Virus record (IMG/VR): IMGVR_UViG_3300049893_003686
From: a virus
Length of the DNA stretch: 64,000 nucleotides
Strand: one strand, 5' to 3'
Part shown: positions 1 to 64,000 of the stretch, one piece after another
How the letters are laid out: the number at the start of each line of letters is the position of its first letter
Numbering within the stretch: the first letter of the stretch is position 1
The notes under the pieces: generated by a model
What the model saw: the letters and a program-made list of their open reading frames with translations, nothing else
The model's database searches: none
What the model was told of the DNA's origin: nothing
Translations under genes and position numbers: made by a program

Positions 1-160
1 GGGCTTCTAGGGCTTATAGGGCTTCTAGGGTTTCTTGGGCTTCTGAGGCTTCTGTGGCTTCTTGGGTTTCTGGGGCTTATAGGGCTTCTTGGGTTTCTGT
101 GGTTTCTGGGTTTTCGGTGGTTTATAGAGGTTATGTGGTCTCTATAGTAAGAGGCGGTAG

Positions 161-412
161 ATGATTTCTTATGCTGTAGTTTATTTTTATTCTGGGGCTT
201 CTAGGGCTTCTGGGGCTTCTGGGTCTTATAGGGCTTCTGGGTCTTATAGGGCTTCTTGTGTTTCTAGGGCTTCTTGGATTTCTAGGGTTTCTGGGGTTTC
301 TGTGGCTTCTGTGGTTTCTGGGGCTTCTTGGGCTTCTTGGGCTTCTGGCGCTTCTAGGGCTTCTAGGGTTTCTGGGGTTTCTTGGGTTTCTGGAGTAAGG
401 GGTGGTAGATGA
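161..412 (+). CDS. Array-A unit ORF. Low-complexity Gly/Ala/Ser-rich small protein ([12 protein letters not shown] + (G/R/W)(A/V)S repeats ... RGGR).
   Basis: SD-like AAGAGG sits 6-7 nt upstream of a conserved ATG in the linker. The stop TGA overlaps the next ATG (ATGA). Coding is uncertain because the 9-mer has no stop codon in any frame. Confidence 0.3.
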
Positions 413-678
413 TTTCTTATGCTGTAGTTTATTTGTATGGCGGGGCTTCTTGGGCCTCTAGGGCTTCTGGGGCTTCTAGGGCTTCTGGCGCTTCTGGGGC
501 TTCTGGGGCTTCTGGGGCTTCTGGGGCTTCTAGGGTTTCTAGGGTTTCTGGGACTTCTAGGGCTTCTTGGGCTTCTTGGGTTTCTAGGGCTTCTGGGGCT
601 TATAGGGTTTCTTGGGCTTCTGGGGCTTCTTGGGCTTCTGGAGGTTGTGCAACCTCTATAGTAAGGGGTAGTAGATGA
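409..678 (+). CDS. Array-A unit ORF (GAS-repeat small protein paralog).
   Basis: Same linker, SD and ATG as the 161-412 unit. ATGA overlaps at both ends. Confidence 0.3.
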
Positions 679-971
679 TTTCTTATGCTGTAGTTTATTT
701 TTATTCTGGGGCTTCTGGGGCTTCTTTGGTTTCTGGGGCTTCTAGGGCTTCTTGGATTTCTGGGGCTTCTAGGGCTTCTAGGGCTTCTAGGGCTTCTAGG
801 GCTTCTAGGATTTCTGAGGCTTCTGTGGCTTCTTGGGTTTCTGGGGCTTCTGGGGTTTCTGGGGCCTCTGGGGCCTCTGGGACTTCTAGGGTTTCTGGGG
901 CTTCTAGGGCTTCTTGGGTGTCTAGGGTTTCTTGGATTTCTAGGGCTTCTAGAGTAAGAGGCGGTAGATGA
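675..971 (+). CDS. Array-A unit ORF (GAS-repeat small protein paralog).
   Basis: Same architecture as 161-412. A fifth truncated start at 968 follows. Confidence 0.3.
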
Positions 972-1602
972 TTTCTTATGCTGTAGTTTATTTTTATGGT
1001 GAGGTTTCTGACGCTAACTCATATAGTAGGATATAAGGATCTATCTTTGACGCAGTAGCATCTACATCGGGATTACATCTTGATATAGCTGTTCGTGAGC
1101 ATAATTTTAATTTTCGCAAAGATCAATAGTTGCTAATAATATAGTTTATGATAAATAGCCTAAGTCTAATCCTTAATGTCTATCTATATAGAGATTTGCA
1201 ACAAACCTTATATCAAGGTCCGCAGTCAGTGGGTTATCGGTGTTTATGATTCTTCCCACTACATCATATAGACCTTATTACCAATATAGCTTAATTTAAA
1301 GCCCCGGATTGTAACTGGGAGATGCGAGCTTATATGCTCGCTATTGGTATTTGTAATTTACATATAATCGTATGCCAGTCGCACATACATCTGCTTATAG
1401 CACTTCGATATAATTATAGTTTATTCTGCTTAGAGGGCCATGTGATTACTTCATCACAGGCAGTCTAAAGCGATTTAAACCTTCTTGAAGAAAGCAATTA
1501 TATACACTAGAAAAATACCTAACCTAGATTAAGGAAGGGTAATTCCGTCAGAGGCAATTTTCTACTGCTATCGTATATGATTTTTATATCTCTACACTAG
1601 AA

Positions 1603-1715
1603 GGTTAATATCTTAGCGTCCAAGATATTAAATACTTTTGCGAAAAAACCGATCTATAAGATCACTGAGATCGCGGGGGAAAATATTCTTAGACAAATGC
1701 ATAGGGCGATCCGAG
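1603..1715. repeat. Direct repeat copy 1 (~113 bp) inside the ORF-free region. It contains the palindrome TTAATATCTT-agcgtcc-AAGATATTAA.
   Basis: Near-identical to 2173-2284. The few mismatches are atcactgag versus ataaccgag and one fewer G in copy 2. Confidence 0.85.
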
Positions 1716-2172
1716 TCTATACTTACTATTATTTCCTCAAGTAAATATATCCTAAGTACCCTATATAATTCTACGAGTTTATTCGACTAATGAGATTCTT
1801 CTTTTCGCGGCCAATAAATGGCACAGCCAGCTACTAGAAGCGCCTCATATTCGGTATAAACGCATTTTATAATAATAATTCTGAGCAACCCGCATAGGCC
1901 ATCTGGGCACCCATTTGGGTCTACTGTAATCATGTATATTTATAAGATTTTATCAAAGCCACTAGTGTGTGAAAAATATATTTGGGTTAATAAATTACTA
2001 ATCTACAATATCCTGCGGCAATTTTATAGTAGGCATCGCAGGTTGCAACATTTTCTATCTTGAAGATGGCGATAAGAATCCATTATATAGCGAGCGTTCT
2101 CACCAAGTGGAAATGTGTCACATCACATTAAGACAATCGTATATAGAGACATCCAGCAATAAATACCGCATA

Positions 2173-2284
2173 GGTTAATATCTTAGCGTCCAAGATATTA
2201 AATACTTTTGCGAAAAAACCGATCTATAAGATAACCGAGATCGCGGGGAAAATATTCTTAGACAAATGCATAGGGCGATCCGAG
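2173..2284. repeat. Direct repeat copy 2 (~112 bp), same element as 1603-1715.
   Basis: Direct sequence identity. Includes the 10-bp-arm palindrome at 2176-2202. Confidence 0.85.
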
Positions 2285-2615
2285 GATTGGATCTAACACT
2301 ACTAGATCTATTCTAATACAATAGATAGTAACTTTAATTCTCTATATGTTAACCATACTCTAAACTTAAGAGTAATTCTAATCTACCAATATCATGCCTT
2401 TGCTATAAGATCTCCGATATCTATCAAAGCTATAAGTGCGTAATAATTTTTATTAGGTTAATACATTATTAACATTAATATAAATAACTGCCTAAATTCT
2501 ACACCCTAAGTCGCATTTCTTCAGATAATTAACTACACATTAACTGTGTGGGCAGCATACAGATGAGTTTGGTAACAGCTAACCCTAAAAACCTATACGA
2601 CATCATAATATAGCT

Positions 2616-2846
2616 ATGGAGAGCGACGAGATGATTTCTTATACGGCAATTTATTGGTATGGTGAAGATTCTAATACTTATGGGGTTTCTAGGGTTTCTG
2701 GGGATTATAGGGCTTCTTGGGCTTCTGGGACTTCTTGGGATTCTGCGGCTTCTAGTGTTTCTAGGGCTTCTAAGGTTTATAGGGCTTCTTGGGTTTCTGG
2801 GGTTTTTTGGGGTTATGTAATCTCCAGAGCAAGGAGTGGTCAATGA
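2616..2846 (+). CDS. Array-B unit ORF (Gly/Ser/Ala/Val-rich low-complexity small protein).
   Basis: Conserved linker ATG (2631, or upstream ATG at 2616). TGA overlaps the next ATG at 2843-2846. Confidence 0.3.
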   Translation: MESDEMISYTAIYWYGEDSNTYGVSRVSGDYRASWASGTSWDSAASSVSRASKVYRASWVSGVFWGYVISRARSGQ

Positions 2847-3031
2847 TCTCTCATGCGACAGTTTATCTTTATGGTGGAGCTTATTGGACTTCTAAGGCTT
2901 CTAAGGCTTCTGGGATTTCTAAGGCCTCTTGGATTTCTAAGGCTTCTGGGGTTTCTAGGGTTTCTATGGCTTCTAGGGCTTCTGGGGGTTATGGGAGCTA
3001 TATAGTCTCCAGAGCAAGAGGTGGTAGATGA
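2843..3031 (+). CDS. Array-B unit ORF ([12 protein letters not shown] + (K/R)AS repeats).
   Basis: ATGA overlaps at both ends. SD-like AAGGAGTGG upstream. Confidence 0.3.
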
Positions 3032-3279
3032 TTTCTCATGTGGGAGTTTATTTTTATTCTGTGGCTTCTTTGGTTTCTGGGGCTTCTTTGGTTTCTAGGG
3101 CCTCTAGGGCTTCTAGGGCTTCTAGGGCTTCTGTGGCTTCTGGGGCTTCTGGGGCTTTTAGGATTTCTGGGGTTTCTGGGGCTTCTTTGGTTTCTATGAC
3201 TTCTGGGGTTTCTGGGGCTTCTGGGGTTTCTGGGGCTTCTGGGGTTTCTGGGGTTTCTGGGGCAAGAGGTGGCAGATGA
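3028..3279 (+). CDS. Array-B unit ORF ([11 protein letters not shown] + GAS/GVS repeats).
   Basis: ATGA overlaps at both ends. Confidence 0.3.
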
Positions 3280-3551
3280 TTTCTCATGTGGGAGTTTATT
3301 TTTATTCTGGGGCTTCTTGGGTTTCTTGGGTTTCTGGGGTTTCTGTGACTTCTTGGGTTTCTAGGGTTTCTGGGGTTTCTGGGGTTTCTGTGACTTCTGG
3401 GGTTTCTGGGGTTTCTGGGGCTTCTGGGGTTTCTAGGGCTTCTAAGGCCTCTATGGTTTCTGGGGCAAGAGGTGGTAGATTATTTCTCATGTGGGAGTTT
3501 ATTGGTACGGCGAGGTTACTGGAGCGGACCTATTCGTATAGGAATAGATAA
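3276..3551 (+). CDS. Array-B terminal unit ORF, which reads out into unique sequence.
   Basis: Begins with an ATGA overlap. The next linker is mutated (ATTA), so the ORF continues into unique sequence. Confidence 0.25.
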
Positions 3552-3589
3552 TTTAAGTATAAAGCAATATACTTCACATAGAGAGTGAC

Positions 3590-4078
3590 ATGAATATCTT
3601 CCTAGTAGATACTGATCCAATTAAAGCAGCACAAGCGTTATGCGACAAACATTGTATCAAAATGATTCTAGAAACAGCACAATTGCTATCAACATCAGTA
3701 TACCTCACAAAAGGAGATTTAACAGGGCTGTATAAGCCAACCCATTTAGCACATCCATGTACTAAGTGGGCCTCAGAGTCTAAGATTAATTTTAATTGGC
3801 TAAAGAACCATGGATTAGGCCTTCTGTCGGAATATACGTTTCGATATCGAAAAGAGCATAAGTCAACACAGATAATATTAAAATGCACTAATGAATCTCT
3901 ACCAGACTTACCTGCTACAGATTTTGTTCAGGTAATGCCAGAGGTATATAGACGACCAGATCCTACAGAAGCATATAGGGCTTATTATAATAGTGCAAAG
4001 TATATGATGGCCACGTGGACAAGGCGGCAGCCTCCAGAATGGTGGTGCTCACAATTGTACGTAGAAAAGCACGAATAA
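3590..4078 (+). CDS. Hypothetical protein (conserved-looking N-terminus MNIFLVDTDPIKAAQALCDKHCIKMILETAQLL).
   Basis: 162-aa ORF, the first ordinary gene after the repeat region. No motif could be assigned confidently. Confidence 0.55.
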   Translation: MNIFLVDTDPIKAAQALCDKHCIKMILETAQLLSTSVYLTKGDLTGLYKPTHLAHPCTKWASESKINFNWLKNHGLGLLSEYTFRYRKEHKSTQIILKCTNESLPDLPATDFVQVMPEVYRRPDPTEAYRAYYNSAKYMMATWTRRQPPEWWCSQLYVEKHE

Positions 4079-4114
4079 AGATAATCTATTATAAAATAAT
4101 ATTGAGGAGAATAG

Positions 4115-4477
4115 ATGCAGCCATCAGATATGATAATTAATCAAAAAGACTGCAGAGGGCTATTCGAGCAGCTGATCACATCGCAACCCTATGCTTTGAT
4201 AGATAAAATAAAGCTAGGTGAATTATCCAATGCGCGTATGGGAGAAGCGCTGGAGATAATAGGTCAGCTTAATTACGAATTGATACATGATATCTATGCC
4301 AATTTAGTAAATCATCATAACTCATTGGTACGTGGTGGCATAGTTTGCGGACTAGCCCTACATTCAGAAAATGTACAAGCTAGGCAATTACTTAAACAGA
4401 TGGCTGACTCAGATCCATCAGAGACAATACGATACGCTGCCGGACAAATATATTTCGAACATAGGTCAGTAAAATGA
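4115..4477 (+). CDS. Hypothetical protein, HEAT/PBS-lyase-like helical repeat.
   Basis: 120-aa ORF. The segment VRGGIVCGLALHSENVQARQLLKQMADSDPSETIRYAAG resembles a HEAT-like repeat. RBS GAGGAG upstream. Confidence 0.45.
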   Translation: MQPSDMIINQKDCRGLFEQLITSQPYALIDKIKLGELSNARMGEALEIIGQLNYELIHDIYANLVNHHNSLVRGGIVCGLALHSENVQARQLLKQMADSDPSETIRYAAGQIYFEHRSVK

Positions 4478-4965
4478 TGCAGCATGTAGTTATCCATGAA
4501 GGGTCACTCCTTGATTCTAAGGATCAGTACTTGGCCCACCAGACAAACTGCATTTCAAAAAGAGCAGCACACCTAGCAGATGAGGTATTTGCTAAATATC
4601 CATATGCGAACGTTTATTCCAAACGCACATCTCAGGATGAACCAGGAACAATCATCATTAGCGGTAACGGCAACGATGAAAGATACGTCATCAATATGAT
4701 GGGGCAGGTCTATCCAGGCAAACCTAAGTATAGCGAGAGTGCCACTGATGGGTACAGAGCCCGATATAGATATTTTTTTCTATGCCTAAAAGCTATATCT
4801 AAAATAGATAATTTGCAAAGTATTGCATTTCCATGGCAGATAGGCTGTGGCGCAGCAGGTGGCAACTGGGAAGATTACTATAATTTACTAAATAAATTCG
4901 CGAAACATTTATCAGGTAAAGTAGAAGTAAAGATATATAGACTCCCAGATGATGATCATATATAA
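4474..4965 (+). CDS. Macro-domain-like protein (Poa1/ADP-ribose-processing family candidate).
   Basis: ATGATG overlaps the previous stop. The pattern LAHQTNCISKRAAHLADEVFAKYPYAN resembles the macro (Poa1p-like) core. Sits beside NAD salvage genes. Confidence 0.4.
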   Translation: MMQHVVIHEGSLLDSKDQYLAHQTNCISKRAAHLADEVFAKYPYANVYSKRTSQDEPGTIIISGNGNDERYVINMMGQVYPGKPKYSESATDGYRARYRYFFLCLKAISKIDNLQSIAFPWQIGCGAAGGNWEDYYNLLNKFAKHLSGKVEVKIYRLPDDDHI

Positions 4966-4988
4966 TTTGTTATAACAAAGGTAAATTC

Positions 4989-5387
4989 ATGAAACAAATG
5001 GCAAGTCCTGGATGGAAGAACAAATCAGGTTACTATATCATAGAAAGAGAGGAATGGCGAGCAGAAATATATCCAAGCTCCAATAATTATGCCTGGCGTC
5101 TAGATCGTGCAGGATATACCCGATTCTCGGGAGAAGATAATAATTTAGAAGAGATTAAAAGAAATTTAGAATTAATACTAGGATATAGATTTCTTGTTAA
5201 AGAAGAGATTGTTATTGATAAATATTGCACATGTGGCGGATGCGCAAGATTTACTGGTCGATGGCAAGTACTTGACTGTATGGGCGAGGAAGAGCCGATC
5301 TTTCAGAGTGAGGATGATGCATTAGCTTGGATAGCCAATCAAGACATGAAGCACGAAATAGCTAATCTGGCACACAAAATGCAATAA
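4989..5387 (+). CDS. Hypothetical protein.
   Basis: 132-aa ORF in consistent orientation. Contains the Cys motif CTCGGCARFTGRWQVLDC. Confidence 0.5.
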   Translation: MKQMASPGWKNKSGYYIIEREEWRAEIYPSSNNYAWRLDRAGYTRFSGEDNNLEEIKRNLELILGYRFLVKEEIVIDKYCTCGGCARFTGRWQVLDCMGEEEPIFQSEDDALAWIANQDMKHEIANLAHKMQ

Positions 5388-5457
5388 TCTGTACATGTGA
5401 TACTCATATTAGCTTAACTTAATATTTGCATATCAGGATATATGTGGAGAACATAAC

Positions 5458-5697
5458 ATGTTATTTACGATAGGAAATAGAGAATTTGAATTTGCTAGAC
5501 AAACTTCTGAAATAGGCAAGCTCTTCTGTGGTATGTATAATACCGAGACTGATGCGTATATAGGGGTACATTTCTTTGTATCAAAACCGACTCATAAGTA
5601 TTGGGGATTTCAGCAAGATGAGTTGGGCGGAACTTTAATGAAGCAATTTGGATTAGGTCCAATAGCATTATTTGTGTGGGTGGCATATGGCGAATAA
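5458..5697 (+). CDS. Hypothetical small protein.
   Basis: 79-aa ORF. RBS GGAGAA upstream. Confidence 0.4.
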   Translation: MLFTIGNREFEFARQTSEIGKLFCGMYNTETDAYIGVHFFVSKPTHKYWGFQQDELGGTLMKQFGLGPIALFVWVAYGE

Positions 5698-6133
5698 AAA
5701 TAGCTTGAGAGTAGCACATAAAGGGTTGGCCTATCATGAAATGACTTCAGATGTTTATGATGGTCCAAGATCTATAAGTGACCGAAAATGGTGGAAGCGA
5801 TATGCCGCGAAGCGCAAAAGACGCACTGAAGATAATGAAATTGTAGAACAGATTGGCAAGTAAGACCTGTACCACAAGTCTCTTAATACTAAGAGACGTA
5901 TGATAGAGAAATTAGGATGGATATAAATAAACGAAATTTAGAGGATGCTGGCGATCACATAGAAGCACACTTTTTGCTCAGAGCGTGGTTATCACGAACT
6001 ATGGTAAGTATTATATATGCTTAGGCTATACTGACAGTTAATTATAGTAATTATTATTGCCTTTACTTACCTCGTATAACGCATCATCAGAGATAATACG
6101 CGGTAACTGAAATCTTATTACTAGAGATTTTAT

Positions 6134-7243
6134 ATGCATGATGAAATCAATGTTGGAGTTGTAATCGGAAGATTCCAACCTCTACACATCTGTCACCTCT
6201 CAGAGGCGATCTTGCCCGCCCTAGATGAATCAGACACATTAATCATTCTTCTCGGATCATCGCACAGACCAAGTACACCTAAAAATCCATGGACGGACTC
6301 TGATAGGGCGGAGATGATTCATCTTGGCCTAAAAGACGCAGGGATGACCGTAGAGGCATATGGAAATTGGTTATTAAAGATAGGTGCGAGTGACACTACT
6401 CAAAAGACGGTATATATTGTTCCAATAAGAGACTTTGCTTATTCAGATATTCAGTGGCAGATGCAAGTGCAGGAGAAAGTAAGAGAGATCGTTTCATCCT
6501 GCTCAAATCTCGATAGCAAATATGAATCTGCAAAAATTAATCTATTTGGAGTAGATCGTGATGATACCACATTCTACCTTAAATTATTTCCTCAATGGAT
6601 AGATAAAACAACTAAGCGGGATAAGAGCTCCGATCAAGTTAAGGGCACAATGTGCAGAGAGCTGATTTTTGCTAGCGGCGCAAAAGGTCATGGGGAGTGG
6701 GGAAAGTACTTGTCACCCCAGGTATCAGAATTCATATTAAATTGGTGTAACTCAATATCATTTTCATCACTTAAAGAAGAGTTTGATTTTCTCAAACGAT
6801 ATAAGGCAGACTTATCTGGATATAAATATCCAATTATATTTCAAACAGTAGATAATATTATTCTATATAAGGGGCACGTCTTCTTGCTAAATAGGAGGAG
6901 TTTCCCTGGAAAAGGATTGCTATCTTTACCGGGCGGGTTTATAGATTCCAGTCTAACTCTACTTCAGAGCGCGCTATCTATAGCCAAAGAGAAAAGTAAA
7001 CTTAATCTTAAATTAGACTGGCTTGTAGCAAGCAAGACTTTCGATTATCCCGGACGCTCACTAAGAGGCAGGACTATCACTACAGCATTTCTCTGGAAAT
7101 TACCCGAGACAATGAATGTAATAGTTGCAGGGGCAAATAAAGAACACTGGTATCAGCTATGCGATATCATGAAAATGAGTGATTTCTTATATGAAGATCA
7201 CTATGATATCATAATTGATATGCTACAGCTTAGCAAGACATAA
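6134..7243 (+). CDS. nadM: Bifunctional NMN adenylyltransferase (NadM-type) with a C-terminal Nudix-like domain (NatV-like).
   Basis: N-terminal GRFQPLHICH motif of the (H/T)xGH nucleotidyltransferase class (archaeal-type NMNAT). C-terminal LPGGFIDSS...EK segment is a degenerate Nudix box. Adjacent to NadV. Confidence 0.65.
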   Translation: MHDEINVGVVIGRFQPLHICHLSEAILPALDESDTLIILLGSSHRPSTPKNPWTDSDRAEMIHLGLKDAGMTVEAYGNWLLKIGASDTTQKTVYIVPIRDFAYSDIQWQMQVQEKVREIVSSCSNLDSKYESAKINLFGVDRDDTTFYLKLFPQWIDKTTKRDKSSDQVKGTMCRELIFASGAKGHGEWGKYLSPQVSEFILNWCNSISFSSLKEEFDFLKRYKADLSGYKYPIIFQTVDNIILYKGHVFLLNRRSFPGKGLLSLPGGFIDSSLTLLQSALSIAKEKSKLNLKLDWLVASKTFDYPGRSLRGRTITTAFLWKLPETMNVIVAGANKEHWYQLCDIMKMSDFLYEDHYDIIIDMLQLSKT

Positions 7244-7287
7244 GTCGATATACGACGCATATAACTTATTTTCGGAGGAATATACCA

Positions 7288-8768
7288 TGGAATTTTCAAA
7301 ATTTCTACATACTGACAGTTATAAATTAGCTCACTTCGAGCAATATCCAGCAGCCAAGAAGATGGTTGCTTATGGTGAATTTCGCAAGCCGTATCCTAAT
7401 ATTAAAGATGAGCGAATTGTTGTATACGGCATACAGTATTTAGTAGATAAATTTTTAAACAAACAGTGGACGGTAGAAGAACTTAATGCCGCATCACAAT
7501 TTGCCAGCAAACATAATGCTGGTTTAAAAGAATACCCATTTCCTCGGAAATTATTTACCGACATGATTGCTGAAAATAACGGATACTTTCCAGTTAAGGT
7601 AGAGGCTGTTCCGGACGGAACAGTGGTATACCCACATGTGCCAGTGTATCAGATTACAGCAGAGGGGAAGTATTCGGGTCTGGTAACATACATCGAAAGT
7701 TTTCTGTCGCACTTATGGTATTCAACTACTGTAGCAACTCTTTCACGACATACTAAAACACTTATCAAAAATGCGTTCGATCTTACTGTAGATGATAATA
7801 TGAGGTGGTTACTTGGGAGTCGATTGCATGATTTTGGTTATCGAGGCTGTGCGTCTGATGAGCAGGCTATGATCGGAGGTGCCGCACACCTACTTAATTT
7901 TGATGGTACAGATACGATGCTAGCTGCTGCATATGCACACTATCAAAATAATGGAGAAGAATTTGCACAAAGTATTCCAGCTACAGAGCATTCGGTAATG
8001 ACATCATGGCCATCAGAAGTTGATGCAGTTCGAAATATGATCCACCACTACGGAGATGGTGTATTTGCCTGTGTAGCTGATAGCTATGACTATAAGCACT
8101 TTCTTCATCATGTATTGCCAGCAGTAGCAGCTGATGTGCAGGCTAAGGGCGGCACAATGGTAATTAGACCAGACTCTGGCGATCCACTTAAATCAGTGAT
8201 AGACGGACTCTATGCTTGTCAAAGATATTTTGGAATATCCTATAATAAAAAGGGATTTAAGGTACTGAACAATAGCGCAATAATTCAAGGTGACGGCATT
8301 AATATAGAGATAGTTGATAACATACTTACTGAGGTTATTAATAATGGATTCAGCGCACAGAACGTAGCCTTCGGCATGGGCGCCGGCCTATTACATAAAC
8401 ATAATAGAGATACTATGAGTTTTGCCACTAAGTTATCATATATTGAATATGCAGATGGGACAAGTAGGAACATTATGAAGGCACCTAAAACGGATCCGGA
8501 GAAGTACTCACTACCTGGTATACTTAAGGTAATTAATGATGACCTATTGAAGGTTGGAACAGAAGAAGATCGTGGTAATAACTTGCTGATAACAGTGTAT
8601 GATGGCAGACCAGTAGATTTTAAAGAGAAATTTTCTAACATCCGCGCTAAGGTAGAACATCAATGGAATCTCTTACCGCCTAAAGTAGAAAACCTATTTA
8701 CAGATAAGTTAAAGATGAAGATAAATGAGACAATCTTTAACTTAAGAAATAGCACGTCCAAATCCTAA
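7288..8768 (+). CDS. nadV: Nicotinamide phosphoribosyltransferase (NAMPT/NadV).
   Basis: TDSYKLAHFEQYP and DFGYRGCASDEQAMIGGAAHLLNFDGTDT closely match the NAMPT signature (DSYK..., FGYRGVSS...HLVNFKGTDT). RBS GGAGGA lies 8 nt upstream of ATG 7288. The longer ORF from 7215 overlaps the upstream gene. Confidence 0.9.
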
Positions 8769-8812
8769 AATAGTATTTAGGAATAAATTTCACCATCTCA
8801 ATAAAAAATCTT

Positions 8813-9016
8813 ATGATAACAAGATTAAAACAAAGTCTGAATTTGATTTTAAAAAAACTATCACAGGAGCATAAATCTTCTTTAGATTATGATATTCCTG
8901 AGTTAAATACAATATGCTGGAAATCCCCAGCGTATCCAACTCAAATTCATAAAGAAATACAGTTATTTGATAATGATATAATTAAATGGGAGAGGTATTT
9001 CCCAAGAGTGGAGTAG
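8813..9016 (+). CDS. Hypothetical small protein.
   Basis: 67-aa ORF. Confidence 0.35.
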   Translation: MITRLKQSLNLILKKLSQEHKSSLDYDIPELNTICWKSPAYPTQIHKEIQLFDNDIIKWERYFPRVE

Positions 9017-9168
9017 AATTAAGATGGCTAATATAATATATAGATTATTGCTGATTATGGCAGTACCAGCATTAATATTTGGATTATTCACTAAATGCTG
9101 GGCACCACTCAATATCTATAGAAAGTGTATACTTGTGAATTTTGAATAAAGTTATTAAGGATTAGTAT

Positions 9169-9417
9169 ATGGAAAGAACGCAAATACAAGAAAGGCTCAG
9201 GTTATTAACGGAACGACAGACACTTTTAAGAGAATATTTGATGCGTCCACTGCAAGTGGCTAAAGATAAATCAAAATTATCAATAGTTGATATTAAGAAG
9301 CATCAGGTCTTACCACAACACCTATGGAAAGAAATGCAACTGCAATATTTTAAAACCTCAAAGGAAATTGAAACACTTACTGCTCAAATTGTCGATCACG
9401 GTCAAAATAAAATATGA
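9169..9417 (+). CDS. Hypothetical protein.
   Basis: 82-aa ORF. RBS AAGGA upstream. ATGA overlaps the next ORF. Confidence 0.45.
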   Translation: MERTQIQERLRLLTERQTLLREYLMRPLQVAKDKSKLSIVDIKKHQVLPQHLWKEMQLQYFKTSKEIETLTAQIVDHGQNKI

Positions 9418-9809
9418 TACCGACTACGCTAAATACTTTAGAACAAGCACTTACAACTGGATTTTGGGAAGACCTTTTAGAGGTTTTACTTAAGCTTAAA
9501 GCTGATAAACAAGAATTGCCTAAGCAATTTAGAGGAGTGAAGAATATATATAAGGCTAAGGACCTCAAAGGGCTCTGTTTTGATCGATTAGGTGATGATC
9601 CAGATTGTGAATGGATTTTAGATGATAGACTATGGGGAGTTTTTCAAAAGCATAAAATTACAGGATACTTCGCCCATCTCGATGATAGCACGACTACATA
9701 TATTGGAACTTACTTCATGGAAGGATATGCATATAAAGCAGATGTGCTTCATAAAATGGATATGAATATTGTAGTGCGAGCGGCAGAGGAATTAAAACCT
9801 AAGGTATAA
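9414..9809 (+). CDS. Hypothetical protein.
   Basis: 131-aa ORF that begins with an ATGA overlap. Confidence 0.5.
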   Translation: MIPTTLNTLEQALTTGFWEDLLEVLLKLKADKQELPKQFRGVKNIYKAKDLKGLCFDRLGDDPDCEWILDDRLWGVFQKHKITGYFAHLDDSTTTYIGTYFMEGYAYKADVLHKMDMNIVVRAAEELKPKV

Positions 9810-9837
9810 TTCATACTTGCGGGAAGCAAAGACACTG

Positions 9838-10827
9838 ATGCTAATTCCATGGAAAACAATACGCTCATTGCTATTTCGTCTAGATGCGGAAGATGCACAT
9901 AGTTTAGCAATTAAATATTTAAAAATATTATCCAAAGCACTCCCAGCTACATCACCAAATATTAGCTCCCCTGTAGAAGTATTCGGCGTACAATTTCCTA
10001 ACCCTTTAGGCTTAGCAGCTGGATTTGATAAAGACGGTGAAGCCATACTTGCCTGGCAAAGACTTGGCTTCGGATTTGTTGAAGCAGGGACAGTAACCGC
10101 ACATCCTCAACAAGGAAATCCTCGTCCGCGTCTAACTAGGATACCAGAGCACTATGCGCTTAAAAATTGTATGGGCTTCAATAATGCCGGAGCCAAGGCC
10201 TTAGGAATTAAGCTGCAAAAGTTACGCGACAAAGAAATAGTAAATATTCCAATAGGAATTAATATTGGAAAATCAAAAATAGTATCAAATGAAGAGGTAA
10301 TACAAGACTATTGCAAGTCGTTCTCATATATAAAAGACGTAGCTGATTATGTCGCAATAAATATCTCAAGCCCAAACACTCCAAGCTTACGAGATCTTCA
10401 GACTGCTAATATGATTAAAAAAATCATGGATGCTTTAATGGAATTAAATCGCAAGCAGGTACCGATACTTATCAAACTTTCTCCAGATTTGGATGATGAT
10501 ACATTAATAAGCTGTGCCATAGGAGCTATTGACTGTGGAGCCCAAGGTCTTATATTAGCAAATACATCTACCTCTACAGGACTGATGCCTAACATGAGCG
10601 GAGGAGTTTCCGGTCAACCTATACGAGAGCGAGCGAATTCCACAATTAAACTCATTAGGACTGCCGTTAGTGATAAGATTCCATTAATTGGAGTTGGAGG
10701 AATAATTGATCATAATGATGCCAACGAGAGGATTAAATCAGGAGCTACGCTTATACAGGCATACACTGGATTTGTTTATGGTGGACCATCGTTTGCAAAA
10801 GACATCATTCGACAATTAGATATATGA
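9838..10827 (+). CDS. pyrD: Dihydroorotate dehydrogenase, quinone-dependent class 2 (PyrD).
   Basis: Near-collinear with E. coli PyrD: FRLDAEDAH, NPLGLAAGFDKDGEA, CMGFNNAGAKAL, INIGKSK, VAINISSPNTPSLR, IGVGGI. ATG 9838 gives MLIPWKTIRSLLFRLD. Confidence 0.9.
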   Translation: MLIPWKTIRSLLFRLDAEDAHSLAIKYLKILSKALPATSPNISSPVEVFGVQFPNPLGLAAGFDKDGEAILAWQRLGFGFVEAGTVTAHPQQGNPRPRLTRIPEHYALKNCMGFNNAGAKALGIKLQKLRDKEIVNIPIGINIGKSKIVSNEEVIQDYCKSFSYIKDVADYVAINISSPNTPSLRDLQTANMIKKIMDALMELNRKQVPILIKLSPDLDDDTLISCAIGAIDCGAQGLILANTSTSTGLMPNMSGGVSGQPIRERANSTIKLIRTAVSDKIPLIGVGGIIDHNDANERIKSGATLIQAYTGFVYGGPSFAKDIIRQLDI

Positions 10828-10828
10828 A

Positions 10829-11035
10829 ATGCAGTTCATAGATAAAAATACATACATTGTAATGCTATGGAATATGATACATGGCTGGATACCAGTCACA
10901 AACCCTTTAACTCAAGAGCTAGCAGAAGCCGCATGGCATAGTTTAACGTGTTCAGGCACACTAAATTCCAAATACGAAGACGGCAATTACTTTAAGATCT
11001 TCATACATAGCACTACAGATACCATACAGGATTAA
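10829..11035 (+). CDS. Hypothetical small protein.
   Basis: 68-aa ORF immediately after pyrD. Confidence 0.4.
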   Translation: MQFIDKNTYIVMLWNMIHGWIPVTNPLTQELAEAAWHSLTCSGTLNSKYEDGNYFKIFIHSTTDTIQD

Positions 11036-11039
11036 CAAA

Positions 11040-12137
11040 ATGAAGCTACCGACATTATTTTCTCGTACCTCCAGTGGGGCTATCCAAATATGGGAAGTTG
11101 AAGTAATTGATAATAAACATCGCGTAATATCAGGACAGATTGATGGGCAAAAAGTTCAGTCAGAATGGACTGTGTGCGTATCAAAAAATATCGGAAAAAG
11201 CAATGAGACATCTCCAGCTCAGCAGGCCGAACTAGAAGCAGGAGCTAAGTGGAAGAAGAAATTAGAGTCCGGCTATAAGGAGTCTATAGCCGATATAGAT
11301 CAGGTAGGTTTTATTGAGCCAATGCTAGCCAAATCATTTAGTGATTATGAACACGAGATCAAATATCCTGTGTTTAGTCAGCCTAAGTATGACGGGATTA
11401 GGTGTGTAGCTACAAAAAATGGCCTCAGTAGTAGAGGTGGCAAAAGATTCTCTAGCGTACCTCATATAATGGAGGCACTACGACCAATATTTGATAAATT
11501 CCCGCAGCTAGCTTTTGACGGCGAACTATACTGCGATAAATTTGCTAATGATTTTAATCAAATATGCTCTCTCGTAAAGAAGTCAAAGCCATCTACTCAA
11601 GACCTTAAAAATAGTGCTGAAGCAATAGAGTATTGGGTATATGATATTCCCAATGATGAGATGAACATATTTTCAGACCGATATGAGCTACTAGCCACTT
11701 TATTAAAAGATGCGCCAAAGTGCATTAGGATTGTTCCCACACGAATAGTCTATGATAAGTCCCAATTAGATAACGAATATTCTTCATACCTAGAGTTAGG
11801 ATATGAAGGACAGATGGTTCGACTTAATGGCCCTTATGAGAATAAGAGAAGCAAGTTTCTCTTAAAAAGAAAAGAATTTGTTGATAATGAATATCTGATA
11901 GTTGATATAATTGAGGGCGACGGCAACAAGAGTAATATGGCAGCCTCTATGCTATTGCGAGACTCTACTAGTAAAGAATTTAATTCAAATATTAAAGGTA
12001 ATAGACAATATCTACGCAAACTCTTAATAGACAAGAATAACCTTTTAGGCAAACTGGCAACAGTGAAATATTTTAATTTAACGCCTGATGGTATACCTAG
12101 ATTCCCATATGTGATTGCCATAAGAGATTATGAGTAG
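11040..12137 (+). CDS. ATP-dependent DNA ligase (small phage/viral type).
   Basis: Motif I KYDGIRC, motif IV EGQMVR and motif V FLLKRK. 365 aa, typical of minimal viral ligases. Confidence 0.8.
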   Translation: MKLPTLFSRTSSGAIQIWEVEVIDNKHRVISGQIDGQKVQSEWTVCVSKNIGKSNETSPAQQAELEAGAKWKKKLESGYKESIADIDQVGFIEPMLAKSFSDYEHEIKYPVFSQPKYDGIRCVATKNGLSSRGGKRFSSVPHIMEALRPIFDKFPQLAFDGELYCDKFANDFNQICSLVKKSKPSTQDLKNSAEAIEYWVYDIPNDEMNIFSDRYELLATLLKDAPKCIRIVPTRIVYDKSQLDNEYSSYLELGYEGQMVRLNGPYENKRSKFLLKRKEFVDNEYLIVDIIEGDGNKSNMAASMLLRDSTSKEFNSNIKGNRQYLRKLLIDKNNLLGKLATVKYFNLTPDGIPRFPYVIAIRDYE

Positions 12138-12161
12138 AGATATTACAATATAGGAGCGGCA

Positions 12162-13163
12162 GTGACTTTAAATAGTGATTGGCAAATGGCCAAAGTGACA
12201 GACCCTAATATAATAAATTTGGCTGTAGGGGAACCATACTTCCTGCAAAATGCATTGCGACAAAGTAATATTCTAGATAAATGTACTGTACGACTATCTG
12301 GTTTAGAGTACCCACCTTTTGGAGGAGAACCTAAATTAATTGAAGCTATCAAACGGTTGCCTAACTTCGGTGACTATAAGCATGTAGTAATTACTAATGG
12401 GGCAAAGCAGGCCATCTCAGCAGCACTGTATGCTGCAACTGAAGTTAGGCATGCCAAGCGACTCGTACATAGTGCCCCATACTGGCCGTCGTACCCAACT
12501 CTAGCATATCAATGTGGACTTCAGTTCTCTGAAATAGGGAGTGGGTTAGATACGGTAGTTGCCATAACATCGCCAAATAATCCAGATGGAATGCAGGTAT
12601 CGGAACAGAAGTGTTATATTTGGGACGCAGCATATGCGTCTCCTCTATATGGATATAAGGGGGATCATCCGACTGCTGAAGTAGCTATAGTAAGCCTAGC
12701 TAAGTCTTTAGGCATATCAGGGTTACGTATAGGAGCAGCACTTACAAATGATGATGTGCTGGCAAAGTACATGGCATATTTCGTTGAAATATCAACTAGC
12801 GGAGTATCTACAACAGCACAAGAGCAGTGTACAATGCTCATCAAGCATATACTTTCAGATGGAAGTGACGAATTCGCTTCAGTTATTGAGCGCGCTAGAA
12901 GCACACTATCGAACAATCGCAGCTTATTTCGTCAAGTATTATTACCGATTTGTGATGAGGCCAAATTTTCTCACGGTATGTTTGCCTGGTTTAAGCCCAA
13001 TAATAAAGTTGAATTCTCAAATATACTTGAGCATGCAGGAGTTAGGGTAGTAGATGGAGGGGCCTGCGGCGTTCAGGGATGGTTTAGAATGAGTTTAGGA
13101 CTGGATATAAATGCATTTACTGCAGCGATAGAAGCGATATCAACACATATATCAGATCAATAA
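12162..13163 (+). CDS. Class I/II PLP-dependent aminotransferase-like protein.
   Basis: VITNGAKQAISAAL and SLAKSLGISGLRIGAAL resemble the aminotransferase PLP-lysine motif (SxxKxxGxxGxRxG). GTG start. Confidence 0.55.
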   Translation: MTLNSDWQMAKVTDPNIINLAVGEPYFLQNALRQSNILDKCTVRLSGLEYPPFGGEPKLIEAIKRLPNFGDYKHVVITNGAKQAISAALYAATEVRHAKRLVHSAPYWPSYPTLAYQCGLQFSEIGSGLDTVVAITSPNNPDGMQVSEQKCYIWDAAYASPLYGYKGDHPTAEVAIVSLAKSLGISGLRIGAALTNDDVLAKYMAYFVEISTSGVSTTAQEQCTMLIKHILSDGSDEFASVIERARSTLSNNRSLFRQVLLPICDEAKFSHGMFAWFKPNNKVEFSNILEHAGVRVVDGGACGVQGWFRMSLGLDINAFTAAIEAISTHISDQ

Positions 13164-13186
13164 AATTCATAATATTAGGAGATAAT

Positions 13187-13396
13187 ATGCCGTTATTTGA
13201 TTACAAATGTAAGTTATGTAATAGTAAAACAGAGTATCTACTCAAAAATAGCGATGAGATTCCCTATATATGCGAGAATTGTGGGGCAGTATTATCATTA
13301 GTTAAAGAGATATCTAGAAGCACATTTGCATTAAAGGGCTCTGGATGGTATAAGGACCTCTATGGAAATAAATCAGAGACGTCATCAAGTAATTAA
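13187..13396 (+). CDS. FmdB-like zinc-ribbon small protein.
   Basis: CKLCNS...CENCG is a two-CxxC ribbon. RBS AGGAGA upstream. Confidence 0.5.
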   Translation: MPLFDYKCKLCNSKTEYLLKNSDEIPYICENCGAVLSLVKEISRSTFALKGSGWYKDLYGNKSETSSSN

Positions 13397-13557
13397 TTAC
13401 ACCAGTGTAGCTAAGCATACATATTAAGATTGATTACTGCATAAGGAAATATGCAGGCTATGCAATCACAAAAGCTGGTTACCAACGAAGCTTTCAGCTC
13501 ACAATATAATAGATGAGTAAAGTATAAAGATTCACTCTCTTCAAGGAAAGATTACAA

Positions 13558-14136
13558 ATGACTATATGGTTCACCAGCGACCTTCATTTCGGACACGCAA
13601 ATATCATCAAATACTGCAAAAGACCCTATTCTAATGTTGATGATATGAATGAAGCTCTAATAGATAATTGGAATAGCATAGTGCAGAAGGATGATATTGT
13701 ATATGTCCTAGGAGATTTTGCATACGGAAGGCACTTTACACCAGATAAAGCAGCGCGTGTGCTACAGAGATTATCAGGGATTAAAGTTCTAATTGCCGGA
13801 AACCATGATGAAGACAACTTAAGATCTTCACAATTTCGCTCTAAGTTCGAAGAGATACATTCATTATTTGAGCTAAAAATTCCACCAAAGCGTGGTGAAC
13901 GACACGGCACTATGATTGTAATGTGCCATTACCCTATGCGCAAATGGAATCAGTCACATAGAGGATCTATTCATCTGTTCGGACATGAGCATGGGTCTTC
14001 GCCTGAAGATAAGGCATCTCGTAGTATGGATGTTGGAGTAGATTGCCATAATTATTACCCAATTTCTTTTGAAGAAGTTTTGGAAAAAATGGAAACTAAG
14101 ACCTGGAAGCCCAAACGAAATAATAATGAGGAATAG
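13558..14136 (+). CDS. Calcineurin-like metallophosphoesterase.
   Basis: Motifs SDLHFGH, GDFAYG, GNHD and GHEHG. Confidence 0.8.
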   Translation: MTIWFTSDLHFGHANIIKYCKRPYSNVDDMNEALIDNWNSIVQKDDIVYVLGDFAYGRHFTPDKAARVLQRLSGIKVLIAGNHDEDNLRSSQFRSKFEEIHSLFELKIPPKRGERHGTMIVMCHYPMRKWNQSHRGSIHLFGHEHGSSPEDKASRSMDVGVDCHNYYPISFEEVLEKMETKTWKPKRNNNEE

Positions 14137-14139
14137 AAA

Positions 14140-14592
14140 ATGAAGAAGGCATATATCTACGCACCGTTACCACAAGCAGTTCATCATTATTTTCCCAAAG
14201 ATCGAGGAGGAGATGATGACAGCGAACCACACTGTACGATCTTATATGTTGGCGAGATACAAGATTCACTAATACCTAAGTTAAAACAGATTCTTGATGA
14301 AGCTACAAGTGATATGCCACCTATCAAATGTAGTTTTGGACAATTAAAATCATTTCCGGGCGGGGAATACGGAGTGCCGTGGTACGTAGAGATAGATGCG
14401 GATCAAGCACTAGAGCAATTACATAAATCATTATGGAAGAACCTAGAAAACGCAGGTATTGATGTACAGCACAGGTTTAAAAACTATAAGCCACACGCTA
14501 CACTCAAATATCTTCCTGAAGGTAAGAAATATTCCGGAGATATTCCTGTAGGCGACTTCAGTATTTCTGTGGTAGAATTAGATATCCAATAA
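14140..14592 (+). CDS. 2H phosphoesterase (LigT / 2'-5' RNA ligase-like).
   Basis: Two H-x-T-x motifs (HCTILYVG and HATLKYL), typical of the 2H family. Confidence 0.6.
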   Translation: MKKAYIYAPLPQAVHHYFPKDRGGDDDSEPHCTILYVGEIQDSLIPKLKQILDEATSDMPPIKCSFGQLKSFPGGEYGVPWYVEIDADQALEQLHKSLWKNLENAGIDVQHRFKNYKPHATLKYLPEGKKYSGDIPVGDFSISVVELDIQ

Positions 14593-14627
14593 CCATAATT
14601 ATAGTATAATTAGAAGTAATATCAATT

Positions 14628-17222
14628 ATGAATCCAGGCAAATATACACTACAAGCACAGTCTCTATTTATTGACAGCCAGCGAATTGCTAAAGCATATC
14701 AGCACCAGGCAATTGAGCCCGAGCATATGCTGAAGGCACTATTGCAAAATAAGCATGTCTGCAGTGCATTAAGCAAATATACTATCATTAGCGAGCTTGA
14801 GCGTAAAATAGATTTAGAACTACATAAGATACCTCAAGTGCAGGCAGTGAATTATTTGTCACCACGATTTCTTAAAATTGCTTCTGCAGCAGAGGTAATC
14901 GCTACAAAAGCAAACGTTAAGACCGACATAGTGCATTTCTTACTAGCTCTTACCGACGCACGTGTAAATACTTCGATGAGCGGAAGAATATTGCGCGATG
15001 CGGGCTTGACCAGAGAGTATATCGAAGGTGGTATGGCAAGAGCTGGTAAGCCAAAGCAGAAAGCAACAACGGACTCTGCAGTTAGCAAATACGCCATTGA
15101 TCTCACTCAGCGCGCTAGGGACGGGAAAATAGACCCTATAATTGGCAGGGACGAGGAGATACGTAGAATCATTCAGGTTCTCTCCCGACGTTCGAAGAAT
15201 AGTCCAATTCTAATAGGCAAACCAGGTGTAGGGAAAAATACAATTATAAATGGGCTTGCACAGCGAATTGCGGCAGGAGATGTCCCATCCCCACTAATAG
15301 ATTGTAGAATCATGGCGCTAGATATGGGAGCGCTGTTGGCCGGAGCATCATTGCGTGGCCAATTCGAAGAGCGCATGAAGGCAGTAATTGCTGAGGTAAA
15401 TCAAGAAGATGAGAATATCATTTTGTTTATCGATGAAATCCATACATTGGTAGGAGCCGGTGGAGAGGGGGCATCTGATGCTAGTCAGATGCTAAAACCC
15501 CCGCTTGCTCGTGGCGAGATTCAGGTACTTGGAGCTACCACACCAGACGAATATCGCAATTCAATCGAGAAAGATAAGGCTTTGGAGCGTAGATTCCAAC
15601 CCATTCTTGTCGAAGAACCATCATATGATGAGACATTGCGAATTTTACGCGGAATAAAGACCAAATATGAAGTTCATCACGGGGTTCGCATCCAAGATGC
15701 TTCCCTATCTGCTGCCATAAAGTTCTCACAACGGTATATATCTGGACGACATCTACCAGATAAAGCCATTGATTTAATTGATGAGGCAGCCTCTAGGTTG
15801 CGGGTGGCAATAGATTCTGTGCCAGATGAGCTTGATAGTGAAAGTAGAAAGCTAACTCAATTAAAGATGGAATTAGCTGCAATTCATGGTGACTCTGGAC
15901 ACGATACGCACGAGCATAAGAGTAGATTGGAGCATCAAATTTCAGAGGCGGAGAAATCAGTATCAGGATTGAAGTCCAGATGGGAATCCGAGGTTAGCCT
16001 TATACAATCAATTAGGGCTATCAAGGAAGGTATAGAAGAGTCTAGCGCTAAGCTAGAATCCGAAACTAGAAGTGGAAATATAAGCAAGGCCTCAGAATTA
16101 AAGTACGGACAACTACAACGTCTAAAGGCAGATTTAGAAGTAACTACACGCGATTTAAAATCACTACAAAAAGATGCCCCGCTTATCAAAGAAGAGGTAG
16201 ATCCTAGCGATATTGCCGGCGTAGTAGGTGACATTACAGGAATTCCAATTGCATCAATGCTAGAGTCCGAAAAGGAAAAGCTGCGCAACATGGAACAGTA
16301 CTTATCATCACGTGTAATTGGACAAAAGGAGGCATTAAAGGCGATATCTCAAGCCATTCGCCGTAGTCGCTCAGGCCTTAATGATCCAAATCGACCAGTA
16401 GGTAGCTTCTTTTTTCTGGGCCCAACAGGTGTCGGGAAAACTGAGTTAGCTAAAGCGCTTACCCAATTTCTCTTTGATGACGAACGATCTATGATTCGCT
16501 TGGATATGAGTGAATTCCAAGAAAAGCATACTGTAGCGCGACTTATCGGAGCTCCTCCAGGATATAAAGGTGCCGATGATGGAGGGCAATTAACTGAAGC
16601 CGTCAGACTTAAACCATACTCAGTCATCCTATTTGACGAAGTAGAAAAAGCGCACCCTGATATATTCAATATATTATTGCAAGTACTTGATGATGGTCGA
16701 CTAACAGATAGTCAGAGTAGGCTCGTAGATTTCAAGAATACGGTTATTATTATGACATCAAATGTAGGTTCGCAGCATCTACTTACAGCTACAGCCAGTG
16801 ATGGCAGTCTGCCTGATGAGGCAAAAAATGCAGCATTCTCCGATCTACGAAAGTTATTTAGACCAGAATTTCTTGGAAGAATTGATGACGTAATCATGTT
16901 TCACGGTCTCACCAGAAATAATATAGAACATATTGCCAACATTCAACTAAAGAAAGTTTCAGGAATGTTGGCGACACGTAAATTAACGATGAATATATCA
17001 GAAGCAGCACTTAAGGCCATAGTAGATGCTGGGTTTGAGCCACAATTCGGAGCACGACCATTAAGAAGAGCAATCCAGCGTTGGCTGCAAGATCCATTAT
17101 CTTCAGCTATTCTTGAAGGGGGCTACACAGAAGGTGACACCGTATCTGTAGATTTAGCAGAGGATGATGAAAATACAGGCCTTATATTTAGGCGTATAAA
17201 CACTAATGTGAAAAGCAACTAA
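14628..17222 (+). CDS. clpB: ClpB/Hsp104-type AAA+ disaggregase (two AAA modules plus an N-domain).
   Basis: Clp_N repeats (AIEPEHMLKALLQ). Walker A1 GKPGVGKNT. Coiled-coil M-domain. Walker A2 FLGPTGVGKTELAKAL. Sensor PEFLGRID. Confidence 0.9.
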   Translation: MNPGKYTLQAQSLFIDSQRIAKAYQHQAIEPEHMLKALLQNKHVCSALSKYTIISELERKIDLELHKIPQVQAVNYLSPRFLKIASAAEVIATKANVKTDIVHFLLALTDARVNTSMSGRILRDAGLTREYIEGGMARAGKPKQKATTDSAVSKYAIDLTQRARDGKIDPIIGRDEEIRRIIQVLSRRSKNSPILIGKPGVGKNTIINGLAQRIAAGDVPSPLIDCRIMALDMGALLAGASLRGQFEERMKAVIAEVNQEDENIILFIDEIHTLVGAGGEGASDASQMLKPPLARGEIQVLGATTPDEYRNSIEKDKALERRFQPILVEEPSYDETLRILRGIKTKYEVHHGVRIQDASLSAAIKFSQRYISGRHLPDKAIDLIDEAASRLRVAIDSVPDELDSESRKLTQLKMELAAIHGDSGHDTHEHKSRLEHQISEAEKSVSGLKSRWESEVSLIQSIRAIKEGIEESSAKLESETRSGNISKASELKYGQLQRLKADLEVTTRDLKSLQKDAPLIKEEVDPSDIAGVVGDITGIPIASMLESEKEKLRNMEQYLSSRVIGQKEALKAISQAIRRSRSGLNDPNRPVGSFFFLGPTGVGKTELAKALTQFLFDDERSMIRLDMSEFQEKHTVARLIGAPPGYKGADDGGQLTEAVRLKPYSVILFDEVEKAHPDIFNILLQVLDDGRLTDSQSRLVDFKNTVIIMTSNVGSQHLLTATASDGSLPDEAKNAAFSDLRKLFRPEFLGRIDDVIMFHGLTRNNIEHIANIQLKKVSGMLATRKLTMNISEAALKAIVDAGFEPQFGARPLRRAIQRWLQDPLSSAILEGGYTEGDTVSVDLAEDDENTGLIFRRINTNVKSN

Positions 17223-17278
17223 TATAGTCCTGCAGTAACGGAAATCATAATAATGACTACCTCCTATAAAGAGAATAT

Positions 17279-18409
17279 ATGAAATTCCCTATTATCGAGC
17301 ACACAATTTTACTTACAATAGCAGGCTCTAGGAGTTACGGTATGCACAAAAGTGACTCCGATATAGACCTAAAAGGGATAGCCATCCCTCCTATAGATTC
17401 CTATATTGGAGTTTTACCAAATTTCGAACAAGTAGAGTCATCAGAAGCAATGATGGTATATTATCCTCTACTATCGAATGATGAGAAAGATATTTCAGAT
17501 AAATATAAGCTTGAAGGGGTTATATATGATTTGCGTAAATTCATACGACTGGCATCTGGTTCAAATCCCAATATCTTAGATGTATTATTTTGCGATGATG
17601 AGCACGTCAGGTTCTCATCAAAGGCAGGAGATATCATAAGGGCTAGCAGAGATCTATTCATATCTGCACAGGCTAAGCATACATATTCTGGTTATGCAAC
17701 GGCGCAATTTAAGCGCATTAAGACTCATAGGGGATATCTGCTAAATGCTCCAAAGACAGAGCCAGACAGGAGTGAGTTCGGTCTATCAAAGGACCACTGC
17801 ATTCCACGTGCCCAGGTAGAGGCATCTTTATCAGAGATTAATAAGAAACTTGATGAGTGGGAATTAGATCTTAGCTCTATAGATTCTGAGTCTGACAGAA
17901 TGTCGATATTAAATAATATTGCACAAGTACTATCAGAAATAATGTCAACAACTGACTCTAAATGGAAGAGCTCCGCTAGAAACATCGGCTATGGCGATAA
18001 CCTTATTGAAATTCTAGACAAGGAGCGTAGATTTAGACAGGCTAAGAACGAATGGGATAAATATCAATATTGGAAGAAGGGGCGAAACTCAGCACGAGCG
18101 AAACTAGAAGAAAAATACGGGTATGATACCAAGCACGCTTCTCACTTAGTTAGATTAATGAGGATGTGTTATGAGATTTTAGTAGATGGCAAGGTCAATG
18201 TCAATCGCAAGAAAATAGATGCCGATGAATTAGTTGCGATTCGAGATGGCTCATGGAGCTACGATAAGCTAGAGGAATTCTTTATAACGATGGATAATAA
18301 ATGCAGCGAGCTGTATAATAGTAAGTCATATAGCATTCCACATAGGGTAGATATGAGTGCGATAAATGCATTGTGCGTACAACTCATCTCCGATAAGTAC
18401 AAAATGTGA
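17279..18409 (+). CDS. Pol-beta-superfamily nucleotidyltransferase domain protein.
   Basis: GSRSYGMHKSDSDIDLKG matches the GS...D.D minimal nucleotidyltransferase motif. The C-terminal region is unassigned. Confidence 0.5.
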   Translation: MKFPIIEHTILLTIAGSRSYGMHKSDSDIDLKGIAIPPIDSYIGVLPNFEQVESSEAMMVYYPLLSNDEKDISDKYKLEGVIYDLRKFIRLASGSNPNILDVLFCDDEHVRFSSKAGDIIRASRDLFISAQAKHTYSGYATAQFKRIKTHRGYLLNAPKTEPDRSEFGLSKDHCIPRAQVEASLSEINKKLDEWELDLSSIDSESDRMSILNNIAQVLSEIMSTTDSKWKSSARNIGYGDNLIEILDKERRFRQAKNEWDKYQYWKKGRNSARAKLEEKYGYDTKHASHLVRLMRMCYEILVDGKVNVNRKKIDADELVAIRDGSWSYDKLEEFFITMDNKCSELYNSKSYSIPHRVDMSAINALCVQLISDKYKM

Positions 18410-18649
18410 TAGCTTTAACTTTTAAAAGAAAATTGTGATATATGAATATTAAAGATTTGGATTCAGATAATAAGAAGGTTAAATTTAAGTTTTATCGTAA
18501 GGGTTATATGTATTATGAGACTGATACAGGTTTCCAGTACCAGCAGACGATTGCGGCGATGCGACATTCTTAGCAGAAGACCGAGCCATGTTATTTATGC
18601 GCTATATAAGAAAAGAACTTGAATTGACTCAATCGAACGAGTAATAGGC

Positions 18650-18997
18650 CTACAAGCCTAACTTATCAAGCTTATTATAGTACTGCCCATCTTCTTTCAG
18701 ATGAGCCCATGCTATACGTCCGGCATCAAGATAGTTGTGATGAATAACGTCAGTTTCTTGGTCATGCGAGCCATGCTCAAGCTCCACAGCTAATCCTCTG
18801 CGAAAATCATGCAAGCTAAATTTAGCAATACTGAAATCTATGCCTATAGCATCAGCTATTAATCTAGCCTCTTCAAGATCAAATGGAGGAGAGACGTCAT
18901 CTAAAATAGCAATAACGGTAATATCGACGGCATTAGCTAAAGAATAGTGAGCTATACTATCTAGATAATTAGCAATTTTAATTAAGGTATTTAGCAT
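18650..18997 (-). CDS. Hypothetical protein, paralog of the adjacent minus-strand gene.
   Basis: N-terminus MLNTLIKIANYLDSIAHYSLANAVD parallels MIEQLYKIANILDKSGLYSYADIID of the neighbour. Confidence 0.5.
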   Translation of the reverse strand: MLNTLIKIANYLDSIAHYSLANAVDITVIAILDDVSPPFDLEEARLIADAIGIDFSIAKFSLHDFRRGLAVELEHGSHDQETDVIHHNYLDAGRIAWAHLKEDGQYYNKLDKLGL

Positions 18998-18998
18998 A

Positions 18999-19355
18999 TT
19001 AATCTCTGCCAGGCCGAGTGGATGCTATACTGACGGTAATTGATGGGTATTTTCGCTTCACTGACTTAACCACAATATTAACGAGTTCCTGTAGCGTACC
19101 ATCCCACCATTCAGGCCTCTTCTTAAATTGATTAACACGAGCTAGTGCATTTCTAGCTTGAGTCAAGCTTCCTAACGGAAAATGATCTCTATTATCAGTT
19201 ACCTTTGGATGAGCGCTTGGTATAGCAGGATTTGCGCGATTGCGTGATTCATTAGCTGAAGCAAGGTGAATAATAAGGTCATCAATAATATCAGCATAGG
19301 AGTACAACCCAGACTTGTCAAGTATATTGGCAATTTTATATAATTGTTCGATCAT
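18999..19355 (-). CDS. Hypothetical protein, paralog of 18650-18997.
   Basis: Shared N-terminal helix motif. Tandem minus-strand pair inside a +-strand region. Confidence 0.5.
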   Translation of the reverse strand: MIEQLYKIANILDKSGLYSYADIIDDLIIHLASANESRNRANPAIPSAHPKVTDNRDHFPLGSLTQARNALARVNQFKKRPEWWDGTLQELVNIVVKSVKRKYPSITVSIASTRPGRD

Positions 19356-19375
19356 TTAAAGCCTCGAGGAGAAAA

Positions 19376-20062
19376 ATGCATTCTATAGTTACATATTATA
19401 ATAATAGAAATGGAGAGACAACTGAAATAATACAATCGATCATTCCGCACTCTCAAGTAGATTTTGATATAGATACATCTCAGTATTATACTCTCGATCC
19501 AGTCACAGAAAAGATGGTCTTACTTCACTCATTTAATGATGAGCCGTGCTTGATTGAAGTCGCGGATAGGCGCCATTGGATGTGGTATGGTGTCCTGCAT
19601 CGGACGTCAGGTCCGGCATTCGAGACATCATCAAATCAAGAATGGTTTGTATTTGGTCAGCCACTTGATCTAGAAGAGTTTGACCAATACAAGGACTATC
19701 TATTTAAAGTTGAGGCGATGGCATTGGCAAATGATATAGCCATGTACGACATTTCCCAGTCTTGCATAGTTGATAATGATGAGAGTATGAGCAAGTACAA
19801 ATACTGCTTATGCTTTCGCGACGAGAGAGAGATAATTCACTATGCGGCACACAATTCAGTTCCACTTAAAAATCTACAAACTGGAGAGGTATCGGTAGTT
19901 AAGCTGGACGAACTTAATGATGAAATTAATAAAGAGTACAATGTAGGCAGTACGATAGCTCTATCTATTATAGGAGCAGCCACAATAGCTATGATCAATA
20001 ATCTTTCTAATCCTAAGAAGGAATTAGTTACGGCAACAGATCGGAGGCAAATTAATGCTTGA
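19376..20062 (+). CDS. Hypothetical protein.
   Basis: 228-aa ORF. RBS GAGGAG upstream. Confidence 0.55.
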   Translation: MHSIVTYYNNRNGETTEIIQSIIPHSQVDFDIDTSQYYTLDPVTEKMVLLHSFNDEPCLIEVADRRHWMWYGVLHRTSGPAFETSSNQEWFVFGQPLDLEEFDQYKDYLFKVEAMALANDIAMYDISQSCIVDNDESMSKYKYCLCFRDEREIIHYAAHNSVPLKNLQTGEVSVVKLDELNDEINKEYNVGSTIALSIIGAATIAMINNLSNPKKELVTATDRRQINA

Positions 20063-20672
20063 CTTAAATAACCATAGCCTCTCAGTGCAATATAAGAATT
20101 ATACATTAAGCCATTGTCAACATCCATCAAAGTTTGTAATAAATACATTCAAACGACATGGTCAAATAACATATTTTTACCTCGCAAAATATAATGTCGA
20201 TAAATGTGGAGAGTATGACTATCACTACAATTCTACAAATCAATACATCACCCTTCCAATAGACAAAATTAGTTCAACACGAGATATAATAGAAGTATGT
20301 GGCGCGAGAGGTATGAGCGAGATTGGGATAACCTCACTTGTGAAAACAATACATGGAAATGCCAACCTTCCTATGATAGATTTTATAGGAAGGCCGCCAA
20401 TAGAAGAAATACAACAATTGTGCATAAAGCTAGCAGATATATTTAATATGGATAGGGTATTTGAAATATATGACAGTGGAAACTCATATCACGCATATTT
20501 CGCTAGCTTATTAGAGCCAGACCACTATAAGGAATACTTGTCATTATTAAAAGATTATAGTATAGTAGATCGTGGTTGGGTTCATTATGCGCTAAGGGGT
20601 CAGACGCCTGTAGCTGTACTCAGATGGTCAGCATTCACAGGTATAAAGGGTGTAATATCAAAAATCGCATGA
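20055..20672 (+). CDS. Hypothetical protein.
   Basis: 205-aa ORF. ATGA overlaps the next gene. Confidence 0.5.
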   Translation: MLDLNNHSLSVQYKNYTLSHCQHPSKFVINTFKRHGQITYFYLAKYNVDKCGEYDYHYNSTNQYITLPIDKISSTRDIIEVCGARGMSEIGITSLVKTIHGNANLPMIDFIGRPPIEEIQQLCIKLADIFNMDRVFEIYDSGNSYHAYFASLLEPDHYKEYLSLLKDYSIVDRGWVHYALRGQTPVAVLRWSAFTGIKGVISKIA

Positions 20673-21322
20673 TTAAAAGTATAACACAAATACCGTTAAC
20701 CTTTCATTGGTCGGTATCGGGAATGATAGCACTTTCTTCTATCATTAGTGGTCCAATAGGAATCTATTATGCTTTTGCAATCTTCCTTTCGGTAATCATA
20801 CATGAATATGCTCATGCTATAGCAGCAAGCAGTCGTGGATTCACTACATCCGGCATTACCATTCATGGTTTTGGAGGAATGGCCAATATAACTGGGTTAG
20901 CGACAGCAAATCAGAGAGATGTAGCTATCATCGCTCTTGCAGGTCCATTAGCCAATGCCGTTGTGGCCGGAATTATGCTCCCAATGACAACTATAGTCCT
21001 AAATACAGGACTAACTACATTATATACTATATGTAATATTCTGCTATTATCAAACATATATATGGCTATAGTGAATATGGCTCCAGTATATCCACTAGAT
21101 GGCGGAAAAGCGCTATCCGCGCTACTAAAGATACACTTTGGCTATTATAAATCTGAACAAATCACTCAAAGAATATGCGCCATATTCCTTATTGCCATGT
21201 GGATAGTAACACTTTCACACCTTCACTCTCTAATAGAGACAACTATACTTCTATCTATTATTGGAATTATATCACTTAGCCTTAACAAAAAGAAAGATAT
21301 TGATTATTCAAAAGTAGATTAA
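20669..21322 (+). CDS. Peptidase M50 (site-2 protease / SpoIVFB-like) membrane metalloprotease.
   Basis: HEYAHA (HExxH) sits in a TM segment. The downstream NMAPVYPLDGG (LDG) motif is present. Multiple TM helices. ATG at 20669 by ATGA overlap. Confidence 0.75.
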   Translation: MIKSITQIPLTFHWSVSGMIALSSIISGPIGIYYAFAIFLSVIIHEYAHAIAASSRGFTTSGITIHGFGGMANITGLATANQRDVAIIALAGPLANAVVAGIMLPMTTIVLNTGLTTLYTICNILLLSNIYMAIVNMAPVYPLDGGKALSALLKIHFGYYKSEQITQRICAIFLIAMWIVTLSHLHSLIETTILLSIIGIISLSLNKKKDIDYSKVD

Positions 21323-21406
21323 AAAATTAATTACAGAGTACTGCTCCCGATATCATAGAACTAGTTGCACTAATTGCGGTTTATCCGCAGCATAGGAGAG
21401 AAATAA

Positions 21407-21607
21407 GTGACCACACATGTAGTATATCAAAGCACGGAACATACATTCATTATGTCTATTGATGATGAGGCGGAATTTGTGGCTCGCTTTTTTGGCGAAG
21501 ATGGTATTGACAATGATGAGTGGGAGAGGTTTGAGGTAGATGGTCCTGTAGAAATTGAGACCGCCAAACCATCAATTATTGATGTATATGAGACATATGA
21601 TATGTAA
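21407..21607 (+). CDS. Hypothetical acidic small protein.
   Basis: 66-aa ORF. Confidence 0.4.
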   Translation: MTTHVVYQSTEHTFIMSIDDEAEFVARFFGEDGIDNDEWERFEVDGPVEIETAKPSIIDVYETYDM

Positions 21608-21655
21608 GTTATCTATTTAGATTCATGATATGAAAAGTTAGATCAGCTACCAAAT

Positions 21656-21786
21656 AGCGACATGGTGAAGTGGTATCACGTGAGAACAAACATCTCGGTT
21701 CTTTATAACCTTGCCAGATCTATGGCCGAATAAGAATCGTTATCTTAGTCAATCTTAAATCTCCTGTTCGATTCAGGATGTCGCTG
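21656..21786 (+). ncRNA. Candidate tRNA-like structured RNA with a 64-nt insertion.
   Basis: 7-bp acceptor-like pairing AGCGACA/TGTCGCT. D-like stem GTGA/TCAC with loop AGTGGTA. 5-bp stem TGAGA/TCTCG. T-arm TCCTG-TTCGATT-CAGGA. The anticodon loop is non-canonical. Lies in a 200-nt ORF-free gap. Confidence 0.25.
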
Positions 21787-21806
21787 TCTTTTCAGGATTA
21801 GATATA

Positions 21807-22088
21807 ATGAATAAAATATGGATGTTAACTGCAGTAGTATTACTATCAGCATGTAATGATTCGCAATATGCACGACAAAAGGCATGTAAATCCGTACTAA
21901 CAATCTACTGTCATAAAGTAGCAGAATGCAGCTCTTCTTCAGAAGAAGAGTGCCTAGAGTTCATTGAAAGTAATGCATTGTGCAATAAAGAGATCAAATC
22001 TTATGTTAAGGAAATTTCAGAATGCGGCAAGGCTCTAAGTGCTAATGACTGTACTGGTCTGCCAGCAGAATGTACTACTCTAGAATAA
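21807..22088 (+). CDS. Cys-rich secreted lipoprotein.
   Basis: Signal peptide MNKIWMLTAVVLLSAC with lipobox LSAC. 10 Cys in the mature part. Confidence 0.6.
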   Translation: MNKIWMLTAVVLLSACNDSQYARQKACKSVLTIYCHKVAECSSSSEEECLEFIESNALCNKEIKSYVKEISECGKALSANDCTGLPAECTTLE

Positions 22089-22094
22089 AGATCC

Positions 22095-22781
22095 CTATAC
22101 AAGCCTTCTAGCATGTTCAAGAACAGCCCTAACCTCAGACCAGGACACTATCAAACTAATAGTGTTATGAACATGCATATCCTCTCCTGCATGAAATATA
22201 TGCTCTACGAGGGCGTGTACAACTCCTATAACCTGACCATTATGCAATGATATAACAGGGCCGCCAGATTCGCCGGGATAGCTAATACCTTTACTGACCA
22301 ATAACGACACTCCATTACTGGTAGTATAATCCATTATAATACCTTCTTCAAAGATAAATTGCTGCTGATAATAACCGGGATAGCCCATACTTACAATAGA
22401 GCTTCCTATCTTAGGCATACCATAAAGTCTTTCGCTCCACAGTATCATTGGCTGACCCTTAAAGCCCATAGCCTCAAATACAGCCACGTCCCTATCATTA
22501 TCTACTAGAATTTGTCTCACAGAGTATACTAGCTCCATATCATCTACAATAGTATACTCCTTAGTGTGCTGCAGGCAGTGCCCTGCAGTAATAAAAAGGT
22601 TTCGTCCAACATAAAAGGCGCTGCAACTACTATCATCAGTTTGCAGCCTGACGACAGCATGTCGAGACTCGGATATGCGGGTGGGTAAAAGGTCATACTC
22701 TACACCCTTACTATCTAGGCGACACCCTATTAGTGCAAGTAATAGATAGGATAGGAATAAGAGATATCTGAGCATACTCAT
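22095..22781 (-). CDS. Trypsin-like (S1) serine protease, secreted.
   Basis: N-terminal hydrophobic signal. His motif ITAGHCL. Asp DRDVAVF. Ser motif GESGGPV. Confidence 0.65.
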   Translation of the reverse strand: MSMLRYLLFLSYLLLALIGCRLDSKGVEYDLLPTRISESRHAVVRLQTDDSSCSAFYVGRNLFITAGHCLQHTKEYTIVDDMELVYSVRQILVDNDRDVAVFEAMGFKGQPMILWSERLYGMPKIGSSIVSMGYPGYYQQQFIFEEGIIMDYTTSNGVSLLVSKGISYPGESGGPVISLHNGQVIGVVHALVEHIFHAGEDMHVHNTISLIVSWSEVRAVLEHARRLV

Positions 22782-22845
22782 ATCAAATATTAACTTATAT
22801 TGGTAGATAATTATATTAGTGACTAATATAAGCTGGGGACTATAA

Positions 22846-23052
22846 ATGGTATCTACAATGATAATATGTATGTTACTTGGGGTAGCATTAGGTACACCAA
22901 TCGGCGGACTTCTAGCTACGTCTTTTCAAGAAAATCGTTGTGGCGATGAATCATGTCATGGCCGCAAAAGTTCGGTGTGTATAGATGGTCTATGCTCACG
23001 TCACTGTCGTGATCTTCACAACAATAAATGCACTAAAGCATTTATAATGTAG
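22846..23052 (+). CDS. Small secreted Cys-rich peptide.
   Basis: Signal-like MVSTMIICMLLGVALGTPIGG, then 9 Cys in 45 residues. Confidence 0.45.
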   Translation: MVSTMIICMLLGVALGTPIGGLLATSFQENRCGDESCHGRKSSVCIDGLCSRHCRDLHNNKCTKAFIM

Positions 23053-23113
23053 TAATTACTAATGTGGTAAAGCAAGCTATTTCGGCAGCACTATATTTAG
23101 GAGAGAGATAAGT

Positions 23114-23926
23114 ATGAAAAATTTTACGAGATTAGTTGGCGCACTTTCTATTGCTCTATTGCATGGCTGCGGCTGTGAAATTGTTGATCCAGGAAATAGA
23201 GGTGTGGTGGTAGAATGGGGTAAAGTACAAGAGCCAGCAAGAGGAGAGGGATTCCAAACTTATTGTCCAATTGGTTGTACCTTAGAGCAAGTAAGTGTGC
23301 GACAGCAAAAAATCGACGTAGCTGCACCATGCTTCAGCAGTGATTTACAACAGGTAAATCTTAATGTCACAGTCATGTATCGCATTCCTGAAAAGTCAGT
23401 TCCAGCTATTTTTCGAGATTTCCACGGAGAACCATTCGATGTACTAGTGTCACCACGAGTGCAGGAATCGATCAAAGAGGCTACAGCCACACGATCTGCT
23501 GAGATGATTGTTAAGGAAAGAGAAACAGTAAAGAATCTGGCACTTGAAGCAGTACGTAAAAAGGTTGGGCCAATCCTTGTAATTGAGGATATGATTATTT
23601 CAGATGTTAAATTAAGCAAGCAACTAACCGACTCAATTGAAAGCAAAATGGTACAAGAACAAGAAGCCGCAAAGGCGAAGTATATGCAACAACAAAAGCA
23701 AATTGAAGCAGATACTCGCGTATTGGAGGCCACTGCAGAGGCAAAGGCCACTCTAGCTCGTGCTCAAGCCGAGGCAGAGTCAATCAAAATTCGCGGCGAG
23801 GCACTGCAGGAGAATCCTGGAGTAGTCCAATTGCAACTGATTGAAAAGTGGAATGGCATTAGTCCCCAGATTATTTCCGGAGCAAGCGGAATAAATGTAC
23901 TACTACCAGCCTCAACCACAAAATAG
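23114..23926 (+). CDS. Prohibitin-like SPFH/band-7 protein with an N-terminal signal/lipobox.
   Basis: SSDLQQVNLNVTVMYRIPEKSVPAIF corresponds to the prohibitin SKDLQNVNITLRILFRP..LP.IF block, with a coiled-coil C-terminus. N-terminus LLHGCGC. Confidence 0.8.
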   Translation: MKNFTRLVGALSIALLHGCGCEIVDPGNRGVVVEWGKVQEPARGEGFQTYCPIGCTLEQVSVRQQKIDVAAPCFSSDLQQVNLNVTVMYRIPEKSVPAIFRDFHGEPFDVLVSPRVQESIKEATATRSAEMIVKERETVKNLALEAVRKKVGPILVIEDMIISDVKLSKQLTDSIESKMVQEQEAAKAKYMQQQKQIEADTRVLEATAEAKATLARAQAEAESIKIRGEALQENPGVVQLQLIEKWNGISPQIISGASGINVLLPASTTK

Positions 23927-24148
23927 TAGGCCGACAACTTACAGCATAAGTACGTCGAGGTATTCATGAAAATGATGTATATAAAATAATTTATATAGTA
24001 TGGATACCTATAAGAAGTAAATTAGCTATAGTTACATCAACTAGGTCTAGCGCTAATCATGTAGATTAATGATGATGGGACGGAAGCTATTTATGAAGTA
24101 GCAGACTACAGAGATGGCCCAGACGACATCTTTTTTGCAGAGAAAGAT

Positions 24149-24640
24149 GTGCCATTAGAAAAGATAGAAATATTATCAATGAGTCTCTGCGCAGAAAAGG
24201 AGATAACAATGGATGACAATTATATCGGATATTTTTTATATTCCACAAATAACGACGAGACTCTTATTACCGAAGCACTTAGTCTTTTTACTGATATTGA
24301 ACTACTTTGTAGTTGGATAGAGGAGTTTCTTATAGATAATCCTAATTCGAATATCTTTTTCGAAATGTTGCTCTTAAATCCTTCACCAGGAAGCTATCAT
24401 ATTGATAACTCACATTATAGTGGAGAAGGAGCAATCCTTCACACAATGAAAAACGGGCATATTGAAGAGATCCTCTGTATGTTTACTGATACAGATAAAT
24501 TTATCGAATGGGCAGAAGATTTCGTCAAAAAGAACCCATCGATAGATCTTTACTATACTGTATTAGCAGTAAATCCGCTTCCAGGAGAGCGGCTGCATAC
24601 TACAGAGCGCTATCGTGCAATTAAAATGTTATCAAGATAA
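24149..24640 (+). CDS. Hypothetical protein with an internal duplication.
   Basis: Two related halves (...LLCSWIEEFLIDNPNSNIFFEMLLLNPSPG / ...ILCMFTDTDKFIEWAEDFVKKNPSIDLYYTVLAVNPLPG). Confidence 0.5.
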   Translation: MPLEKIEILSMSLCAEKEITMDDNYIGYFLYSTNNDETLITEALSLFTDIELLCSWIEEFLIDNPNSNIFFEMLLLNPSPGSYHIDNSHYSGEGAILHTMKNGHIEEILCMFTDTDKFIEWAEDFVKKNPSIDLYYTVLAVNPLPGERLHTTERYRAIKMLSR

Positions 24641-24660
24641 GGTCAGTAGGTGATTGAAGA

Positions 24661-25164
24661 GTGAAACTTAATGATCTTAAGAATTTCCCGCCCTCCTATA
24701 AACTGAGCCACTTATTGTCACTACAGCGTATCACTCCAGAGTATGGCACGAATATATGCCATCGGTATAGTTATTGGGATGGAATTCTTTCAGGAATACT
24801 AAGGTGGAATGGAGGACTATTCTATTTTCACTGCATTCTTGATGAAATGGATTTTGCCCTTCCGGTATCATCAAATCCACATGATTCAGGCATCGGGTTT
24901 GAACATACTTCTGACGGCACGAGGAGATACTACGCTGTATGTTTGTACTCAACAGCTAAGATGATAGATATGGTAAGAACTGCCGTGTCGCACAGAAGGT
25001 ATGTGAACCCACGGGGTGATTATCGTTATATGGCTAGGCACAATCTTTCAGAAAGTACATTGCTATCAAAAAAGAATGATCGGCCATCATGGTCAAATAG
25101 AAATCTCCGTAAGGTACGTGAGGAGCCCTACGATGGCGAGGTAATTGCCTGGTTTACTCTATAA
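24661..25164 (+). CDS. Hypothetical protein.
   Basis: 167-aa ORF. Confidence 0.45.
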   Translation: MKLNDLKNFPPSYKLSHLLSLQRITPEYGTNICHRYSYWDGILSGILRWNGGLFYFHCILDEMDFALPVSSNPHDSGIGFEHTSDGTRRYYAVCLYSTAKMIDMVRTAVSHRRYVNPRGDYRYMARHNLSESTLLSKKNDRPSWSNRNLRKVREEPYDGEVIAWFTL

Positions 25165-25226
25165 TACTATATTTGTTATATAAACATAATTTCCTTATCT
25201 AGAAAAAGGTAACCTGGTGGTGGTTA

Positions 25227-25496
25227 ATGAAAATACTTGAAGTAGACTTCTATTTGGATGGCGGTTCAGCAAAGATTGTTACAGATAATGGCATCTATTT
25301 TGTAAATAGAAGAGTTGATGCTAAAGATAATTGGTGCGAACTATATGATAGGTATCCTGGAGATCGTGAGGCAAAAAAGATATCTCTAGATAAAGACTTG
25401 CTAATCTCTGCTCTAAAAGAATTTACTGTAAACACAGAGATGTCTAATTCTCTAAATTTACTATTAGAACATCTAATAGGCAATGATGTGGCGTGA
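25227..25496 (+). CDS. Hypothetical protein.
   Basis: 89-aa ORF. RBS GGTGGTGG upstream. Confidence 0.45.
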   Translation: MKILEVDFYLDGGSAKIVTDNGIYFVNRRVDAKDNWCELYDRYPGDREAKKISLDKDLLISALKEFTVNTEMSNSLNLLLEHLIGNDVA

Positions 25497-25567
25497 TAAT
25501 TAATTGCTCCGGATATCTGGGAGTACACATATAATATAGCATAGGTAGTTGATAACAACAACAAAAT

Positions 25568-25643
25568 GCGCCTGTAGCTCAGCGGATAGAGTACTTGTCT
25601 TCTAAATAAGGTGTCGTAGGTTCGAATCCTACCAGGCGCGCCA
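25568..25643 (+). tRNA. tRNA-Arg (anticodon TCT), CCA-encoded.
   Basis: Hand-folded. Acceptor GCGCCTG/CAGGCGC. D stem GCTC/GAGT. Anticodon stem CTTGT/ATAAG with loop CTTCTAA (U33, TCT, A37). T-arm GTAGG-TTCGAAT-CCTAC. Discriminator G then CCA. Confidence 0.85.
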
Positions 25644-25708
25644 CTTAGTCAGTTAATTAATCACTCCATACTGCTATCTCGTAGATAATATCGTTCACAA
25701 CGTCATAT

Positions 25709-25792
25709 GGGCCAGTAGACGCGCTCCGCTCATAACGGAGTAAGGGTAATTTGGTTCTGAAAATGTGGGTTCAAGTCCCACCTGGCCCACCA
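25709..25792 (+). tRNA. Aberrant tRNA-like gene, copy 1. It has a CAU anticodon stem-loop, a canonical T-arm and acceptor, and encoded CCA. The D-arm region is only 8 nt and there is a 24-nt extra region.
   Basis: Acceptor GGGCCAG/CTGGCCC followed by A and CCA. T-arm GTGGG-TTCAAGT-CCCAC. Stem CTCCG/CGGAG with loop CTCATAA. A byte-identical copy lies at 42249-42332. Confidence 0.45.
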
Positions 25793-25936
25793 TTTACACG
25801 TACTCAATTCCTAATCTGACGTACGGTAATAGAATGATTAGGATCTCACTCTTCGGGATTTAAGAGCAACCCTTTAGCCTTAGGCGTTGTAGTACGGAGA
25901 GAAAAGGCCATCTTCTTTTAAGGAGAGCGTCAGCTA

Positions 25937-26560
25937 ATGCTTAGAGCTGAAGGTAAGCTGCCTAGAGATGTATACGTAGCTTGTTCTGGCGGCGTAGACA
26001 GTATGGCAGTGCTTGCGTTTTTAATGCGCCGAGAAGTTAAGCCACAAGTAGTCTACTTTAATCATAGGACTGATCATTCAGAAAAAGCAGAAGAACATGT
26101 ACGTACATTCTGCACTAAGCACGCCCTCAATCTTACCATAGGAACTATTCTTCGTGATCGCCTTAGCCGTGAGTCTAAAGAGGAATTTTGGCGAAACGAG
26201 AGATATAAATTCCTGCACGGACTATCTCTACCAGTAATTACAGCGCATAACTTAGACGATTGTATTGAAACATGGATCTTCTCTTCATTGCATGGAGAAG
26301 GAAAAATGATTCCATACAGAAATCGAAATGTAATTAGACCATTTAGACAAACACATAAGGCAGAGTTTATCAGATGGTGCACGAAGAATAACATCCCATG
26401 GATAGAGGACGAGTCAAATAAGAATATATTATTTGCACGCAATAGAATCAGACATGCACTTATGCCAGAAGTTCTAAAAATCAATCCTGGAATTTCTAAA
26501 GTAATTAGAAAGAAAATCTTGGCAGAAAGTGATATGCATAGGCTTTCCCCGCCACTCTAA
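25937..26560 (+). CDS. tRNA(Ile)-lysidine synthetase-like PP-loop ATPase (TilS N-terminal domain only, 207 aa).
   Basis: PP-loop SGGVDSMAV and TilS-type AHNLDDCIETWI (HxxDDxxET) motif. No C-terminal QueC-like Cys cluster. Confidence 0.7.
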   Translation: MLRAEGKLPRDVYVACSGGVDSMAVLAFLMRREVKPQVVYFNHRTDHSEKAEEHVRTFCTKHALNLTIGTILRDRLSRESKEEFWRNERYKFLHGLSLPVITAHNLDDCIETWIFSSLHGEGKMIPYRNRNVIRPFRQTHKAEFIRWCTKNNIPWIEDESNKNILFARNRIRHALMPEVLKINPGISKVIRKKILAESDMHRLSPPL

Positions 26561-26572
26561 AGAAGGATAATT

Positions 26573-27049
26573 ATGTACTATAACCATATGGCCTTTGCCG
26601 AACGTGTTGCTCGCAAATTTAGCAATGAAGATAGGCATCTTGTTGCCGCACTGCAGATTCGGGGAGGTAATATAGTCAATTATGGGATTAACCGACTTCA
26701 GTATAAAAGAGGCAGTAGCTATTTCGACTGTAGTATTCATGCAGAGGTAGACCTCGCGAGAAAAAGTGGATTCTCGCTAAATGGAGATAAAATCTGCATA
26801 TACCGGTTCAATCGAGCCCAAGAAACAAATGACTATAGAGACAGTAAGCCATGTCCTTTATGCGTAAGGGTCTTATTCCAATCTGGAGCAGGCAAGGTAT
26901 ATTATTCTTTAAACAACAAGGTTCTTAGTAGCAAGGTACACTCTCTTCCCATGCTGGCAGTGGATCCAATCATGTTTACCAAGCAGTATATTCCAAAATA
27001 CAGTACCGAAAGTACAAGGCATATGGATTTTGATGGTTACCTCATTTAG
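26573..27049 (+). CDS. CDA-fold zinc deaminase (TadA/dCMP-deaminase-like).
   Basis: HAEVDLA (HxE) and PCPLC (PCxxC) zinc ligands. 158 aa. Located in the tRNA/TilS cluster. Confidence 0.55.
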   Translation: MYYNHMAFAERVARKFSNEDRHLVAALQIRGGNIVNYGINRLQYKRGSSYFDCSIHAEVDLARKSGFSLNGDKICIYRFNRAQETNDYRDSKPCPLCVRVLFQSGAGKVYYSLNNKVLSSKVHSLPMLAVDPIMFTKQYIPKYSTESTRHMDFDGYLI

Positions 27050-27058
27050 GATTCAAAT

Positions 27059-27283
27059 ATGAACGCACGCTTATTGCCGGGAATCTTTTGGCCATATGGT
27101 GATTTCGACACTAAAGTTCGAATGTCCACATTACTATGGAATATTAAATGCGAGTATTTGTTGACAGCTGAACTAGCAGATGATGGGTCGATTTATGATC
27201 AGTCCGAGATAGAGTGTGAATTAGCTCGCGCACGCAGATATATTGTCAAGCAGACAGACGAGCTAATATCGCTACTTGCCTAA
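27059..27283 (+). CDS. Hypothetical small protein.
   Basis: 74-aa ORF. Confidence 0.4.
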   Translation: MNARLLPGIFWPYGDFDTKVRMSTLLWNIKCEYLLTAELADDGSIYDQSEIECELARARRYIVKQTDELISLLA

Positions 27284-27692
27284 TAAAGCTATTATGACAT
27301 CAAGTTTTACTACACGAGCAGAGCAAGCAGCATTGCTTTTATCTAGATTGAATGATGATGACATTGCAGATGAGAGAGCCAGAAATGCATTGCGCACGAT
27401 TACAAAGTCAGAACTAGAAACATGTATAAAATTATACTTTGCTTGGTGCAGCATTGCGATTACGGCAAAGAAGTTATCAGATATAGGCTACGAGCTAGAT
27501 CCGCAATGGGAAGAGCGGCTTACATCTGCATACATGCATATAATTAATCTCTGCGTATCTAATCTTCAAGTAGCAGATCTAGCAAAGTTCAATCGAAATA
27601 ATATAATTATATTTTCAAATGCATTACACTTGAATCCATATGTTGCAGTAGCTGGTTATACTGAAGAATTAGATCTAAAAGACTTCTTATAG
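27276..27692 (+). CDS. Hypothetical protein.
   Basis: 138-aa ORF overlapping the previous stop. Confidence 0.45.
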   Translation: MPNKAIMTSSFTTRAEQAALLLSRLNDDDIADERARNALRTITKSELETCIKLYFAWCSIAITAKKLSDIGYELDPQWEERLTSAYMHIINLCVSNLQVADLAKFNRNNIIIFSNALHLNPYVAVAGYTEELDLKDFL

Positions 27693-27709
27693 CATACGGA
27701 TAACATCGG

Positions 27710-28075
27710 ATGAGTAATAGTAAGTTCCATAAATTAAAGAAGAGACTGAAATTTCGAGCTGTAAAAGCCGGAATGGCATGTGATGTATCAACAGAATTTC
27801 TACGGTTTATATGGAATGCTGACACTAAATGTCAGATATGCAGTGTAAGTTTTGTATTAGATATGAACAGCGCGTCATCTAAATCAATAGACAGATTTAA
27901 TTCAGAACTTGGATACACTAAGGATAATGTGCATGTCATGTGTAGAAGATGCAATTCAATTAAATCAGTATTTGATCGTGACGGCCTATCTGGGCTGAGA
28001 ACGTACCAGCTTCGTAATCCAAGAATGCCAGTAGATAATTTAATTAAATGGATTACTAAAAATAAGAAGGATTAA
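27710..28075 (+). CDS. HNH-like zinc-finger nuclease domain protein (degenerate).
   Basis: CQIC ... IDRFNSELGYTKDNVHVMCRRCNSIK follows the HNH ββα-Me pattern (CxxC...DH...N...CxxCN). The first His is replaced by Arg. Confidence 0.35.
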   Translation: MSNSKFHKLKKRLKFRAVKAGMACDVSTEFLRFIWNADTKCQICSVSFVLDMNSASSKSIDRFNSELGYTKDNVHVMCRRCNSIKSVFDRDGLSGLRTYQLRNPRMPVDNLIKWITKNKKD

Positions 28076-28076
28076 T

Positions 28077-28430
28077 ATGCTTTTGATGTTTGACCTCTCA
28101 GGTAATCGTGTTGCTGAATGGAGTCTGGGGAAAAAGCTAGTTTTTCCAAAAACCATAGATGCGGTAGACATTACGGCTATATGTACCGAGGGATTGGAGT
28201 TAGAATTTCTAGCATCAATATTAGAAAATTTAGTATATCCTAAAAATTATAGCACTGTTTGGTGGTACGGTGCAGACGCAAAGACAGTTGCTTCTGTAAT
28301 GGAATCCTACCATTCCTTGGAAAAAGATAGCAGGGATTTTTTACAACGTAAGTTGAAAATTGATTCAGCAAAGAAAAAGGTTGGCGTCGCATTAGACAAG
28401 ATAAAGGATCTTACATTCCCTCAATCCTGA
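28077..28430 (+). CDS. Hypothetical protein.
   Basis: 117-aa ORF. Confidence 0.45.
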   Translation: MLLMFDLSGNRVAEWSLGKKLVFPKTIDAVDITAICTEGLELEFLASILENLVYPKNYSTVWWYGADAKTVASVMESYHSLEKDSRDFLQRKLKIDSAKKKVGVALDKIKDLTFPQS

Positions 28431-28510
28431 GAGAATTAATCTAGATATAAGGTCACATTAACTATAACTATAGCGTCATGCTGGCGTATATAGGAATAAT
28501 CGGAGAAAAG

Positions 28511-30802
28511 ATGAAGAAATATATTTTCGCAACGCTACTGCTCGCAACTACAGCGGCAGCATCAAATAGCGATAAATCTCATCATGAAAAGGTGGAGATT
28601 TGTCATAAGGATCATCATGAAATTAGTGTCGACGAGCATGCTGTCGAGGCGCATATTGATCACGGCGATTGTCTCGGGACATGTCCATGCGCCCCATTGC
28701 CAGAATGCCAATCTGATGCTGATTGTACTAACGATCTATTCTGTGATGGCAACGAATCATGCCTCAATGGAAGCTGTGTGGCAGGAGAGTCTCCGTGTGA
28801 GCACAGCTTATCATGTGACGAAGTGGAAGACCTATGTGTGCAACAGCCAGATTGCATTACCGATAGCGATTGTGACGACGGAGTATTTTGTAATAATCAA
28901 GAATTATGTTTAAATGGCTCCTGTGTTTCTTTTGGAGATAGTCCATGCCCAGACTACATTTGTGTAGAAAAGTATGCCATATGCGTATTGCCACCAGAGT
29001 GTCATGTAGATGACGATTGTACGAATGGACTATTTTGCGACGGGCACGAATTATGTTCAAATGGAGCATGCGTATCCAATGTACTTCCATGCCCTGAAAC
29101 AGAACAGTGTGACGAAGAATCTGATGCTTGTTTTAATGCAGGTGAGGGTGAAGGAGAAGGCGAGGGAGAAGGTGAGGGTGAAGGAGAAGGCGAGGGAGAA
29201 GGTGAGGGTGAAGGAGAAGGCGAGGGAGAAGGTGAGGGTGAAGGAGAAGGCGAGGGAGAAGGTGAAGGCGAGGGTGAAGGTGCCGAGAAAACAAACTTAT
29301 TTGTCTCAGGGTCAGGGATTTTTTCATGCTCTGAGTCATCATCTCCAGACCTGTTTATACTTGCACTATTCTTGCCAGCACTGCTAATATCACAAAAGCG
29401 TAGGGCACTAGTAGCAACCTTAGTAATTGGACTATTTTCATTCTCTGCTTCTGCAGAAGGATTAAATCGTGTAGGTGGCCCAACATCATTTAACGATTCC
29501 CCGCAAGCATCATCAGCGGATCTACTGCCTAACCTTACATTGCAGACTGGTCTAAACTTAGATTACTCGCATGCTCCATTGGTGCTCAGAGACGTAGCTT
29601 TTATTAAGCATAGTGATTTGGTCGAACACCAATTCTCAAGTAGCATCAATGCAGCAATGGGATTTCGCGATGTCGTGCAATTAGATCTAGCATTGCCCAT
29701 TTCAGTCGCAACAGGACAGGGTTTAAATTTGGATGGAACACCATCAGCTGGTCTTCAGGATATGACAGCTGGTGTTAGATTGCGGTTGACTGACAGCAAA
29801 GCACCATTACGCACTGCCCTTAGCCTTAAAGGTACGATGCCAACATCGCTATTGTCATTTAATGGAATGCCAACATTTGGAGAGGTATTCCCGACGCTTA
29901 CCCCAGGAGTCTTACTTACTGCCGGCAATGAGTTGGCATCAGTTACACTAAATACAGGATACACTATTCGTATTCCTAAAAATGTAGCGGATCTTCAAAT
30001 GGGACATACTGTAAATGCAGCTGTAGGTGGACAACTGTGCTTACTTAAAGATAGCTTGTGGTTAGTCGGAGATGTTGGCACAAGTCTATCAGCACAAGGC
30101 TTGTTTACAAATCGATTATTTATGCCAGTAGAGGCGACACTTGGCTTTAAAGGAAAGCACGGTCCTTTCTATGGAATGGTAGCCGCTGGCTCTGGGCTAT
30201 TGCCCGACGTTGGGACCCCTGATGTGCGCGTTTTGGCTTCATTAGGTCTTAATTTTGACTTTGCAACTAAGCAGAAAGCACGTACCACTAGCAAGTTAGT
30301 TACAGAGCATAATCCTCTGCCACCTCCACTTGATTCCGATGGCGATGGGATCCTTGATCAAGATGATAAGTGTCCAAATGATCCAGAGGATTTTGATGGA
30401 TTTGAGGATTCAGATGGGTGCCCAGAGCAAGAGTTAGTAGTAATAGAGTCAGAAAAAATCATATTGTTATCCCCAGTGTACTTTTTCTTTGACTCAGATC
30501 AAATTAAACCAGAAAGCTTTCAAGTATTGAATGATGTGGCAACTGTACTAAAAGAGCATACTGAGATTAAGCTATTGTCTATTGAGGGGCATGCCTCAGC
30601 AGAAGGTGAATTGGATTATAACCAAGCACTTAGTGAACGCCGAGCTTTGGCAATAGTAAAATTCCTCCAAAAGGCAGGAGTTGCTACAGAACGACTTGTT
30701 GCACTCGGGCATGGAGAGAATAATCCGGCTGAATCAAATAAGACAAAAGCTGGACGTGAAAAAAATCGCCGCGTAGAGTTTCGTATTCTAGAAAAGCAGT
30801 GA
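28511..30802 (+). CDS. Large secreted OmpA-family cell-envelope protein. It has N-terminal Cys-rich modules, a Glu-Gly repeat, thrombospondin-type-3-like Ca-binding repeats and a C-terminal OmpA peptidoglycan-binding domain.
   Basis: Signal peptide MKKYIFATLLLATTAAAS with RBS GGAGAA. Four DCTNDLFCDGxExCxNGSCV modules. (EG)n tract. DSDGDGILDQDDKCPNDPEDFDGFEDSDGCPE. OmpA box NQALSERRALAIVKFL...RRVEF. Confidence 0.8.
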   Translation: MKKYIFATLLLATTAAASNSDKSHHEKVEICHKDHHEISVDEHAVEAHIDHGDCLGTCPCAPLPECQSDADCTNDLFCDGNESCLNGSCVAGESPCEHSLSCDEVEDLCVQQPDCITDSDCDDGVFCNNQELCLNGSCVSFGDSPCPDYICVEKYAICVLPPECHVDDDCTNGLFCDGHELCSNGACVSNVLPCPETEQCDEESDACFNAGEGEGEGEGEGEGEGEGEGEGEGEGEGEGEGEGEGEGEGEGEGEGEGAEKTNLFVSGSGIFSCSESSSPDLFILALFLPALLISQKRRALVATLVIGLFSFSASAEGLNRVGGPTSFNDSPQASSADLLPNLTLQTGLNLDYSHAPLVLRDVAFIKHSDLVEHQFSSSINAAMGFRDVVQLDLALPISVATGQGLNLDGTPSAGLQDMTAGVRLRLTDSKAPLRTALSLKGTMPTSLLSFNGMPTFGEVFPTLTPGVLLTAGNELASVTLNTGYTIRIPKNVADLQMGHTVNAAVGGQLCLLKDSLWLVGDVGTSLSAQGLFTNRLFMPVEATLGFKGKHGPFYGMVAAGSGLLPDVGTPDVRVLASLGLNFDFATKQKARTTSKLVTEHNPLPPPLDSDGDGILDQDDKCPNDPEDFDGFEDSDGCPEQELVVIESEKIILLSPVYFFFDSDQIKPESFQVLNDVATVLKEHTEIKLLSIEGHASAEGELDYNQALSERRALAIVKFLQKAGVATERLVALGHGENNPAESNKTKAGREKNRRVEFRILEKQ
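29141..29282 (+). repeat. In-frame simple repeat (GAGGGTGAAGGAGAAGGCGAGGGAGAAGGT)n encoding an (EG)~24 tract within the OmpA-family gene.
   Basis: Directly visible. Four or more copies of a 30-nt unit. Confidence 0.85.
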
Positions 30803-30806
30803 TATA

Positions 30807-30836
30807 AGGCGGCTCCATTATGGAGCTCGCGCCTTA
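30807..30836 (+). terminator. GC-rich interrupted hairpin directly after the OmpA-family stop codon (candidate terminator).
   Basis: AAGGCG GCTCCA tta TGGAGC tcg CGCCTT, a 12-bp interrupted stem. No clean T-tract follows. Confidence 0.35.
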
Positions 30837-30857
30837 AGCGCAGCTATAATAATATTT

Positions 30858-31628
30858 ATGAGCAGTAATGAACTTGGTTTGAAGATTAAAAGTTTATATG
30901 AAAATCGTACACGACTCTTGCTAGATCAAGATGAGTATATAATTATCAGAATTGATGGTAAGAATTTTTCAAGATATACTCGTAAGCTCAAAAAGCCATT
31001 CGATCAGGATCTTGCAGATGATTTCGACCAAACTGCTAAGATATTGTGCTCTCAAATCATGGGAGCACATATGGCATATACTCAAAGTGATGAGATAAGT
31101 ATTGTAGTTTCGAATTTTAGTTCTTCAGGTAAGGACATCTGGTTTAACGGAAATATACAAAAAATAGTTTCAGTATCATGTTCAATGGCAACAGCATCAT
31201 TTAATGATTCAAGAATAAAGCGAAGTGTTGATTATAAAGGTGGAATTTTTGATTCTAGGGTATTTACAATACCTGATCGCTCATCAGTATTAGAGTATTT
31301 AACCTGGAGACAAAAGGATGCAAGTAGAAATTCCATTTCCATGATTGCAAGAAGCGTAATGAGTAGTAAAGAAATGCATGGAATTTCTACTGGCAAAATA
31401 ATAGAGATTTTAAAAGATAGAGGAATAGACCTCAAAATATATAATCAAGGTCTATTGTATGGAAGAATTATTTTCAAAGAAAAATTTACAGTAACCGCTA
31501 CTCATAGTGAATACGGGATTGCTCAAAATTCTGATTCACTCAGAACAAGATGGGTAGCTAAGACAGCACCAAATTTCTCTAAAGAAGACATTTCCATAGA
31601 ATTGATTCCAGAAAGAAAGCTTTCTTGA
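30858..31628 (+). CDS. Hypothetical protein.
   Basis: 256-aa ORF. Confidence 0.55.
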   Translation: MSSNELGLKIKSLYENRTRLLLDQDEYIIIRIDGKNFSRYTRKLKKPFDQDLADDFDQTAKILCSQIMGAHMAYTQSDEISIVVSNFSSSGKDIWFNGNIQKIVSVSCSMATASFNDSRIKRSVDYKGGIFDSRVFTIPDRSSVLEYLTWRQKDASRNSISMIARSVMSSKEMHGISTGKIIEILKDRGIDLKIYNQGLLYGRIIFKEKFTVTATHSEYGIAQNSDSLRTRWVAKTAPNFSKEDISIELIPERKLS

Positions 31629-31640
31629 TAGGAGCATAAT

Positions 31641-31973
31641 ATGAACGTATTTATAAGCACAAATTTCTATCTTTCAATGTTCCAAGATTTAGATAAGAAG
31701 GCAAAGATAGTGACATTTGACCAAATTGGTCTTAATATGGTAAAGCGATTTCTCGGACAAAATCCTATTAGTGTAAATATTGATTTACGTACAGCAACAG
31801 CGTTATCGGCAGCCCTATCTATTCCTATTATGGAATCATCAAGATTTGAAGTTGTAAAATCAGGCGATGCAGTCGTGATTGCCAAATATCATGGTCCAGA
31901 TTTGAAGACAACAAAAGACAAAGCTATGCCGCATAACGGCAGGTTTGACTTTTACCGTGCGGTTATCTCATGA
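31641..31973 (+). CDS. Hypothetical protein.
   Basis: 110-aa ORF. Confidence 0.45.
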   Translation: MNVFISTNFYLSMFQDLDKKAKIVTFDQIGLNMVKRFLGQNPISVNIDLRTATALSAALSIPIMESSRFEVVKSGDAVVIAKYHGPDLKTTKDKAMPHNGRFDFYRAVIS

Positions 31974-32182
31974 AACTTATAGCACGATTAATCCTCTCAC
32001 CAGCCATACTTACGACATATGCTACATATGGAGCTGTATTAGCTGCACAATCTTGTAGAGATGATTGCACTCTCTTATCTAGTTTAAAGCACGGATTATC
32101 AGGTTGTGTAGCGGGATTTGCTCATGGATCCTATTATATTGTAAGCGGTCGTAAACTAAGTAACTCTTTATTTGATGAGTAA
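31970..32182 (+). CDS. Hypothetical small membrane protein.
   Basis: 70-aa ORF, hydrophobic. ATGA overlap. Confidence 0.4.
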   Translation: MKLIARLILSPAILTTYATYGAVLAAQSCRDDCTLLSSLKHGLSGCVAGFAHGSYYIVSGRKLSNSLFDE

Positions 32183-32184
32183 AT

Positions 32185-33492
32185 ATGATTAAGATTCCGC
32201 TTTCAATCTCCCCGTCATATGTTAGCTGGTCATGGTGGCATGCAATGCGCGAATTATTCCAAAATGGAATGGACGCACATGAGCAAGGGCTGCTAATGAC
32301 CTATTCATTTGATGAGAAGTTGCGACAATTAGCGATCAAGAATGAGGGAGCTAGTTTACCTAGAGAATCGCTTGTTCTTGGAGTTACATCGAAGAGAAAT
32401 GCCGCTAATCAACGCGGAGAATTTGGAGAGGGCTATAAGCTTGCAATGGCAACACTGTGTCGCTTAGGAGCGCATGTTACTATTTTTAACGGTAAAGAGA
32501 TCTGGATTCCGGAACTAATTCACTCAGATGTATTTAATACAGAAGTTCTATCATTTACCATTAAACCTAGCGCTATAGAGCATTCGCTTACAATTGTAGT
32601 AACAGGGATTCCAGTAGCAGAGTGGGAATTAGCAAATGAAAGATTGCTATTCTTATATGATACCCAACCTAAAGCGCTATCATGCAATGATGGCTCTATT
32701 TTATTAGAGCCGCAATATGCCGGTAAATTATATGTAAAAGGCATTTTTGTAAATGACTTACCAGATAAACATAAATTTGGATATGATTTATCTAAAATTA
32801 AGCTAGATCGAGATAGGCAAATTCCAGACATATATGCGTTAAGATATGCTTTATGCTGCCTGCTAAAAAGAACTACAGAGCTTGGCTTGCTAAAGCCGCT
32901 AGAAGTACTGGAAATTCTAGAGGCAGAATCAGGTGAGATTAGAGCATTTGATGCAGATTTTGCGAAATCTCCAGTCTTTGAGAAAATTGTAGCAGAAGCA
33001 TTCGATACAAAATACGGGAAAGATGCCATCCCAGTTAAATCATTAGATGACAGTATCAGAGCCAAAGATTTTGCTCTAAAAGGAGTAATTGTTAACTCTA
33101 CCCTTCTAAGGATTCTTAATAATACCAAGGTATCATTAAATCAGATTGTGGAATCTATGGTTCTATTGCCAACTAAAATCTGGTCGGCAAATGAACTTTC
33201 TAATGAGGAGATTTCAAATTTAAAATGGGCTGTAGAGTTAACGGCAAGGGTAGAGCCAATATCACTAACTCAAATTTCTGTTGTAGATTTTATAGGCGAT
33301 AAATTATATGGAAAGTTTGAATTTAGTACAGAGCACGTATCTATCGCTAGAAGAATTTTATGCGACAAGGTAGAACTAATTGCCACCATGGTGCATGAAA
33401 TATGTCATCGCTATGGTCCAGATGGCGACCTGAGACACAGATATGCAGTAGAAAATAGGTTGTCAAAACTCATCCTACTAGGGCAGAACTAA
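32185..33492 (+). CDS. GHKL-superfamily (Hsp90/MORC-like Bergerat fold) ATPase.
   Basis: N-box RELFQNGMDA (ExxxNxxDA) and G2-box RGEFGEGYKLAMATL (Hsp90 GQFGVGFYSAF-like). Confidence 0.5.
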   Translation: MIKIPLSISPSYVSWSWWHAMRELFQNGMDAHEQGLLMTYSFDEKLRQLAIKNEGASLPRESLVLGVTSKRNAANQRGEFGEGYKLAMATLCRLGAHVTIFNGKEIWIPELIHSDVFNTEVLSFTIKPSAIEHSLTIVVTGIPVAEWELANERLLFLYDTQPKALSCNDGSILLEPQYAGKLYVKGIFVNDLPDKHKFGYDLSKIKLDRDRQIPDIYALRYALCCLLKRTTELGLLKPLEVLEILEAESGEIRAFDADFAKSPVFEKIVAEAFDTKYGKDAIPVKSLDDSIRAKDFALKGVIVNSTLLRILNNTKVSLNQIVESMVLLPTKIWSANELSNEEISNLKWAVELTARVEPISLTQISVVDFIGDKLYGKFEFSTEHVSIARRILCDKVELIATMVHEICHRYGPDGDLRHRYAVENRLSKLILLGQN

Positions 33493-33572
33493 TCTATTAG
33501 ATTAAATAATCTGCTTATAATTATAACACAATGTTAATTATAATATAACCAAGGATATCGGTATGCAGTTAA

Positions 33573-33938
33573 ATGAAAGACATAACAAGAGAATATATTA
33601 AGTTCTTTGCAATAGAGGAACAGATAAATAATATACTAGATGATTTCTTTGCAATGCTAATGAATTCATTAAATACATATGATGCTAATTATTTTCTCAG
33701 ACTGAGAGCTGGCTTTGATATGATCCTTCTATCTGAGAAAATTGGAGCAATTTTAGAAGATACATTTTCAGATGCAGAGTTACAGGAAATAATTGTTCTA
33801 TATAAGGCAAACCCTGTTCTGCTCAAAGTATTAGATGCCAGAGATGTTATATCATCCGCTCAGGCTAAAGCCGGCCAGGAAATGGTTGAAGAGGCGCTAT
33901 GCAAGGTACCTTTTGTCGTTTCTGATGGGAGCTGTTAA
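33573..33938 (+). CDS. Hypothetical protein.
   Basis: 121-aa ORF. TAATGA overlaps the next gene. Confidence 0.45.
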   Translation: MKDITREYIKFFAIEEQINNILDDFFAMLMNSLNTYDANYFLRLRAGFDMILLSEKIGAILEDTFSDAELQEIIVLYKANPVLLKVLDARDVISSAQAKAGQEMVEEALCKVPFVVSDGSC

Positions 33939-34588
33939 TGAAAGTCGTATGTGTGAGTGATACACATAATTATGCTAATTATGTAGAAATTCCAGAAGGA
34001 GATGTGCTGGTTCATGCTGGAGATTTTACAATGAGCGGCTCACAAAAAGAATTTGAAGCATTCGCTAGATGGCTGGCCACTTTGACACACGAACATGTTA
34101 TTATAGTAGCCGGCAATCATGACTGGTTGGCTGAAAAAGACCCAGTACAAGCCAGGCAAATTATTGAAGGGGCCAGGCATAACATACATTATTTAGTAGA
34201 TCAATCTATAATACTTAGTGGAATTAAATTCTACGGATCGCCATATCAGCCAGAGTTTCGTCAATGGGCATTTAATTTACCAAGAGGAGATAGAAGTAAA
34301 GAGAAATGGGCTGAAATACCTGATGATACGAACGTGTTAATCACACATGGTCCACCAATTATGATTGGAGATCAGGTACATAGGAGTGATACTATTGTAG
34401 TTGAAAATGTTGGATGCAAAGATCTAGCGGAGAGGATAGCTACATTATCACAATTAAAAGCTCATATATATGGGCATATTCATGACGGATATGGACATAG
34501 GGTGATTAATAATATCTCCTATATTAATGCATCTGCGTTGAATGATAAATATCAGATAGCCCATAAACCAATTTTACTTAATCTATAG
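33938..34588 (+). CDS. Calcineurin-like metallophosphoesterase (second copy of this fold in the window).
   Basis: Motifs CVSDTHNY, HAGDF, GNHDW, THGPP and GHIHDGYGH. Confidence 0.8.
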   Translation: MKVVCVSDTHNYANYVEIPEGDVLVHAGDFTMSGSQKEFEAFARWLATLTHEHVIIVAGNHDWLAEKDPVQARQIIEGARHNIHYLVDQSIILSGIKFYGSPYQPEFRQWAFNLPRGDRSKEKWAEIPDDTNVLITHGPPIMIGDQVHRSDTIVVENVGCKDLAERIATLSQLKAHIYGHIHDGYGHRVINNISYINASALNDKYQIAHKPILLNL

Positions 34589-34693
34589 CATGATAATTAA
34601 AATTAATAATATGAGCGGGAATCGCACTCTAATTTCTTTATATATGTAAAGATCTTATACATATATTGATATTAGCGATAGCAAATATAACAA

Positions 34694-34879
34694 ATGGGAG
34701 TATATAAAATGATTGATCTACATATCCAAGAAGCTCTTGAAGAGGTGCGCGACACTCTTTCGAATTATATGAGCGAAGCAGAGATGTTCGATGACACTGA
34801 TGAGCGATTGGCATCAGCAGAAGAAGTAATGCAGGAAGTGCTTGACAAGATTACGGCTTTAATTGAAGGTTCACTATGA
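34694..34879 (+). CDS. Hypothetical small acidic protein.
   Basis: 61-aa ORF. RBS GGGAG upstream. Confidence 0.4.
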   Translation: MGVYKMIDLHIQEALEEVRDTLSNYMSEAEMFDDTDERLASAEEVMQEVLDKITALIEGSL

Positions 34880-35238
34880 AGGAATCGATAGAAATTTTCC
34901 AGATTAGAACTAAGTCTGGATTATTTAGCTCAGGTGGTATCAGACCGAGCTTTAAGAAAAAAGGAAAAGCATGGTATAAACTTACTGATGTGCTAAGACA
35001 TCTTGCTGAACTTGACGGTTTACGGCGAGAGGAAATATATAAAGGATGTGTTATTACCTCAAGAGTTTATGAGCTTAGGACACAGATAGATCAGCCAATA
35101 GAAAATGTACTGTCTGAATTAACAGAAAAAGAAAATAAGAAGATGCAGAAAAGAGAAGCTGATCGAAGGGCCTATATTGAGCGCGAAGAGTTAGCAGAAC
35201 TAGAGCGGCTAAAAGCCAAATATAGTAATGTGCGGTAA
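34876..35238 (+). CDS. Hypothetical protein (basic, coiled-coil C-terminus).
   Basis: 120-aa ORF. ATGA overlap. Confidence 0.45.
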   Translation: MKESIEIFQIRTKSGLFSSGGIRPSFKKKGKAWYKLTDVLRHLAELDGLRREEIYKGCVITSRVYELRTQIDQPIENVLSELTEKENKKMQKREADRRAYIEREELAELERLKAKYSNVR

Positions 35239-35527
35239 GTCATTGACCTTATTGGAAATAAAAGCTCCCTATTATAGCAGAATATTATATGGCAAAGAAA
35301 AATAAAAAGAAAAATAAGATACGTATTCCAAGAAAGCTTGCACGCTTAGCATGGGAGCGTAATGGGGCAGGTCAACATAAGGACAAGAAACATCAAAAAA
35401 ATATAGATGAATGTCGCAAGTGGACTGCAGATCAGGAGTTAGATAATTAATTCCACCAGTCGACAGACATGCTCATATATTTTATTATCAACAATTCTCT
35501 AACAAATCTATATAATTTGGTGATAAT

Positions 35528-35929
35528 ATGATTGAATTTACATCTGCAGAAAATGGTGACCCTCAATATGATAATCGCAAATGGGTGGATAAAATGTTCA
35601 CCGATGCTAGTCAAAACGGACCTGTCCCACTAGATGTTGTCGTACATGATTGCAGTGATAAATCAAATTTAGGAACAGTAGAGCTAAATCCCAATAGTAT
35701 TAGCGTACTGGCAGATTTTGCTATAAATACTTCAAGTAAGAATATCCTAAAGGGAGAACACATACTTGTACTTGGAGGAAATCGTCAAGCAAGAGGTGGA
35801 CTGGGTAGACTGTGGGTGCCAGCAAGCCAGCTAGGAGATTTGATCAATCATCTACAGACACTAAAAGCATCTCTTGACCAGGACCTAACTAGATTAGTTG
35901 AGCAGATGCGCTCAGAGCGGGATGACTAG
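35528..35929 (+). CDS. Hypothetical protein.
   Basis: 133-aa ORF. Confidence 0.45.
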   Translation: MIEFTSAENGDPQYDNRKWVDKMFTDASQNGPVPLDVVVHDCSDKSNLGTVELNPNSISVLADFAINTSSKNILKGEHILVLGGNRQARGGLGRLWVPASQLGDLINHLQTLKASLDQDLTRLVEQMRSERDD

Positions 35930-36039
35930 AACTAGCAAATAATTTGAAAGAAAAAAGTCACGCAGTACTTTACGTAGGGATGCTACCTGATTATATTACC
36001 AATAATCAGGCGCACATGCGCACCTTACGGAGGTATACT

Positions 36040-36435
36040 ATGCTGTTCAAGTACTTAACTTTGGATCCAATGGATAATTTGCTTGGGTCATTTGGGCGTA
36101 CATATAACTCAACCCACAATAAGCTACCAGCGAATATTTCATCTCAACAAGATAAATACGAAATAAGCATCCTTATTCCAGGATTTACCAAAGACGAGAT
36201 TAAGTTAACTGTAAGTGGTAATACTATGCTAATTTTAGCTGAAAAATCAACCATTTCTGATGTGGAATATTTCCATAAAGAATTTGCAATTGAAACAGTA
36301 GAGCGTAAAATATCATTACCTTCTTCAGTTAAGAAGGATGCCATTTCAGCATCATATAATGAAGGAATTCTGACCATTACACTCCCACACTCTAACTTAA
36401 GAAATGAGTCTTCCATTGAAATTCAAGTTTGCTAA
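36040..36435 (+). CDS. Small heat-shock protein (Hsp20/alpha-crystallin family).
   Basis: Alpha-crystallin domain YEISILIPGFTKDEIKLTVSGNTMLILAEK ... FAIETVERKISLPSSVKKDAISASYNEGILTITLP. RBS GGAGGT lies before ATG 36040. Confidence 0.75.
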   Translation: MLFKYLTLDPMDNLLGSFGRTYNSTHNKLPANISSQQDKYEISILIPGFTKDEIKLTVSGNTMLILAEKSTISDVEYFHKEFAIETVERKISLPSSVKKDAISASYNEGILTITLPHSNLRNESSIEIQVC

Positions 36436-37300
36436 CAATCACCATAATGGTATAGATTACTGTATCATCTATCATGCTAACTGTGCCGACGGCTTTGCGG
36501 CTGCTTGGGCCATATGGAAAGTGCTAGGGGACCAGCTGGCCAGCTATCATCCGGCAGCATACGGCTCAGAGCCACCTGAAGAAATAAAGGATAGGCACGT
36601 AGTTATAGTAGATTTTTCATACTCTCGTAAGGTTCTTGAAGAAATCAAGAGCAAGGCAAAAAGCCTGTTAGTTCTCGATCATCATAAAAGTGCTGAAGAG
36701 AGTTTGCGTGATTTCGAGGGAGCTCATTTTGATATGAATCGCAGCGGGGCCGGTATGGCATGGGATTATTTCCATGAAAAGCCCCGTCCGCCACTCATTA
36801 ATTATGTAGAGGATCGAGACTTATGGAACTGGAAGCTGCCATATGCTAAAGAACTAACCGCTATGTTTGAAATTGATAATCAATCATTTCAAGATCTCTC
36901 TGAATTTAATAGCAAGTTAGAGTCACCTGAAGAATTTCAAGTCTTGGTAACTAAGGGGTCTGCTGTCCTAGAATATAAGAATTCTAGAGTTAAAATGCTG
37001 TCCTCCAAACCTTATATGGTAGACATATCCAGTATATGTATGTTAGATGACCTGACATTGCAGATTCCATGTGTCAATTCTCAACTTTTTCAAAGTGAAA
37101 TTGGTAATGTTTTGGCTCAAAAGCATCCAATGGCAATAGTTTGGTATCGCGCAGAAGACGGATCATATAGACACTCATTGCGTTCGAATGGCAAAATTGA
37201 TTGTAGCAAGATTGCTCAATTTTGGGGAGGCGGGGGTCATGCAAATGCAGCAGGATTTACAACGCAAGAACCCTTAGTTAGAATGGATGATAAAAGCTAA
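36404..37300 (+). CDS. DHH-DHHA1 family phosphoesterase (NrnA/RecJ-like).
   Basis: Motifs ANCADGFAAAWAIW, VVIVDFS and LVLDHHKS (DHH). GGGGHANAAG (DHHA1). Confidence 0.75.
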   Translation: MSLPLKFKFANNHHNGIDYCIIYHANCADGFAAAWAIWKVLGDQLASYHPAAYGSEPPEEIKDRHVVIVDFSYSRKVLEEIKSKAKSLLVLDHHKSAEESLRDFEGAHFDMNRSGAGMAWDYFHEKPRPPLINYVEDRDLWNWKLPYAKELTAMFEIDNQSFQDLSEFNSKLESPEEFQVLVTKGSAVLEYKNSRVKMLSSKPYMVDISSICMLDDLTLQIPCVNSQLFQSEIGNVLAQKHPMAIVWYRAEDGSYRHSLRSNGKIDCSKIAQFWGGGGHANAAGFTTQEPLVRMDDKS

Positions 37301-37412
37301 GCTTGCATATAATTTATGGGTGATGGACCCACAAGCCATCAGTTGGTCGCTAAAAGACTCGGCAAGGGCTGCCGCTATAATAGCCTATATTTATTAGTTT
37401 AATAGCTTATTA

Positions 37413-37484
37413 AACCACCCACAAGCAGATATATACATATGCCTTAATTTTAAGGTAGTATTATGTACTGCTTGTGGGTGGGTT
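37413..37484 (+). other. Long near-perfect inverted repeat (candidate structured RNA or terminator) in the intergenic region upstream of the Ro60 gene.
   Basis: AACCACCCACAAGCAG (37413-37428) pairs with CTGCTTGTGGGTGGGTT (37468-37484), giving 16 bp with one bulge and a 39-nt loop. A related CCCACAAGCC lies at 37326. Confidence 0.4.
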
Positions 37485-37506
37485 ATTAATAACTATATAC
37501 TGATAT

Positions 37507-37782
37507 ATGGCAATTACTCCATTAGAGTTGCAAACTCTTAGTACAGAGCAGATATCGAGCATCTCTCGGGCACGCTCTATAATAGACGCAGAGTTACGAT
37601 TAAAAGTCGACGAAGCATTTCCTATAAAGATTAGGCAGGGTATAATTGACTTTATTTTTAAAGAAAATGCAATGGTGCTCGATGCTCTGATATCAGAGTA
37701 CCGCGCAGCAGGATGGGAAGTGGTTACTTATTTGAGCGACAGTCAAGGTACATGGCTCAGCTTCTATCCTAGTTCTACGTGA
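37507..37782 (+). CDS. Hypothetical protein.
   Basis: 91-aa ORF between the hairpin and the Ro60 gene. Confidence 0.45.
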   Translation: MAITPLELQTLSTEQISSISRARSIIDAELRLKVDEAFPIKIRQGIIDFIFKENAMVLDALISEYRAAGWEVVTYLSDSQGTWLSFYPSST

Positions 37783-37852
37783 GCGGTAGAATTTATAATT
37801 CACATCATATATACTCTATATTTCTACTTGTCAGGCAAGCAGTAGGTGATTT

Positions 37853-57381: not shown

Positions 57382-58239
57382 ATGACAAAGATCAATTCTT
57401 TAAATATAGAGCGCATTTATCCGCTAAAGCCTCAACCTAATATACATAATATCTTAGTTATAGGCTGCGGCGGAACAGGCAGCTATATAGTTCCTAATCT
57501 AGTAAGACTGGCGGTAAATGGCAAGCATCCAGTATGTATCACACTTGCTGATGCTGATATTGTTGAGCATAAGAATCTTATTAGGCAGAATTTCATCAAA
57601 TCAGATATAGGTAGAAATAAAGCAGAAGTTCTTGCAAGCAGATACTCTGCTGCATTCGGCACACAGCTTCAATTTATTCCAAAATACCTAGAGACAGCAG
57701 AAGCCATCGGCACAGCTTTATCTAAAGCTCAGATTAATAACATCTCCTATGGAAAGGCAACCCCGCTAATTATTTCGTGCGTCGATAATATTAAATCACG
57801 AAAGAAAATGATTGAGGCTCTGACACTGCATTACCCACGTGGAGCATATATAATTGATTGCGGAAATGAAGAGATGACCGGACAGGTGCTGCTGACATGC
57901 CTTACTACTACTAATACTCCAGCTGCCGGGCTCTATAGCACTCCGCATCTTTTTCAGTTATTTCCTGAATTAAATGAGAGGGAGAAGAATGATAAACTAG
58001 CTAGTGAATTAAGTTGCGCAGAGCTAGCAGAGTCATCAGAACAATTTGGGTTCGTAAATCTTAATGCGGCCACAATTGCTCTAAATTTCATTCATATGTT
58101 GTTAAATAGAAGCCATATATCAACATATATGACTGAGTTTTCAATAGAAAATAAATTCTCTCAGCGCTCTCTTAAAGAATCCGCCCTTAAATCTTGGGCA
58201 TCGTTTGGCCTAAATCCAGATATTGCTACAGTTAAATGA
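57382..58239 (+). CDS. E1-like (ThiF/MoeB/Uba family) adenylyltransferase.
   Basis: Rossmann ILVIGCGGTGSY plus LADADIVEHKNLIRQ (DxDxVexSNLnRQ E1 signature) plus CVDNIKSRK. RBS AAGGTG. Confidence 0.8.
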   Translation: MTKINSLNIERIYPLKPQPNIHNILVIGCGGTGSYIVPNLVRLAVNGKHPVCITLADADIVEHKNLIRQNFIKSDIGRNKAEVLASRYSAAFGTQLQFIPKYLETAEAIGTALSKAQINNISYGKATPLIISCVDNIKSRKKMIEALTLHYPRGAYIIDCGNEEMTGQVLLTCLTTTNTPAAGLYSTPHLFQLFPELNEREKNDKLASELSCAELAESSEQFGFVNLNAATIALNFIHMLLNRSHISTYMTEFSIENKFSQRSLKESALKSWASFGLNPDIATVK

Positions 58240-58253
58240 CAGGAGTATAACTG

Positions 58254-58994
58254 ATGCGGAGCCTCACCTTTGCAGAAAAATACACGTTCACATCGGACTT
58301 CTCTCCACTTAACATGAGTTTGATAGCGCAAACAGAATCAAAGGAGCTTGCAAGAAAATACTTCTTTACAAAATACTTTGTACCATTAGCCTTAACTGCC
58401 TGGTATCAAGTAGAAGATTTTTCGCCGGCGGATAAATCACATTGTATTTCAATTGAGTTATCTCACAGTGAAAATGGGCTAATGCCTATATTATCTTTTA
58501 TAAAGACAATCACATCAGACAGAACTCATTTCCCTAAAGAGATCTATGAAAAGATATGTAGAATGGTATTTACGAAGCACACGCCTGATACATGGCTTGT
58601 AAATCATGATCAAAACATTAATTTCGACAGAATCCTACATTCAGTCTTTCACGATTGTCTTCCTGAAGAAGGTAAAAATATTTTCAATACAATGCTTGGC
58701 TCTATTAGACGAGCATATATCGGAACTTTGGGTGGATATAAAGTTTCACTCAGTATCATGGTCAAGACGAAGGACAAAGTTCCCTCTCAGCGTGCCCTAT
58801 TTAATCAAGCAGTGCATAAATCGGACCCATTAATCCTAGTTAATTCACAGAAATATAATAAAATGTTTAATGAAATTACTGGTAAATGGGCATCTCCTTG
58901 TAACAAATCATCCGAAAGCATATGCGCAGCATGTAATGCTATATATAACAGTCCAGCTGCTGATAATGCCTATGATGATCCTACAATAACATGA
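58254..58994 (+). CDS. Hypothetical protein, last gene of the E1 operon (C-terminal Cys cluster).
   Basis: 246-aa ORF, 15 nt after E1. Motif CNKSSESICAACN. Confidence 0.5.
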   Translation: MRSLTFAEKYTFTSDFSPLNMSLIAQTESKELARKYFFTKYFVPLALTAWYQVEDFSPADKSHCISIELSHSENGLMPILSFIKTITSDRTHFPKEIYEKICRMVFTKHTPDTWLVNHDQNINFDRILHSVFHDCLPEEGKNIFNTMLGSIRRAYIGTLGGYKVSLSIMVKTKDKVPSQRALFNQAVHKSDPLILVNSQKYNKMFNEITGKWASPCNKSSESICAACNAIYNSPAADNAYDDPTIT

Positions 58995-59000
58995 GGATAT

Positions 59001-59459
59001 ATGCTATTACAATTTTTGAAATTAGATAAAGATGTAGTGCTCCCATCGCGTAAGAATATATCAGACGCAGGAGCTGATATACAGTGGTTTTCTCCAGATG
59101 AAAGAACTTTGAATTTAGAACCAGGTAAAAGTGTGAAGCTCAAAACTGGACTAAAGGTTCATGTTCCGCATGGTTATGCCCTAATCGTAATGAATAGGTC
59201 TGGAATTGCTTCCGATAAGGTCCTTAAGGTAGGAGCTCAGGTAATAGATCCGGGTTATAGCGGAGAGATTATGGTAAACCTCCATAATGACGGACTTACA
59301 ACTCAAGTCATCTCCCATGGTGAGCGGATAGCTCAGCTATTATTAATGCCAGTAGTACACTTTAATGCATTCGAATGCTCTTCTGAAGAAGAGCTATACG
59401 CTACTCCGCTGTATATATCTAAGCGTGGAACTGGGGGTTTTGGTTCCAGTGGGGAGTGA
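59001..59459 (+). CDS. dut: dUTP diphosphatase (dUTPase).
   Basis: Motifs AGADI, RSGIA, VIDPGYSGEIMVNL, and motif 5 RGTGGFGSSG. Confidence 0.85.
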   Translation: MLLQFLKLDKDVVLPSRKNISDAGADIQWFSPDERTLNLEPGKSVKLKTGLKVHVPHGYALIVMNRSGIASDKVLKVGAQVIDPGYSGEIMVNLHNDGLTTQVISHGERIAQLLLMPVVHFNAFECSSEEELYATPLYISKRGTGGFGSSGE

Positions 59460-61075
59460 TGTCTCTAATATCGAAATACCCATTCCAATCCTTTAGGCCA
59501 TATGCAGAAGATGCATTGCGCGATGCTGAGGGTGCTTTTAATTCAGGTAAAAGATTTGTACTTATAAATGCACCTACTGGTTCAGGGAAATCAGGTATTG
59601 CAGTAGCTTTTGCGCGCCACTTTAAATCAGCAATTTTAACTCCAACTAAAGTGCTTCAGAATCAATATGCTGATACTAAAGAGTTTGGAACTGAGTATGC
59701 TATATTTGGTAAAAATAATTACAGATGCGGCCTTAAAGCCTTTAAACATCTTACTGTAGATCAGGCGATATGTTGTTCTGATGCCGCTACTATAGAATAT
59801 GCTGATTTAACAGACTGGAGCAAAGAGTTAAGTTCAGAGAAATTACCCTCGGTAGCACTTAAGTCAAAATGCAAAAGTGCAGACATATGCCCATATTATA
59901 GTTTAATATCTAATATCCCTACTAGACCAGGACCAATAGTCAACTATGATCTGTTCTTTCATCTAAAAAAGAATCCTATTAATTCTCGTGATGGAATAGA
60001 TTTTGGTGAAAATATAGTTTTTGACGAGGCGCATCATATTTTGTCAAAAGCAAGATCTATATTTGGCTATAAAATTATAGAATCTGTGGCCGAGAAGCTT
60101 TTAGGACAAGCAGCTAAGCGCAATAAAGGGGAGACTCCAGCACAATGGTTAGCTCGACATGTAATGCTATCAGCAGAAGCTTTAAAGAGCGAATGCGATA
60201 TTAAGGCAGCGCCTGAGCTGCAAAAATTTTATTTAAACGCATCTTTTATCTCCCAGCTTGAAATAGATGATGAGAGAAAATTTTTTATAGATGACAGAGG
60301 TACTGAAGTAGATATTAAGCCGGTCAACTTCAAATACCTAAAAAATTTAATCTTCTATCCCTTCAAAAAGATACTTCTTCTCTCAGCCACCTTTCCGAAA
60401 AACTTCTGTGAGATATTCAATATATCAAATGATGAGATGGAAGCTATAGACATCCCATCATCCTTTAGCAAGGAAAGAAGACCTCTCGTTTTTGTCAAAA
60501 ATCTTCCATCACTAAACTATAAATCCGAATTGAGTGACACTCATCCTACGATCGTAGCCCTTAAAACAATTGTAGAAAAACATTCTGAAGATAAAGGAAT
60601 TATTCATTGTTCCAGCTACTCTTTCTTCAAGCAATTGAAGAGAGTGTTGAAAAGTGACAAAAGATTTTTGTGGGTAGAACAAGGTGATAATAAAAGCAGG
60701 TATTTAGCAAGACATGCCTCGACAAAAGATAACTCAGTGTTAGTTTCAGCTGCTATGCTAGAGGGTGTTGACCTAAAGGACAATCTAGCTAGATTCCAGA
60801 TTATGCTAAAGCTGCCATTTCCTAGTTTGGATGATTATATGCGTCGCATGATGTCATTATATGATAACTACTATGATAACGAGGTTGCAATGTCTATACT
60901 TCAAGCTTATGGCAGAGCGGTACGATCTGATACGGACTATGCGACGTTTTATATTCTAGATGGGGCATTTTATAAATTTCTCAGTAGAAAAGAGATTTTA
61001 TCGCATTATGCAGTAGAAGCTCTTCACTCTATAACAACAAACGATCTTGATAAAATCAAGATATTAATAGGATAG
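59456..61075 (+). CDS. SF2 DNA helicase, DinG/XPD (Rad3)-like with an Fe-S domain.
   Basis: Walker A NAPTGSGKSGIA. A 4-Cys cluster (CGLK...CCSD...CKSADIC) lies between motifs I and II. DEAH box FDEAHH. Motif VI QAYGRAVRS. Confidence 0.7.
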   Translation: MMSLISKYPFQSFRPYAEDALRDAEGAFNSGKRFVLINAPTGSGKSGIAVAFARHFKSAILTPTKVLQNQYADTKEFGTEYAIFGKNNYRCGLKAFKHLTVDQAICCSDAATIEYADLTDWSKELSSEKLPSVALKSKCKSADICPYYSLISNIPTRPGPIVNYDLFFHLKKNPINSRDGIDFGENIVFDEAHHILSKARSIFGYKIIESVAEKLLGQAAKRNKGETPAQWLARHVMLSAEALKSECDIKAAPELQKFYLNASFISQLEIDDERKFFIDDRGTEVDIKPVNFKYLKNLIFYPFKKILLLSATFPKNFCEIFNISNDEMEAIDIPSSFSKERRPLVFVKNLPSLNYKSELSDTHPTIVALKTIVEKHSEDKGIIHCSSYSFFKQLKRVLKSDKRFLWVEQGDNKSRYLARHASTKDNSVLVSAAMLEGVDLKDNLARFQIMLKLPFPSLDDYMRRMMSLYDNYYDNEVAMSILQAYGRAVRSDTDYATFYILDGAFYKFLSRKEILSHYAVEALHSITTNDLDKIKILIG

Positions 61076-61081
61076 TCAAGA

Positions 61082-61327
61082 ATGAATAAGGCAATTGTAA
61101 AAAAGATGCTATTTGTTGCAACAGTTGGCGGTCTAGCAGTATTAGGGCTGCATGCACAGAAATATATTAGATTATTTCTAGCTTTTAGAGGAAAGAGTGC
61201 AGCTACAGAAGAGCGCACTGATTCAGACAGCAATGATGATTACTTAGATGATTTGATTAATTCTGGTGAGGCAGTCAAGGTGCGTATTGTGTCCACACCA
61301 GATGATGAGGACGGCGCTGCAGATTGA
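61082..61327 (+). CDS. Small membrane-anchored acidic protein.
   Basis: 81-aa ORF with TM helix KKMLFVATVGGLAVLGL. Confidence 0.4.
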   Translation: MNKAIVKKMLFVATVGGLAVLGLHAQKYIRLFLAFRGKSAATEERTDSDSNDDYLDDLINSGEAVKVRIVSTPDDEDGAAD

Positions 61328-61353
61328 TTAACTGGAGGATGAGGAGGTGATAG

Positions 61354-62775
61354 ATGGAACGAGATTGGCGAAAAACATTGACTAGAGTGGTAAATCAGCT
61401 CAATAGGCCTATAGTTAGAAATCTGTCTAAATTCTCATTTCTCCTTCTTGAGACACTTGATATGGTCAAGCGACGTGATCCGATAACGATCACAGCCGCA
61501 GGACTAAGCATGGCCAATGCTATAGCAGAATCGTTTAATCTACCACAACTAACTCCACTAGAATCATATCTGGCTACACTAGATATTGAGCGCGGATATG
61601 GATATTTACCACAATTAGTATTCACTTCCAATCTATTCTCTTCTTTAGACAAAGAAGTCATATTCGCCTCAGAACATGAGGAATTAATAGAGCTCAGGCC
61701 TACAAAAGACAGCTCGCTGTATATTATTCAATATAAAAATACAACAGATTCATATAAGCAGCTAAGAAGAGATGATGTTGGAATGGATTTCTTCTATTCC
61801 AGTACATTAGATTTTAACCTTCTATTTGATAAATTATGGAGCTTATACCCATTTGGAATTTTTTTAAAGAGGAATAAACAGACACAAACTCTAGAGCTAA
61901 AATCACTACCAGCAACAACACCAGAGTATGTAGGTAAGTATAATTTAGAAGAGTTTTGTGCAAGATTAAAGAAAGCACATGATGAGGGAATCTCAAGGTC
62001 TTTCCTATTTCACGGACCTCCTGGTGTAGGAAAAACAACATCAGTATTACAGATAGCGTATAGGCATTTCAATAGAATTATTAAAATAGATCCCGCTATT
62101 GCCAGAACATTAGAGACCGGTGAATTAGAATTCTTCATCAATCAGCTTAAGCCACAAATTATTGTTTTTGAAGACTTTGATAGGGCATATAATTCTGTTG
62201 ACGTGGCGCTATTTATGATAGAAAATATAAAGCAGTCACATCCAGATGTTGCCATATTTGCAACAGTGAATAATCTCAATAAGTTAGACTCAGCGCTATT
62301 GAGACCCGGCAGATTTGATAAATTAATGTACTTCGGCTATCCTCAAGATCATGAATACGAGGCGATAGTTGATATGTACTTCAGCAAATACAATGCATCT
62401 GTAACGAAAGAGCAGAGATTACAGATAGCTTCCAGTGTTATAGGTTTAAGTCCAGCATATCTTAAAGAACTAGCTATAGAGAGTAGAAATTTTTCTGAAA
62501 CATCATTTGATCAAGAATTAGCCGATGCTATTGATGAGTATAAGCAGAGAATAGCTAGAGAAAAGTTAGATTTTGAAAATGCGGCCGAGGTAGATTCAAC
62601 TGAAGAAAATGATTCTGCTAGTGAAAACTTACGAACAATAGATATAGATGAAGGCTTGTCTTTGCTTAGTGAGATAAAGGCCGGACTATCTTCAGAAGAT
62701 TGGGAATCTCTTAAAGATCAACTCGTTGAGATGTATGCTAGAGATGCAGATCCGGAACAAATAAAGGAATTATAA
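61354..62775 (+). CDS. AAA-family ATPase (classic AAA clade).
   Basis: Walker A FHGPPGVGKTT. Walker B IIVFEDFD. Second region of homology / sensor ATVNNLNKLDSALLRPGRFD. Confidence 0.8.
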   Translation: MERDWRKTLTRVVNQLNRPIVRNLSKFSFLLLETLDMVKRRDPITITAAGLSMANAIAESFNLPQLTPLESYLATLDIERGYGYLPQLVFTSNLFSSLDKEVIFASEHEELIELRPTKDSSLYIIQYKNTTDSYKQLRRDDVGMDFFYSSTLDFNLLFDKLWSLYPFGIFLKRNKQTQTLELKSLPATTPEYVGKYNLEEFCARLKKAHDEGISRSFLFHGPPGVGKTTSVLQIAYRHFNRIIKIDPAIARTLETGELEFFINQLKPQIIVFEDFDRAYNSVDVALFMIENIKQSHPDVAIFATVNNLNKLDSALLRPGRFDKLMYFGYPQDHEYEAIVDMYFSKYNASVTKEQRLQIASSVIGLSPAYLKELAIESRNFSETSFDQELADAIDEYKQRIAREKLDFENAAEVDSTEENDSASENLRTIDIDEGLSLLSEIKAGLSSEDWESLKDQLVEMYARDADPEQIKEL

Positions 62776-63593
62776 TGGCCAAGCCTTTTCTAAAGTGGGC
62801 TGGCGGAAAAACTCAGCTGCTCGAAGAGATCCTCTCTCGCCCACCAGAATCATATAGCAGATACATTGAGCCAATGGTCGGCGGAGGTGCGGTCTTCTTC
62901 TCACTTGCATCAAGAAATAATCCGCCAGAATCAGTAATTAATGATTTAAATGCAGAATTGATAAATGCTTATAGACAGATAAAGGCAAATCCAAACCTGG
63001 TAATAGAAGAATTGCAGGCTCTTGCACAAAATTCTGAAACATATTATCATATTAGAGATGCTGAGCGCTCACCAGAATTCTTGACGTGGGAGCTGCATAA
63101 GAAGGCGGCCAGAACTATCTACCTTAATAAATTAGGATTTAATGGTCTATATAGAGTTAATTCATCGGGATTTTTTAACGTGCCCTTCGGCAAGAGATCC
63201 GGTATTGATTTTAATTCTACAAATATACTAGCCGCATCTGAGGCGCTCCAGAGTTGTGAGATCATGAATGTCTCATATGTTGATATATTACAACACATTT
63301 TACCTGGTGACTGGGTGTACTTGGATCCACCGTACCTACCTATTAATGAGACATCTAACTTTACGCAATATACTGCAGGTGGCTTTGATATAACGGATCA
63401 TAGAGCGCTAAGACAATTCTGTGATACTATAACAGAGCGCGGCGCTAAATTTACTTTATCAAATGCCCATTCTAATCAAATAATTGAACTATATAGTAAT
63501 TATAATATTTCTGTTGTTTTTGCTAAAAGAAGCATTAATAAAAACGGTGCGCGCAGAGGCGCCATCCCTGAAGTAATAATTAGAAATTTTTAA
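62775..63593 (+). CDS. dam: DNA adenine methyltransferase (Dam, D12-class N6-MTase).
   Basis: N-terminal PFLKWAGGKTQLLEEI and catalytic DPPY (YLDPPYLP). Confidence 0.85.
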   Translation: MAKPFLKWAGGKTQLLEEILSRPPESYSRYIEPMVGGGAVFFSLASRNNPPESVINDLNAELINAYRQIKANPNLVIEELQALAQNSETYYHIRDAERSPEFLTWELHKKAARTIYLNKLGFNGLYRVNSSGFFNVPFGKRSGIDFNSTNILAASEALQSCEIMNVSYVDILQHILPGDWVYLDPPYLPINETSNFTQYTAGGFDITDHRALRQFCDTITERGAKFTLSNAHSNQIIELYSNYNISVVFAKRSINKNGARRGAIPEVIIRNF

Positions 63594-63594
63594 T

Positions 63595-64000
63595 ATGATA
63601 AAAGAGATTTCTTATGGCATAATTCCTGTTAGAGATGGGAAGGTACTACTTCTACGCTCATATCATATATGGGACTTTCCTAAGGGTAAGCCTAATCCGT
63701 CAGAAAGTCATATTAATACCGCAGTGCGCGAATTGCGCGAAGAGACTTCTCTCGAATCACCATTATTTATCTGGGGATTAGATCATGTAGAATCTATGCC
63801 GTATAAGAAAGGTAAGAAGATAGCGGTATATTTTATAGCATCATGTCCATTTGGGGAGGTACAGTTACTACCAAATCCAGAGTCGGGAATAGTAGAACAT
63901 CACGAGTTTGCATGGTTTTCTCTAGAGAACGCCAAAAGGTTAGTCGGAGATAGGTTGCAGCCAGTAATGAGTTGGATAGAGGAGAGGCTATCTTATGTCG
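63595..64000 (+). CDS. Nudix hydrolase (3'-truncated by the window end).
   Basis: Nudix box GKPNPSESHINTAVRELREETSLE (Gx5Ex7REUxEExGU). Confidence 0.7.
   Translation, partial: MIKEISYGIIPVRDGKVLLLRSYHIWDFPKGKPNPSESHINTAVRELREETSLESPLFIWGLDHVESMPYKKGKKIAVYFIASCPFGEVQLLPNPESGIVEHHEFAWFSLENAKRLVGDRLQPVMSWIEERLSYV

Follow-up and report, generated by a model that had tools for sequence, protein, structure and literature searches.

Two clusters of putative tandem mini-genes built on a coding 9-bp minisatellite in a phage genome

The two repeat arrays (A and B) at the start of the 64,000-nucleotide stretch of viral DNA analyzed here (IMG/VR record IMGVR_UViG_3300049893_003686, referred to as the window) are interpreted, with a probability of about 70%, as two clusters of tandem phage mini-genes that contain a coding 9-bp minisatellite and are translationally coupled. 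The protein family of these repeat mini-genes is undescribed so far. An earlier note on this DNA had reported the arrays and their linkers, and both are confirmed. Of the interpretations that it offered, the best supported is a set of small coupled open reading frames (ORFs) forming a hypervariable, low-complexity protein family, given the Shine-Dalgarno (SD), ATG and ATGA features kept in a second contig, the properties of one reading frame (frame a), eight homologous proteins and the existence of analogous families. Its positional reading, by contrast, is not supported.

In the proposed model, each array would consist of tandemly duplicated small protein-coding genes on the + strand, each with three parts: a conserved N-terminus, M-I-S-[H/Y]-A-V-V-Y-[F/W]-Y-[G/S]-G; an in-frame 9-bp minisatellite, NGG-G[C/T]T-TCT, translated 15-27 times as [Gly/Arg/Trp]-[Ala/Val]-Ser; and a basic C-terminus, (G-x-[V/I]-T-S-R)-[V/A]-R-G-G-R. 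The sequence AGA GGT GGT AGA would provide both the final codons of one gene and the SD site for the next. Because stop and start overlap as ATGA, coupled translation of neighboring mini-genes is probable. Slippage and unequal recombination may alter both repeat number and gene number, and this would account for the differing unit lengths, for the decay of the last unit in either array and for the presence of two arrays. Since their terminal units resemble each other, arrays A and B are read as duplicates of a whole cassette. Translation of the mini-genes in frame a is itself a prediction from the DNA.

Array A spans positions 1-1036 and array B positions 2616-3551 (Table 1); array A continues past the window start, and 1-1036 is its minimum extent within the window. 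Units are 185-293 bp long, and each comprises 15-27 copies of NGGG[C/T]TTCT and a conserved linker, so that the unit structure described previously stands but the count of about 25 nine-mers per unit does not. Tandem Repeats Finder (TRF) detects the 9-bp periodicity at 1-123, 190-950, 2677-2816, 2889-2987 and 3057-3466. In array A, successive linkers are 248, 266 and 293 apart; for array B the distances are 212, 185, 248 and 203. Every spacing is 5 mod 9 and therefore 2 mod 3. The right edge of array B recurs base for base in an independent short-read assembly (Logan SRR35532387), which is identical from 3405 on and breaks inside array B. A homologous array of three units is present in a second contig, IMGVR_UViG_3300049893_002454 (L056/L104, below L104). 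Among the 193 nine-mers of the window and L104, 26 are exactly GGGGCTTCT, and six forms, [A/G/T]GGG[C/T]TTCT, account for 107. Variability is highest at the first position of the nine-mer (Gly/Arg/Trp) and among the lowest at the frame-a wobble positions (3, 6 and 9), and TTCT is better conserved than the GGG tract.

Table 1. Predicted features of the two arrays and the spacer between them (window positions)
Feature	Position	Strand	Details
Unit A0, 3' part of mini-gene	1..160	+	9-bp repeats, then C-terminal motif; from sequence, TRF and nine-mer parsing
Unit A0, stop	TGA 162-164, within ATGA overlap	+	Unit extends beyond window start
SD-like AAGAGGCGG of A1	149-157	+	
Mini-gene A1	161..412	+	83 aa; (xSx)22-VRGGR; stop TGA overlaps next ATG (ATGA 409-412)
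Mini-gene A2	409..678	+	89 aa; extended family C-terminal motif
Palindrome GGAGGTTGTGCAACCTC in A2	640-656		Just 5' of next SD
Mini-gene A3	675..971	+	98 aa; 27 nine-mers; RVRGGR end; ATGA overlap
Truncated terminal unit of array A	968..1036	+	22 codons; ATG kept
tRNA-like gene	1279..1349	+	Rfam RF00005, 37.4 bits vs gathering score 29; MFE cloverleaf, z = -3.9
114-bp direct repeat, copy 1	1602..1715	+	10-bp-stem hairpin TTAATATCTT...AAGATATTAA; 4 GATC sites
114-bp direct repeat, copy 2	2172..2284	+	97% identity to copy 1; 3 GATC sites
Mini-gene B0	2616..2846	+	First of array B; MISYTAIYWYGE...SRARSGQ
Mini-gene B1	2843..3031	+	62 aa; overlaps at both ends
Mini-gene B2	3028..3279	+	83 aa; GARGGR end
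Mini-gene B3	3276..3551	+	91 aa; stop lost (TGA to TTA)

The linkers follow a 27-nt pattern that occurs nine times in the window, always on the + strand (at 160, 408, 674, 967, 2630, 2842, 3027, 3275 and 3478), and not once in 100 shuffles. Each is best read as a gene boundary, containing a C-terminus, (V/A)RGGR, an SD-like AAGAGGTGG, an ATGA stop/start overlap and an N-terminus, MIS[H/Y]AVVY[F/W]Y. In the window and L104 together, an SD of the AAGAGG/AAGGGG type lies 3-7 nt before the ATG in every complete internal unit. An SD-like tetramer also precedes the start in 21 of the 43 long ORFs of the window, or about half, so this phage appears to initiate translation in an SD-led manner. The ATGA overlap is found at seven of the nine linkers; the linker at 2631 opens array B with no unit before it, and that at 3479 has decayed to ATTA. 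The earlier statement that every linker carries SD, ATG and ATGA holds for the first two in complete units, but fails for ATGA at two of nine. Similarly, the description of each array as four coupled ORFs agrees with the boundary features and with frame a, but the terminal units are truncated and B3 has lost its stop. The product of B0 is 71 aa long if counted from the ATG at 2631, which has GGAGAG 7 nt to its 5' side, or 76 aa from the ATG at 2616. B3 reads through the decayed terminal unit at 3479-3551, in which ATG has become ATT, and the next gene, resembling Pyr_excise, starts at 3590.

The three-unit array of L104 retains AAGAGGTGG, the ATGA overlap, an N-terminus of MMSHAVVYWYGG and a C-terminus of RARGGR; the SD, ATG and ATGA features that the earlier note had proposed to look for in related genomes are therefore kept. 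No other gene is common to the two contigs. The L104 array occupies 21.5-22.2 kb of a 125.5-kb contig as a single array with no non-coding spacer, and co-oriented genes, a sugar-nucleotide gene and an FAD oxidoreductase gene, are packed tightly on either side. (The adjoining dTDP-sugar genes, which could recall the glycosylated antifreeze proteins compared below, are treated as a coincidence only.) Array organization differs between the two contigs, with three units in one array in L104 and two arrays in the window. In unit 2 of L104, +1 and +2 indels in adjacent nine-mers leave a length of 8 mod 9 and a restored reading frame.

Homologous proteins are also found elsewhere. An exhaustive profile search of 1.84 billion proteins yielded eight members of the family (P0001-3, P0012, P0019, P0022, P0026 and P0031), which are 35-68 aa long, come from other metagenomes, start with MI[S/C][H/S] and end in TSRVRGGR or a close variant; all eight are gene predictions, a sample from which broken copies would escape (ascertainment bias). 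Analogous tandem small genes with x-Ala-Ser repeats are present in two further phage-like contigs. One (L105) has two tandem ORFs. The other (L106) has at least eight, of the form MNILLTSNW-(xAS)n-ELIVRTK, of which four begin in an ATGA overlap with the previous ORF and three paralogs are non-repetitive; the differences between their conserved termini are synonymous (AAC/AAT, CTA/TTA, AGT/AGC and ACT/ACC). The Ala-Ser codons are GCT-TCT in the window, GCT-TCC in L105 and GCC-TCC in L106, differences that are silent in frame a only. In all four contigs, the arrays have the same orientation as their flanking genes and are packed tightly against them.

It could be argued that a single ancestral small gene gave rise to a decaying or selfish higher-order satellite, in which most units are non-functional relics homogenized by unequal crossing-over, with products that are not under selection. 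The 193 nine-mers take 58 distinct forms, and the changes are nearly all from G/C to A/T, as mutation pressure in a genome of 38% GC predicts. Both arrays end in a decayed unit, the stop codon at 3479 is missing, and pN/pS across 13 linkers is approximately 1 (1.06) for the N-terminal part; for the C-terminal part the value is 0.58, about equal to that of an antisense frame, 0.62. However, despite approximately 45% non-canonical nine-mers, all ten complete units of the window and L104 keep an ATG, an SD-like sequence and an open frame, and nine of the ten, in two genomes, keep a stop, the exception being B3. Every complete unit has its start codon, whereas two of the three truncated terminal units have lost theirs, and the family persists across several unrelated contigs. 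A satellite origin of this kind is accordingly considered quite improbable, and small protein-coding genes remain the preferred explanation.

The reading frame can be assessed from the repeat bodies. Although the consensus nine-mer has no stop codon in any of the six frames, as previously stated, the real arrays do: there are 7 stops in frame +b, 63 in +c, 16 in -EAP and 57 in -KPQ, and none in +a or -RSP. Only frame +a, [G/R/W]-[A/V]-Ser, combines repeat bodies entirely free of stops with an ATG and an SD in each complete unit; -RSP is open, yet has no start codon in array A. The absence of frame-a stops, compared with 2.8 expected from column shuffling (P = 0.036), gives modest support. A point against coding is that, relative to the consensus, variation in the repeats is predominantly non-synonymous in frame a, with 31 synonymous and 270 non-synonymous differences. 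The arrays also retain GGG and AGG, whereas the genome prefers GGA and AGA, and together with the conservation of frame-a wobble positions this points to a constraint beyond frame-a coding, or to strong concerted evolution.

Another reading is that a different frame is the coding one, whether a hydrophobic (Gly-Leu-Leu)n peptide in frame b or (Pro-Glu-Ala)n or (Arg-Ser-Pro)n on the minus strand. In +b (CTN) and -RSP (CCN), changes at the most variable nine-mer position are silent, which raises the synonymous differences to 129 and 125, respectively, from 31 in frame a, and minus-strand ORFs are present in array B and in L104. Against frame b, there are its seven stops in the repeat bodies, the TGA and TAG that close it in every linker, the presence of ATG in only 7 of 13 units, and the T-to-C changes of L105 and L106, which would convert Leu to Pro. 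Against the minus strand, array A lacks a start codon because CAT is there TAT, and -EAP is interrupted by its 16 stops. All annotated neighboring long ORFs, and nearly all long ORFs overall, lie on the + strand, which carries 46 of the 49 window ORFs of at least 150 aa, as it does the arrays; the three on the minus strand are unannotated, and two of them overlap + strand ORFs. It is extremely improbable that one of these other frames is the coding one, and frame a is retained as the predicted coding frame.

A further question is whether the arrays act as DNA or RNA, as a G-quadruplex (G4), a structured RNA or a multi-site protein platform, with the ORF features of the linkers being incidental or serving only in ribosome loading. 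The strong G4 potential noted earlier is real in silico: G4 prediction finds 19 canonical motifs (at least four tracts of three or more G, loops of up to 7 nt) in the 64-kb window, all within the arrays and on the + strand. The claim that GGGG recurs every 9 nt is not correct, since only 47 of the 157 window nine-mers contain it. In the nine-mer, conservation covers positions 2-4 (GGG) and TTCT but leaves position 1 free, and the G at wobble position 3 persists against the codon preference of the genome. One unit as RNA folds to -104 kcal/mol (z = -3.0), and the linker pN/pS of about 1 would also fit a non-coding element. Nevertheless, what different genomes conserve are precisely the gene-boundary features (SD, ATG, ATGA and frame), and the frame of L104 is restored after indels. 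The loop bases TTCT, which a G4 does not need, exceed the G tract in conservation; GGG itself is present in 106 of the 157 window nine-mers (68%). The analogous L106 gene at 7-261, with WAS/TAS repeats, lacks a G4 motif, and the non-repetitive L106 paralogs share the same termini. The G tracts do not behave as the main feature under conservation or selection. The motifs look like a by-product of NGG-GCN codons, because a GGG tract arises automatically where an NGG codon precedes a GCN or GTN codon. A non-coding role in place of coding is considered unlikely.

The 1.6-kb spacer between the arrays has no ORF above 50 aa, in agreement with its earlier description as ORF-free, but it is not empty: it holds a tRNA-like gene and the 114-bp direct repeat, for which coordinates can now be given. 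The anticodon loop of the tRNA-like gene reads AUUGUAA (UGU), and its D and T loops are atypical; ARAGORN makes no call for it at 1279-1349. It is probably separate from the arrays.

It was in this setting that a replication origin, genome terminus or packaging site had been favored, in which the repeats would serve as iterons or as terminal repeats around a non-coding control region. Two arrays do bracket 1.6 kb without long ORFs, the direct repeat has hairpins and three to four GATC sites per copy in a phage that encodes a Dam-type methylase, and array A abuts the window start. The corresponding array in L104, however, is single, has no spacer and lies approximately 22 kb inside a 125-kb contig. 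In the window, cumulative GC skew has no turning point, no initiator or terminase gene adjoins the arrays, GATC is not enriched overall (229 sites against 223 expected), and the maximum of six GATC per 500 bp in the spacer barely exceeds the five of other bins. Part of the spacer is occupied by the tRNA-like gene. That array A reaches position 1 may simply reflect an edge of the assembly or of the window; a contig edge within an array is uninformative because short-read assemblies break in these repeats. An origin or iteron array is not supported, given the lack of a skew switch and of an adjacent initiator and the placement of the L104 array inside a gene block. For a terminus or packaging site, the internal position of that array and the lack of a nearby terminase in the window are equally discouraging, and roles of this type are very improbable.

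If the mini-genes are translated, their products would be 62-98 aa long with a calculated pI of 9.5-12. Six of the seven contain no more than one Asp or Glu, B0 has four, and Arg and Trp are scattered over a background of Ser, Gly, Ala and Val. The first position of the triplet is Gly in about half of cases (46-53%), Arg in 34% and Trp in 17%, and Ser is near-invariant. The products are predicted to be disordered, and an AlphaFold pLDDT of 50 is consistent with this. No signal peptide or lipobox is seen in the products, the 12-residue hydrophobic N-terminus being too short for the former. Profile searches against known protein, phage and defence families in Pfam, PHROGs and the PDB gave no match below E = 0.01, and tblastn found nothing in 50,697 phage genomes. 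As a tentative and rather doubtful suggestion, the products may bind a polyanion (nucleic acid or the cell envelope, for example) as multivalent, polycationic sticker-and-spacer proteins, which the many gene copies would supply in bulk.

Several known systems bear a partial resemblance to these arrays. Iterons, typically about 11-22 bp long and non-coding, number from a few to about 10 and lie beside the gene for their binding protein. Like the iteron and centromere-like arrays (parC/tubC-type) of plasmid and phage origins, the window has clusters of short direct repeats in two blocks around a non-coding stretch; unlike in iterons, the 9-bp unit is repeated more than 150 times in phase with ORFs, and L104 has one array and no spacer. 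The triplet period arising from a G-rich 9-bp repeat recalls the collagen-like Gly-X-Y of phage fibre proteins, and Gly-Ala-Ser is a legal collagen triplet. A collagen-like repeat was rejected given the Arg and Trp contents above: a collagen helix is incompatible with Gly in the first position of only about half of the triplets, with Ser as the near-invariant residue instead. Mycoplasma Vlp-type tandem paralogs, or contingency loci, encode surface lipoproteins with signal peptides and phase-variable promoters. They too are adjacent paralogs with common N-termini and in-frame repeats that vary in number by slippage, but the window products have only the short hydrophobic N-terminus and no lipobox.

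Among the amino acid tandem repeats (aaTRs) of Borg extrachromosomal elements there are some small ORFs that are nearly all repeat, termed 'de novo repeat peptides' (Schoelmerich et al. 2023, PMC9879509). Shared with the window are a large mobile or viral genome, a repeat unit divisible by three, ORFs with start codons and disordered low-complexity regions. In Borgs, each locus has its own repeat, which is perfect, recent and A-rich. The mini-gene repeats of the window are imperfect (58 variants) and G/T-rich, occur in unrelated phage contigs, and build separate coupled genes with conserved termini into a higher-order array. A second coding repeat in the window, (Gly-Glu)n, lies at 29140-29280 within an OmpA-domain protein. 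The antifreeze glycoprotein (AFGP) genes of fish (Zhuang et al. 2019, PMC6410882) also have a coding region made by amplification of a 9-nt element; every third residue of the encoded tripeptide repeats carries a hydroxyl group, as Thr-Ala-Ala in AFGP and x-Ala/Val-Ser in the window. AFGP, a eukaryotic protein, is secreted, glycosylated at every Thr and cleaved post-translationally from a polyprotein, whereas each block in the window is its own ORF with an SD and an ATGA. Common to both are many repeat blocks, short conserved spacers, multigene families and maintenance of the reading frame as the mark of functional copies.

The two arrays exist as the earlier note described them: TRF detects a 9-bp periodicity in both, and a 27-nt linker pattern occurs nine times, always on the + strand, versus no occurrences in 100 shuffles. 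Linkers are spaced by 248, 266 and 293 bp in array A and by 212, 185, 248 and 203 bp in array B. All of these spacings are 5 mod 9, so each unit is made of complete nine-mers and a linker of constant length. The repeat itself is less perfect than first described, since the 193 nine-mers of the window and of a homologous array in IMGVR_UViG_3300049893_002454 (here L104) fall into 58 distinct forms, with only 55% belonging to the six canonical ones. Position 1 is A, G or T (~34/48/17%) and never C, position 5 is C or T, position 7 is T in 193/193 nine-mers, and positions 6 and 9 are nearly invariant T. A truncated unit closes each array, and the likeness of these terminal units (YGEVSDAN and YGEVTGAD) indicates that a whole cassette was duplicated to give arrays A and B. 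Slippage and unequal recombination would account for the differing numbers of repeats and genes and for the decayed copy at the end of each array. Array A continues past the window start. From 3405 on, the window is identical to an independent short-read assembly (Logan SRR35532387), which confirms the sequence of array B from that point; the assembly ends inside the array, showing that contigs tend to end in such repeats.

Among the six frames, named here by the peptide read, only +a ([G/R/W]-[A/V]-S) and -RSP (R-S-P) are free of stops in the repeat bodies. Frames +c (G-F-x, 63 stops) and -KPQ (K-P-Q, 57 stops) are not candidates. In +b (G-L-L), the variable base of the repeat would be silent, which is the attraction of that frame, but it has seven stops, an ATG in just 7/13 units, and TGA and TAG closing every linker, and it was rejected. 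Minus-strand coding was rejected as well, given the missing starts in array A: -EAP (E-A-P, 16 stops) has an ATG in array B and L104 only, and -RSP, open because T9 is (near-)invariant, has no start in array A, where TAT replaces the linker His codon CAT that would supply ATG on the complement. In frame +a, each complete unit has an ATG and a Shine-Dalgarno (SD) sequence, AAGAGG or AAGGGG plus (T/C)GG, which stops 3 nt short of the ATG, and the TGA of each unit overlaps the ATG of the next. No frame-a stop is observed where 2.8 are predicted (P = 0.036, nine-mer columns shuffled). Each linker brings together the codons for one protein's C-terminus, the SD of the gene after it and the ATGA overlap, a classic arrangement for translational coupling; this layout supports the proposal that the arrays are read as coupled small ORFs. 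The extended C-terminal motif (G-G-C-A-T-S and similar) is also a DNA/RNA palindrome, which could form a hairpin a few bases 5' of the next gene's SD; it may only mirror the complementarity of Gly/Arg codons (GGN/AGA) with Thr/Ser codons (ACC/TCT).

The linker signals recur in another phage contig. L104, on a 125.5-kb contig, has three full units reading MMSHAVVYWYGG...RARGGR, with AAGAGGTGG and the ATGA overlap, and a decayed fourth in which the ATG has become ATA. The array is the sole feature common to the 20-kb L104 region and the window. In its second unit, adjacent nine-mers of 10 and 11 nt (L104 10266-10292) contain runs of 5 and 6 G, and the unit length is 8 mod 9 yet 2 mod 3 (net +3), so that the 9-bp register is lost and the reading frame kept. 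This suggests slippage-prone G runs, with retention of second hits that restore the frame. In profile searches covering 5.8 billion proteins and, exhaustively, 1.84 billion representatives, eight further short predicted proteins of 35-68 aa were recovered (P0001-3, all on one 47.6-kb contig, P0012, on an 18.1-kb contig, P0019, P0022, P0026 and P0031), with the consensus MIS[H]AVVY[F/W]YGG-(x-S-x)n-G[H/Y/C][V/I]TSRVRGGR; the C-terminal motif is also present in units A0, A2, B0 and B1 of the window. Against 50,697 phage genomes there was no match to window positions 1-8000 (megablast) or to two family members (tblastn). The exact linker DNA pattern had no matches in IMG/VR, and a relaxed pattern found there only the L104 genome beyond chance matches. 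A metagenome scan returned 34 loci, each a chance single match without an array, and a scan of genome contigs found no relative. Nine-mer array patterns in IMG/VR yielded no further mini-gene batteries; most matches were unrelated genes that read the motif in another frame, for example as KKP or EAP linkers of long ORFs, or short RAS/WAS VNTRs. A separate search for relatives of the neighboring Pyr_excise-like gene gave 34 loci of its own (<=47% identity), and arrays were absent from all of them.

Two weaker matches led to analogous genes. In L106 (JGI 3300031566, Ga0307378_10098337, 1-3056; L107 is a near-duplicate), at least eight tandem + strand ORFs of the form MNILLTSNW-(x-A-S)n-ELIVRTK make up nearly the whole 3-kb contig, four of them starting in an ATGA overlap with the preceding ORF; the nine-mer is NGG-GCC-TCC. 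Interspersed with the repetitive ORFs are three paralogs (954-1169, 2284-2499 and 2657-2881) that have the conserved termini around ordinary, non-repetitive middles, and between paralogs the termini differ silently (AAC/AAT, CTA/TTA/CTC, AGT/AGC, ACT/ACC/ACA, GTG/GTA). A profile search with this family recovered only L106 itself, the candidate list being saturated by low-complexity proteins. L105 (JGI 3300023202, Ga0255825_1000582, 57.6 kb) has two adjacent ORFs at 5140-5670 encoding 78 and 85 aa of (x-A-S)n, written NGG-GCT-TCC, with N-termini MIAVRIAS and MRAVKIAC. They lie directly 3' of a DUF2201_N gene in a phage-like + strand operon, and the FtsK-like gene of L105 is 35% identical to that of the window. 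The Ala-Ser dipeptide is constant across all three, and the wobble bases differ: Ala is GCT in 68/76 repeat codons of the window, GCT in 21/26 of L105 and GCC in 73/76 of L106, and Ser is TCT in 132/136, TCC in 26/34 and TCC in 76/90, respectively. In frame b, the L105 and L106 wobble changes would turn Leu into Pro. Whether the families are homologous or convergent, this comparison of sequences points to selection on the frame-a peptide.

The pattern of variation within the repeats is less simple. The frame-a wobble positions (3, 6 and 9) are among the least variable, the most variable position is the first codon position (Gly, Arg or Trp), and differences from the repeat consensus comprise 31 silent versus 270 replacement changes. 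Nearly all nine-mer variation is from G/C to A/T; the arrays keep GGG and AGG, and the genome prefers GGA and AGA. Over 13 linkers, pN/pS (Nei-Gojobori) is ~1 and does not discriminate between frames. The pattern is read here as a few variant repeats (R/G/W x A/V), themselves favored, evolving in concert, and there may be an additional constraint at the nucleic acid level. It is mainly for this reason that the probability of the main reading, that the arrays are mini-genes coding in frame a, is put at about 0.7 and no higher. The G-quadruplex (G4) potential attributed to the arrays is borne out in silico by 19 motifs, every one of those in the window. However, TTCT is better conserved than GGG in the nine-mer, and an L106 gene with WAS/TAS repeats (7-261) has no G4 motif; the G tract thus probably arises incidentally where NGG precedes GCN or GTN.

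The position of the arrays had suggested a replication origin, genome terminus or packaging region bracketing non-coding DNA. The description of the spacer holds in part: there is no ORF >50 aa in 1004-2615 and it contains a 114-bp direct repeat, but a tRNA-like gene, not called by ARAGORN, lies within it. The predicted RNA fold of the 114-nt repeat is no more stable than those of shuffled sequences (z = -0.84). GATC clustering was rejected as an origin signal, the local excess in the spacer being weak. The L104 array is single and lies ~21.5-22.2 kb into its contig with no non-coding spacer, starting 210 bp past an RmlD-like gene (dTDP-sugar cluster) and ending 75 bp ahead of an FAD oxidoreductase gene, which is followed by IscA-like, GroEL and NifS-like genes, all on the same strand. 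The spacer is therefore not part of the conserved cassette, the positional argument is removed, and an origin or terminus is very improbable. Tested as an iteron origin, as a genome terminus and as a collagen-like repeat, the arrays fail each time.

Features of the window, with coordinates and observations
Feature	Position	Strand	Observation
Array A	1-1036		9-bp periodicity over 1-950; closing truncated unit 968-1036
Array B	2616-3551		9-bp periodicity over 2677-3466; closing truncated unit 3479-3551
Palindromic C-terminal motif	126-146; 640-656; 2803-2822; 2993-3012		GGAGGTTGTGCAACCTC at 640-656
tRNA-like gene	1279-1349	+	Rfam tRNA 37.4 bits; cloverleaf fold, z = -3.9; anticodon loop AUUGUAA (UGU, Thr-like), D loop without GG, T loop UUAUAU
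114-bp direct repeat	1602-1715; 2172-2284		97% identical; nowhere else in window; 10-bp-stem hairpin TTAATATCTT-AGCGTCC-AAGATATTAA; 3-4 GATC sites per copy
Macro-domain, bifunctional cytidylyltransferase-like/Nudix and NAMPT (NAPRTase family) genes	4474-8768	+	Directly 3' of array B
RlaP gene	17279-18409		RNA-repair type
87-nt tRNA-like copies	25709-25795; 42249-42335	+	Identical; Rfam 42.1 bits; D arm almost absent (3 nt), long variable region, anticodon loop CUCAUAA (CAU), CCA encoded
PP-loop gene	25937-26560		RNA-repair type
ORF with second coding tandem repeat	28478-30802	+	Repeat at 29140-29280, 30-bp period (also 12, 18 bp), 96% matched, encoding (Gly-Glu)n; 774-aa protein with C-terminal OmpA domain
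Thg1-like gene	30858-31628		RNA-repair type
DHH gene	36404-37300		RNA-repair type
Ro60/TROVE-vWA ortholog	37853-39460		87-nt copies ~12 kb upstream and 2.8 kb downstream
JAB-domain (Prok-JAB) and ThiF/E1-like genes	56209-58239	+	Adjoining; ubiquitin-like conjugation or deconjugation type module

The predicted products are 62-98 aa long with a pI of 9.5-12 and ~30% Ser. Six of the seven have 0-1 Asp/Glu and B0 has four; each has up to 13 Arg/Lys and 0-5 Trp, spread over a Gly/Ala/Val/Ser background. An AlphaFold model from a 10-sequence alignment has a pLDDT of 50, which suggests disorder, and Pfam, PHROGs and PDB contain no family match. The neighborhoods of four loci have nothing in common, so genomic context offers no clue to function. 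Tentatively, the products could be a multivalent disordered polycation that binds a polyanion, with dosage coming from the many gene copies. A link between the RGG-R C-terminus and the JAB and E1-like genes was rejected; these lie 50 kb away, and the terminal Gly-Gly is not invariant (VRGDR, VRGSR, ARSGQ and RSVR also occur). In PADLOC, the JAB ORF matches no model, the E1-like ORF matches generic E1-E2 models only, and neighboring ORFs have no matches.

A broader and more doubtful proposal is that these cassettes represent an unrecognized class of phage genes, repeat-peptide batteries. Such batteries would be born and resized through an amplified 9-nt element, like AFGP in fish; at least three lineages would have given rise to them, each with its own termini (MISH...RGGR, MNILLTSNW...LIVRTK and MIAVRIAS...). 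Their disordered products, with Ser at every third residue and studded with Arg and Trp, might act in bulk as nucleic-acid-coating or condensate-forming polycations or, alternatively, as modifiable decoys, for example via O-glycosylation or an exposed C-terminal Gly-Gly. In the arms race between phage and host, gene number and repeat length would then be the variable that can be adjusted quickly.

The window appears to be a stretch of a large, uncultivated phage genome, with a GC content of ~38% and almost every long ORF on the + strand. Its genes include ClpB, NAMPT and NMNAT/Nudix, DHODH, an ATP-dependent ligase, an FtsK-like ATPase, a helicase (<=27% identity to any of 50,697 phage genomes), Dam, Ro60 and a subtilase. 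The genes directly 3' of array B may be an NAD+ salvage set, such as phages employ to counter NAD-depleting defenses. The 87-nt tRNA-like copies, for which Rfam has no Y RNA match, could be Y-RNA-like or tRNA-like partners of Ro60, and RNA-repair-type genes are nearby.

If the coding reading is right, the arrays would be a clear case in a prokaryotic virus of genes made mostly of coding minisatellite, and a tractable one of gene growth or birth through 9-nt amplification. Coupled gene batteries would provide a compact route to a bulk, tunable disordered polycation, and one unannotated protein family and two analogous ones would be added to the dark matter of large environmental phages. In practice such loci call for caution: short-read assemblies break in them, at contig edges they resemble origins or termini, and gene callers leave them unannotated or put them on the wrong strand.

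The closest described systems are the tandem repeats of Borg elements, in which amino-acid repeats include small 'de novo repeat peptides' (PMC9879509), and the AFGP genes, in which a 9-nt tripeptide element has been amplified into many blocks with short spacers between them (PMC6410882). Coding tandem repeats that create disordered proteins are thus already known; what is unusual here is that mini-genes, coupled yet separately initiated, form a higher-order array, and that such an array recurs in several phage lineages.

Follow-up and report, generated by a model that had tools for sequence, protein, structure and literature searches.

A non-coding island with Y-RNA-like, tRNA-like and promoter-like elements in a huge phage encoding Ro60

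Particles of Ro60 and Y RNA have been described from animals, from some bacteria and from a few phages. The DNA analysed here, a 64,000-nucleotide stretch from a virus (IMG/VR record IMGVR_UViG_3300049893_003686; hereafter the window), encodes a Ro60 protein and also contains a 1.6-kb region without genes, and the question is what so long a gap is doing in an otherwise gene-dense window. We consider it about as probable as not that this stretch belongs to a huge, Ro60-encoding phage and forms an island of non-coding RNA and regulatory DNA, made up of a Y-RNA-like element, a tRNA-like element and two promoter-like cassettes. The features on which the first part of the argument draws are:

1004..2615, no strand assigned: ORF-free non-coding island, flanked by two arrays of 9-bp-repeat mini-ORFs
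1211..1279, plus strand: Y-RNA-like stem-bulge-stem element (Rfam RF01656 and RF00019 matches, fold, Ro60 in the same window)
1280..1349, plus strand: tRNA-like cloverleaf, anticodon UGU (1310-1312), directly abutting the Y-like element
37853..39460, plus strand: Ro60/Rsr orthologue (Pfam TROVE, 4.3e-39; vWA_Ro60, 5e-62; PHROG 850)

An ORF scan of the 64-kb window found no open reading frame of at least 60 amino acids on either strand between 972 and 2528 (1557 nt), and the runner-up ORF-free gap is 407 nt; an earlier, sequence-only reading of this DNA, which had pointed to an ORF-free block rare in its surroundings, was thus correct, and the block is the longest by far. Its right end is touched by a single ORF (2529..2843, minus strand); this probably spurious frame begins with TTG and overlaps the array. 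The same reading had called the region AT-rich, and GC content is indeed lower in the island (0.346) than in the rest of the window (0.389), although the bias is mild. The island also contains 12 GATC sites, making it the 1.6-kb bin of the window with the highest count.

The island is truly non-coding. Reassignment of TAG, TGA or TAA opens no convincing reading frame within it, and an alternative genetic code was rejected, all frames still carrying stop codons of every kind; pseudogene remnants were likewise rejected, as a tblastn search against the island with 1523 translated ORFs, taken from the window and from relatives, returned only the DNA homology of the direct repeats described below. 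Exact look-up of the island mini-ORFs found none on record, no homologues were found for the array ORFs, and a scan for the array header gave a single match, inside a tape-measure gene, that was attributed to chance. The annotated neighbours are glycosylase and NAD-salvage genes; searches with neighbouring genes in IMG/VR found no syntenic relatives, and cultured phages yielded no DNA matches to the island or the adjacent 17 kb.

The Y-RNA-like element is the top non-tRNA Rfam match in the whole window. It scores 30.7 bits against RF01656 (nematode sbRNA, a Y-RNA homologue), below the gathering score of 38, with an E-value of 1.1e-4 in a local, 271-nt search and of 0.027 for the whole window and all families, and 17.1 bits against RF00019 (Y_RNA), also below a gathering score of 38. 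The RF01656 alignment covers GGUCCG, UGGGUUAUC, CUUCCCA and GACC, which are the conserved Y/sbRNA blocks, and the animal-type motifs GGUCCG (1217-1222), AGUGGGUUAUC (1228-1238) and CUUCCCACU (1252-1260), the last followed by GACC, are all present; at the sequence level, this motif match lies far beyond chance.

In the predicted structure (z-score -2.2), on which the minimum-energy and centroid folds agree, an internal loop joins a lower stem to a bulged upper stem. As in Y RNAs and sbRNAs, the stem-loop is closed by its own 5' and 3' ends, with AAGGUC (1215-1220) pairing with GACCUU (1271-1276) and the internal loop separating the two stems; the upper stem pairs GU(C)AGUGGG with CCCACUAC, so that AGUGGGUUAUC faces CCCACU (1255-1260). 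Animal Y RNAs carry an A/GUG-CAC/U motif in this upper stem as well as UUAUC (PMC4726728), and the phage element has both, with AGUGGG/CCCACU in the stem and UUAUC beside it. The Ro60 site of animal Y RNAs combines a GGUCCGA-type 5' strand with a 7-bp helix, a bulged C and an opposing 3-nt bulge (PMC4726728); the putative site here has GGUCCG in the 5' strand of the lower stem, but its helix is 6 bp long and runs into a 4x8 internal loop without discrete bulges. The phage element is also shorter (~65 nt vs. 100 +/- 20 nt), is phage-carried, scores under the Rfam thresholds, and lacks an oligo-U tail, being followed instead by the tRNA-like element. As in animals, Ro60 is encoded by the same genome, and the product of the gene at 37853..39460 is the presumed protein partner of an RNA that, judging by these motifs, is likely to be its ligand.

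Phage Ro60 proteins with Y-like RNAs have been documented (PMC4201824, PMC12135203), and the closest bacterial and phage comparison is with YrlA and Yrl RNAs (PMC4201824; Yrl1/2 of Thermus phage phiLo, PMC12135203), which share with the element described here a presumed Ro60 association in a phage, a tRNA-like module and, plausibly, processing by RNase P. In contrast to these RNAs, the phage element reads GGUCCGCAG where YrlA has its GNCGAAN0-1G/CGAA motif (a pattern scan found no GNCGAAG in the island), and its tRNA-like part stands beside it instead of being nested and has no conserved T and D loops. Y RNAs of bacteria and phages usually lie within 4 kb of Ro60 (PMC4201824), whereas this element is 36.5 kb upstream on the same strand. 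No comparable element was found in related phages across the +/-10 kb around Ro60, and pattern scans gave 0 matches in GTDB genomes and 0 in IMG/VR. Rfam is a poor test for YrlA: other phage Ro60 loci, which have 124-nt 'tRNA' matches directly upstream of Ro60, likewise return no YrlA-named family, so its absence from the matches here is uninformative.

The tRNA-like element passes the RF00005 gathering score (37.4 bits vs. 29), and its minimum-energy fold is a perfect cloverleaf (z-score -4.6). Its loops are non-canonical, with UUAUAU in the T loop and no GG in the D loop, so that the canonical G18G19 and T54-Psi55-C56 are missing, and no CCA is encoded; ARAGORN misses the element at default settings and finds it only with -ps80 or -mt. 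A normal decoding tRNA is an unlikely reading. YrlA of M. smegmatis is cut by RNase P (PMC4201824), and the sequence here would most likely represent an RNase P/Z processing handle or a tRNA mimic.

The remainder of the island is dominated by direct repeats, which are listed here with the sequences compared to them:

1602..1715, plus strand: R1a cassette, hairpin arms 1605-1614/1622-1631, conserved core ~1618-1694
2172..2284, plus strand: R1b cassette, hairpin arms 2175-2184/2192-2201, TATAAG at 2225-2230
1716..1890, plus strand: spacer 3' of R1a, ~70-77% conserved 3' of copy 1 in IMG/VR contig L073
1941..2001, plus strand: R2a, weak repeat holding TATAAGAT and GGTTAATA
2404..2472, plus strand: R2b, second copy of the weak repeat, in which CTATAAGATCTCCGATATC is similar to the -10 region of R1 apart from a deletion
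35930..36040, plus strand: region upstream of the window's own hsp20, where the A/T-tract half (AAATAATTTGAAAGAAAAAAG) is all that is kept from the R1-type element

The nearly identical copies of ~112 bp that the sequence-only reading had noticed are real: R1a and R1b (114 and 113 bp) are 97.4% identical over 114 columns, and their two substitutions and one 1-bp indel all fall between 1663 and 1676. Each copy also contains the reported palindrome with 10-bp arms, TTAATATCTT-AGCGTCC-AAGATATTAA (1605-1631 and 2175-2201), which occurs nowhere else in the window with three mismatches allowed (0.02 expected by chance). Downstream of this dyad, R1a comprises an A-tract (1643-1648), the palindrome GATCTATAAGATC (1651-1663), a -10-like TATAAG (1655-1660) and a G-run (1675-1679); in R1b, one arm of the GATC palindrome is mutated (GATCTATAAGATA). 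All four copies of the octamer GGTTAATA in the window are on the plus strand and within 1603-2463. The weaker pair, R2a and R2b (~1941-2001 and 2404-2472; 75% identity), had escaped the earlier reading, and R2a is probably a decayed cassette fragment; nhmmer found no further diverged R1 copies in the window. The resemblance of AAATAATTTGAAAGAAAAAAG to the R1-type element was seen by eye against the region upstream of hsp20 in L052, MAFFT leaving the block unaligned, and the window's hsp20 upstream region has no CGATCTATAAGAT block. A MITE or transposon reading of R1 was rejected, as neither terminal inverted repeats nor target duplications flank it. Three further scans gave matches judged to be chance: the palindrome in IMG/VR (three, unrelated), a three-motif pattern in JGI metagenomes (nine, without blast similarity) and the R1 core pattern in GTDB genomes (five, confined to the 21-nt pattern region).

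Beyond the window, the ~75-nt core of R1 is found once in each of four related phage lineages, ~100 nt upstream of hsp20 in an hsp20-DHH-Ro60 cluster, within a 150-bp gap just upstream of that gene; the Ro60 proteins of these lineages are 55-64% identical to the window's. Single copies were detected by nhmmer (E 1e-17 to 1e-24) at 100-112 nt from the hsp20 ATG in L051/L072, L052 and L064-66, a partial copy lies upstream of hsp20 in L070, and all hsp20-upstream copies are on the coding strand. Two copies in the viral contig L073 (IMG/VR) are 96-99% identical to those of the window, compared with ~70% in the spacer next to them, and the flanks cannot be aligned; at the sequence level, this difference indicates purifying selection on the core. 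Across core and spacer together, blastn aligned window positions 1618-1890 to 11567-11859 of the L073 reverse complement (76.8% identity over 293 nt); a small minus-strand protein common to both was rejected, given an in-frame stop in the window copy and unrelated N-terminal parts. In L073, both copies run opposite to the genes beside them, and a convergent gene has its stop codon within copy 2, an odd arrangement for a simple gene promoter. Contigs L053 and L070/71 begin inside the element, as would be expected if it were repeated in those genomes.

Is the core conserved as RNA or as DNA? The 10-bp arms of the dyad are perfect in the window only, its relatives keeping just a 5-bp AT core, and neither L073 nor the hsp20-type copies preserve its left arm; in related phages, a weak AT-rich hairpin directly follows the stop codon of the preceding gene. 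For the core, RNAalifold gives weak consensus folds (-4.9 and -3.3 kcal/mol), and covariation is practically absent from both strands, which places the constraint on the DNA sequence; R1 behaves as a conserved, promoter-like DNA element rather than a structured RNA. Its invariant block, CGATCTATAAGAT, resembles a -10 element set inside a GATC palindrome. In the three related phages folded, the leaders between core and hsp20 pair GGAGG by differing sequences; as modelled, they look like 5' UTRs, so that the promoter would have to lie in the conserved block. From sequence comparison, R1 is most likely a cassette made of a regulated promoter and, upstream of it, a weak hairpin. Inspection shows no recognisable sigma-70 -35 box at 16-18 bp from TATAAG, and the promoter scan reports none in R1; sigma-54 (GG-N10-GC), sigma-32 and T4 MotA-box geometries were rejected, none fitting the aligned cores by eye.

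If each 113-nt repeat were instead a small-RNA gene, the pair being paralogues and the palindrome a functional RNA hairpin, one would understand the sharp boundaries at both ends, the ~100 nt of 97% identity within the genome and 96-99% between genomes, the 10-bp hairpin itself and the single compensatory AU/UA change in the dyad core among seven sequences. We regard this as improbable: the fold z-scores of the repeats are -0.56 and +0.73 on the plus strand and ~-1.35 on the minus strand, the consensus folds are weak and without real covariation, the left hairpin arm is not kept in L073 and the hsp20-type copies, and in relatives the element ends in an hsp20 leader, not in a terminator. A small-RNA locus had been among the suggestions of the sequence-only reading, and it holds for the island at other coordinates (the Y-like and tRNA-like elements, 1211-1349) but not for the repeats themselves, which are conserved at the DNA level. 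Leaders of small heat-shock genes with ROSE-type RNA thermometers offer a parallel to the relatives, where a hairpin in the ~100-nt leader after the cassette pairs the hsp20 Shine-Dalgarno sequence, whereas neither hsp20 nor any other ORF carrying a hairpin of this kind comes after the cassettes in the window.

The cassettes also recall the PeSL elements of T4-like phages (PMC2839356, PMC4122927), in which a stem-loop and a promoter-like motif are repeated in intergenic DNA, in varied contexts among related phages and with degraded copies nearby. The window has two copies plus a diverged hsp20 copy, and the incomplete genomes of relatives show three different contexts. PeSLs are defined by a sigma-70-like -35/N17/-10 promoter, while R1 has the stem-loop and TATAAG but no -35, is present in two or three copies, and has a longer core (~75 nt) with a GATC palindrome over the -10. 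That the cassettes serve mainly as recombination substrates, exchange between them moving or deleting the intervening DNA and the island being a by-product, has a small probability, marginally above that of the small-RNA reading. It would suit the three genomic contexts of the core, the decayed R2a and R2b fragments, the CACT/AACC variants, whose association with the flanks is swapped in L073 compared with the window (suggestive of conversion between copies), and the PeSL precedent, although it is compatible with, not opposed to, promoter function, and R1 lacks the near-consensus promoters of PeSLs and occurs in two or three copies, not dozens.

An origin of replication, either as protein-binding repeats or as a promoter transcript forming an R-loop over an adjacent AT-rich unwinding region, is about as improbable as a pair of small-RNA genes. 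Origins of the T4 ori(uvsY) type are promoter-type origins, with which the promoter-like core is compatible, and the island resembles iteron and T4 promoter-type origins in being non-coding and mildly AT-rich, with A/T tracts, clustered GATC in the core, and direct repeats with dyads. Iteron/DnaA origins, taken here as at least three closely spaced 17-22-bp direct repeats and/or DnaA boxes beside an initiator gene, differ from what is found: positions 1004-2615 contain no DnaA box within one mismatch and no tandem iterons, 570 bp separate the only two long copies, the annotated neighbours include no initiator gene, cumulative GC skew climbs monotonically with no turning point within the 64-kb window, and four relatives hold a single copy in the 150-bp gap upstream of hsp20. 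The iteron-like origin proposed by the sequence-only reading thus found no specific support in its own proposed check of DnaA boxes and iteron spacing, and the island shows no sign of being an origin; non-coding DNA with repeats and dyads is not by itself one. The P1 pac site contains clustered GATC sites, and the perfect 27-bp dyad and 13-bp GATC palindrome in each copy could in principle bind a partition, packaging or repressor protein unrelated to transcription initiation. This is very improbable, as relatives do not keep the 10-bp arms, the adjacent genes that were annotated include no par or terminase gene, and a position directly upstream of hsp20, as in relatives, is unexpected for pac or parS; the partition site that had been offered as an option likewise has no specific support. 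Least probable of all is that the island is decaying junk, duplicated intergenic remnants and a dead tRNA with no current function. The non-canonical tRNA loops, the degraded look of the R2 fragments and the minus-strand frame broken by a stop codon would fit, but junk would not be expected to keep a core 96-99% identical in two phage contigs amid such diverged spacer and flanks, to retain it upstream of hsp20 when the Ro60 proteins are just 55-64% identical to the window's, or to match Y-RNA motifs so far beyond chance.

We therefore return to promoter-like cassettes beside a Y-like RNA, for which we infer transcription start sites, Ro60 binding, processing and regulation as follows. Each cassette would consist of a weak AT-rich hairpin and a short U-run, then the A/T-tract and CGATCTATAAGAT with its TATAAG -10-like element within the GATC-flanked 13-bp palindrome, which may act as an operator or a Dam-sensitive site, and finally the transcript's first ~45 nt. 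A single cassette of this kind would, in related phages, drive the hsp20-DHH-Ro60 cluster through a ~100-nt leader in which a hairpin sequesters the ribosome-binding site. In the phage analysed here, two cassettes would fire rightward, R1a giving a ~0.5-kb non-coding transcript that ends at the R1b hairpin and R1b reading into the downstream repeat-array ORFs. Positions 1211-1279 would yield a small stem-bulge-stem RNA, the predicted ligand of the phage Ro60, with GGUCCG, the motif contacted by Ro60 in animal Y RNAs, in its 5' strand and the AGUG-CACU and UUAUC motifs in its upper stem and loop; the cloverleaf may set its 3' end as an RNase P/Z processing handle, or act as a tRNA mimic. The fuller proposal, to which we give slightly less than even weight, is that a huge phage encodes a miniature Y RNA with the animal signature, matured by a tRNA-like handle, and that transcription of the island is coupled to the Ro60 stress module through copies of the promoter of the hsp20/Ro60 cluster.

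For an uncultured lineage of huge phages, R1 gives the hsp20-Ro60 module a concrete cis-element that is conserved and a candidate promoter/operator. Bacterial and phage Y RNAs have been described as highly divergent from those of animals (PMC4726728); if the proposal is true, the 'animal' Y-RNA architecture would not be confined to metazoa, and it would be ancient, or else Ro60 itself would have imposed it. Animal-type motifs in a phage RNA would make it testable whether they are dictated by Ro60 binding (convergence) or inherited. Y RNAs could then sit tens of kilobases from Ro60, where the usual searches within 4 kb would miss them, and phage Ro60 ribonucleoproteins would be programmable from a locus far from the Ro60 gene.

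The ~1.6-kb non-coding island at 1004-2615 lies between two arrays of ORFs built from 9-bp repeats. The sequence-only reading reported that neither strand has an ORF of at least 60 aa between the arrays; this is borne out for 972-2528, a 1557-nt stretch unmatched in length by any other such gap in the window (runner-up 407 nt). The island is mildly AT-rich (GC 0.346 vs. 0.389 for the rest of the window), is not opened by reassigning any one stop codon, and contains no detectable protein remnants. Scanned permissively against Rfam, the island gave two significant matches, both on the + strand.

Features of the island, its flanks and the Ro60 locus
1-1000 and 2616-3551: arrays of 9-bp repeats (GGGCTTCTN)
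1211-1279, +: Y-RNA-like element; match to RF01656, 30.7 bits (below the Rfam gathering score), E 1.1e-4 locally
1280-1349, +: tRNA-like element; Rfam tRNA, 37.4 bits vs. gathering score of 29
37853-39460: Ro60/Rsr orthologue (Ro60 being the protein partner of Y RNAs); TROVE 4e-39, vWA_Ro60 5e-62

Four tandem array units open the window, followed by a unique stretch and four more such units. Units are 250-290 bp long; each has a conserved header of ~60 bp, an AAGAGG resembling a Shine-Dalgarno sequence, an ATG, and stop and start codons that overlap as ATGA. They encode proteins of 76-98 aa (83-98 aa in the first four units) consisting of 14 residues (not shown) followed by (G/R/W-A/V-S)n, while a second open frame reads (G-L-L)n; no homologues of these ORFs were found among 5.8 billion proteins. 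On the + strand a GGG is found at 9-nt intervals, conferring G-quadruplex potential. Short-read assemblies break at the array, as does a Logan assembly of this phage.

The two near-identical long repeats noted previously within the island are confirmed at 1602-1715 (R1a) and 2172-2284 (R1b); they are 97% identical, with three differences, all within 1663-1676. Each carries the reported palindrome, TTAATATCTT-N7-AAGATATTAA, which is found at these two sites only. All four occurrences of GGTTAATA in the window, and four of the five + strand occurrences of TATAAGAT, fall inside 1603-2463, and a weaker repeat pair lies at ~1941-2001 and ~2404-2472.

Homologues of the repeat core (its conserved ~75-nt part) were sought using blastn and also with a profile derived from the copies. 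Related phages, including L072, have one copy each, on the coding strand of a 150-bp gap upstream of hsp20, starting immediately past the preceding gene's stop codon and 100-112 nt before the hsp20 ATG. Two assemblies (L053, L070/71) break inside the element, which is what its repetition in those genomes would lead one to expect. The IMG/VR contig L073 contains two copies, 356 nt apart, which match the window cores at 96-99% identity; since the neighbouring spacer is only ~70% identical and the flanks are unalignable, the core is under strong constraint. At 500-554, directly beside the first L073 copy, the 10-bp unit AGTAATAGGA is perfectly repeated in tandem, 5.5 times; the matching place in the window has one diverged unit.

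The invariant part of the core comprises A/T tracts and CGATCTATAAGAT, a 13-bp palindrome (GATCT-ATA-AGATC) in which two GATC sites surround a -10-like TATAAG, followed by a G-run. Consensus folding of seven copies as RNA gives weak structures for either strand, without real covariation; the left arm of the window palindrome is not kept in relatives, leaving as conserved remnant of the dyad a 5-bp AT core with one compensatory change. No further copies occur in the window or in 21-kb loci of relatives, a scarcity that rules out a general promoter, and the region upstream of the window's own hsp20 retains the A/T-tract half of the element only.

In all three relatives whose hsp20 leaders were folded (L051 8058-8175, L052 8047-8163, L064 5320-5427), the fold surrounds a small inner GGG/CCC hairpin and has the GGAGG ribosome-binding site base-paired; each phage uses a different sequence. 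As modeled, these leaders look like 5′ UTRs with a thermometer-type hairpin, that is, a phage RNA thermometer; the promoter would then have to lie in the conserved core. The repeat is a conserved DNA cassette of promoter-like character, associated with the hsp20-Ro60 cluster in relatives, and the copies in the window are best read as a specific, putatively regulated promoter cassette composed of a weak upstream hairpin, a promoter/operator and a leader start. R1a would direct transcription of the partly conserved ~0.5-kb spacer up to the R1b hairpin, and transcription from R1b would continue into the array ORFs that lie downstream.

Several features fit this reading poorly: the cassette lacks a sigma-70 -35 box, as well as sigma-54 or sigma-32 geometry, and the L073 copies are oriented against the flanking genes, with one convergent gene ending within the second copy. 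Another poor fit is that the two sequence variants, CACT and AACC, have traded places with respect to their flanks between the window and L073, which suggests conversion or recombination between copies; in this the repeats resemble the PeSL promoter/terminator cassettes of T4-like phages, for which recombination between copies has been proposed (PMC2839356, PMC4122927). The sequence-only reading offered an origin, a partition site or a small-RNA locus. GATC sites are ~2-fold enriched in the island, mostly because of the repeats. The island has no DnaA-box match, iteron array or adjacent initiator gene, and GC skew shows no turn within the window; a replication origin is not supported, and one of the T4-style promoter-dependent type is improbable. 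A partition site is not supported either; the small-RNA proposal holds for the island, by virtue of its Y-like and tRNA-like elements, but not for the repeats.

The sequence comes from a 65-kb contig of a JGI metagenome. The window's genes are almost all on the + strand, and include those for NAD salvage, ClpB, DNA ligase, LigT, RlaP, IF3, SspB, an FtsK-like ATPase and a helicase; there is no DNA-level match to cultured phages. The closest Ro60 homologues (55-64% identity) are encoded by large contigs from uncultured sources, reaching 368 kb, that have a gene order in common with the window (hsp20-DHH-89aa-Ro60...VanY-IF3-SspB...FtsK), indicating that this genome belongs to a huge-phage lineage with a Ro60 module. 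Regions 11040-18409 and 36404-42201 hold an RNA-repair/translation gene set unusually rich for a phage (ATP-dependent ligase, Metallophos, LigT 2′,5′-ligase/phosphoesterase, RlaP nucleotidyltransferase, DHH phosphoesterase, Ro60, IF3, SspB-like), along with the chaperones ClpB and Hsp20. At 37414-37484, in the interval that separates the DHH gene from a small ORF preceding Ro60, a long and almost perfect hairpin (AAACCACCCACAAGCAG...CTGCTTGTGGGTGGGTT) is probably a strong terminator; its microRNA matches in Rfam were judged spurious.

Other tRNA-like elements are present in these genomes. An identical 84-nt element occurs at 25709-25792 and 42249-42332 (Rfam tRNA, 42.1 bits; called by ARAGORN at relaxed settings only), with an encoded CCA, CAU in the anticodon loop, a long variable region and an almost missing D arm; one of the two is on the Ro60 strand, 2.8 kb downstream of that gene, and in relatives Ro60 is closely followed by long-arm tRNA or tRNA-like genes of 84-90 nt. 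ARAGORN, with introns allowed, also calls a tRNA-Asp (GUC) with a 60-nt insertion at 21655-21788, in a 199-nt gene-free gap. In another IMG/VR phage, L055, two 124-nt elements (9474-9597 and 9689-9813) located 200-500 nt upstream of the Ro60 gene, on the same strand, are named only as tRNA by Rfam and are probably YrlA-type tRNA-mimic Y RNAs.

The Y-RNA-like element shares the non-coding island with the repeats. RF01656, the nematode stem-bulge RNA family, whose members are Y-RNA homologues, is the top non-tRNA match in a permissive whole-window scan (E 0.027 over 4227 families); RF00019 (Y_RNA) matches the same element at 17 bits. The Rfam alignments match the conserved Y/sbRNA blocks GGUCCG, AGUGGGUUAU(C), CUUCCCACU and GAC(C), and by our base-composition estimate the probability of meeting these blocks in that order within 128 kb is <1e-6. 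In the fold of the element, AAGGUC pairs with GACCUU to form the lower stem, and an internal loop separates this from an 8-bp upper stem that has one bulge and contains the GUG-CAC motif described for Y RNAs (PMC4726728). The bacterial GNCGAA motif is absent, Ro60 is 36.5 kb away, relatives have no counterpart within 10 kb on either side of Ro60, and pattern scans of IMG/VR and GTDB genomes retrieved none.

The adjoining tRNA-like cloverleaf begins at the very next base; it is perfect (z -4.6, anticodon UGU), with non-canonical D and T loops, and is called by ARAGORN at relaxed settings only. There are precedents for phage Ro60 proteins accompanied by Y-like RNAs, and RNase P cleaves one bacterial Y RNA (PMC4201824, PMC12135203). 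We infer a Y-like RNA at 1211-1279, whose 3′ end would be set by processing at the tRNA-like element. The foremost interest of the island is this Y-RNA-like element, with animal-type motifs, beside a tRNA-like element.

Follow-up and report, generated by a model that had tools for sequence, protein, structure and literature searches.

The window, meaning the whole stretch of 64,000 nt that was analysed, carried genes for a nicotinamide phosphoribosyltransferase (NAMPT), a NadM-like protein and a macrodomain protein, all on the + strand (Table 1). The original prediction had placed these three ORFs at essentially the same coordinates, and only the ATG of the NAMPT gene shifted, from 7288 to 7287, with the end at 8768. 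Positions 5134-8243 were matched at 100% identity by an independent assembly (Logan SRR35532387), so this region is not an assembly artefact. The three small ORFs between the macrodomain gene and nadM were also called as genes in the independent assembly. They had zero matches in Pfam, PHROG, NCBIfam and PADLOC and no homologues across 30 related macrodomain loci or 84 viral NadM loci.

Upstream of the macrodomain gene, the DenV-like product matched Pyr_excise with 32.2 bits against the Pfam cut-off of 23. The stop of the HEAT-like gene overlapped the macrodomain start by 4 bp (ATGA), as read directly from the sequence, and its 120-aa product had no homologue in the related macrodomain loci (n = 30). 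Consensus scans of the gap before nadM gave nothing decisive, and such scans found no convincing terminator between the macrodomain gene and nadM.

Table 1. Features of the locus, with positions counted from the first nucleotide of the window.
Feature	Position	Strand	Basis or remark
DenV-like pyrimidine-dimer DNA glycosylase	3590..4078	+	First gene of the denV-HEAT-macro run; Pfam Pyr_excise 1.4e-7, phrog_624 4.6e-52
HEAT-repeat-like protein, 120 aa	4115..4477	+	Pfam HEAT_2 1.1e-4, below threshold
Macrodomain protein, 163 aa	4474..4965	+	BT1257/DarG/Poa1p/TARG1 class
Three small ORFs (132, 79 and 63 aa) between macrodomain gene and nadM	4989..5863	+	Function not assigned by profiles
AT-rich intergenic gap, 270 bp	5864..6133	.	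Parts macro-side genes from nadM-nadV; read directly
NadM-type NMN adenylyltransferase with Nudix-fold domain, 369 aa	6134..7243	+	Homology to 2qjo and 2qjt
Degenerate Nudix box, residues 268-290, GFIDSSLTLLQSALSIAKEKSKL	6935..7003	+	Alignment and residue numbering
Nicotinamide phosphoribosyltransferase NadV/NAMPT, 493 aa	7287..8768	+	Profiles, structures, motifs

The NAD+ salvage pair

The identity of the NAMPT, predicted at the outset, was confirmed by several lines of evidence. The protein scored 417.5 bits with NCBIfam PRK09198, above the cut-off of 405, and matched solved NAMPT structures with E-values from 2e-74 to 1e-65, phrog_448 with 8.7e-117, and the Pfam families NAPRTase and NAMPT_N with 8e-34 and 5e-13, respectively. 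The motifs HDFGYRG (H181, D182), ATEHS (H235), RPDSGD (R294, D296), QGDGI (D336) and FGMGAGLL were intact, as in a KVP40/NadV-type Nampt with its catalytic residues. A GGAGGA ribosome-binding site was located 7 nt upstream of the ATG, and the gene followed nadM with a spacing of 43 bp.

The 369-aa protein matched the Synechocystis NadM-Nudix enzyme (2qjo) with 3.9e-48 over residues 4-361, 2qjt with 9.7e-32 over the full length and phrog_395 with 8.4e-41. NCBIfam models for bifunctional NMNAT/Nudix proteins reached 218.6 bits, under the equivalog cut-off of 397, and identity to NadM homologues of sequenced phages was at most 34%. The NMNAT domain comprised residues 1 to about 200 and the Nudix-fold domain residues 236 to 369, approximately. 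Both NMNAT motifs, GxFxPxHxxH and T/SxxxR, were present: the archaeal-type GRFQPLHICH singled out in the original prediction was found at residues 12-21 and GTMCR at residues 171-175. Within the NadM clade, H18 and H21 of HxxH as well as T172 and R175 were invariant.

Phage Nampt and Nmnat together form the NAD+ reconstitution pathway NARP2 (Osterman et al., bioRxiv 10.1101/2024.02.11.579819), and jumbo phages commonly carry it. The salvage pair proposed for this locus corresponds to NARP2, with an NadM-type NMNAT 43 bp upstream of the Nampt in the same phage. Judged by sequence, nadM-nadV (6134-8768) is a NARP2-type NAD+ reconstitution operon of a huge phage, a system that is already known. 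All four clade loci for which context was available (the window, L001, L002 and L043) had the order nadM then nadV, and of the 84 viral NadM loci 73 had NAMPT within 10 kb. An Adps/Prs partner would point to NARP1; no Prs-like ORF was present among the annotated ORFs of the window, which samples the genome in part. The NAMPT would convert nicotinamide and PRPP to NMN, which the N-terminal NMNAT domain would adenylate to NAD+. We infer this enzymology for the window proteins from homologues in which it is established. The pair may compensate for NAD+ that host NADase defences deplete, or it may just increase NAD+ for the phage. As one more instance of NARP2, from an uncultivated huge phage, it adds no new biology.

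The degenerate Nudix half

The C-terminal half had been described as Nudix-like. This holds for the fold, since the alignment to 2qjo and 2qjt continued through residues 225-365 and showed this Nudix-fold domain and the ADPRase domain of NadM to be homologues, but not for the Nudix signature. Relative to GX5EX7REUXEEXGU, the box showed L274 for Glu, S282 for Arg, I283 for Glu and K287 for Glu, with E286 kept, so four of the five key residues were replaced in the alignments and the protein lacked an intact signature. Pfam NUDIX scored 18.4 bits, below its threshold of 21.1. The degenerate box was shared by all eight clade members, i.e., the window protein and its seven closest relatives, whereas the box was canonical for 97 sequences among the 120 best homologues and for 120 among 135 additional cluster representatives. 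At 50% identity the clade formed one cluster in a set of 1.84 billion representatives, matched with 647 bits (next match 346). Similar degenerate boxes also occurred in the unrelated NadM-Nudix lineages P0132, P0186 and P0348.

Loss of the metal-binding and catalytic signature predicts no hydrolysis of ADP-ribose (ADPR) or NAD(H), and the Nudix half is probably a non-catalytic domain. As far as can be judged from the sequence (L274, S282, I283, K287), the active Nudix half on which the original prediction depended is not upheld. Within the clade, identity was 73% in the Nudix domain and 60% in the NMNAT domain; this stronger constraint suggests that the Nudix domain was kept for a non-catalytic role. 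The role may be structural or, as in NrtR, ADPR binding, and by this analogy the half is possibly an ADPR-binding domain. The perturbed signature of Slr1690/NrtR abolished ADPR pyrophosphatase activity and retained ADPR binding (PMC2330246). Residues 215-320 of the window protein showed a weak NCBIfam match to an ADPR-responsive repressor.

The domain could still be an active hydrolase with a non-canonical active site, which would make the protein a normal bifunctional NadM-Nudix enzyme. Its strong conservation, the remaining Glu of the box (E286) and the motifs RSLRGRTIT and EDH, which flank the box and were invariant in canonical and degenerate members, are consistent with this. We nevertheless regard it as improbable: across the clade, non-acidic residues had taken the place of the signature Arg, of two of its Glu and of the Glu upstream, and in a related Nudix protein a comparable perturbation left a kcat of about 1e-4 s-1, with a 600-fold higher rate after the signature was restored (PMC2330246). 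There is also a slim chance that the domain is an ADPR sensor, in which ADPR released by host NADase defences would bind and thereby activate the fused NMNAT or make it more stable. In that case NAD+ would be rebuilt conditionally, without the steady expense of PRPP/ATP that is reported for NARP2, and the degenerate boxes of P0132, P0186 and P0348 would represent repeated enzyme-to-sensor conversions. Pipelines label the protein 'bifunctional NMN adenylyltransferase/Nudix hydrolase', yet the hydrolase signature is gone clade-wide while the domain is conserved. That an enzyme domain was retained for another purpose inside a counter-defence pathway is a proposition that can be put to the test with this Nudix half.

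The macrodomain protein and its neighbourhood

The suggestion that the product of 4474-4965 was macro-like was borne out by an AlphaFold model (pLDDT 92), whose top structural matches were all macrodomains, and by a family profile that matched BT1257 at 4.2e-6. The Pfam profile fell short, with 19.8 bits (E 8e-4) for Macro PF01661 against a gathering threshold of 22. The protein has the macro fold and belongs to the DarG/TARG1/Poa1p/BT1257 (ALC1-like/Poa1p-like) class. N25 and the loop GCGAAGG (residues 124-130) were conserved in the family. N25 was invariant and aligned to the catalytic-site Asn (DarG N22, AdfM N23; Asn-Cys in DarG). Strand 71-78, YVINMMGQ, aligned with HIINFPTK of DarG by strand register and motif, not by superposed coordinates, and placed Q78 at the Lys. 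The catalytic Lys (DarG K80, AdfM K78, TARG1 K84) was therefore missing, and conservation of Q78 across the family was 90% or higher.

The neighbourhood was sampled in 30 IMG/VR loci around relatives of the macrodomain. Neighbours were PARP (22 loci), NADAR (19), DenV (8) and also UvdE. In seven loci the DenV homologue lay 0.5-1.9 kb upstream of the macrodomain gene; in one more it was also upstream, at a distance of 9.2 kb. In Bacillus phage FADO, the macrodomain gene was two genes from a COG3236/NADAR gene. The PARP, NADAR and DNA-lesion-enzyme partners point to a phage-encoded module that writes and erases ADP-ribosylation, perhaps the more interesting lead. From these conserved neighbours, the macrodomain most likely removes or processes ADPR adducts in a setting of DNA damage or ADP-ribosylation reversal and would not act as an NAD+ salvage step. 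PARP and NADAR were not found in the 64-kb window, so the proposed partners are absent or lie elsewhere in the incompletely sampled genome.

Two more specific functions were weighed against the same data. An orphan DarG2-like antitoxin, which would strip DarT2-derived ADPR from phage DNA, has a published precedent in AdfM (PMC13309987). The PADLOC DarG model (3.7e-5), the alignment of N25 and the pairing of relatives with NADAR, a DarT1-reversing fold, agree with such a role. It is rather unlikely, as the equivalent of DarG K80/AdfM K78, aligned by strand register, was a near-invariant Gln, tblastn at E 1e-5 missed the PhiKZ-type AdfM phages, and the PARP linkage suggests marks made by the phage and not by the host. 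Slightly less likely still is a Poa1p-like ADP-ribose-1''-phosphate phosphatase that clears by-products of NAD+-dependent RNA repair. Phage homologues found by tblastn were annotated as Appr-1-p processing proteins, phrog_335 was named 'phosphatase', the catalytic Lys position held another residue, and the window encoded a 2H/LigT phosphoesterase, RlaP, Thg1, Ro60/TROVE and a PP-loop enzyme. However, KptA/Tpt1 was not found among window ORFs of at least 120 aa, the 2H gene was 9 kb away, and the subfamily neighbours were PARP, NADAR and DNA-repair enzymes instead of RNA ligase or KptA.

The original prediction had also assigned the macrodomain to the same cassette as the salvage pair. This part was not sustained, and a linked cassette is weakly supported. 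NadM or NAMPT occurred within 10 kb of the macrodomain in none of the 30 related loci. The nearest macrodomain relative, L005, had a syntenic PTH2-YqeY-IF3 region and neither NadM nor NAMPT in the fetched flank of 8 kb. In L043, of the window's NadM clade, nadM-nadV was present and no macrodomain was found within 10 kb. We therefore favour, with fair though not strong confidence, two separate units: nadM-nadV as NARP2 with a non-hydrolytic Nudix half, and denV-HEAT-macro (3590-4965) with a macrodomain outside NAD+ salvage. The ATGA overlap that couples the macrodomain gene to the HEAT-like gene and the 270-bp gap before nadM support this separation.

Against it stand the short distance of 1.2 kb by which the macrodomain gene precedes nadM on the shared strand, with no convincing terminator in between, its distance from nadM in L001 (7.3 kb) and in L002 and L004 (about 9.7 kb), and the viral contig L082, where a BT1257-like macrodomain lay inside a NadM-Prs-...-NAMPT run. 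These observations, together with NADAR inside about 10 of the 84 NadM-NAMPT loci, would fit an integrated NAD+/ADPR counter-defence island. There the macrodomain would free ADPR from Thoeris gcADPR, ADPR-1''P, O-acetyl-ADPR or ADP-ribosylated targets, and the adjoining cassette would rebuild NAD+ from nicotinamide. A division of labour of this kind was predicted by Iyer et al., with Nudix enzymes taking up what phage Macro and NADAR produce; their comparative work also noted NADAR beside NadM/NadV. Such an island is the most plausible of the alternatives but remains unlikely. Besides the result for the 30 loci, a macrodomain of this type was found in only one of 84 viral NadM loci, and L005 and L043 indicate independent gain or loss of macrodomain and salvage pair. 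With a degenerate Nudix half, the step using the released ADPR (ADPR to AMP and ribose-5-P) is predicted to be missing, and Prs was not seen in the window. Iyer et al. 2022 (PMC9503650) give frequencies among jumbo phages of 56% for Macro and 33% for NadV, which makes chance proximity in an accessory region plausible. Adjacent NAD- or ADPR-themed genes in such regions should not be taken as an operon.

Comparison with known systems

Vibrio phage KVP40 carries NadV (Nampt) and NatV (Nmnat-Nudix). Both protein families were shared with the window and were adjacent, on one strand and in a large phage. As in KVP40/NARP2, the NAMPT catalytic motifs were intact and the NMNAT HxxH and T..R were present. 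The window pair, a putative NAD+ reconstitution system, differed in the degenerate Nudix signature of its whole clade.

The macrodomain differed from DarG and TARG1 by Gln78 at the catalytic Lys and carried Ala at the place of TARG1 Asp125. BT1257 (2afc/2fg1), a protein without assigned function, shared both changes. AdfM (PhiKZ gp104), an orphan DarG2-like macrodomain, is likewise a stand-alone DarG-class macrodomain of a jumbo phage; unlike AdfM, the window protein had no counterpart of the active-site Lys, and close sequence kinship was not detected by tblastn at E 1e-5.

The bacterial NadM-Nudix enzymes of Synechocystis (slr0787, 2qjo) and Francisella (2qjt) were collinear with the window protein over the full length and had the same two-domain architecture. 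They carry RELKEE or RELFEE where the window protein had SIAKEK, and the latter fell short of the NCBIfam equivalog cut-offs. The Nudix domain of NrtR is a relative of the ADPR pyrophosphatase domain of NadM; its signature is perturbed, it is non-catalytic, and it is kept as a ligand-binding module. NrtR fuses this domain to a winged-helix DNA-binding domain, whereas the window protein fuses its putative ligand-binding Nudix domain to an enzyme.

Gene content and arrangement of the region

The window is an accessory region of an uncultivated huge phage, with nearly all genes on the + strand. Besides the features listed in the table, it encodes HSP20, IF3, an SspB-like protein, deaminases, a dUTPase, FtsK, proteases and Dam. 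PTH2, YqeY and IF3 were present on related contigs of up to 200-480 kb; the contig of the window has 65 kb. A megablast search of positions 4000-9000 against 50,697 phage records gave no match, and no sequenced phage close in DNA was found. Positions 5134-8243 were exactly reproduced in an independent assembly.

Features of the window and their coordinates
Feature	Position	Strand	Remark
GGGCTTCTR repeat arrays	1-123, 190-950, 2677-3466		9-bp tandem repeat
DenV-like pyrimidine-dimer glycosylase	3590-4078	+	
HEAT-like protein	4115-4477	+	120 aa
Macro candidate	4474-4965	+	163 aa
Three small ORFs	4989-5863	+	relatives not detectable
AT-rich gap			270 bp, between small ORFs and nadM
NadM-like protein (nadM)	6134-7243	+	369 aa
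NAMPT (nadV)	7287-8768	+	43 bp 3' of nadM
Dihydroorotate dehydrogenase	9817-10827		Pfam 1.9e-72
Class I/II aminotransferase	12162-13163		
RNA-repair/tRNA-related cluster	14140-18409, 25937-26560, 30858-31628, 37853-39460		
tRNA-Arg(tct)	25568-25643		
81-nt Rfam tRNA matches	25709-25789, 42249-42329		42.1 bits each
Prok-E2_D, Prok-JAB and ThiF (E1-like) domains	55495-58239		three adjacent genes

The macro ATG overlaps the stop codon of the HEAT-like gene (ATGA), and the sole sizeable non-coding gap of the region separates the macro side from nadM. The macro gene is thus physically coupled to its upstream genes and set apart from nadM. A scan for promoter-like sites gave 33 hits where 25 were expected, and a terminator scan of the + strand between the macro gene and nadM found none. 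NCBIfam returned nothing for the macro, HEAT, DenV and small ORF products. In Pfam searches of all + strand ORFs of at least 120 aa and one - strand ORF, KptA/Tpt1, ART, SIR2, SLOG, NADAR and Prs were absent.

The repeat arrays reached about 84 copies and were interrupted by short spacers, each of which opened an ORF. They are open on both strands, giving G/A/S/R-rich translations on the + strand and PETPEAPE-like ones on the - strand. The only tRNA found by both Rfam and ARAGORN was tRNA-Arg(tct); the two identically scoring 81-nt matches were not called by ARAGORN. The RNA-repair cluster comprised a 2H/LigT phosphoesterase, ClpB, RlaP, a PP-loop (TilS-like) enzyme, a Thg1-like tRNA-His guanylyltransferase and Ro60/TROVE with vWA. 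KptA/Tpt1 and RNA ligase were not seen among window ORFs of at least 120 aa. The E2/JAB/ThiF trio is a phage-carried ubiquitin-like conjugation set.

The NAD+ salvage pair and its Nudix-fold domain

The nadV product matched Pfam NAPRTase (8e-34) and NAMPT_N (5e-13), phrog_448 (9e-117) and solved NAMPT structures (2e-74 to 1e-65), and exceeded the cut-off of NCBIfam PRK09198. The motifs HDFGYRG, ATEHS, RPDSGD and QGDGI were kept; in human NAMPT they carry the catalytic residues Asp, His, Arg and Asp. The original prediction of a NAMPT gene is therefore unambiguous. Its end agreed with the predicted coordinate, while the start lies one base before the predicted 7288, behind a GGAGGA ribosome-binding site.

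The nadM product aligned end to end with the NadM-Nudix enzymes of Synechocystis (2qjo, 3.9e-48) and Francisella (2qjt, 9.7e-32). In the NMNAT half, the T172/R175 motif did not vary among relatives, nor did the two His residues within GRFQPLHICH. Judged by homology, NAMPT and NMNAT are both intact in the window. The pair would convert nicotinamide and PRPP to NMN, then NMN and ATP to NAD+, and this rebuilding would counter NADase defences, as established for homologues. The predicted phage salvage pair was correct and corresponds to NARP2, the published Nampt plus Nmnat pathway, in which nicotinamide, PRPP and ATP serve to rebuild NAD+ and which, when transplanted, defeats Thoeris, DSR and SIR2-type defences (Osterman et al., bioRxiv 10.1101/2024.02.11.579819). 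About 1.1% of sequenced phages have it, and Nmnat accompanies Nampt in 94% of the phages that carry the latter (same source). NadV is present in 33% of jumbo phages, and all NadM phages have NadV too (Iyer et al., PMC9503650). NAMPT lay within 10 kb in 73 of the 84 IMG/VR NadM loci. In the clade that the window NadM forms with its closest relatives, nadM was followed by nadV in all four loci with context (the window, L001, L002 and L043). An IMG/VR scan for this clade gave only four distant relatives of 31-33% identity, so its context was taken solely from contigs in Logan, ENA and NCBI.

The dihydroorotate dehydrogenase and aminotransferase just downstream of the pair are auxiliary metabolic genes unusual for phages. 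Two related contigs (L001, 16077-16715; L002, 16184-16807) carried, 5-6 kb downstream of NAMPT and beside a short-chain dehydrogenase, a gene whose product of 207-212 aa weakly matches NAD_synthase (PP-loop); no counterpart of it was found beside the window's cassette.

The predicted fusion to a Nudix-like domain held for the homology, but the Nudix signature is lost at the level of sequence. Solved NadM-Nudix enzymes carry GGF-x4-E-x7-RELKEE, whereas the window protein reads GGFIDSSLTLLQSALSIAKEKSKL (L274, S282, I283, E286, K287). The seven closest homologues (P0122-P0128, 51-58% identity) have a box of the same type, [DSKE][IN]A[KR][ED]K. The canonical box begins with the eighth-closest homologue (identity at most 40%) and was found in 97 of the 120 best matches. 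When 1.84 billion 50%-identity representatives were searched without filters, the whole clade formed one cluster, with the window protein scoring 647 bits and the next match 346; the box was canonical in 120 of 135 further representatives. Partly degenerate boxes also occurred in a few unrelated lineages. The REUXEE residues of the full-length homologues P0132, P0186 and P0348 read KELQEK, RIIKDK and KILKKE, independent partial losses which suggest that the hydrolase half was inactivated repeatedly.

Mean identity inside the clade was 73% for the Nudix domain vs 60% for the NMNAT domain, so the Nudix domain is not decaying; synonymous sites were saturated among members of 55-58% amino-acid identity. 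The RSLRGRTIT and EDH motifs were invariant in canonical and degenerate members alike. KVP40 NatV reportedly has Nudix activity (Iyer et al.). A Nudix half that is still active is a less likely rival reading for the window protein. Slr1690, with a perturbed signature, has a kcat of about 1.4e-4 s-1 and gained 600-fold once the signature was restored, and NrtR Nudix domains, which are similar to the ADPRase domain of NadM, bind ADPR but do not hydrolyse it (Rodionov et al., PMC2330246). The lost signature and the steady conservation, together with these precedents, lead us to predict with good confidence that the window NadM acts solely as an NMNAT and that its Nudix-fold domain is non-catalytic. 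This domain may have been kept for a structural role or to bind ADPR.

The macrodomain and its neighbourhoods

By its sequence alone, the macro candidate was marginal, with Pfam Macro under threshold and BT1257 at 4e-3. It matched phrog_335 (7e-15) and the PADLOC DarG model (3.7e-5), and a family profile of 47 sequences matched BT1257 (4e-6) and DarG (0.013). These matches confirmed the macro fold that had been proposed for the gene. Phage homologues carry macro or Appr-1-p processing annotations, and a rival reading takes the protein as an Appr-1''-p phosphatase serving RNA repair. Another, an antitoxin against DarT2, touches on the DarG matches; the Lys that is catalytic in DarG, AdfM and TARG1, however, would correspond to a near-invariant Gln78 in this family, in a strand register taken from sequence alignment and secondary structure only. 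The family conserves H-Q-x-N25-C and G-C-G-A-A-G-G-x-W.

On the macro side, 30 IMG/VR loci with homologues at 41-58% identity were examined for neighbouring genes. A WGR-PARP_reg-PARP gene lay 1-3.5 kb upstream of the macro gene in 22 loci and NADAR downstream in 19, mostly within 0.5-1.8 kb. DenV was upstream in eight loci, in seven of them between PARP and macro, and UvdE was present in two. A widely sampled phage (L007-L009) showed the order PARP-rSAM-macro-UvdE-NADAR, and Bacillus phage FADO has a COG3236/NADAR gene two genes from macro. PARP, NADAR and DNA-lesion enzymes are the conserved neighbours with which this macro subfamily occurs, and the DenV-macro pairing of the window belongs to this pattern. 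The PARP, NADAR, UvdE and radical-SAM proteins of L007 were not found in the window by tblastn, so the PARP-macro-NADAR module is incomplete here. The macrodomain would act on ADP-ribose adducts, in a context of DNA damage or ADP-ribosylation reversal rather than salvage.

Outside the window, on related huge-phage contigs (L007-L009 and L012-L041), the arrangement WGR-PARP_reg-PARP, then DenV, UvdE or radical SAM, then macrodomain and NADAR recurred, in 22 of 30 IMG/VR loci. An NAD-dependent ligase and metallophosphoesterases were often nearby. The arrangement resembles a phage-encoded ADP-ribosylation write/erase set tied to DNA-lesion repair.

The original prediction had placed the macro gene in the salvage cassette, which the sampling did not bear out. 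None of the 30 macro loci had NadM or NAMPT within 10 kb, though two of the genomes sampled (L021/L115, L023/L107) do carry the pair, about 22-25 kb away. On L001, an Fpg/Nei glycosylase followed macro, with nadM 7.3 kb further on, and the macro-nadM distance on L002/L004 was about 9.7 kb. The locus of the closest macro relative (L005, 61-63% identity) keeps the PTH2-YqeY-IF3 backbone, and its fetched 8 kb flank had neither NadM nor NAMPT, including at the YqeY-IF3 site that they occupy in L001. Conversely, L043 has the clade's nadM-nadV and no macro within 10 kb. From the NadM side, a macro gene detectable by this family occurred in one of 84 loci and NADAR in about ten. The exception (L082, IMGVR_UViG_3300013101_000073, 8675-13786) was a single + strand run of a NadM-Nudix gene with canonical box, a Prs-like gene, genes for a 105-aa repeat protein, a 139-aa HAD-like protein and a BT1257-like macrodomain, and NAMPT. 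This run and the published linkage of NADAR to NadM/NadV (Iyer et al.) show that salvage cassettes can recruit ADPr-processing genes, so an integrated island of macro and nadM-nadV is not an absurd idea. Sampling from both sides, however, shows that the two units are gained and lost independently. Membership of the salvage cassette is therefore the weaker reading at this locus, and weaker still because the ADPR-consuming Nudix step appears broken.

Comparison with known systems

NARP2 and phage macrodomains are already known, the latter occurring in 56% of jumbo phages (Iyer et al., PMC9503650), and it has also been proposed in the literature that Nudix enzymes are supplied with the products of Macro or NADAR. 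New is a conserved NadM clade whose Nudix half lacks the catalytic signature, a variant of a known system.

Follow-up and report, generated by a model that had tools for sequence, protein, structure and literature searches.

Duplicated phage genes for a putative rearranged-core tRNA(CAU) beside a TilS-like gene

The stretch of viral DNA analysed here, referred to as the window, comprises 64,000 nucleotides (nt) of IMG/VR record IMGVR_UViG_3300049893_003686; Logan run SRR35532387 contains the complete genome of the phage. It carries two byte-identical 84-nt elements on the plus strand, copy 1 at 25709–25792 and copy 2 at 42249–42332, with the sequence GGGCCAGTAGACGCGCTCCGCTCATAACGGAGTAAGGGTAATTTGGTTCTGAAAATGTGGGTTCAAGTCCCACCTGGCCCACCA. 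The initial annotation had reported that identity stops at the element boundaries, and this is borne out: it extends 0 nt leftward and 3 nt (TTT) rightward, ending essentially where the elements end, and the flanks of copy 2 are unrelated to those of copy 1. A chance origin is excluded for this 87-nt exact repeat, the copies of which lie 16.5 kb apart.

The acceptor stem, discriminator base, CCA end, T arm, anticodon arm and 8-nt connector that had been described from the letters are all present (coordinates are those of copy 1). The 5′ strand of the acceptor stem, GGGCCAG (25709–25715), pairs over 7 bp with CTGGCCC (25782–25788) and contains the pairs C4:G69 and C5:G68. It is followed by the 5′ connector UAGACGCG (25716–25723; placed by covariance-model alignment) and by the anticodon arm CUCCG-CUCAUAA-CGGAG (25724–25740), which has the canonical 5-bp stem and 7-nt loop with U33 and R37 and, in both the Rfam and the family-model alignments, the anticodon CAU at 25731–25733. 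After a GGG at 25744–25746, the covariance-model alignment places a relocated D-loop-like segment, UAAUUUGGUU, with equivalents of A14, A15, G18 and G19, and then a linker, CUGAAAAU (together 25747–25764), which ends in a U48-like base, so that ...AAAAU precedes the T stem. The T arm, GUGGG-UUCAAGU-CCCAC (25765–25781), has a 5-bp stem and a loop of the GTTCRANYC type, and the element closes with discriminator A73 and an encoded CCA (25789–25792).

Copy 1 lies 65 nt downstream of a canonical tRNA-Arg(UCU) gene (25568–25643, plus strand; called by ARAGORN, 67.7 bits with Rfam) and 145 nt upstream of the gene that had been read as TilS-like (25937–26560, plus strand). This assignment stands: the 207-aa product matches the TilS N-terminal catalytic (PP-loop) domain (Pfam PF01171, 1.8e-32), scores 123.4 bits against a cut-off of 93.6 with the NCBIfam model TIGR02432, and has as its best PDB match the Aquifex TilS 1wy5, over the N domain only. 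The enzyme presumably acts as lysidine synthetase on the CAU tRNA, and tRNA-Arg(UCU) and copy 1 would form a two-gene tRNA cluster for AGA and AUA codons. Copy 2 lies between an SspB-like gene (41803–42201) and an open reading frame at 42347–42616. The Ro60 ortholog noted at 37853 was also confirmed, by TROVE and vWA_Ro60 domain matches (37853–39460).

Searches with ARAGORN and with Rfam models, both named in the initial annotation, differed in outcome. The Rfam tRNA model RF00005 scored both copies at 42.1 bits, above its gathering score of 29. In both alignments the D arm is deleted, with 3 nt left in place of 13 model positions (the 9–26 region), and 21 nt are inserted in the variable region, in agreement with the earlier statement that there is no D arm. 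Standard ARAGORN called neither copy as a tRNA, and its mitochondrial mode (-mt) reported a Met(cat) gene at the element only with shifted boundaries. An exact-match search of IMG/VR with the 3′ half of the element returned no match, BLAST searches of GenBank phages with the locus or the 84-mer as query returned only generic T-arm or tRNA-Arg matches, and promoter and terminator scans gave nothing exceeding shuffle expectation. Neither ARAGORN nor Rfam found a tmRNA at the element. A tmRNA tRNA-like domain was ruled out by the G3:C70 pair (not G3:U70), the presence of an anticodon arm and the lack of a tag reading frame, and on the same grounds a tmRNA/SspB reading was rejected.

The 24 nt between the anticodon and T arms had been proposed to form a hairpin, ATTT-GGTTCTG-AAAT. 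This hairpin can be drawn, but it is 72.4% paired compared with 72.3% in shuffled controls and shows no covariation. The region would instead supply the 3′ strand of a helix that covaries with the 5′ connector, together with the relocated D-loop-like motif. This reading comes from 97 distinct relatives that we collected with pattern searches and a covariance model (R1), which scores the window element at 59.6 bits, the window sequence having been among the model's 46 training rows. These sequences share a fold in which pairing between the 5′ connector and a strand on the 3′ side of the anticodon arm gives an additional helix (helix 2), followed by a D-loop-like UAAnnGG motif; in effect, tRNA segments 10–21 and 22–43 would be exchanged. 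On a MAFFT alignment, 92.8% of cells in the whole fold are paired versus 60.9% after shuffling, with a covariation of 0.827 versus 0.204 (slid controls reached at most 0.20). The acceptor stem covaries at all seven of its pairs. Helix 2 taken alone is 89.9% paired versus 62.4% shuffled, with a covariation of 0.61 versus 0.14, a value equalled in 0 of 500 shuffles. Over the 97 sequences one of its pairs occurs as CG (36), GC (27), UA (19), AU (10) and UG (4), and another as CG (45), GC (30), AU (3), UA (2) and GU (1). RNAalifold recovered the three classical helices from the same alignment and did not predict helix 2 from energy; the case for helix 2 comes from covariation.

Positions corresponding to tertiary contacts of canonical tRNAs are also kept. 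U8 and A9 are invariant, the U8–A14 equivalent pairs in 97 of 97 members, and the 15–48 equivalent is AU in 92, GC in 2 and another combination in 3. The UAA/Gnn(n)GG motif is retained as well in members that were found by the covariance model and not by pattern, which only partly removes a bias, as conservation of the D-loop-like motif is largely imposed by the search patterns. In the window element, C12-G13-C14 (25720–25722) would be the 5′ strand of helix 2 and the GGG at 25744–25746 its 3′ strand. Two of the three pairs form in this lineage (C12–G38 and C14–G36, flanking a G13×G37 mismatch), and the connector has one extra nucleotide, so that helix 2 is weak here.

Nearly all relatives come from contigs of viral or metagenomic origin, where they usually sit in phage tRNA arrays. 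The pattern search, which looked for a D-loop-like motif close to a T loop, hit 82 viral stretches against a rough chance estimate of a handful. About 40 GenBank phage records, including Streptomyces BE-cluster phages and crAss-like phages, contain an unannotated member, and in genome contigs at least one family member (L293) was found among the 120 matches listed. Anticodons are CAU in 35 members, UAU in 28, GAU in 25, Arg in 8 and Val in 1. Gene finders perform poorly on the family: ARAGORN makes a proper call for 3 of 70 members, most relatives score below the Rfam threshold, and in Streptomyces phage Mildred21 one member is annotated as tRNA-Phe(gaa) although its loop has UCG, while others are unannotated. 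In Mildred21 (NC_042008.1) a member lies at 73703–73779 and Arg members at 86379–86453, 91367–91442 and 94857–94933; Kehishuvirus 'tikkala' (OQ198717.1) carries one near 95582. No description of the fold was found in the open-access literature, and a prior description elsewhere is possible; the class of rearranged-core phage tRNAs that these sequences appear to define is widespread and apparently undescribed. The initial annotation had called the element non-canonical. This holds, but the element is no one-off, since it is a member of this large phage family, and both 84-base copies appear on sequence grounds to be real tRNA genes of the class.

How members sit in their arrays bears on whether they decode. 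The array of one contig (L081) holds 25 canonical tRNAs for 19 amino acids, none of them Ile, and a single GAU member of the family between tRNA-Trp and tRNA-Pro; two others (L064 and L105) likewise have no canonical Ile tRNA. Further arrays contain two kinds of Ile tRNA, one canonical and one from the family, with complementary Ile anticodons. In Mildred21, L062 and L293, a family member duplicates the anticodon of a canonical tRNA, so plain codon supply does not explain the unusual fold. This redundancy and the fold itself would fit a tRNA mimic that does not decode, acting as decoy or sponge towards a tRNA-binding factor, such as a host nuclease that targets tRNAs, or as a Y-RNA-like partner of Ro60, the alternative that the initial annotation had raised. 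Genes for RNA repair or surveillance are abundant near the element (Ro60, Thg1-like, RlaP, DHH), and Mildred21 has both Ro60 and family members. We nevertheless judge a mimic unlikely. Family anticodon loops keep U33 and R37, and coherent sets of Ile and Arg anticodons fill the array gaps, none of which a decoy needs. The Y-RNA version fares no better: the Rfam Y RNA and YrlA models gave no match up to E = 10 locally or E = 0.5 across the window, the termini pair as an acceptor stem followed by A73-CCA instead of forming a Ro-binding stem, a family member lies within 10 kb at 0 of 10 viral Ro60 loci, and a Ro60 homolog occurs at 0 of 68 family loci.

A metagenomic ortholog (L146/L169) outside the R1 training set scores 66.4 bits with that model and differs from the window element at 4 of 81 positions (95% identity), including a compensatory change from U–A to C–G in the anticodon arm. 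Its flanks cannot be aligned to those in the window, yet it has the same TCATAT leader as copy 1 and a TilS N-domain (TilS-N) gene, 54% identical at the amino-acid level, about 100 nt downstream. The ortholog locus has a single copy of the element with this TilS neighbour, and copy 1, upstream of TilS-N, is the ancestral, syntenic copy.

These data leave little room for the view that the element is a tRNA pseudogene in decay, its D arm lost and its duplication accidental. ARAGORN does not accept the element, and the helix 2 mismatch, common to the window element and the ortholog, is uncompensated; both count in favour of such a relic. Against decay stand the identity of the copies amid unrelated flanks, the 95% identity, compensatory change included, to an ortholog with flanks that cannot be aligned, and the match to a family with strong covariation. 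The initial annotation had allowed for a degenerate pseudo-tRNA lacking conservation in related phages; what emerged is a covarying family of 97 members, and we regard the pseudogene explanation as very improbable and already largely refuted. Improbable in the extreme is that the copies are direct repeats of the attL/attR type that mark the integration of a mobile element into a tRNA gene. They are direct repeats in the same orientation, 16.5 kb apart, and coincide with a tRNA gene. Each repeat, however, covers the entire mature tRNA from base 1 to CCA and not a 3′ portion, a Pfam scan of the 30 interval and flanking open reading frames revealed no integrase or recombinase, and the ortholog locus, with one copy, has the same TilS neighbour.

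The element is most probably a CAU decoder of the tRNA-Ile2 type, with a functional link to the TilS-like gene beside it. The initial annotation had suggested a tRNA-Ile2(LAU)-like decoder of AUA, and we favour this because the synteny of tRNA(CAU) and TilS-N is conserved, the element has C4:G69, C5:G68 and A73, other Ile anticodons (GAU and UAU) occur among its relatives, and AUA accounts for 40% of Ile codons in the window. AGA makes up 37% of Arg codons, and AUA and AGA match the sole two tRNA species present. C4:G69 and C5:G68 are the dominant determinants of Escherichia coli TilS (PMC12514573), and the element combines them with A73 and the loop CUCAUAA. Among CAU members, C4:G69 is found in 32 of 35, Y5–R68 in 34 of 35 and A73 in 35 of 35, and the pairs C4:G69 and C5:G68 are not conserved in GAU or UAU members.

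By itself, the CAU anticodon is compatible with Met identity, and elongator tRNA-Met also has CAU in a CUCAUAA loop. The element could accordingly be a rearranged-core elongator tRNA-Met whose unmodified CAU reads AUG, with a TilS neighbour that is coincidental or acts on another tRNA. The TilS-N protein has neither of the two C-terminal domains with which known TilS enzymes read the tRNA body and discriminate Ile2 from Met, which counts against the Ile2 reading. TilS-N genes also occur without such a tRNA nearby: homologs of equal length are present in nine viral contigs (L001–L009) and none has the element near its TilS-N gene (the closest, L001–L003, were scanned within 3 kb). In one of these, L004, canonical CAU tRNAs take the place of the element, in the order Arg(TCT)-CAU-CAU-TilS as in the window. 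We consider the Met reading improbable all the same. The tRNA–TilS adjacency has been kept despite divergence of TilS to 54% protein identity, conservation of the TilS-determinant pairs is specific to CAU members, the great majority of relatives with other anticodons are Ile, several arrays that contain a family CAU member (L154, L197) have a canonical tRNA-Met as well, and AUA is very frequent in a window that has no other AUA decoder.

Compared with bacterial tRNA-Ile2, the element shares the loop CUCAUAA, A73, C4:G69, C5:G68, the T loop UUCAAGU and a TilS catalytic-domain gene (145 nt downstream); it differs in having no D hairpin and in carrying its D-loop-like motif 3′ of the anticodon arm. 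The enzyme is smaller too, with 207 aa of N domain alone against roughly 310–460 aa in solved TilS chains. To our knowledge, D-armless tRNAs have been regarded as a mitochondrial peculiarity. The element resembles the D-armless mitochondrial tRNAs (such as metazoan mt-tRNA-Ser(AGY) and nematode mt-tRNAs) in its three helices, missing D hairpin and short acceptor–anticodon connector. Mitochondrial tRNAs of this kind have a replacement loop on the 5′ side and a short variable region, and their elbow between G18G19 and the T loop is lost or loosened (PMC7609411). The window element has its long strand on the 3′ side, with the D-loop consensus UAAnnGG; in place of a variable region of 3–5 nt and a relaxed elbow, it has an 8-nt connector and a 24-nt variable side with a conserved GG. 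It further differs in an extra covarying helix that extends the anticodon stem, in its fully canonical T arm and acceptor, and in its setting in phage genomes instead of organelles.

Permuted and split tRNA genes, as in Cyanidioschyzon merolae and Nanoarchaeota, have an altered segment order and are processed back to a canonical mature tRNA. The element is like them in that the order of its segments departs from the canonical one, and differs in that its helices, coherent and covarying, arise from the order as encoded, with no processing signals evident. Bacterial Y RNAs such as YrlA, bound by Ro60/Rsr, have a tRNA-like module of T arm and D loop, end in a Ro-binding stem, and have no anticodon or CCA end. 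The element shares that module with them, and its genome also encodes Ro60; its anticodon, CCA and acceptor ends, the absence of an Rfam match and the lack of Ro60 co-location set it apart. Extra nucleotides between the anticodon and T arms are also known from class II tRNAs (Leu, Ser, Tyr) and allo-tRNAs with long variable arms (PMC5389517), and non-standard cloverleaves have been described in phages and metagenomes. Class II and allo-tRNAs keep the D arm, and their extra nucleotides form a self-contained variable hairpin, whereas the extra segment here would pair with the 5′ connector and replace the D arm, the acceptor and T stems staying at 7 and 5 bp.

We propose that each copy is probably a functional phage tRNA gene of a class with a re-wired core, the product of which would be lysidinylated, charged with Ile and used to read AUA. 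In the three-dimensional model that we infer, U8-A9 would lead through a short strand (CGC) directly into the anticodon stem, with no D hairpin. After the anticodon hairpin and a short spacer, GGG would close helix 2, whose 3 bp would stack on the anticodon stem; the D-loop-like UAAUUUGGUU would follow, its GG docking on the T loop, and a short linker ending in the U48-like base would run into a normal T arm and acceptor stem. With segments 10–21 and 22–43 exchanged, the same L-shape and the contacts U8–A14, R15–Y48 and G18/G19–T loop could form through a different chain connectivity. Once expressed, the transcript would be processed as a tRNA, the phage TilS N-domain enzyme encoded alongside, and possibly host TilS too, would turn C34 into lysidine, and IleRS would charge the modified tRNA, which would then read AUA at the ribosome. 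Two gene copies would raise the dose.

With evenly divided confidence, we suggest a broader reading whose parts are held jointly: that phages of very different hosts (Streptomyces, Bacteroides/crAss-like, and freshwater and marine huge phages) share a translation-competent class of re-wired Ile and Arg tRNAs; that in these the strands of the D stem are swapped, a D-like helix encloses the anticodon arm and the D loop lies on the variable-region side; and that the class has been overlooked because gene finders miss or mis-assign its members. It may have been retained through escape from tRNA-directed host defences or from phage-induced tRNA decay.

If this is correct, a bacterial translation system would accept a tRNA core of different strand topology, and the L-shape could be built with different chain connectivity. 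Members would offer natural, possibly orthogonal scaffolds for tRNA engineering, and the ARAGORN, Rfam and Mildred21 results would expose a blind spot in annotation. Cultured phages, including those of the Streptomyces BE cluster and Kehishuvirus 'tikkala', carry the class, which makes direct testing possible, and the class would offer a concrete way into the question of why phage genomes encode Ile and Arg decoders of their own together with a minimal TilS.

The two copies (25709–25792 and 42249–42332, plus strand) are identical 84-mers whose identity extends 0 nt leftward and 3 nt (TTT) rightward, which bears out the initial annotation of a duplicated tRNA-like gene with a CAU loop, no D arm and identity ending at its boundaries. 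Each consists of the 5′ acceptor strand GGGCCAG, a connector (UAGACGCG), the anticodon arm CUCCG-CUCAUAA-CGGAG, a 24-nt segment (UAAGGGUAAUUUGGUUCUGAAAAU), the T arm GUGGG-UUCAAGU-CCCAC, the 3′ acceptor strand CUGGCCC and a terminal A followed by CCA, with a minimum-free-energy fold of −30.8 kcal/mol (z = −2.4). Both copies score 42.1 bits with the Rfam tRNA model (gathering score 29), in an alignment that lacks the D arm and has 21 inserted nucleotides on the variable side. Standard ARAGORN missed both and called only a canonical tRNA-Arg(UCU) at 25568–25643, 65 nt 5′ of copy 1. An att repeat was rejected, because the duplication covers the full length of the gene and the 30 ORFs scanned in the interval and its flanks include no integrase. 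The end of a weak sigma-70-like match (TTAACG-17-CATAAT; 42213–42241) lies 8 nt 5′ of where copy 2 begins. Copy 2 might be transcribed from its own promoter through this site; matches of this kind are no more numerous in the region than in shuffles.

In IMG/VR, a pattern that joined a CAU loop to the same T loop at long range picked out a few elements with this odd layout, all of which carried GUAAUU(U)GGUU in the 'extra' region, a D-loop-like motif (A14, R15, G18, G19). A second pattern, requiring only this motif close to a T loop, matched 82 stretches against a roughly estimated chance expectation of a handful, and about 60 of the 82 were 77–82-nt elements of a single architecture. Searches with R1, a covariance model built for the family, added members with variant motifs (GUAAUAGG, GUAACUGG, AUAAUGG, GUAGUGG and others) and many further members in metagenomes, and the family now totals 97 distinct sequences. 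Scanning 185,579 species genomes gave one member among the 120 matches listed, and the family therefore appears to be mainly viral. In GenBank, members occur in about 40 phage records (37 Streptomyces BE-cluster phages, the crAss-like cr130_1, Kehishuvirus 'tikkala' and one other virus), none of which annotates the matching stretch. ARAGORN properly detected 3 of 70 members, and most score below the Rfam threshold.

The structure that we tested comprises the acceptor, helix 2, the anticodon arm and the T arm. In a MAFFT alignment of 46 members, 92.8% of its paired cells could pair, against 60.9% in shuffles, and covariation was 0.827 against 0.204; no shuffle of 500 reached the observed value, slid controls gave 0.08–0.20, and two alignments based on covariance models agree. 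In helix 2, the three connector nucleotides after U8-A9-N are predicted to pair with three nucleotides 3′ of the anticodon arm and of the spacer after it, which is AGAAA in the 77-nt subtype. Taken alone in the MAFFT alignment, this helix was 89.9% paired against 62.4%, with covariation of 0.61 against 0.14 (0 of 500 shuffles). Across the 97 sequences, pair 1 is CG in 93, AU in 2 and UA in 1; pair 2 is CG in 36, GC in 27, UA in 19, AU in 10 and UG in 4; and pair 3 is CG in 45, GC in 30, AU in 3, UA in 2 and GU in 1, with 16 unpaired cases that belong mostly to a 78–82-nt subtype with a shifted register and an AA bulge. RNAalifold energy prediction did not recover helix 2, and it is covariation that argues for it. 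The ATTT/AAAT hairpin first proposed for the extra region found no such backing: shuffles were paired at 72.3% and the hairpin at 72.4%, and each change at its second pair disrupts the pairing. Conservation across the 97-member family, together with the covariation, also contradicts a degenerate pseudo-tRNA that is not conserved in related phages.

Helix 2 is followed directly on its 3′ side by U-A-R-n-n-(n)-G-G and then by a linker whose last base, just 5′ of the T stem, is U (C where R is G). The U8/A14 equivalent is present in 97 of 97 members, and the 15/48 equivalent is A-U in 92, G-C in 2 and other in 3. In canonical numbering, positions 10–21 would correspond to the 3′ strand of helix 2 with the motif after it, and positions 22–43 to the 5′ strand of helix 2 with the anticodon arm, the two segments being swapped between constant ends. 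The resulting stack would contain five layers of anticodon stem, one mismatch layer, the three helix 2 pairs and a U.U or A-U layer. This total equals the canonical 5 + 1 + 4 layers, and thus the usual L-shape and elbow contacts could form through a different chain path.

R1 scores the element, which is among its training rows, at 59.6 bits and aligns its helix 2 as C12-G38, G13xG37 and C14-G36, with one extra connector nucleotide. A metagenomic ortholog outside the training set (on L146, a 30-kb contig, and on L169) scores 66.4 bits. It differs from the element at 4 of 81 positions: A11 is U, the D-loop-like motif has one U fewer, and the anticodon stem has a compensatory replacement of U17-A31 by C-G. 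Of its flanks, only a TCATAT leader, shared with copy 1, can be aligned. As initially annotated, a TilS-like gene lies beside copy 1 (25937–26560; TIGR02432, 123 bits against a cut-off of 93.6), and both ortholog contigs carry a homolog of it (54% amino acid identity) about 100 nt 3′ of the ortholog. For 11 other window proteins, these contigs encode no homolog. The tRNA(CAU) and TilS genes thus form a conserved module, with copy 1 as the ancestral copy and copy 2 as a later duplicate. In L004, a contig with a relative of this TilS, the equivalent position holds a tRNA-Arg(UCU) and two canonical tRNA(CAU) genes. The window protein is a catalytic PP-loop domain only (207 amino acids, SGGVDS motif) without CTD1 or CTD2, and same-length homologs occur on nine viral contigs. 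It is a minimal TilS type, beyond the type I and II classes of PMC12514573, whose known enzymes read the tRNA through C-terminal domains. Phage TilS genes have already been reported in MIJ3/PA5oct, with no function assigned (PMC6892783).

The element has C4:G69, C5:G68 and A73, and the passage of PMC12514573 on Ikeuchi et al. gives these two acceptor pairs as the dominant identity elements of Escherichia coli TilS. Of the family's 35 CAU members, 32 keep C4:G69 and 34 keep Y5:R68, and these pairs are not conserved in GAU (11/25) or UAU (10/28) members. AUA accounts for 40% of Ile codons in the window's ORFs (30.4 per 1,000), confirming that it is frequent, and AGA for 37% of Arg codons; AUA and AGA are exactly the codons served by the window's two tRNA species. 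Together with the conserved pairing with TilS, these features support the tRNA-Ile2-like decoder initially suggested. The conserved module, the TilS determinants and the AUA usage all speak against a tRNA of Met identity, which we regard as disfavoured.

Members of the family lie within phage tRNA arrays. One array (L081) has 25 canonical tRNAs for 19 amino acids, with Ile alone missing, and a family GAU member between tRNA-Trp and tRNA-Pro; two others (L064, 15 specificities; L105, 16) lack a canonical Ile tRNA and have family Ile members. Elsewhere the Ile anticodons complement one another: canonical GAU with family CAU (L021, L148), canonical UAU with family GAU (L101) and canonical GAU with family UAU (L090, L128). 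The arrays of L062, L293 and Streptomyces phage Mildred21 are redundant. Anticodons are CAU in 35 members (a count inflated by the metagenome pattern, which demanded CAU), UAU in 28, GAU in 25, Arg (UCU, ACG, UCG, CCU) in 8 and Val in 1; all Ile-type members have A73, U33 and R37. These patterns fit working tRNAs and, as far as sequence can tell, would not readily be expected of decoys or pseudogenes. The L064 array, with 20 genes and two rearranged Ile tRNAs, adjoins a GOLLD RNA (3961–4386; 250 bits), and the L059 array, which includes a rearranged Ile(GAU), has an ARAGORN suppressor-type tRNA (2608–2680; anticodon tta, 'Stop'). Another unusual phage CAU tRNA type, with a normal D arm and a long variable arm, occurs on IMG/VR contigs L049, where it has the T arm of the window element, and L047, where it is initiator-like (C1xA72).

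Mildred21 has four members, at 14368–14443 (NC_042008.1, 91367–91442), 9380–9454 and 17858–17934 of one retrieved stretch (L330) and 3495–3571 of another (L329). Its Ile(GAU) member, flanked by the genes for CCA-adding enzyme and FtsK, is unannotated; a 'tRNA-Phe(gaa)' annotation covers a member whose 7-nt loop, CUUCGAA, reads UCG (Arg); a 'tRNA-OTHER' has the anticodon UCU; and the ACG member is unannotated. The roughly 42 kb examined (70209–112000) contains no annotated Arg tRNA besides Arg(cct).

Ro60 (37853–39460) is encoded near the element copies, and a Y-RNA-like ligand of this protein had been the alternative reading. The element has no Rfam match of that kind, and its ends form an acceptor stem with CCA; moreover, 0 of 10 viral Ro60 loci have a family member within 10 kb, and 0 of 68 family loci have a Ro60 homolog. 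Ro60 genes often adjoin phage tRNA arrays, which accounts for the co-occurrence in the window and in Mildred21. A near-perfect hairpin of about 130 nt (37378–37516) lies between the DHH gene, which ends at 37300, and the Ro60 gene; 37301–37520 folds at −74.9 kcal/mol (z = −5.9), and Rfam gives only weak miRNA-precursor-like matches on both strands. This hairpin is a better Y-RNA-like candidate than the element: it could act as a Ro60 partner, or it could be a regulatory or terminator element.

The plus strand carries 60 of the window's 66 long ORFs. CDA-fold deaminases, IF3 and FtsK are also encoded around the two copies, and NAMPT, DHODH, DNA ligase, ClpB and RlaP lie farther away. Host-like genes related to RNA and translation are clustered: RlaP nucleotidyltransferase (17279–18409), a Thg1-like 3′–5′ polymerase (30858–31628), a DHH/DHHA1 phosphoesterase (36404–37300) and IF3 with an SspB-like adaptor (41162–42201). 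Neither a tmRNA nor structural phage genes were found within the window. Its source is probably a huge phage, because IMG/VR contigs with TilS and Ro60 homologs reach 441 kb and the sole DNA-level relative among GenBank phages is a 642-kb uncultured phage. An independent Logan assembly (SRR35532387) encodes the identical TilS protein on a contig that starts about 170 nt 5′ of the gene. This start falls within the element, a pattern compatible with an assembly that broke at a repeat. A 9-nt unit (GGGCTTCTN, up to 84 copies) is repeated in long arrays at 1–950 and 2677–3466; the arrays also show higher-order periods of 18, 27 and 185 nt and are crossed by short overlapping plus-strand ORFs. Two 81–114-nt repeats (1602–1715 and 2172–2284) lie 570 nt apart, and a 12/18-nt periodic repeat (29110–29300) encodes a Gly-Glu-rich tract (GEGEGE...) within a 774-amino-acid OmpA-domain ORF (28478–30802).

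The fold is not required for plain codon supply, and its carriage is redundant in some phages. Genes for tRNA repair and maturation are abundant in the neighbourhoods (Thg1-like, RlaP and Ro60 in the window; CCA-adding enzyme, RNA ligase and PNK in Mildred21), and one speculation, which we hold as doubtful, is that the fold provides escape from tRNA-directed host nucleases or phage-induced tRNA decay. Rfam 15 has no dedicated family for rearranged-core tRNAs, and a full-text search of the open-access literature returned no description of the fold; we consider it rather unlikely that one exists elsewhere. Phages go unmentioned in a 2020 review of non-canonical tRNAs, and a 2024 paper describes all known bacterial tRNAs as cloverleaves. 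A rearranged core would be very surprising to tRNA specialists, and because cultured phages carry members of the family, the fold is directly testable.
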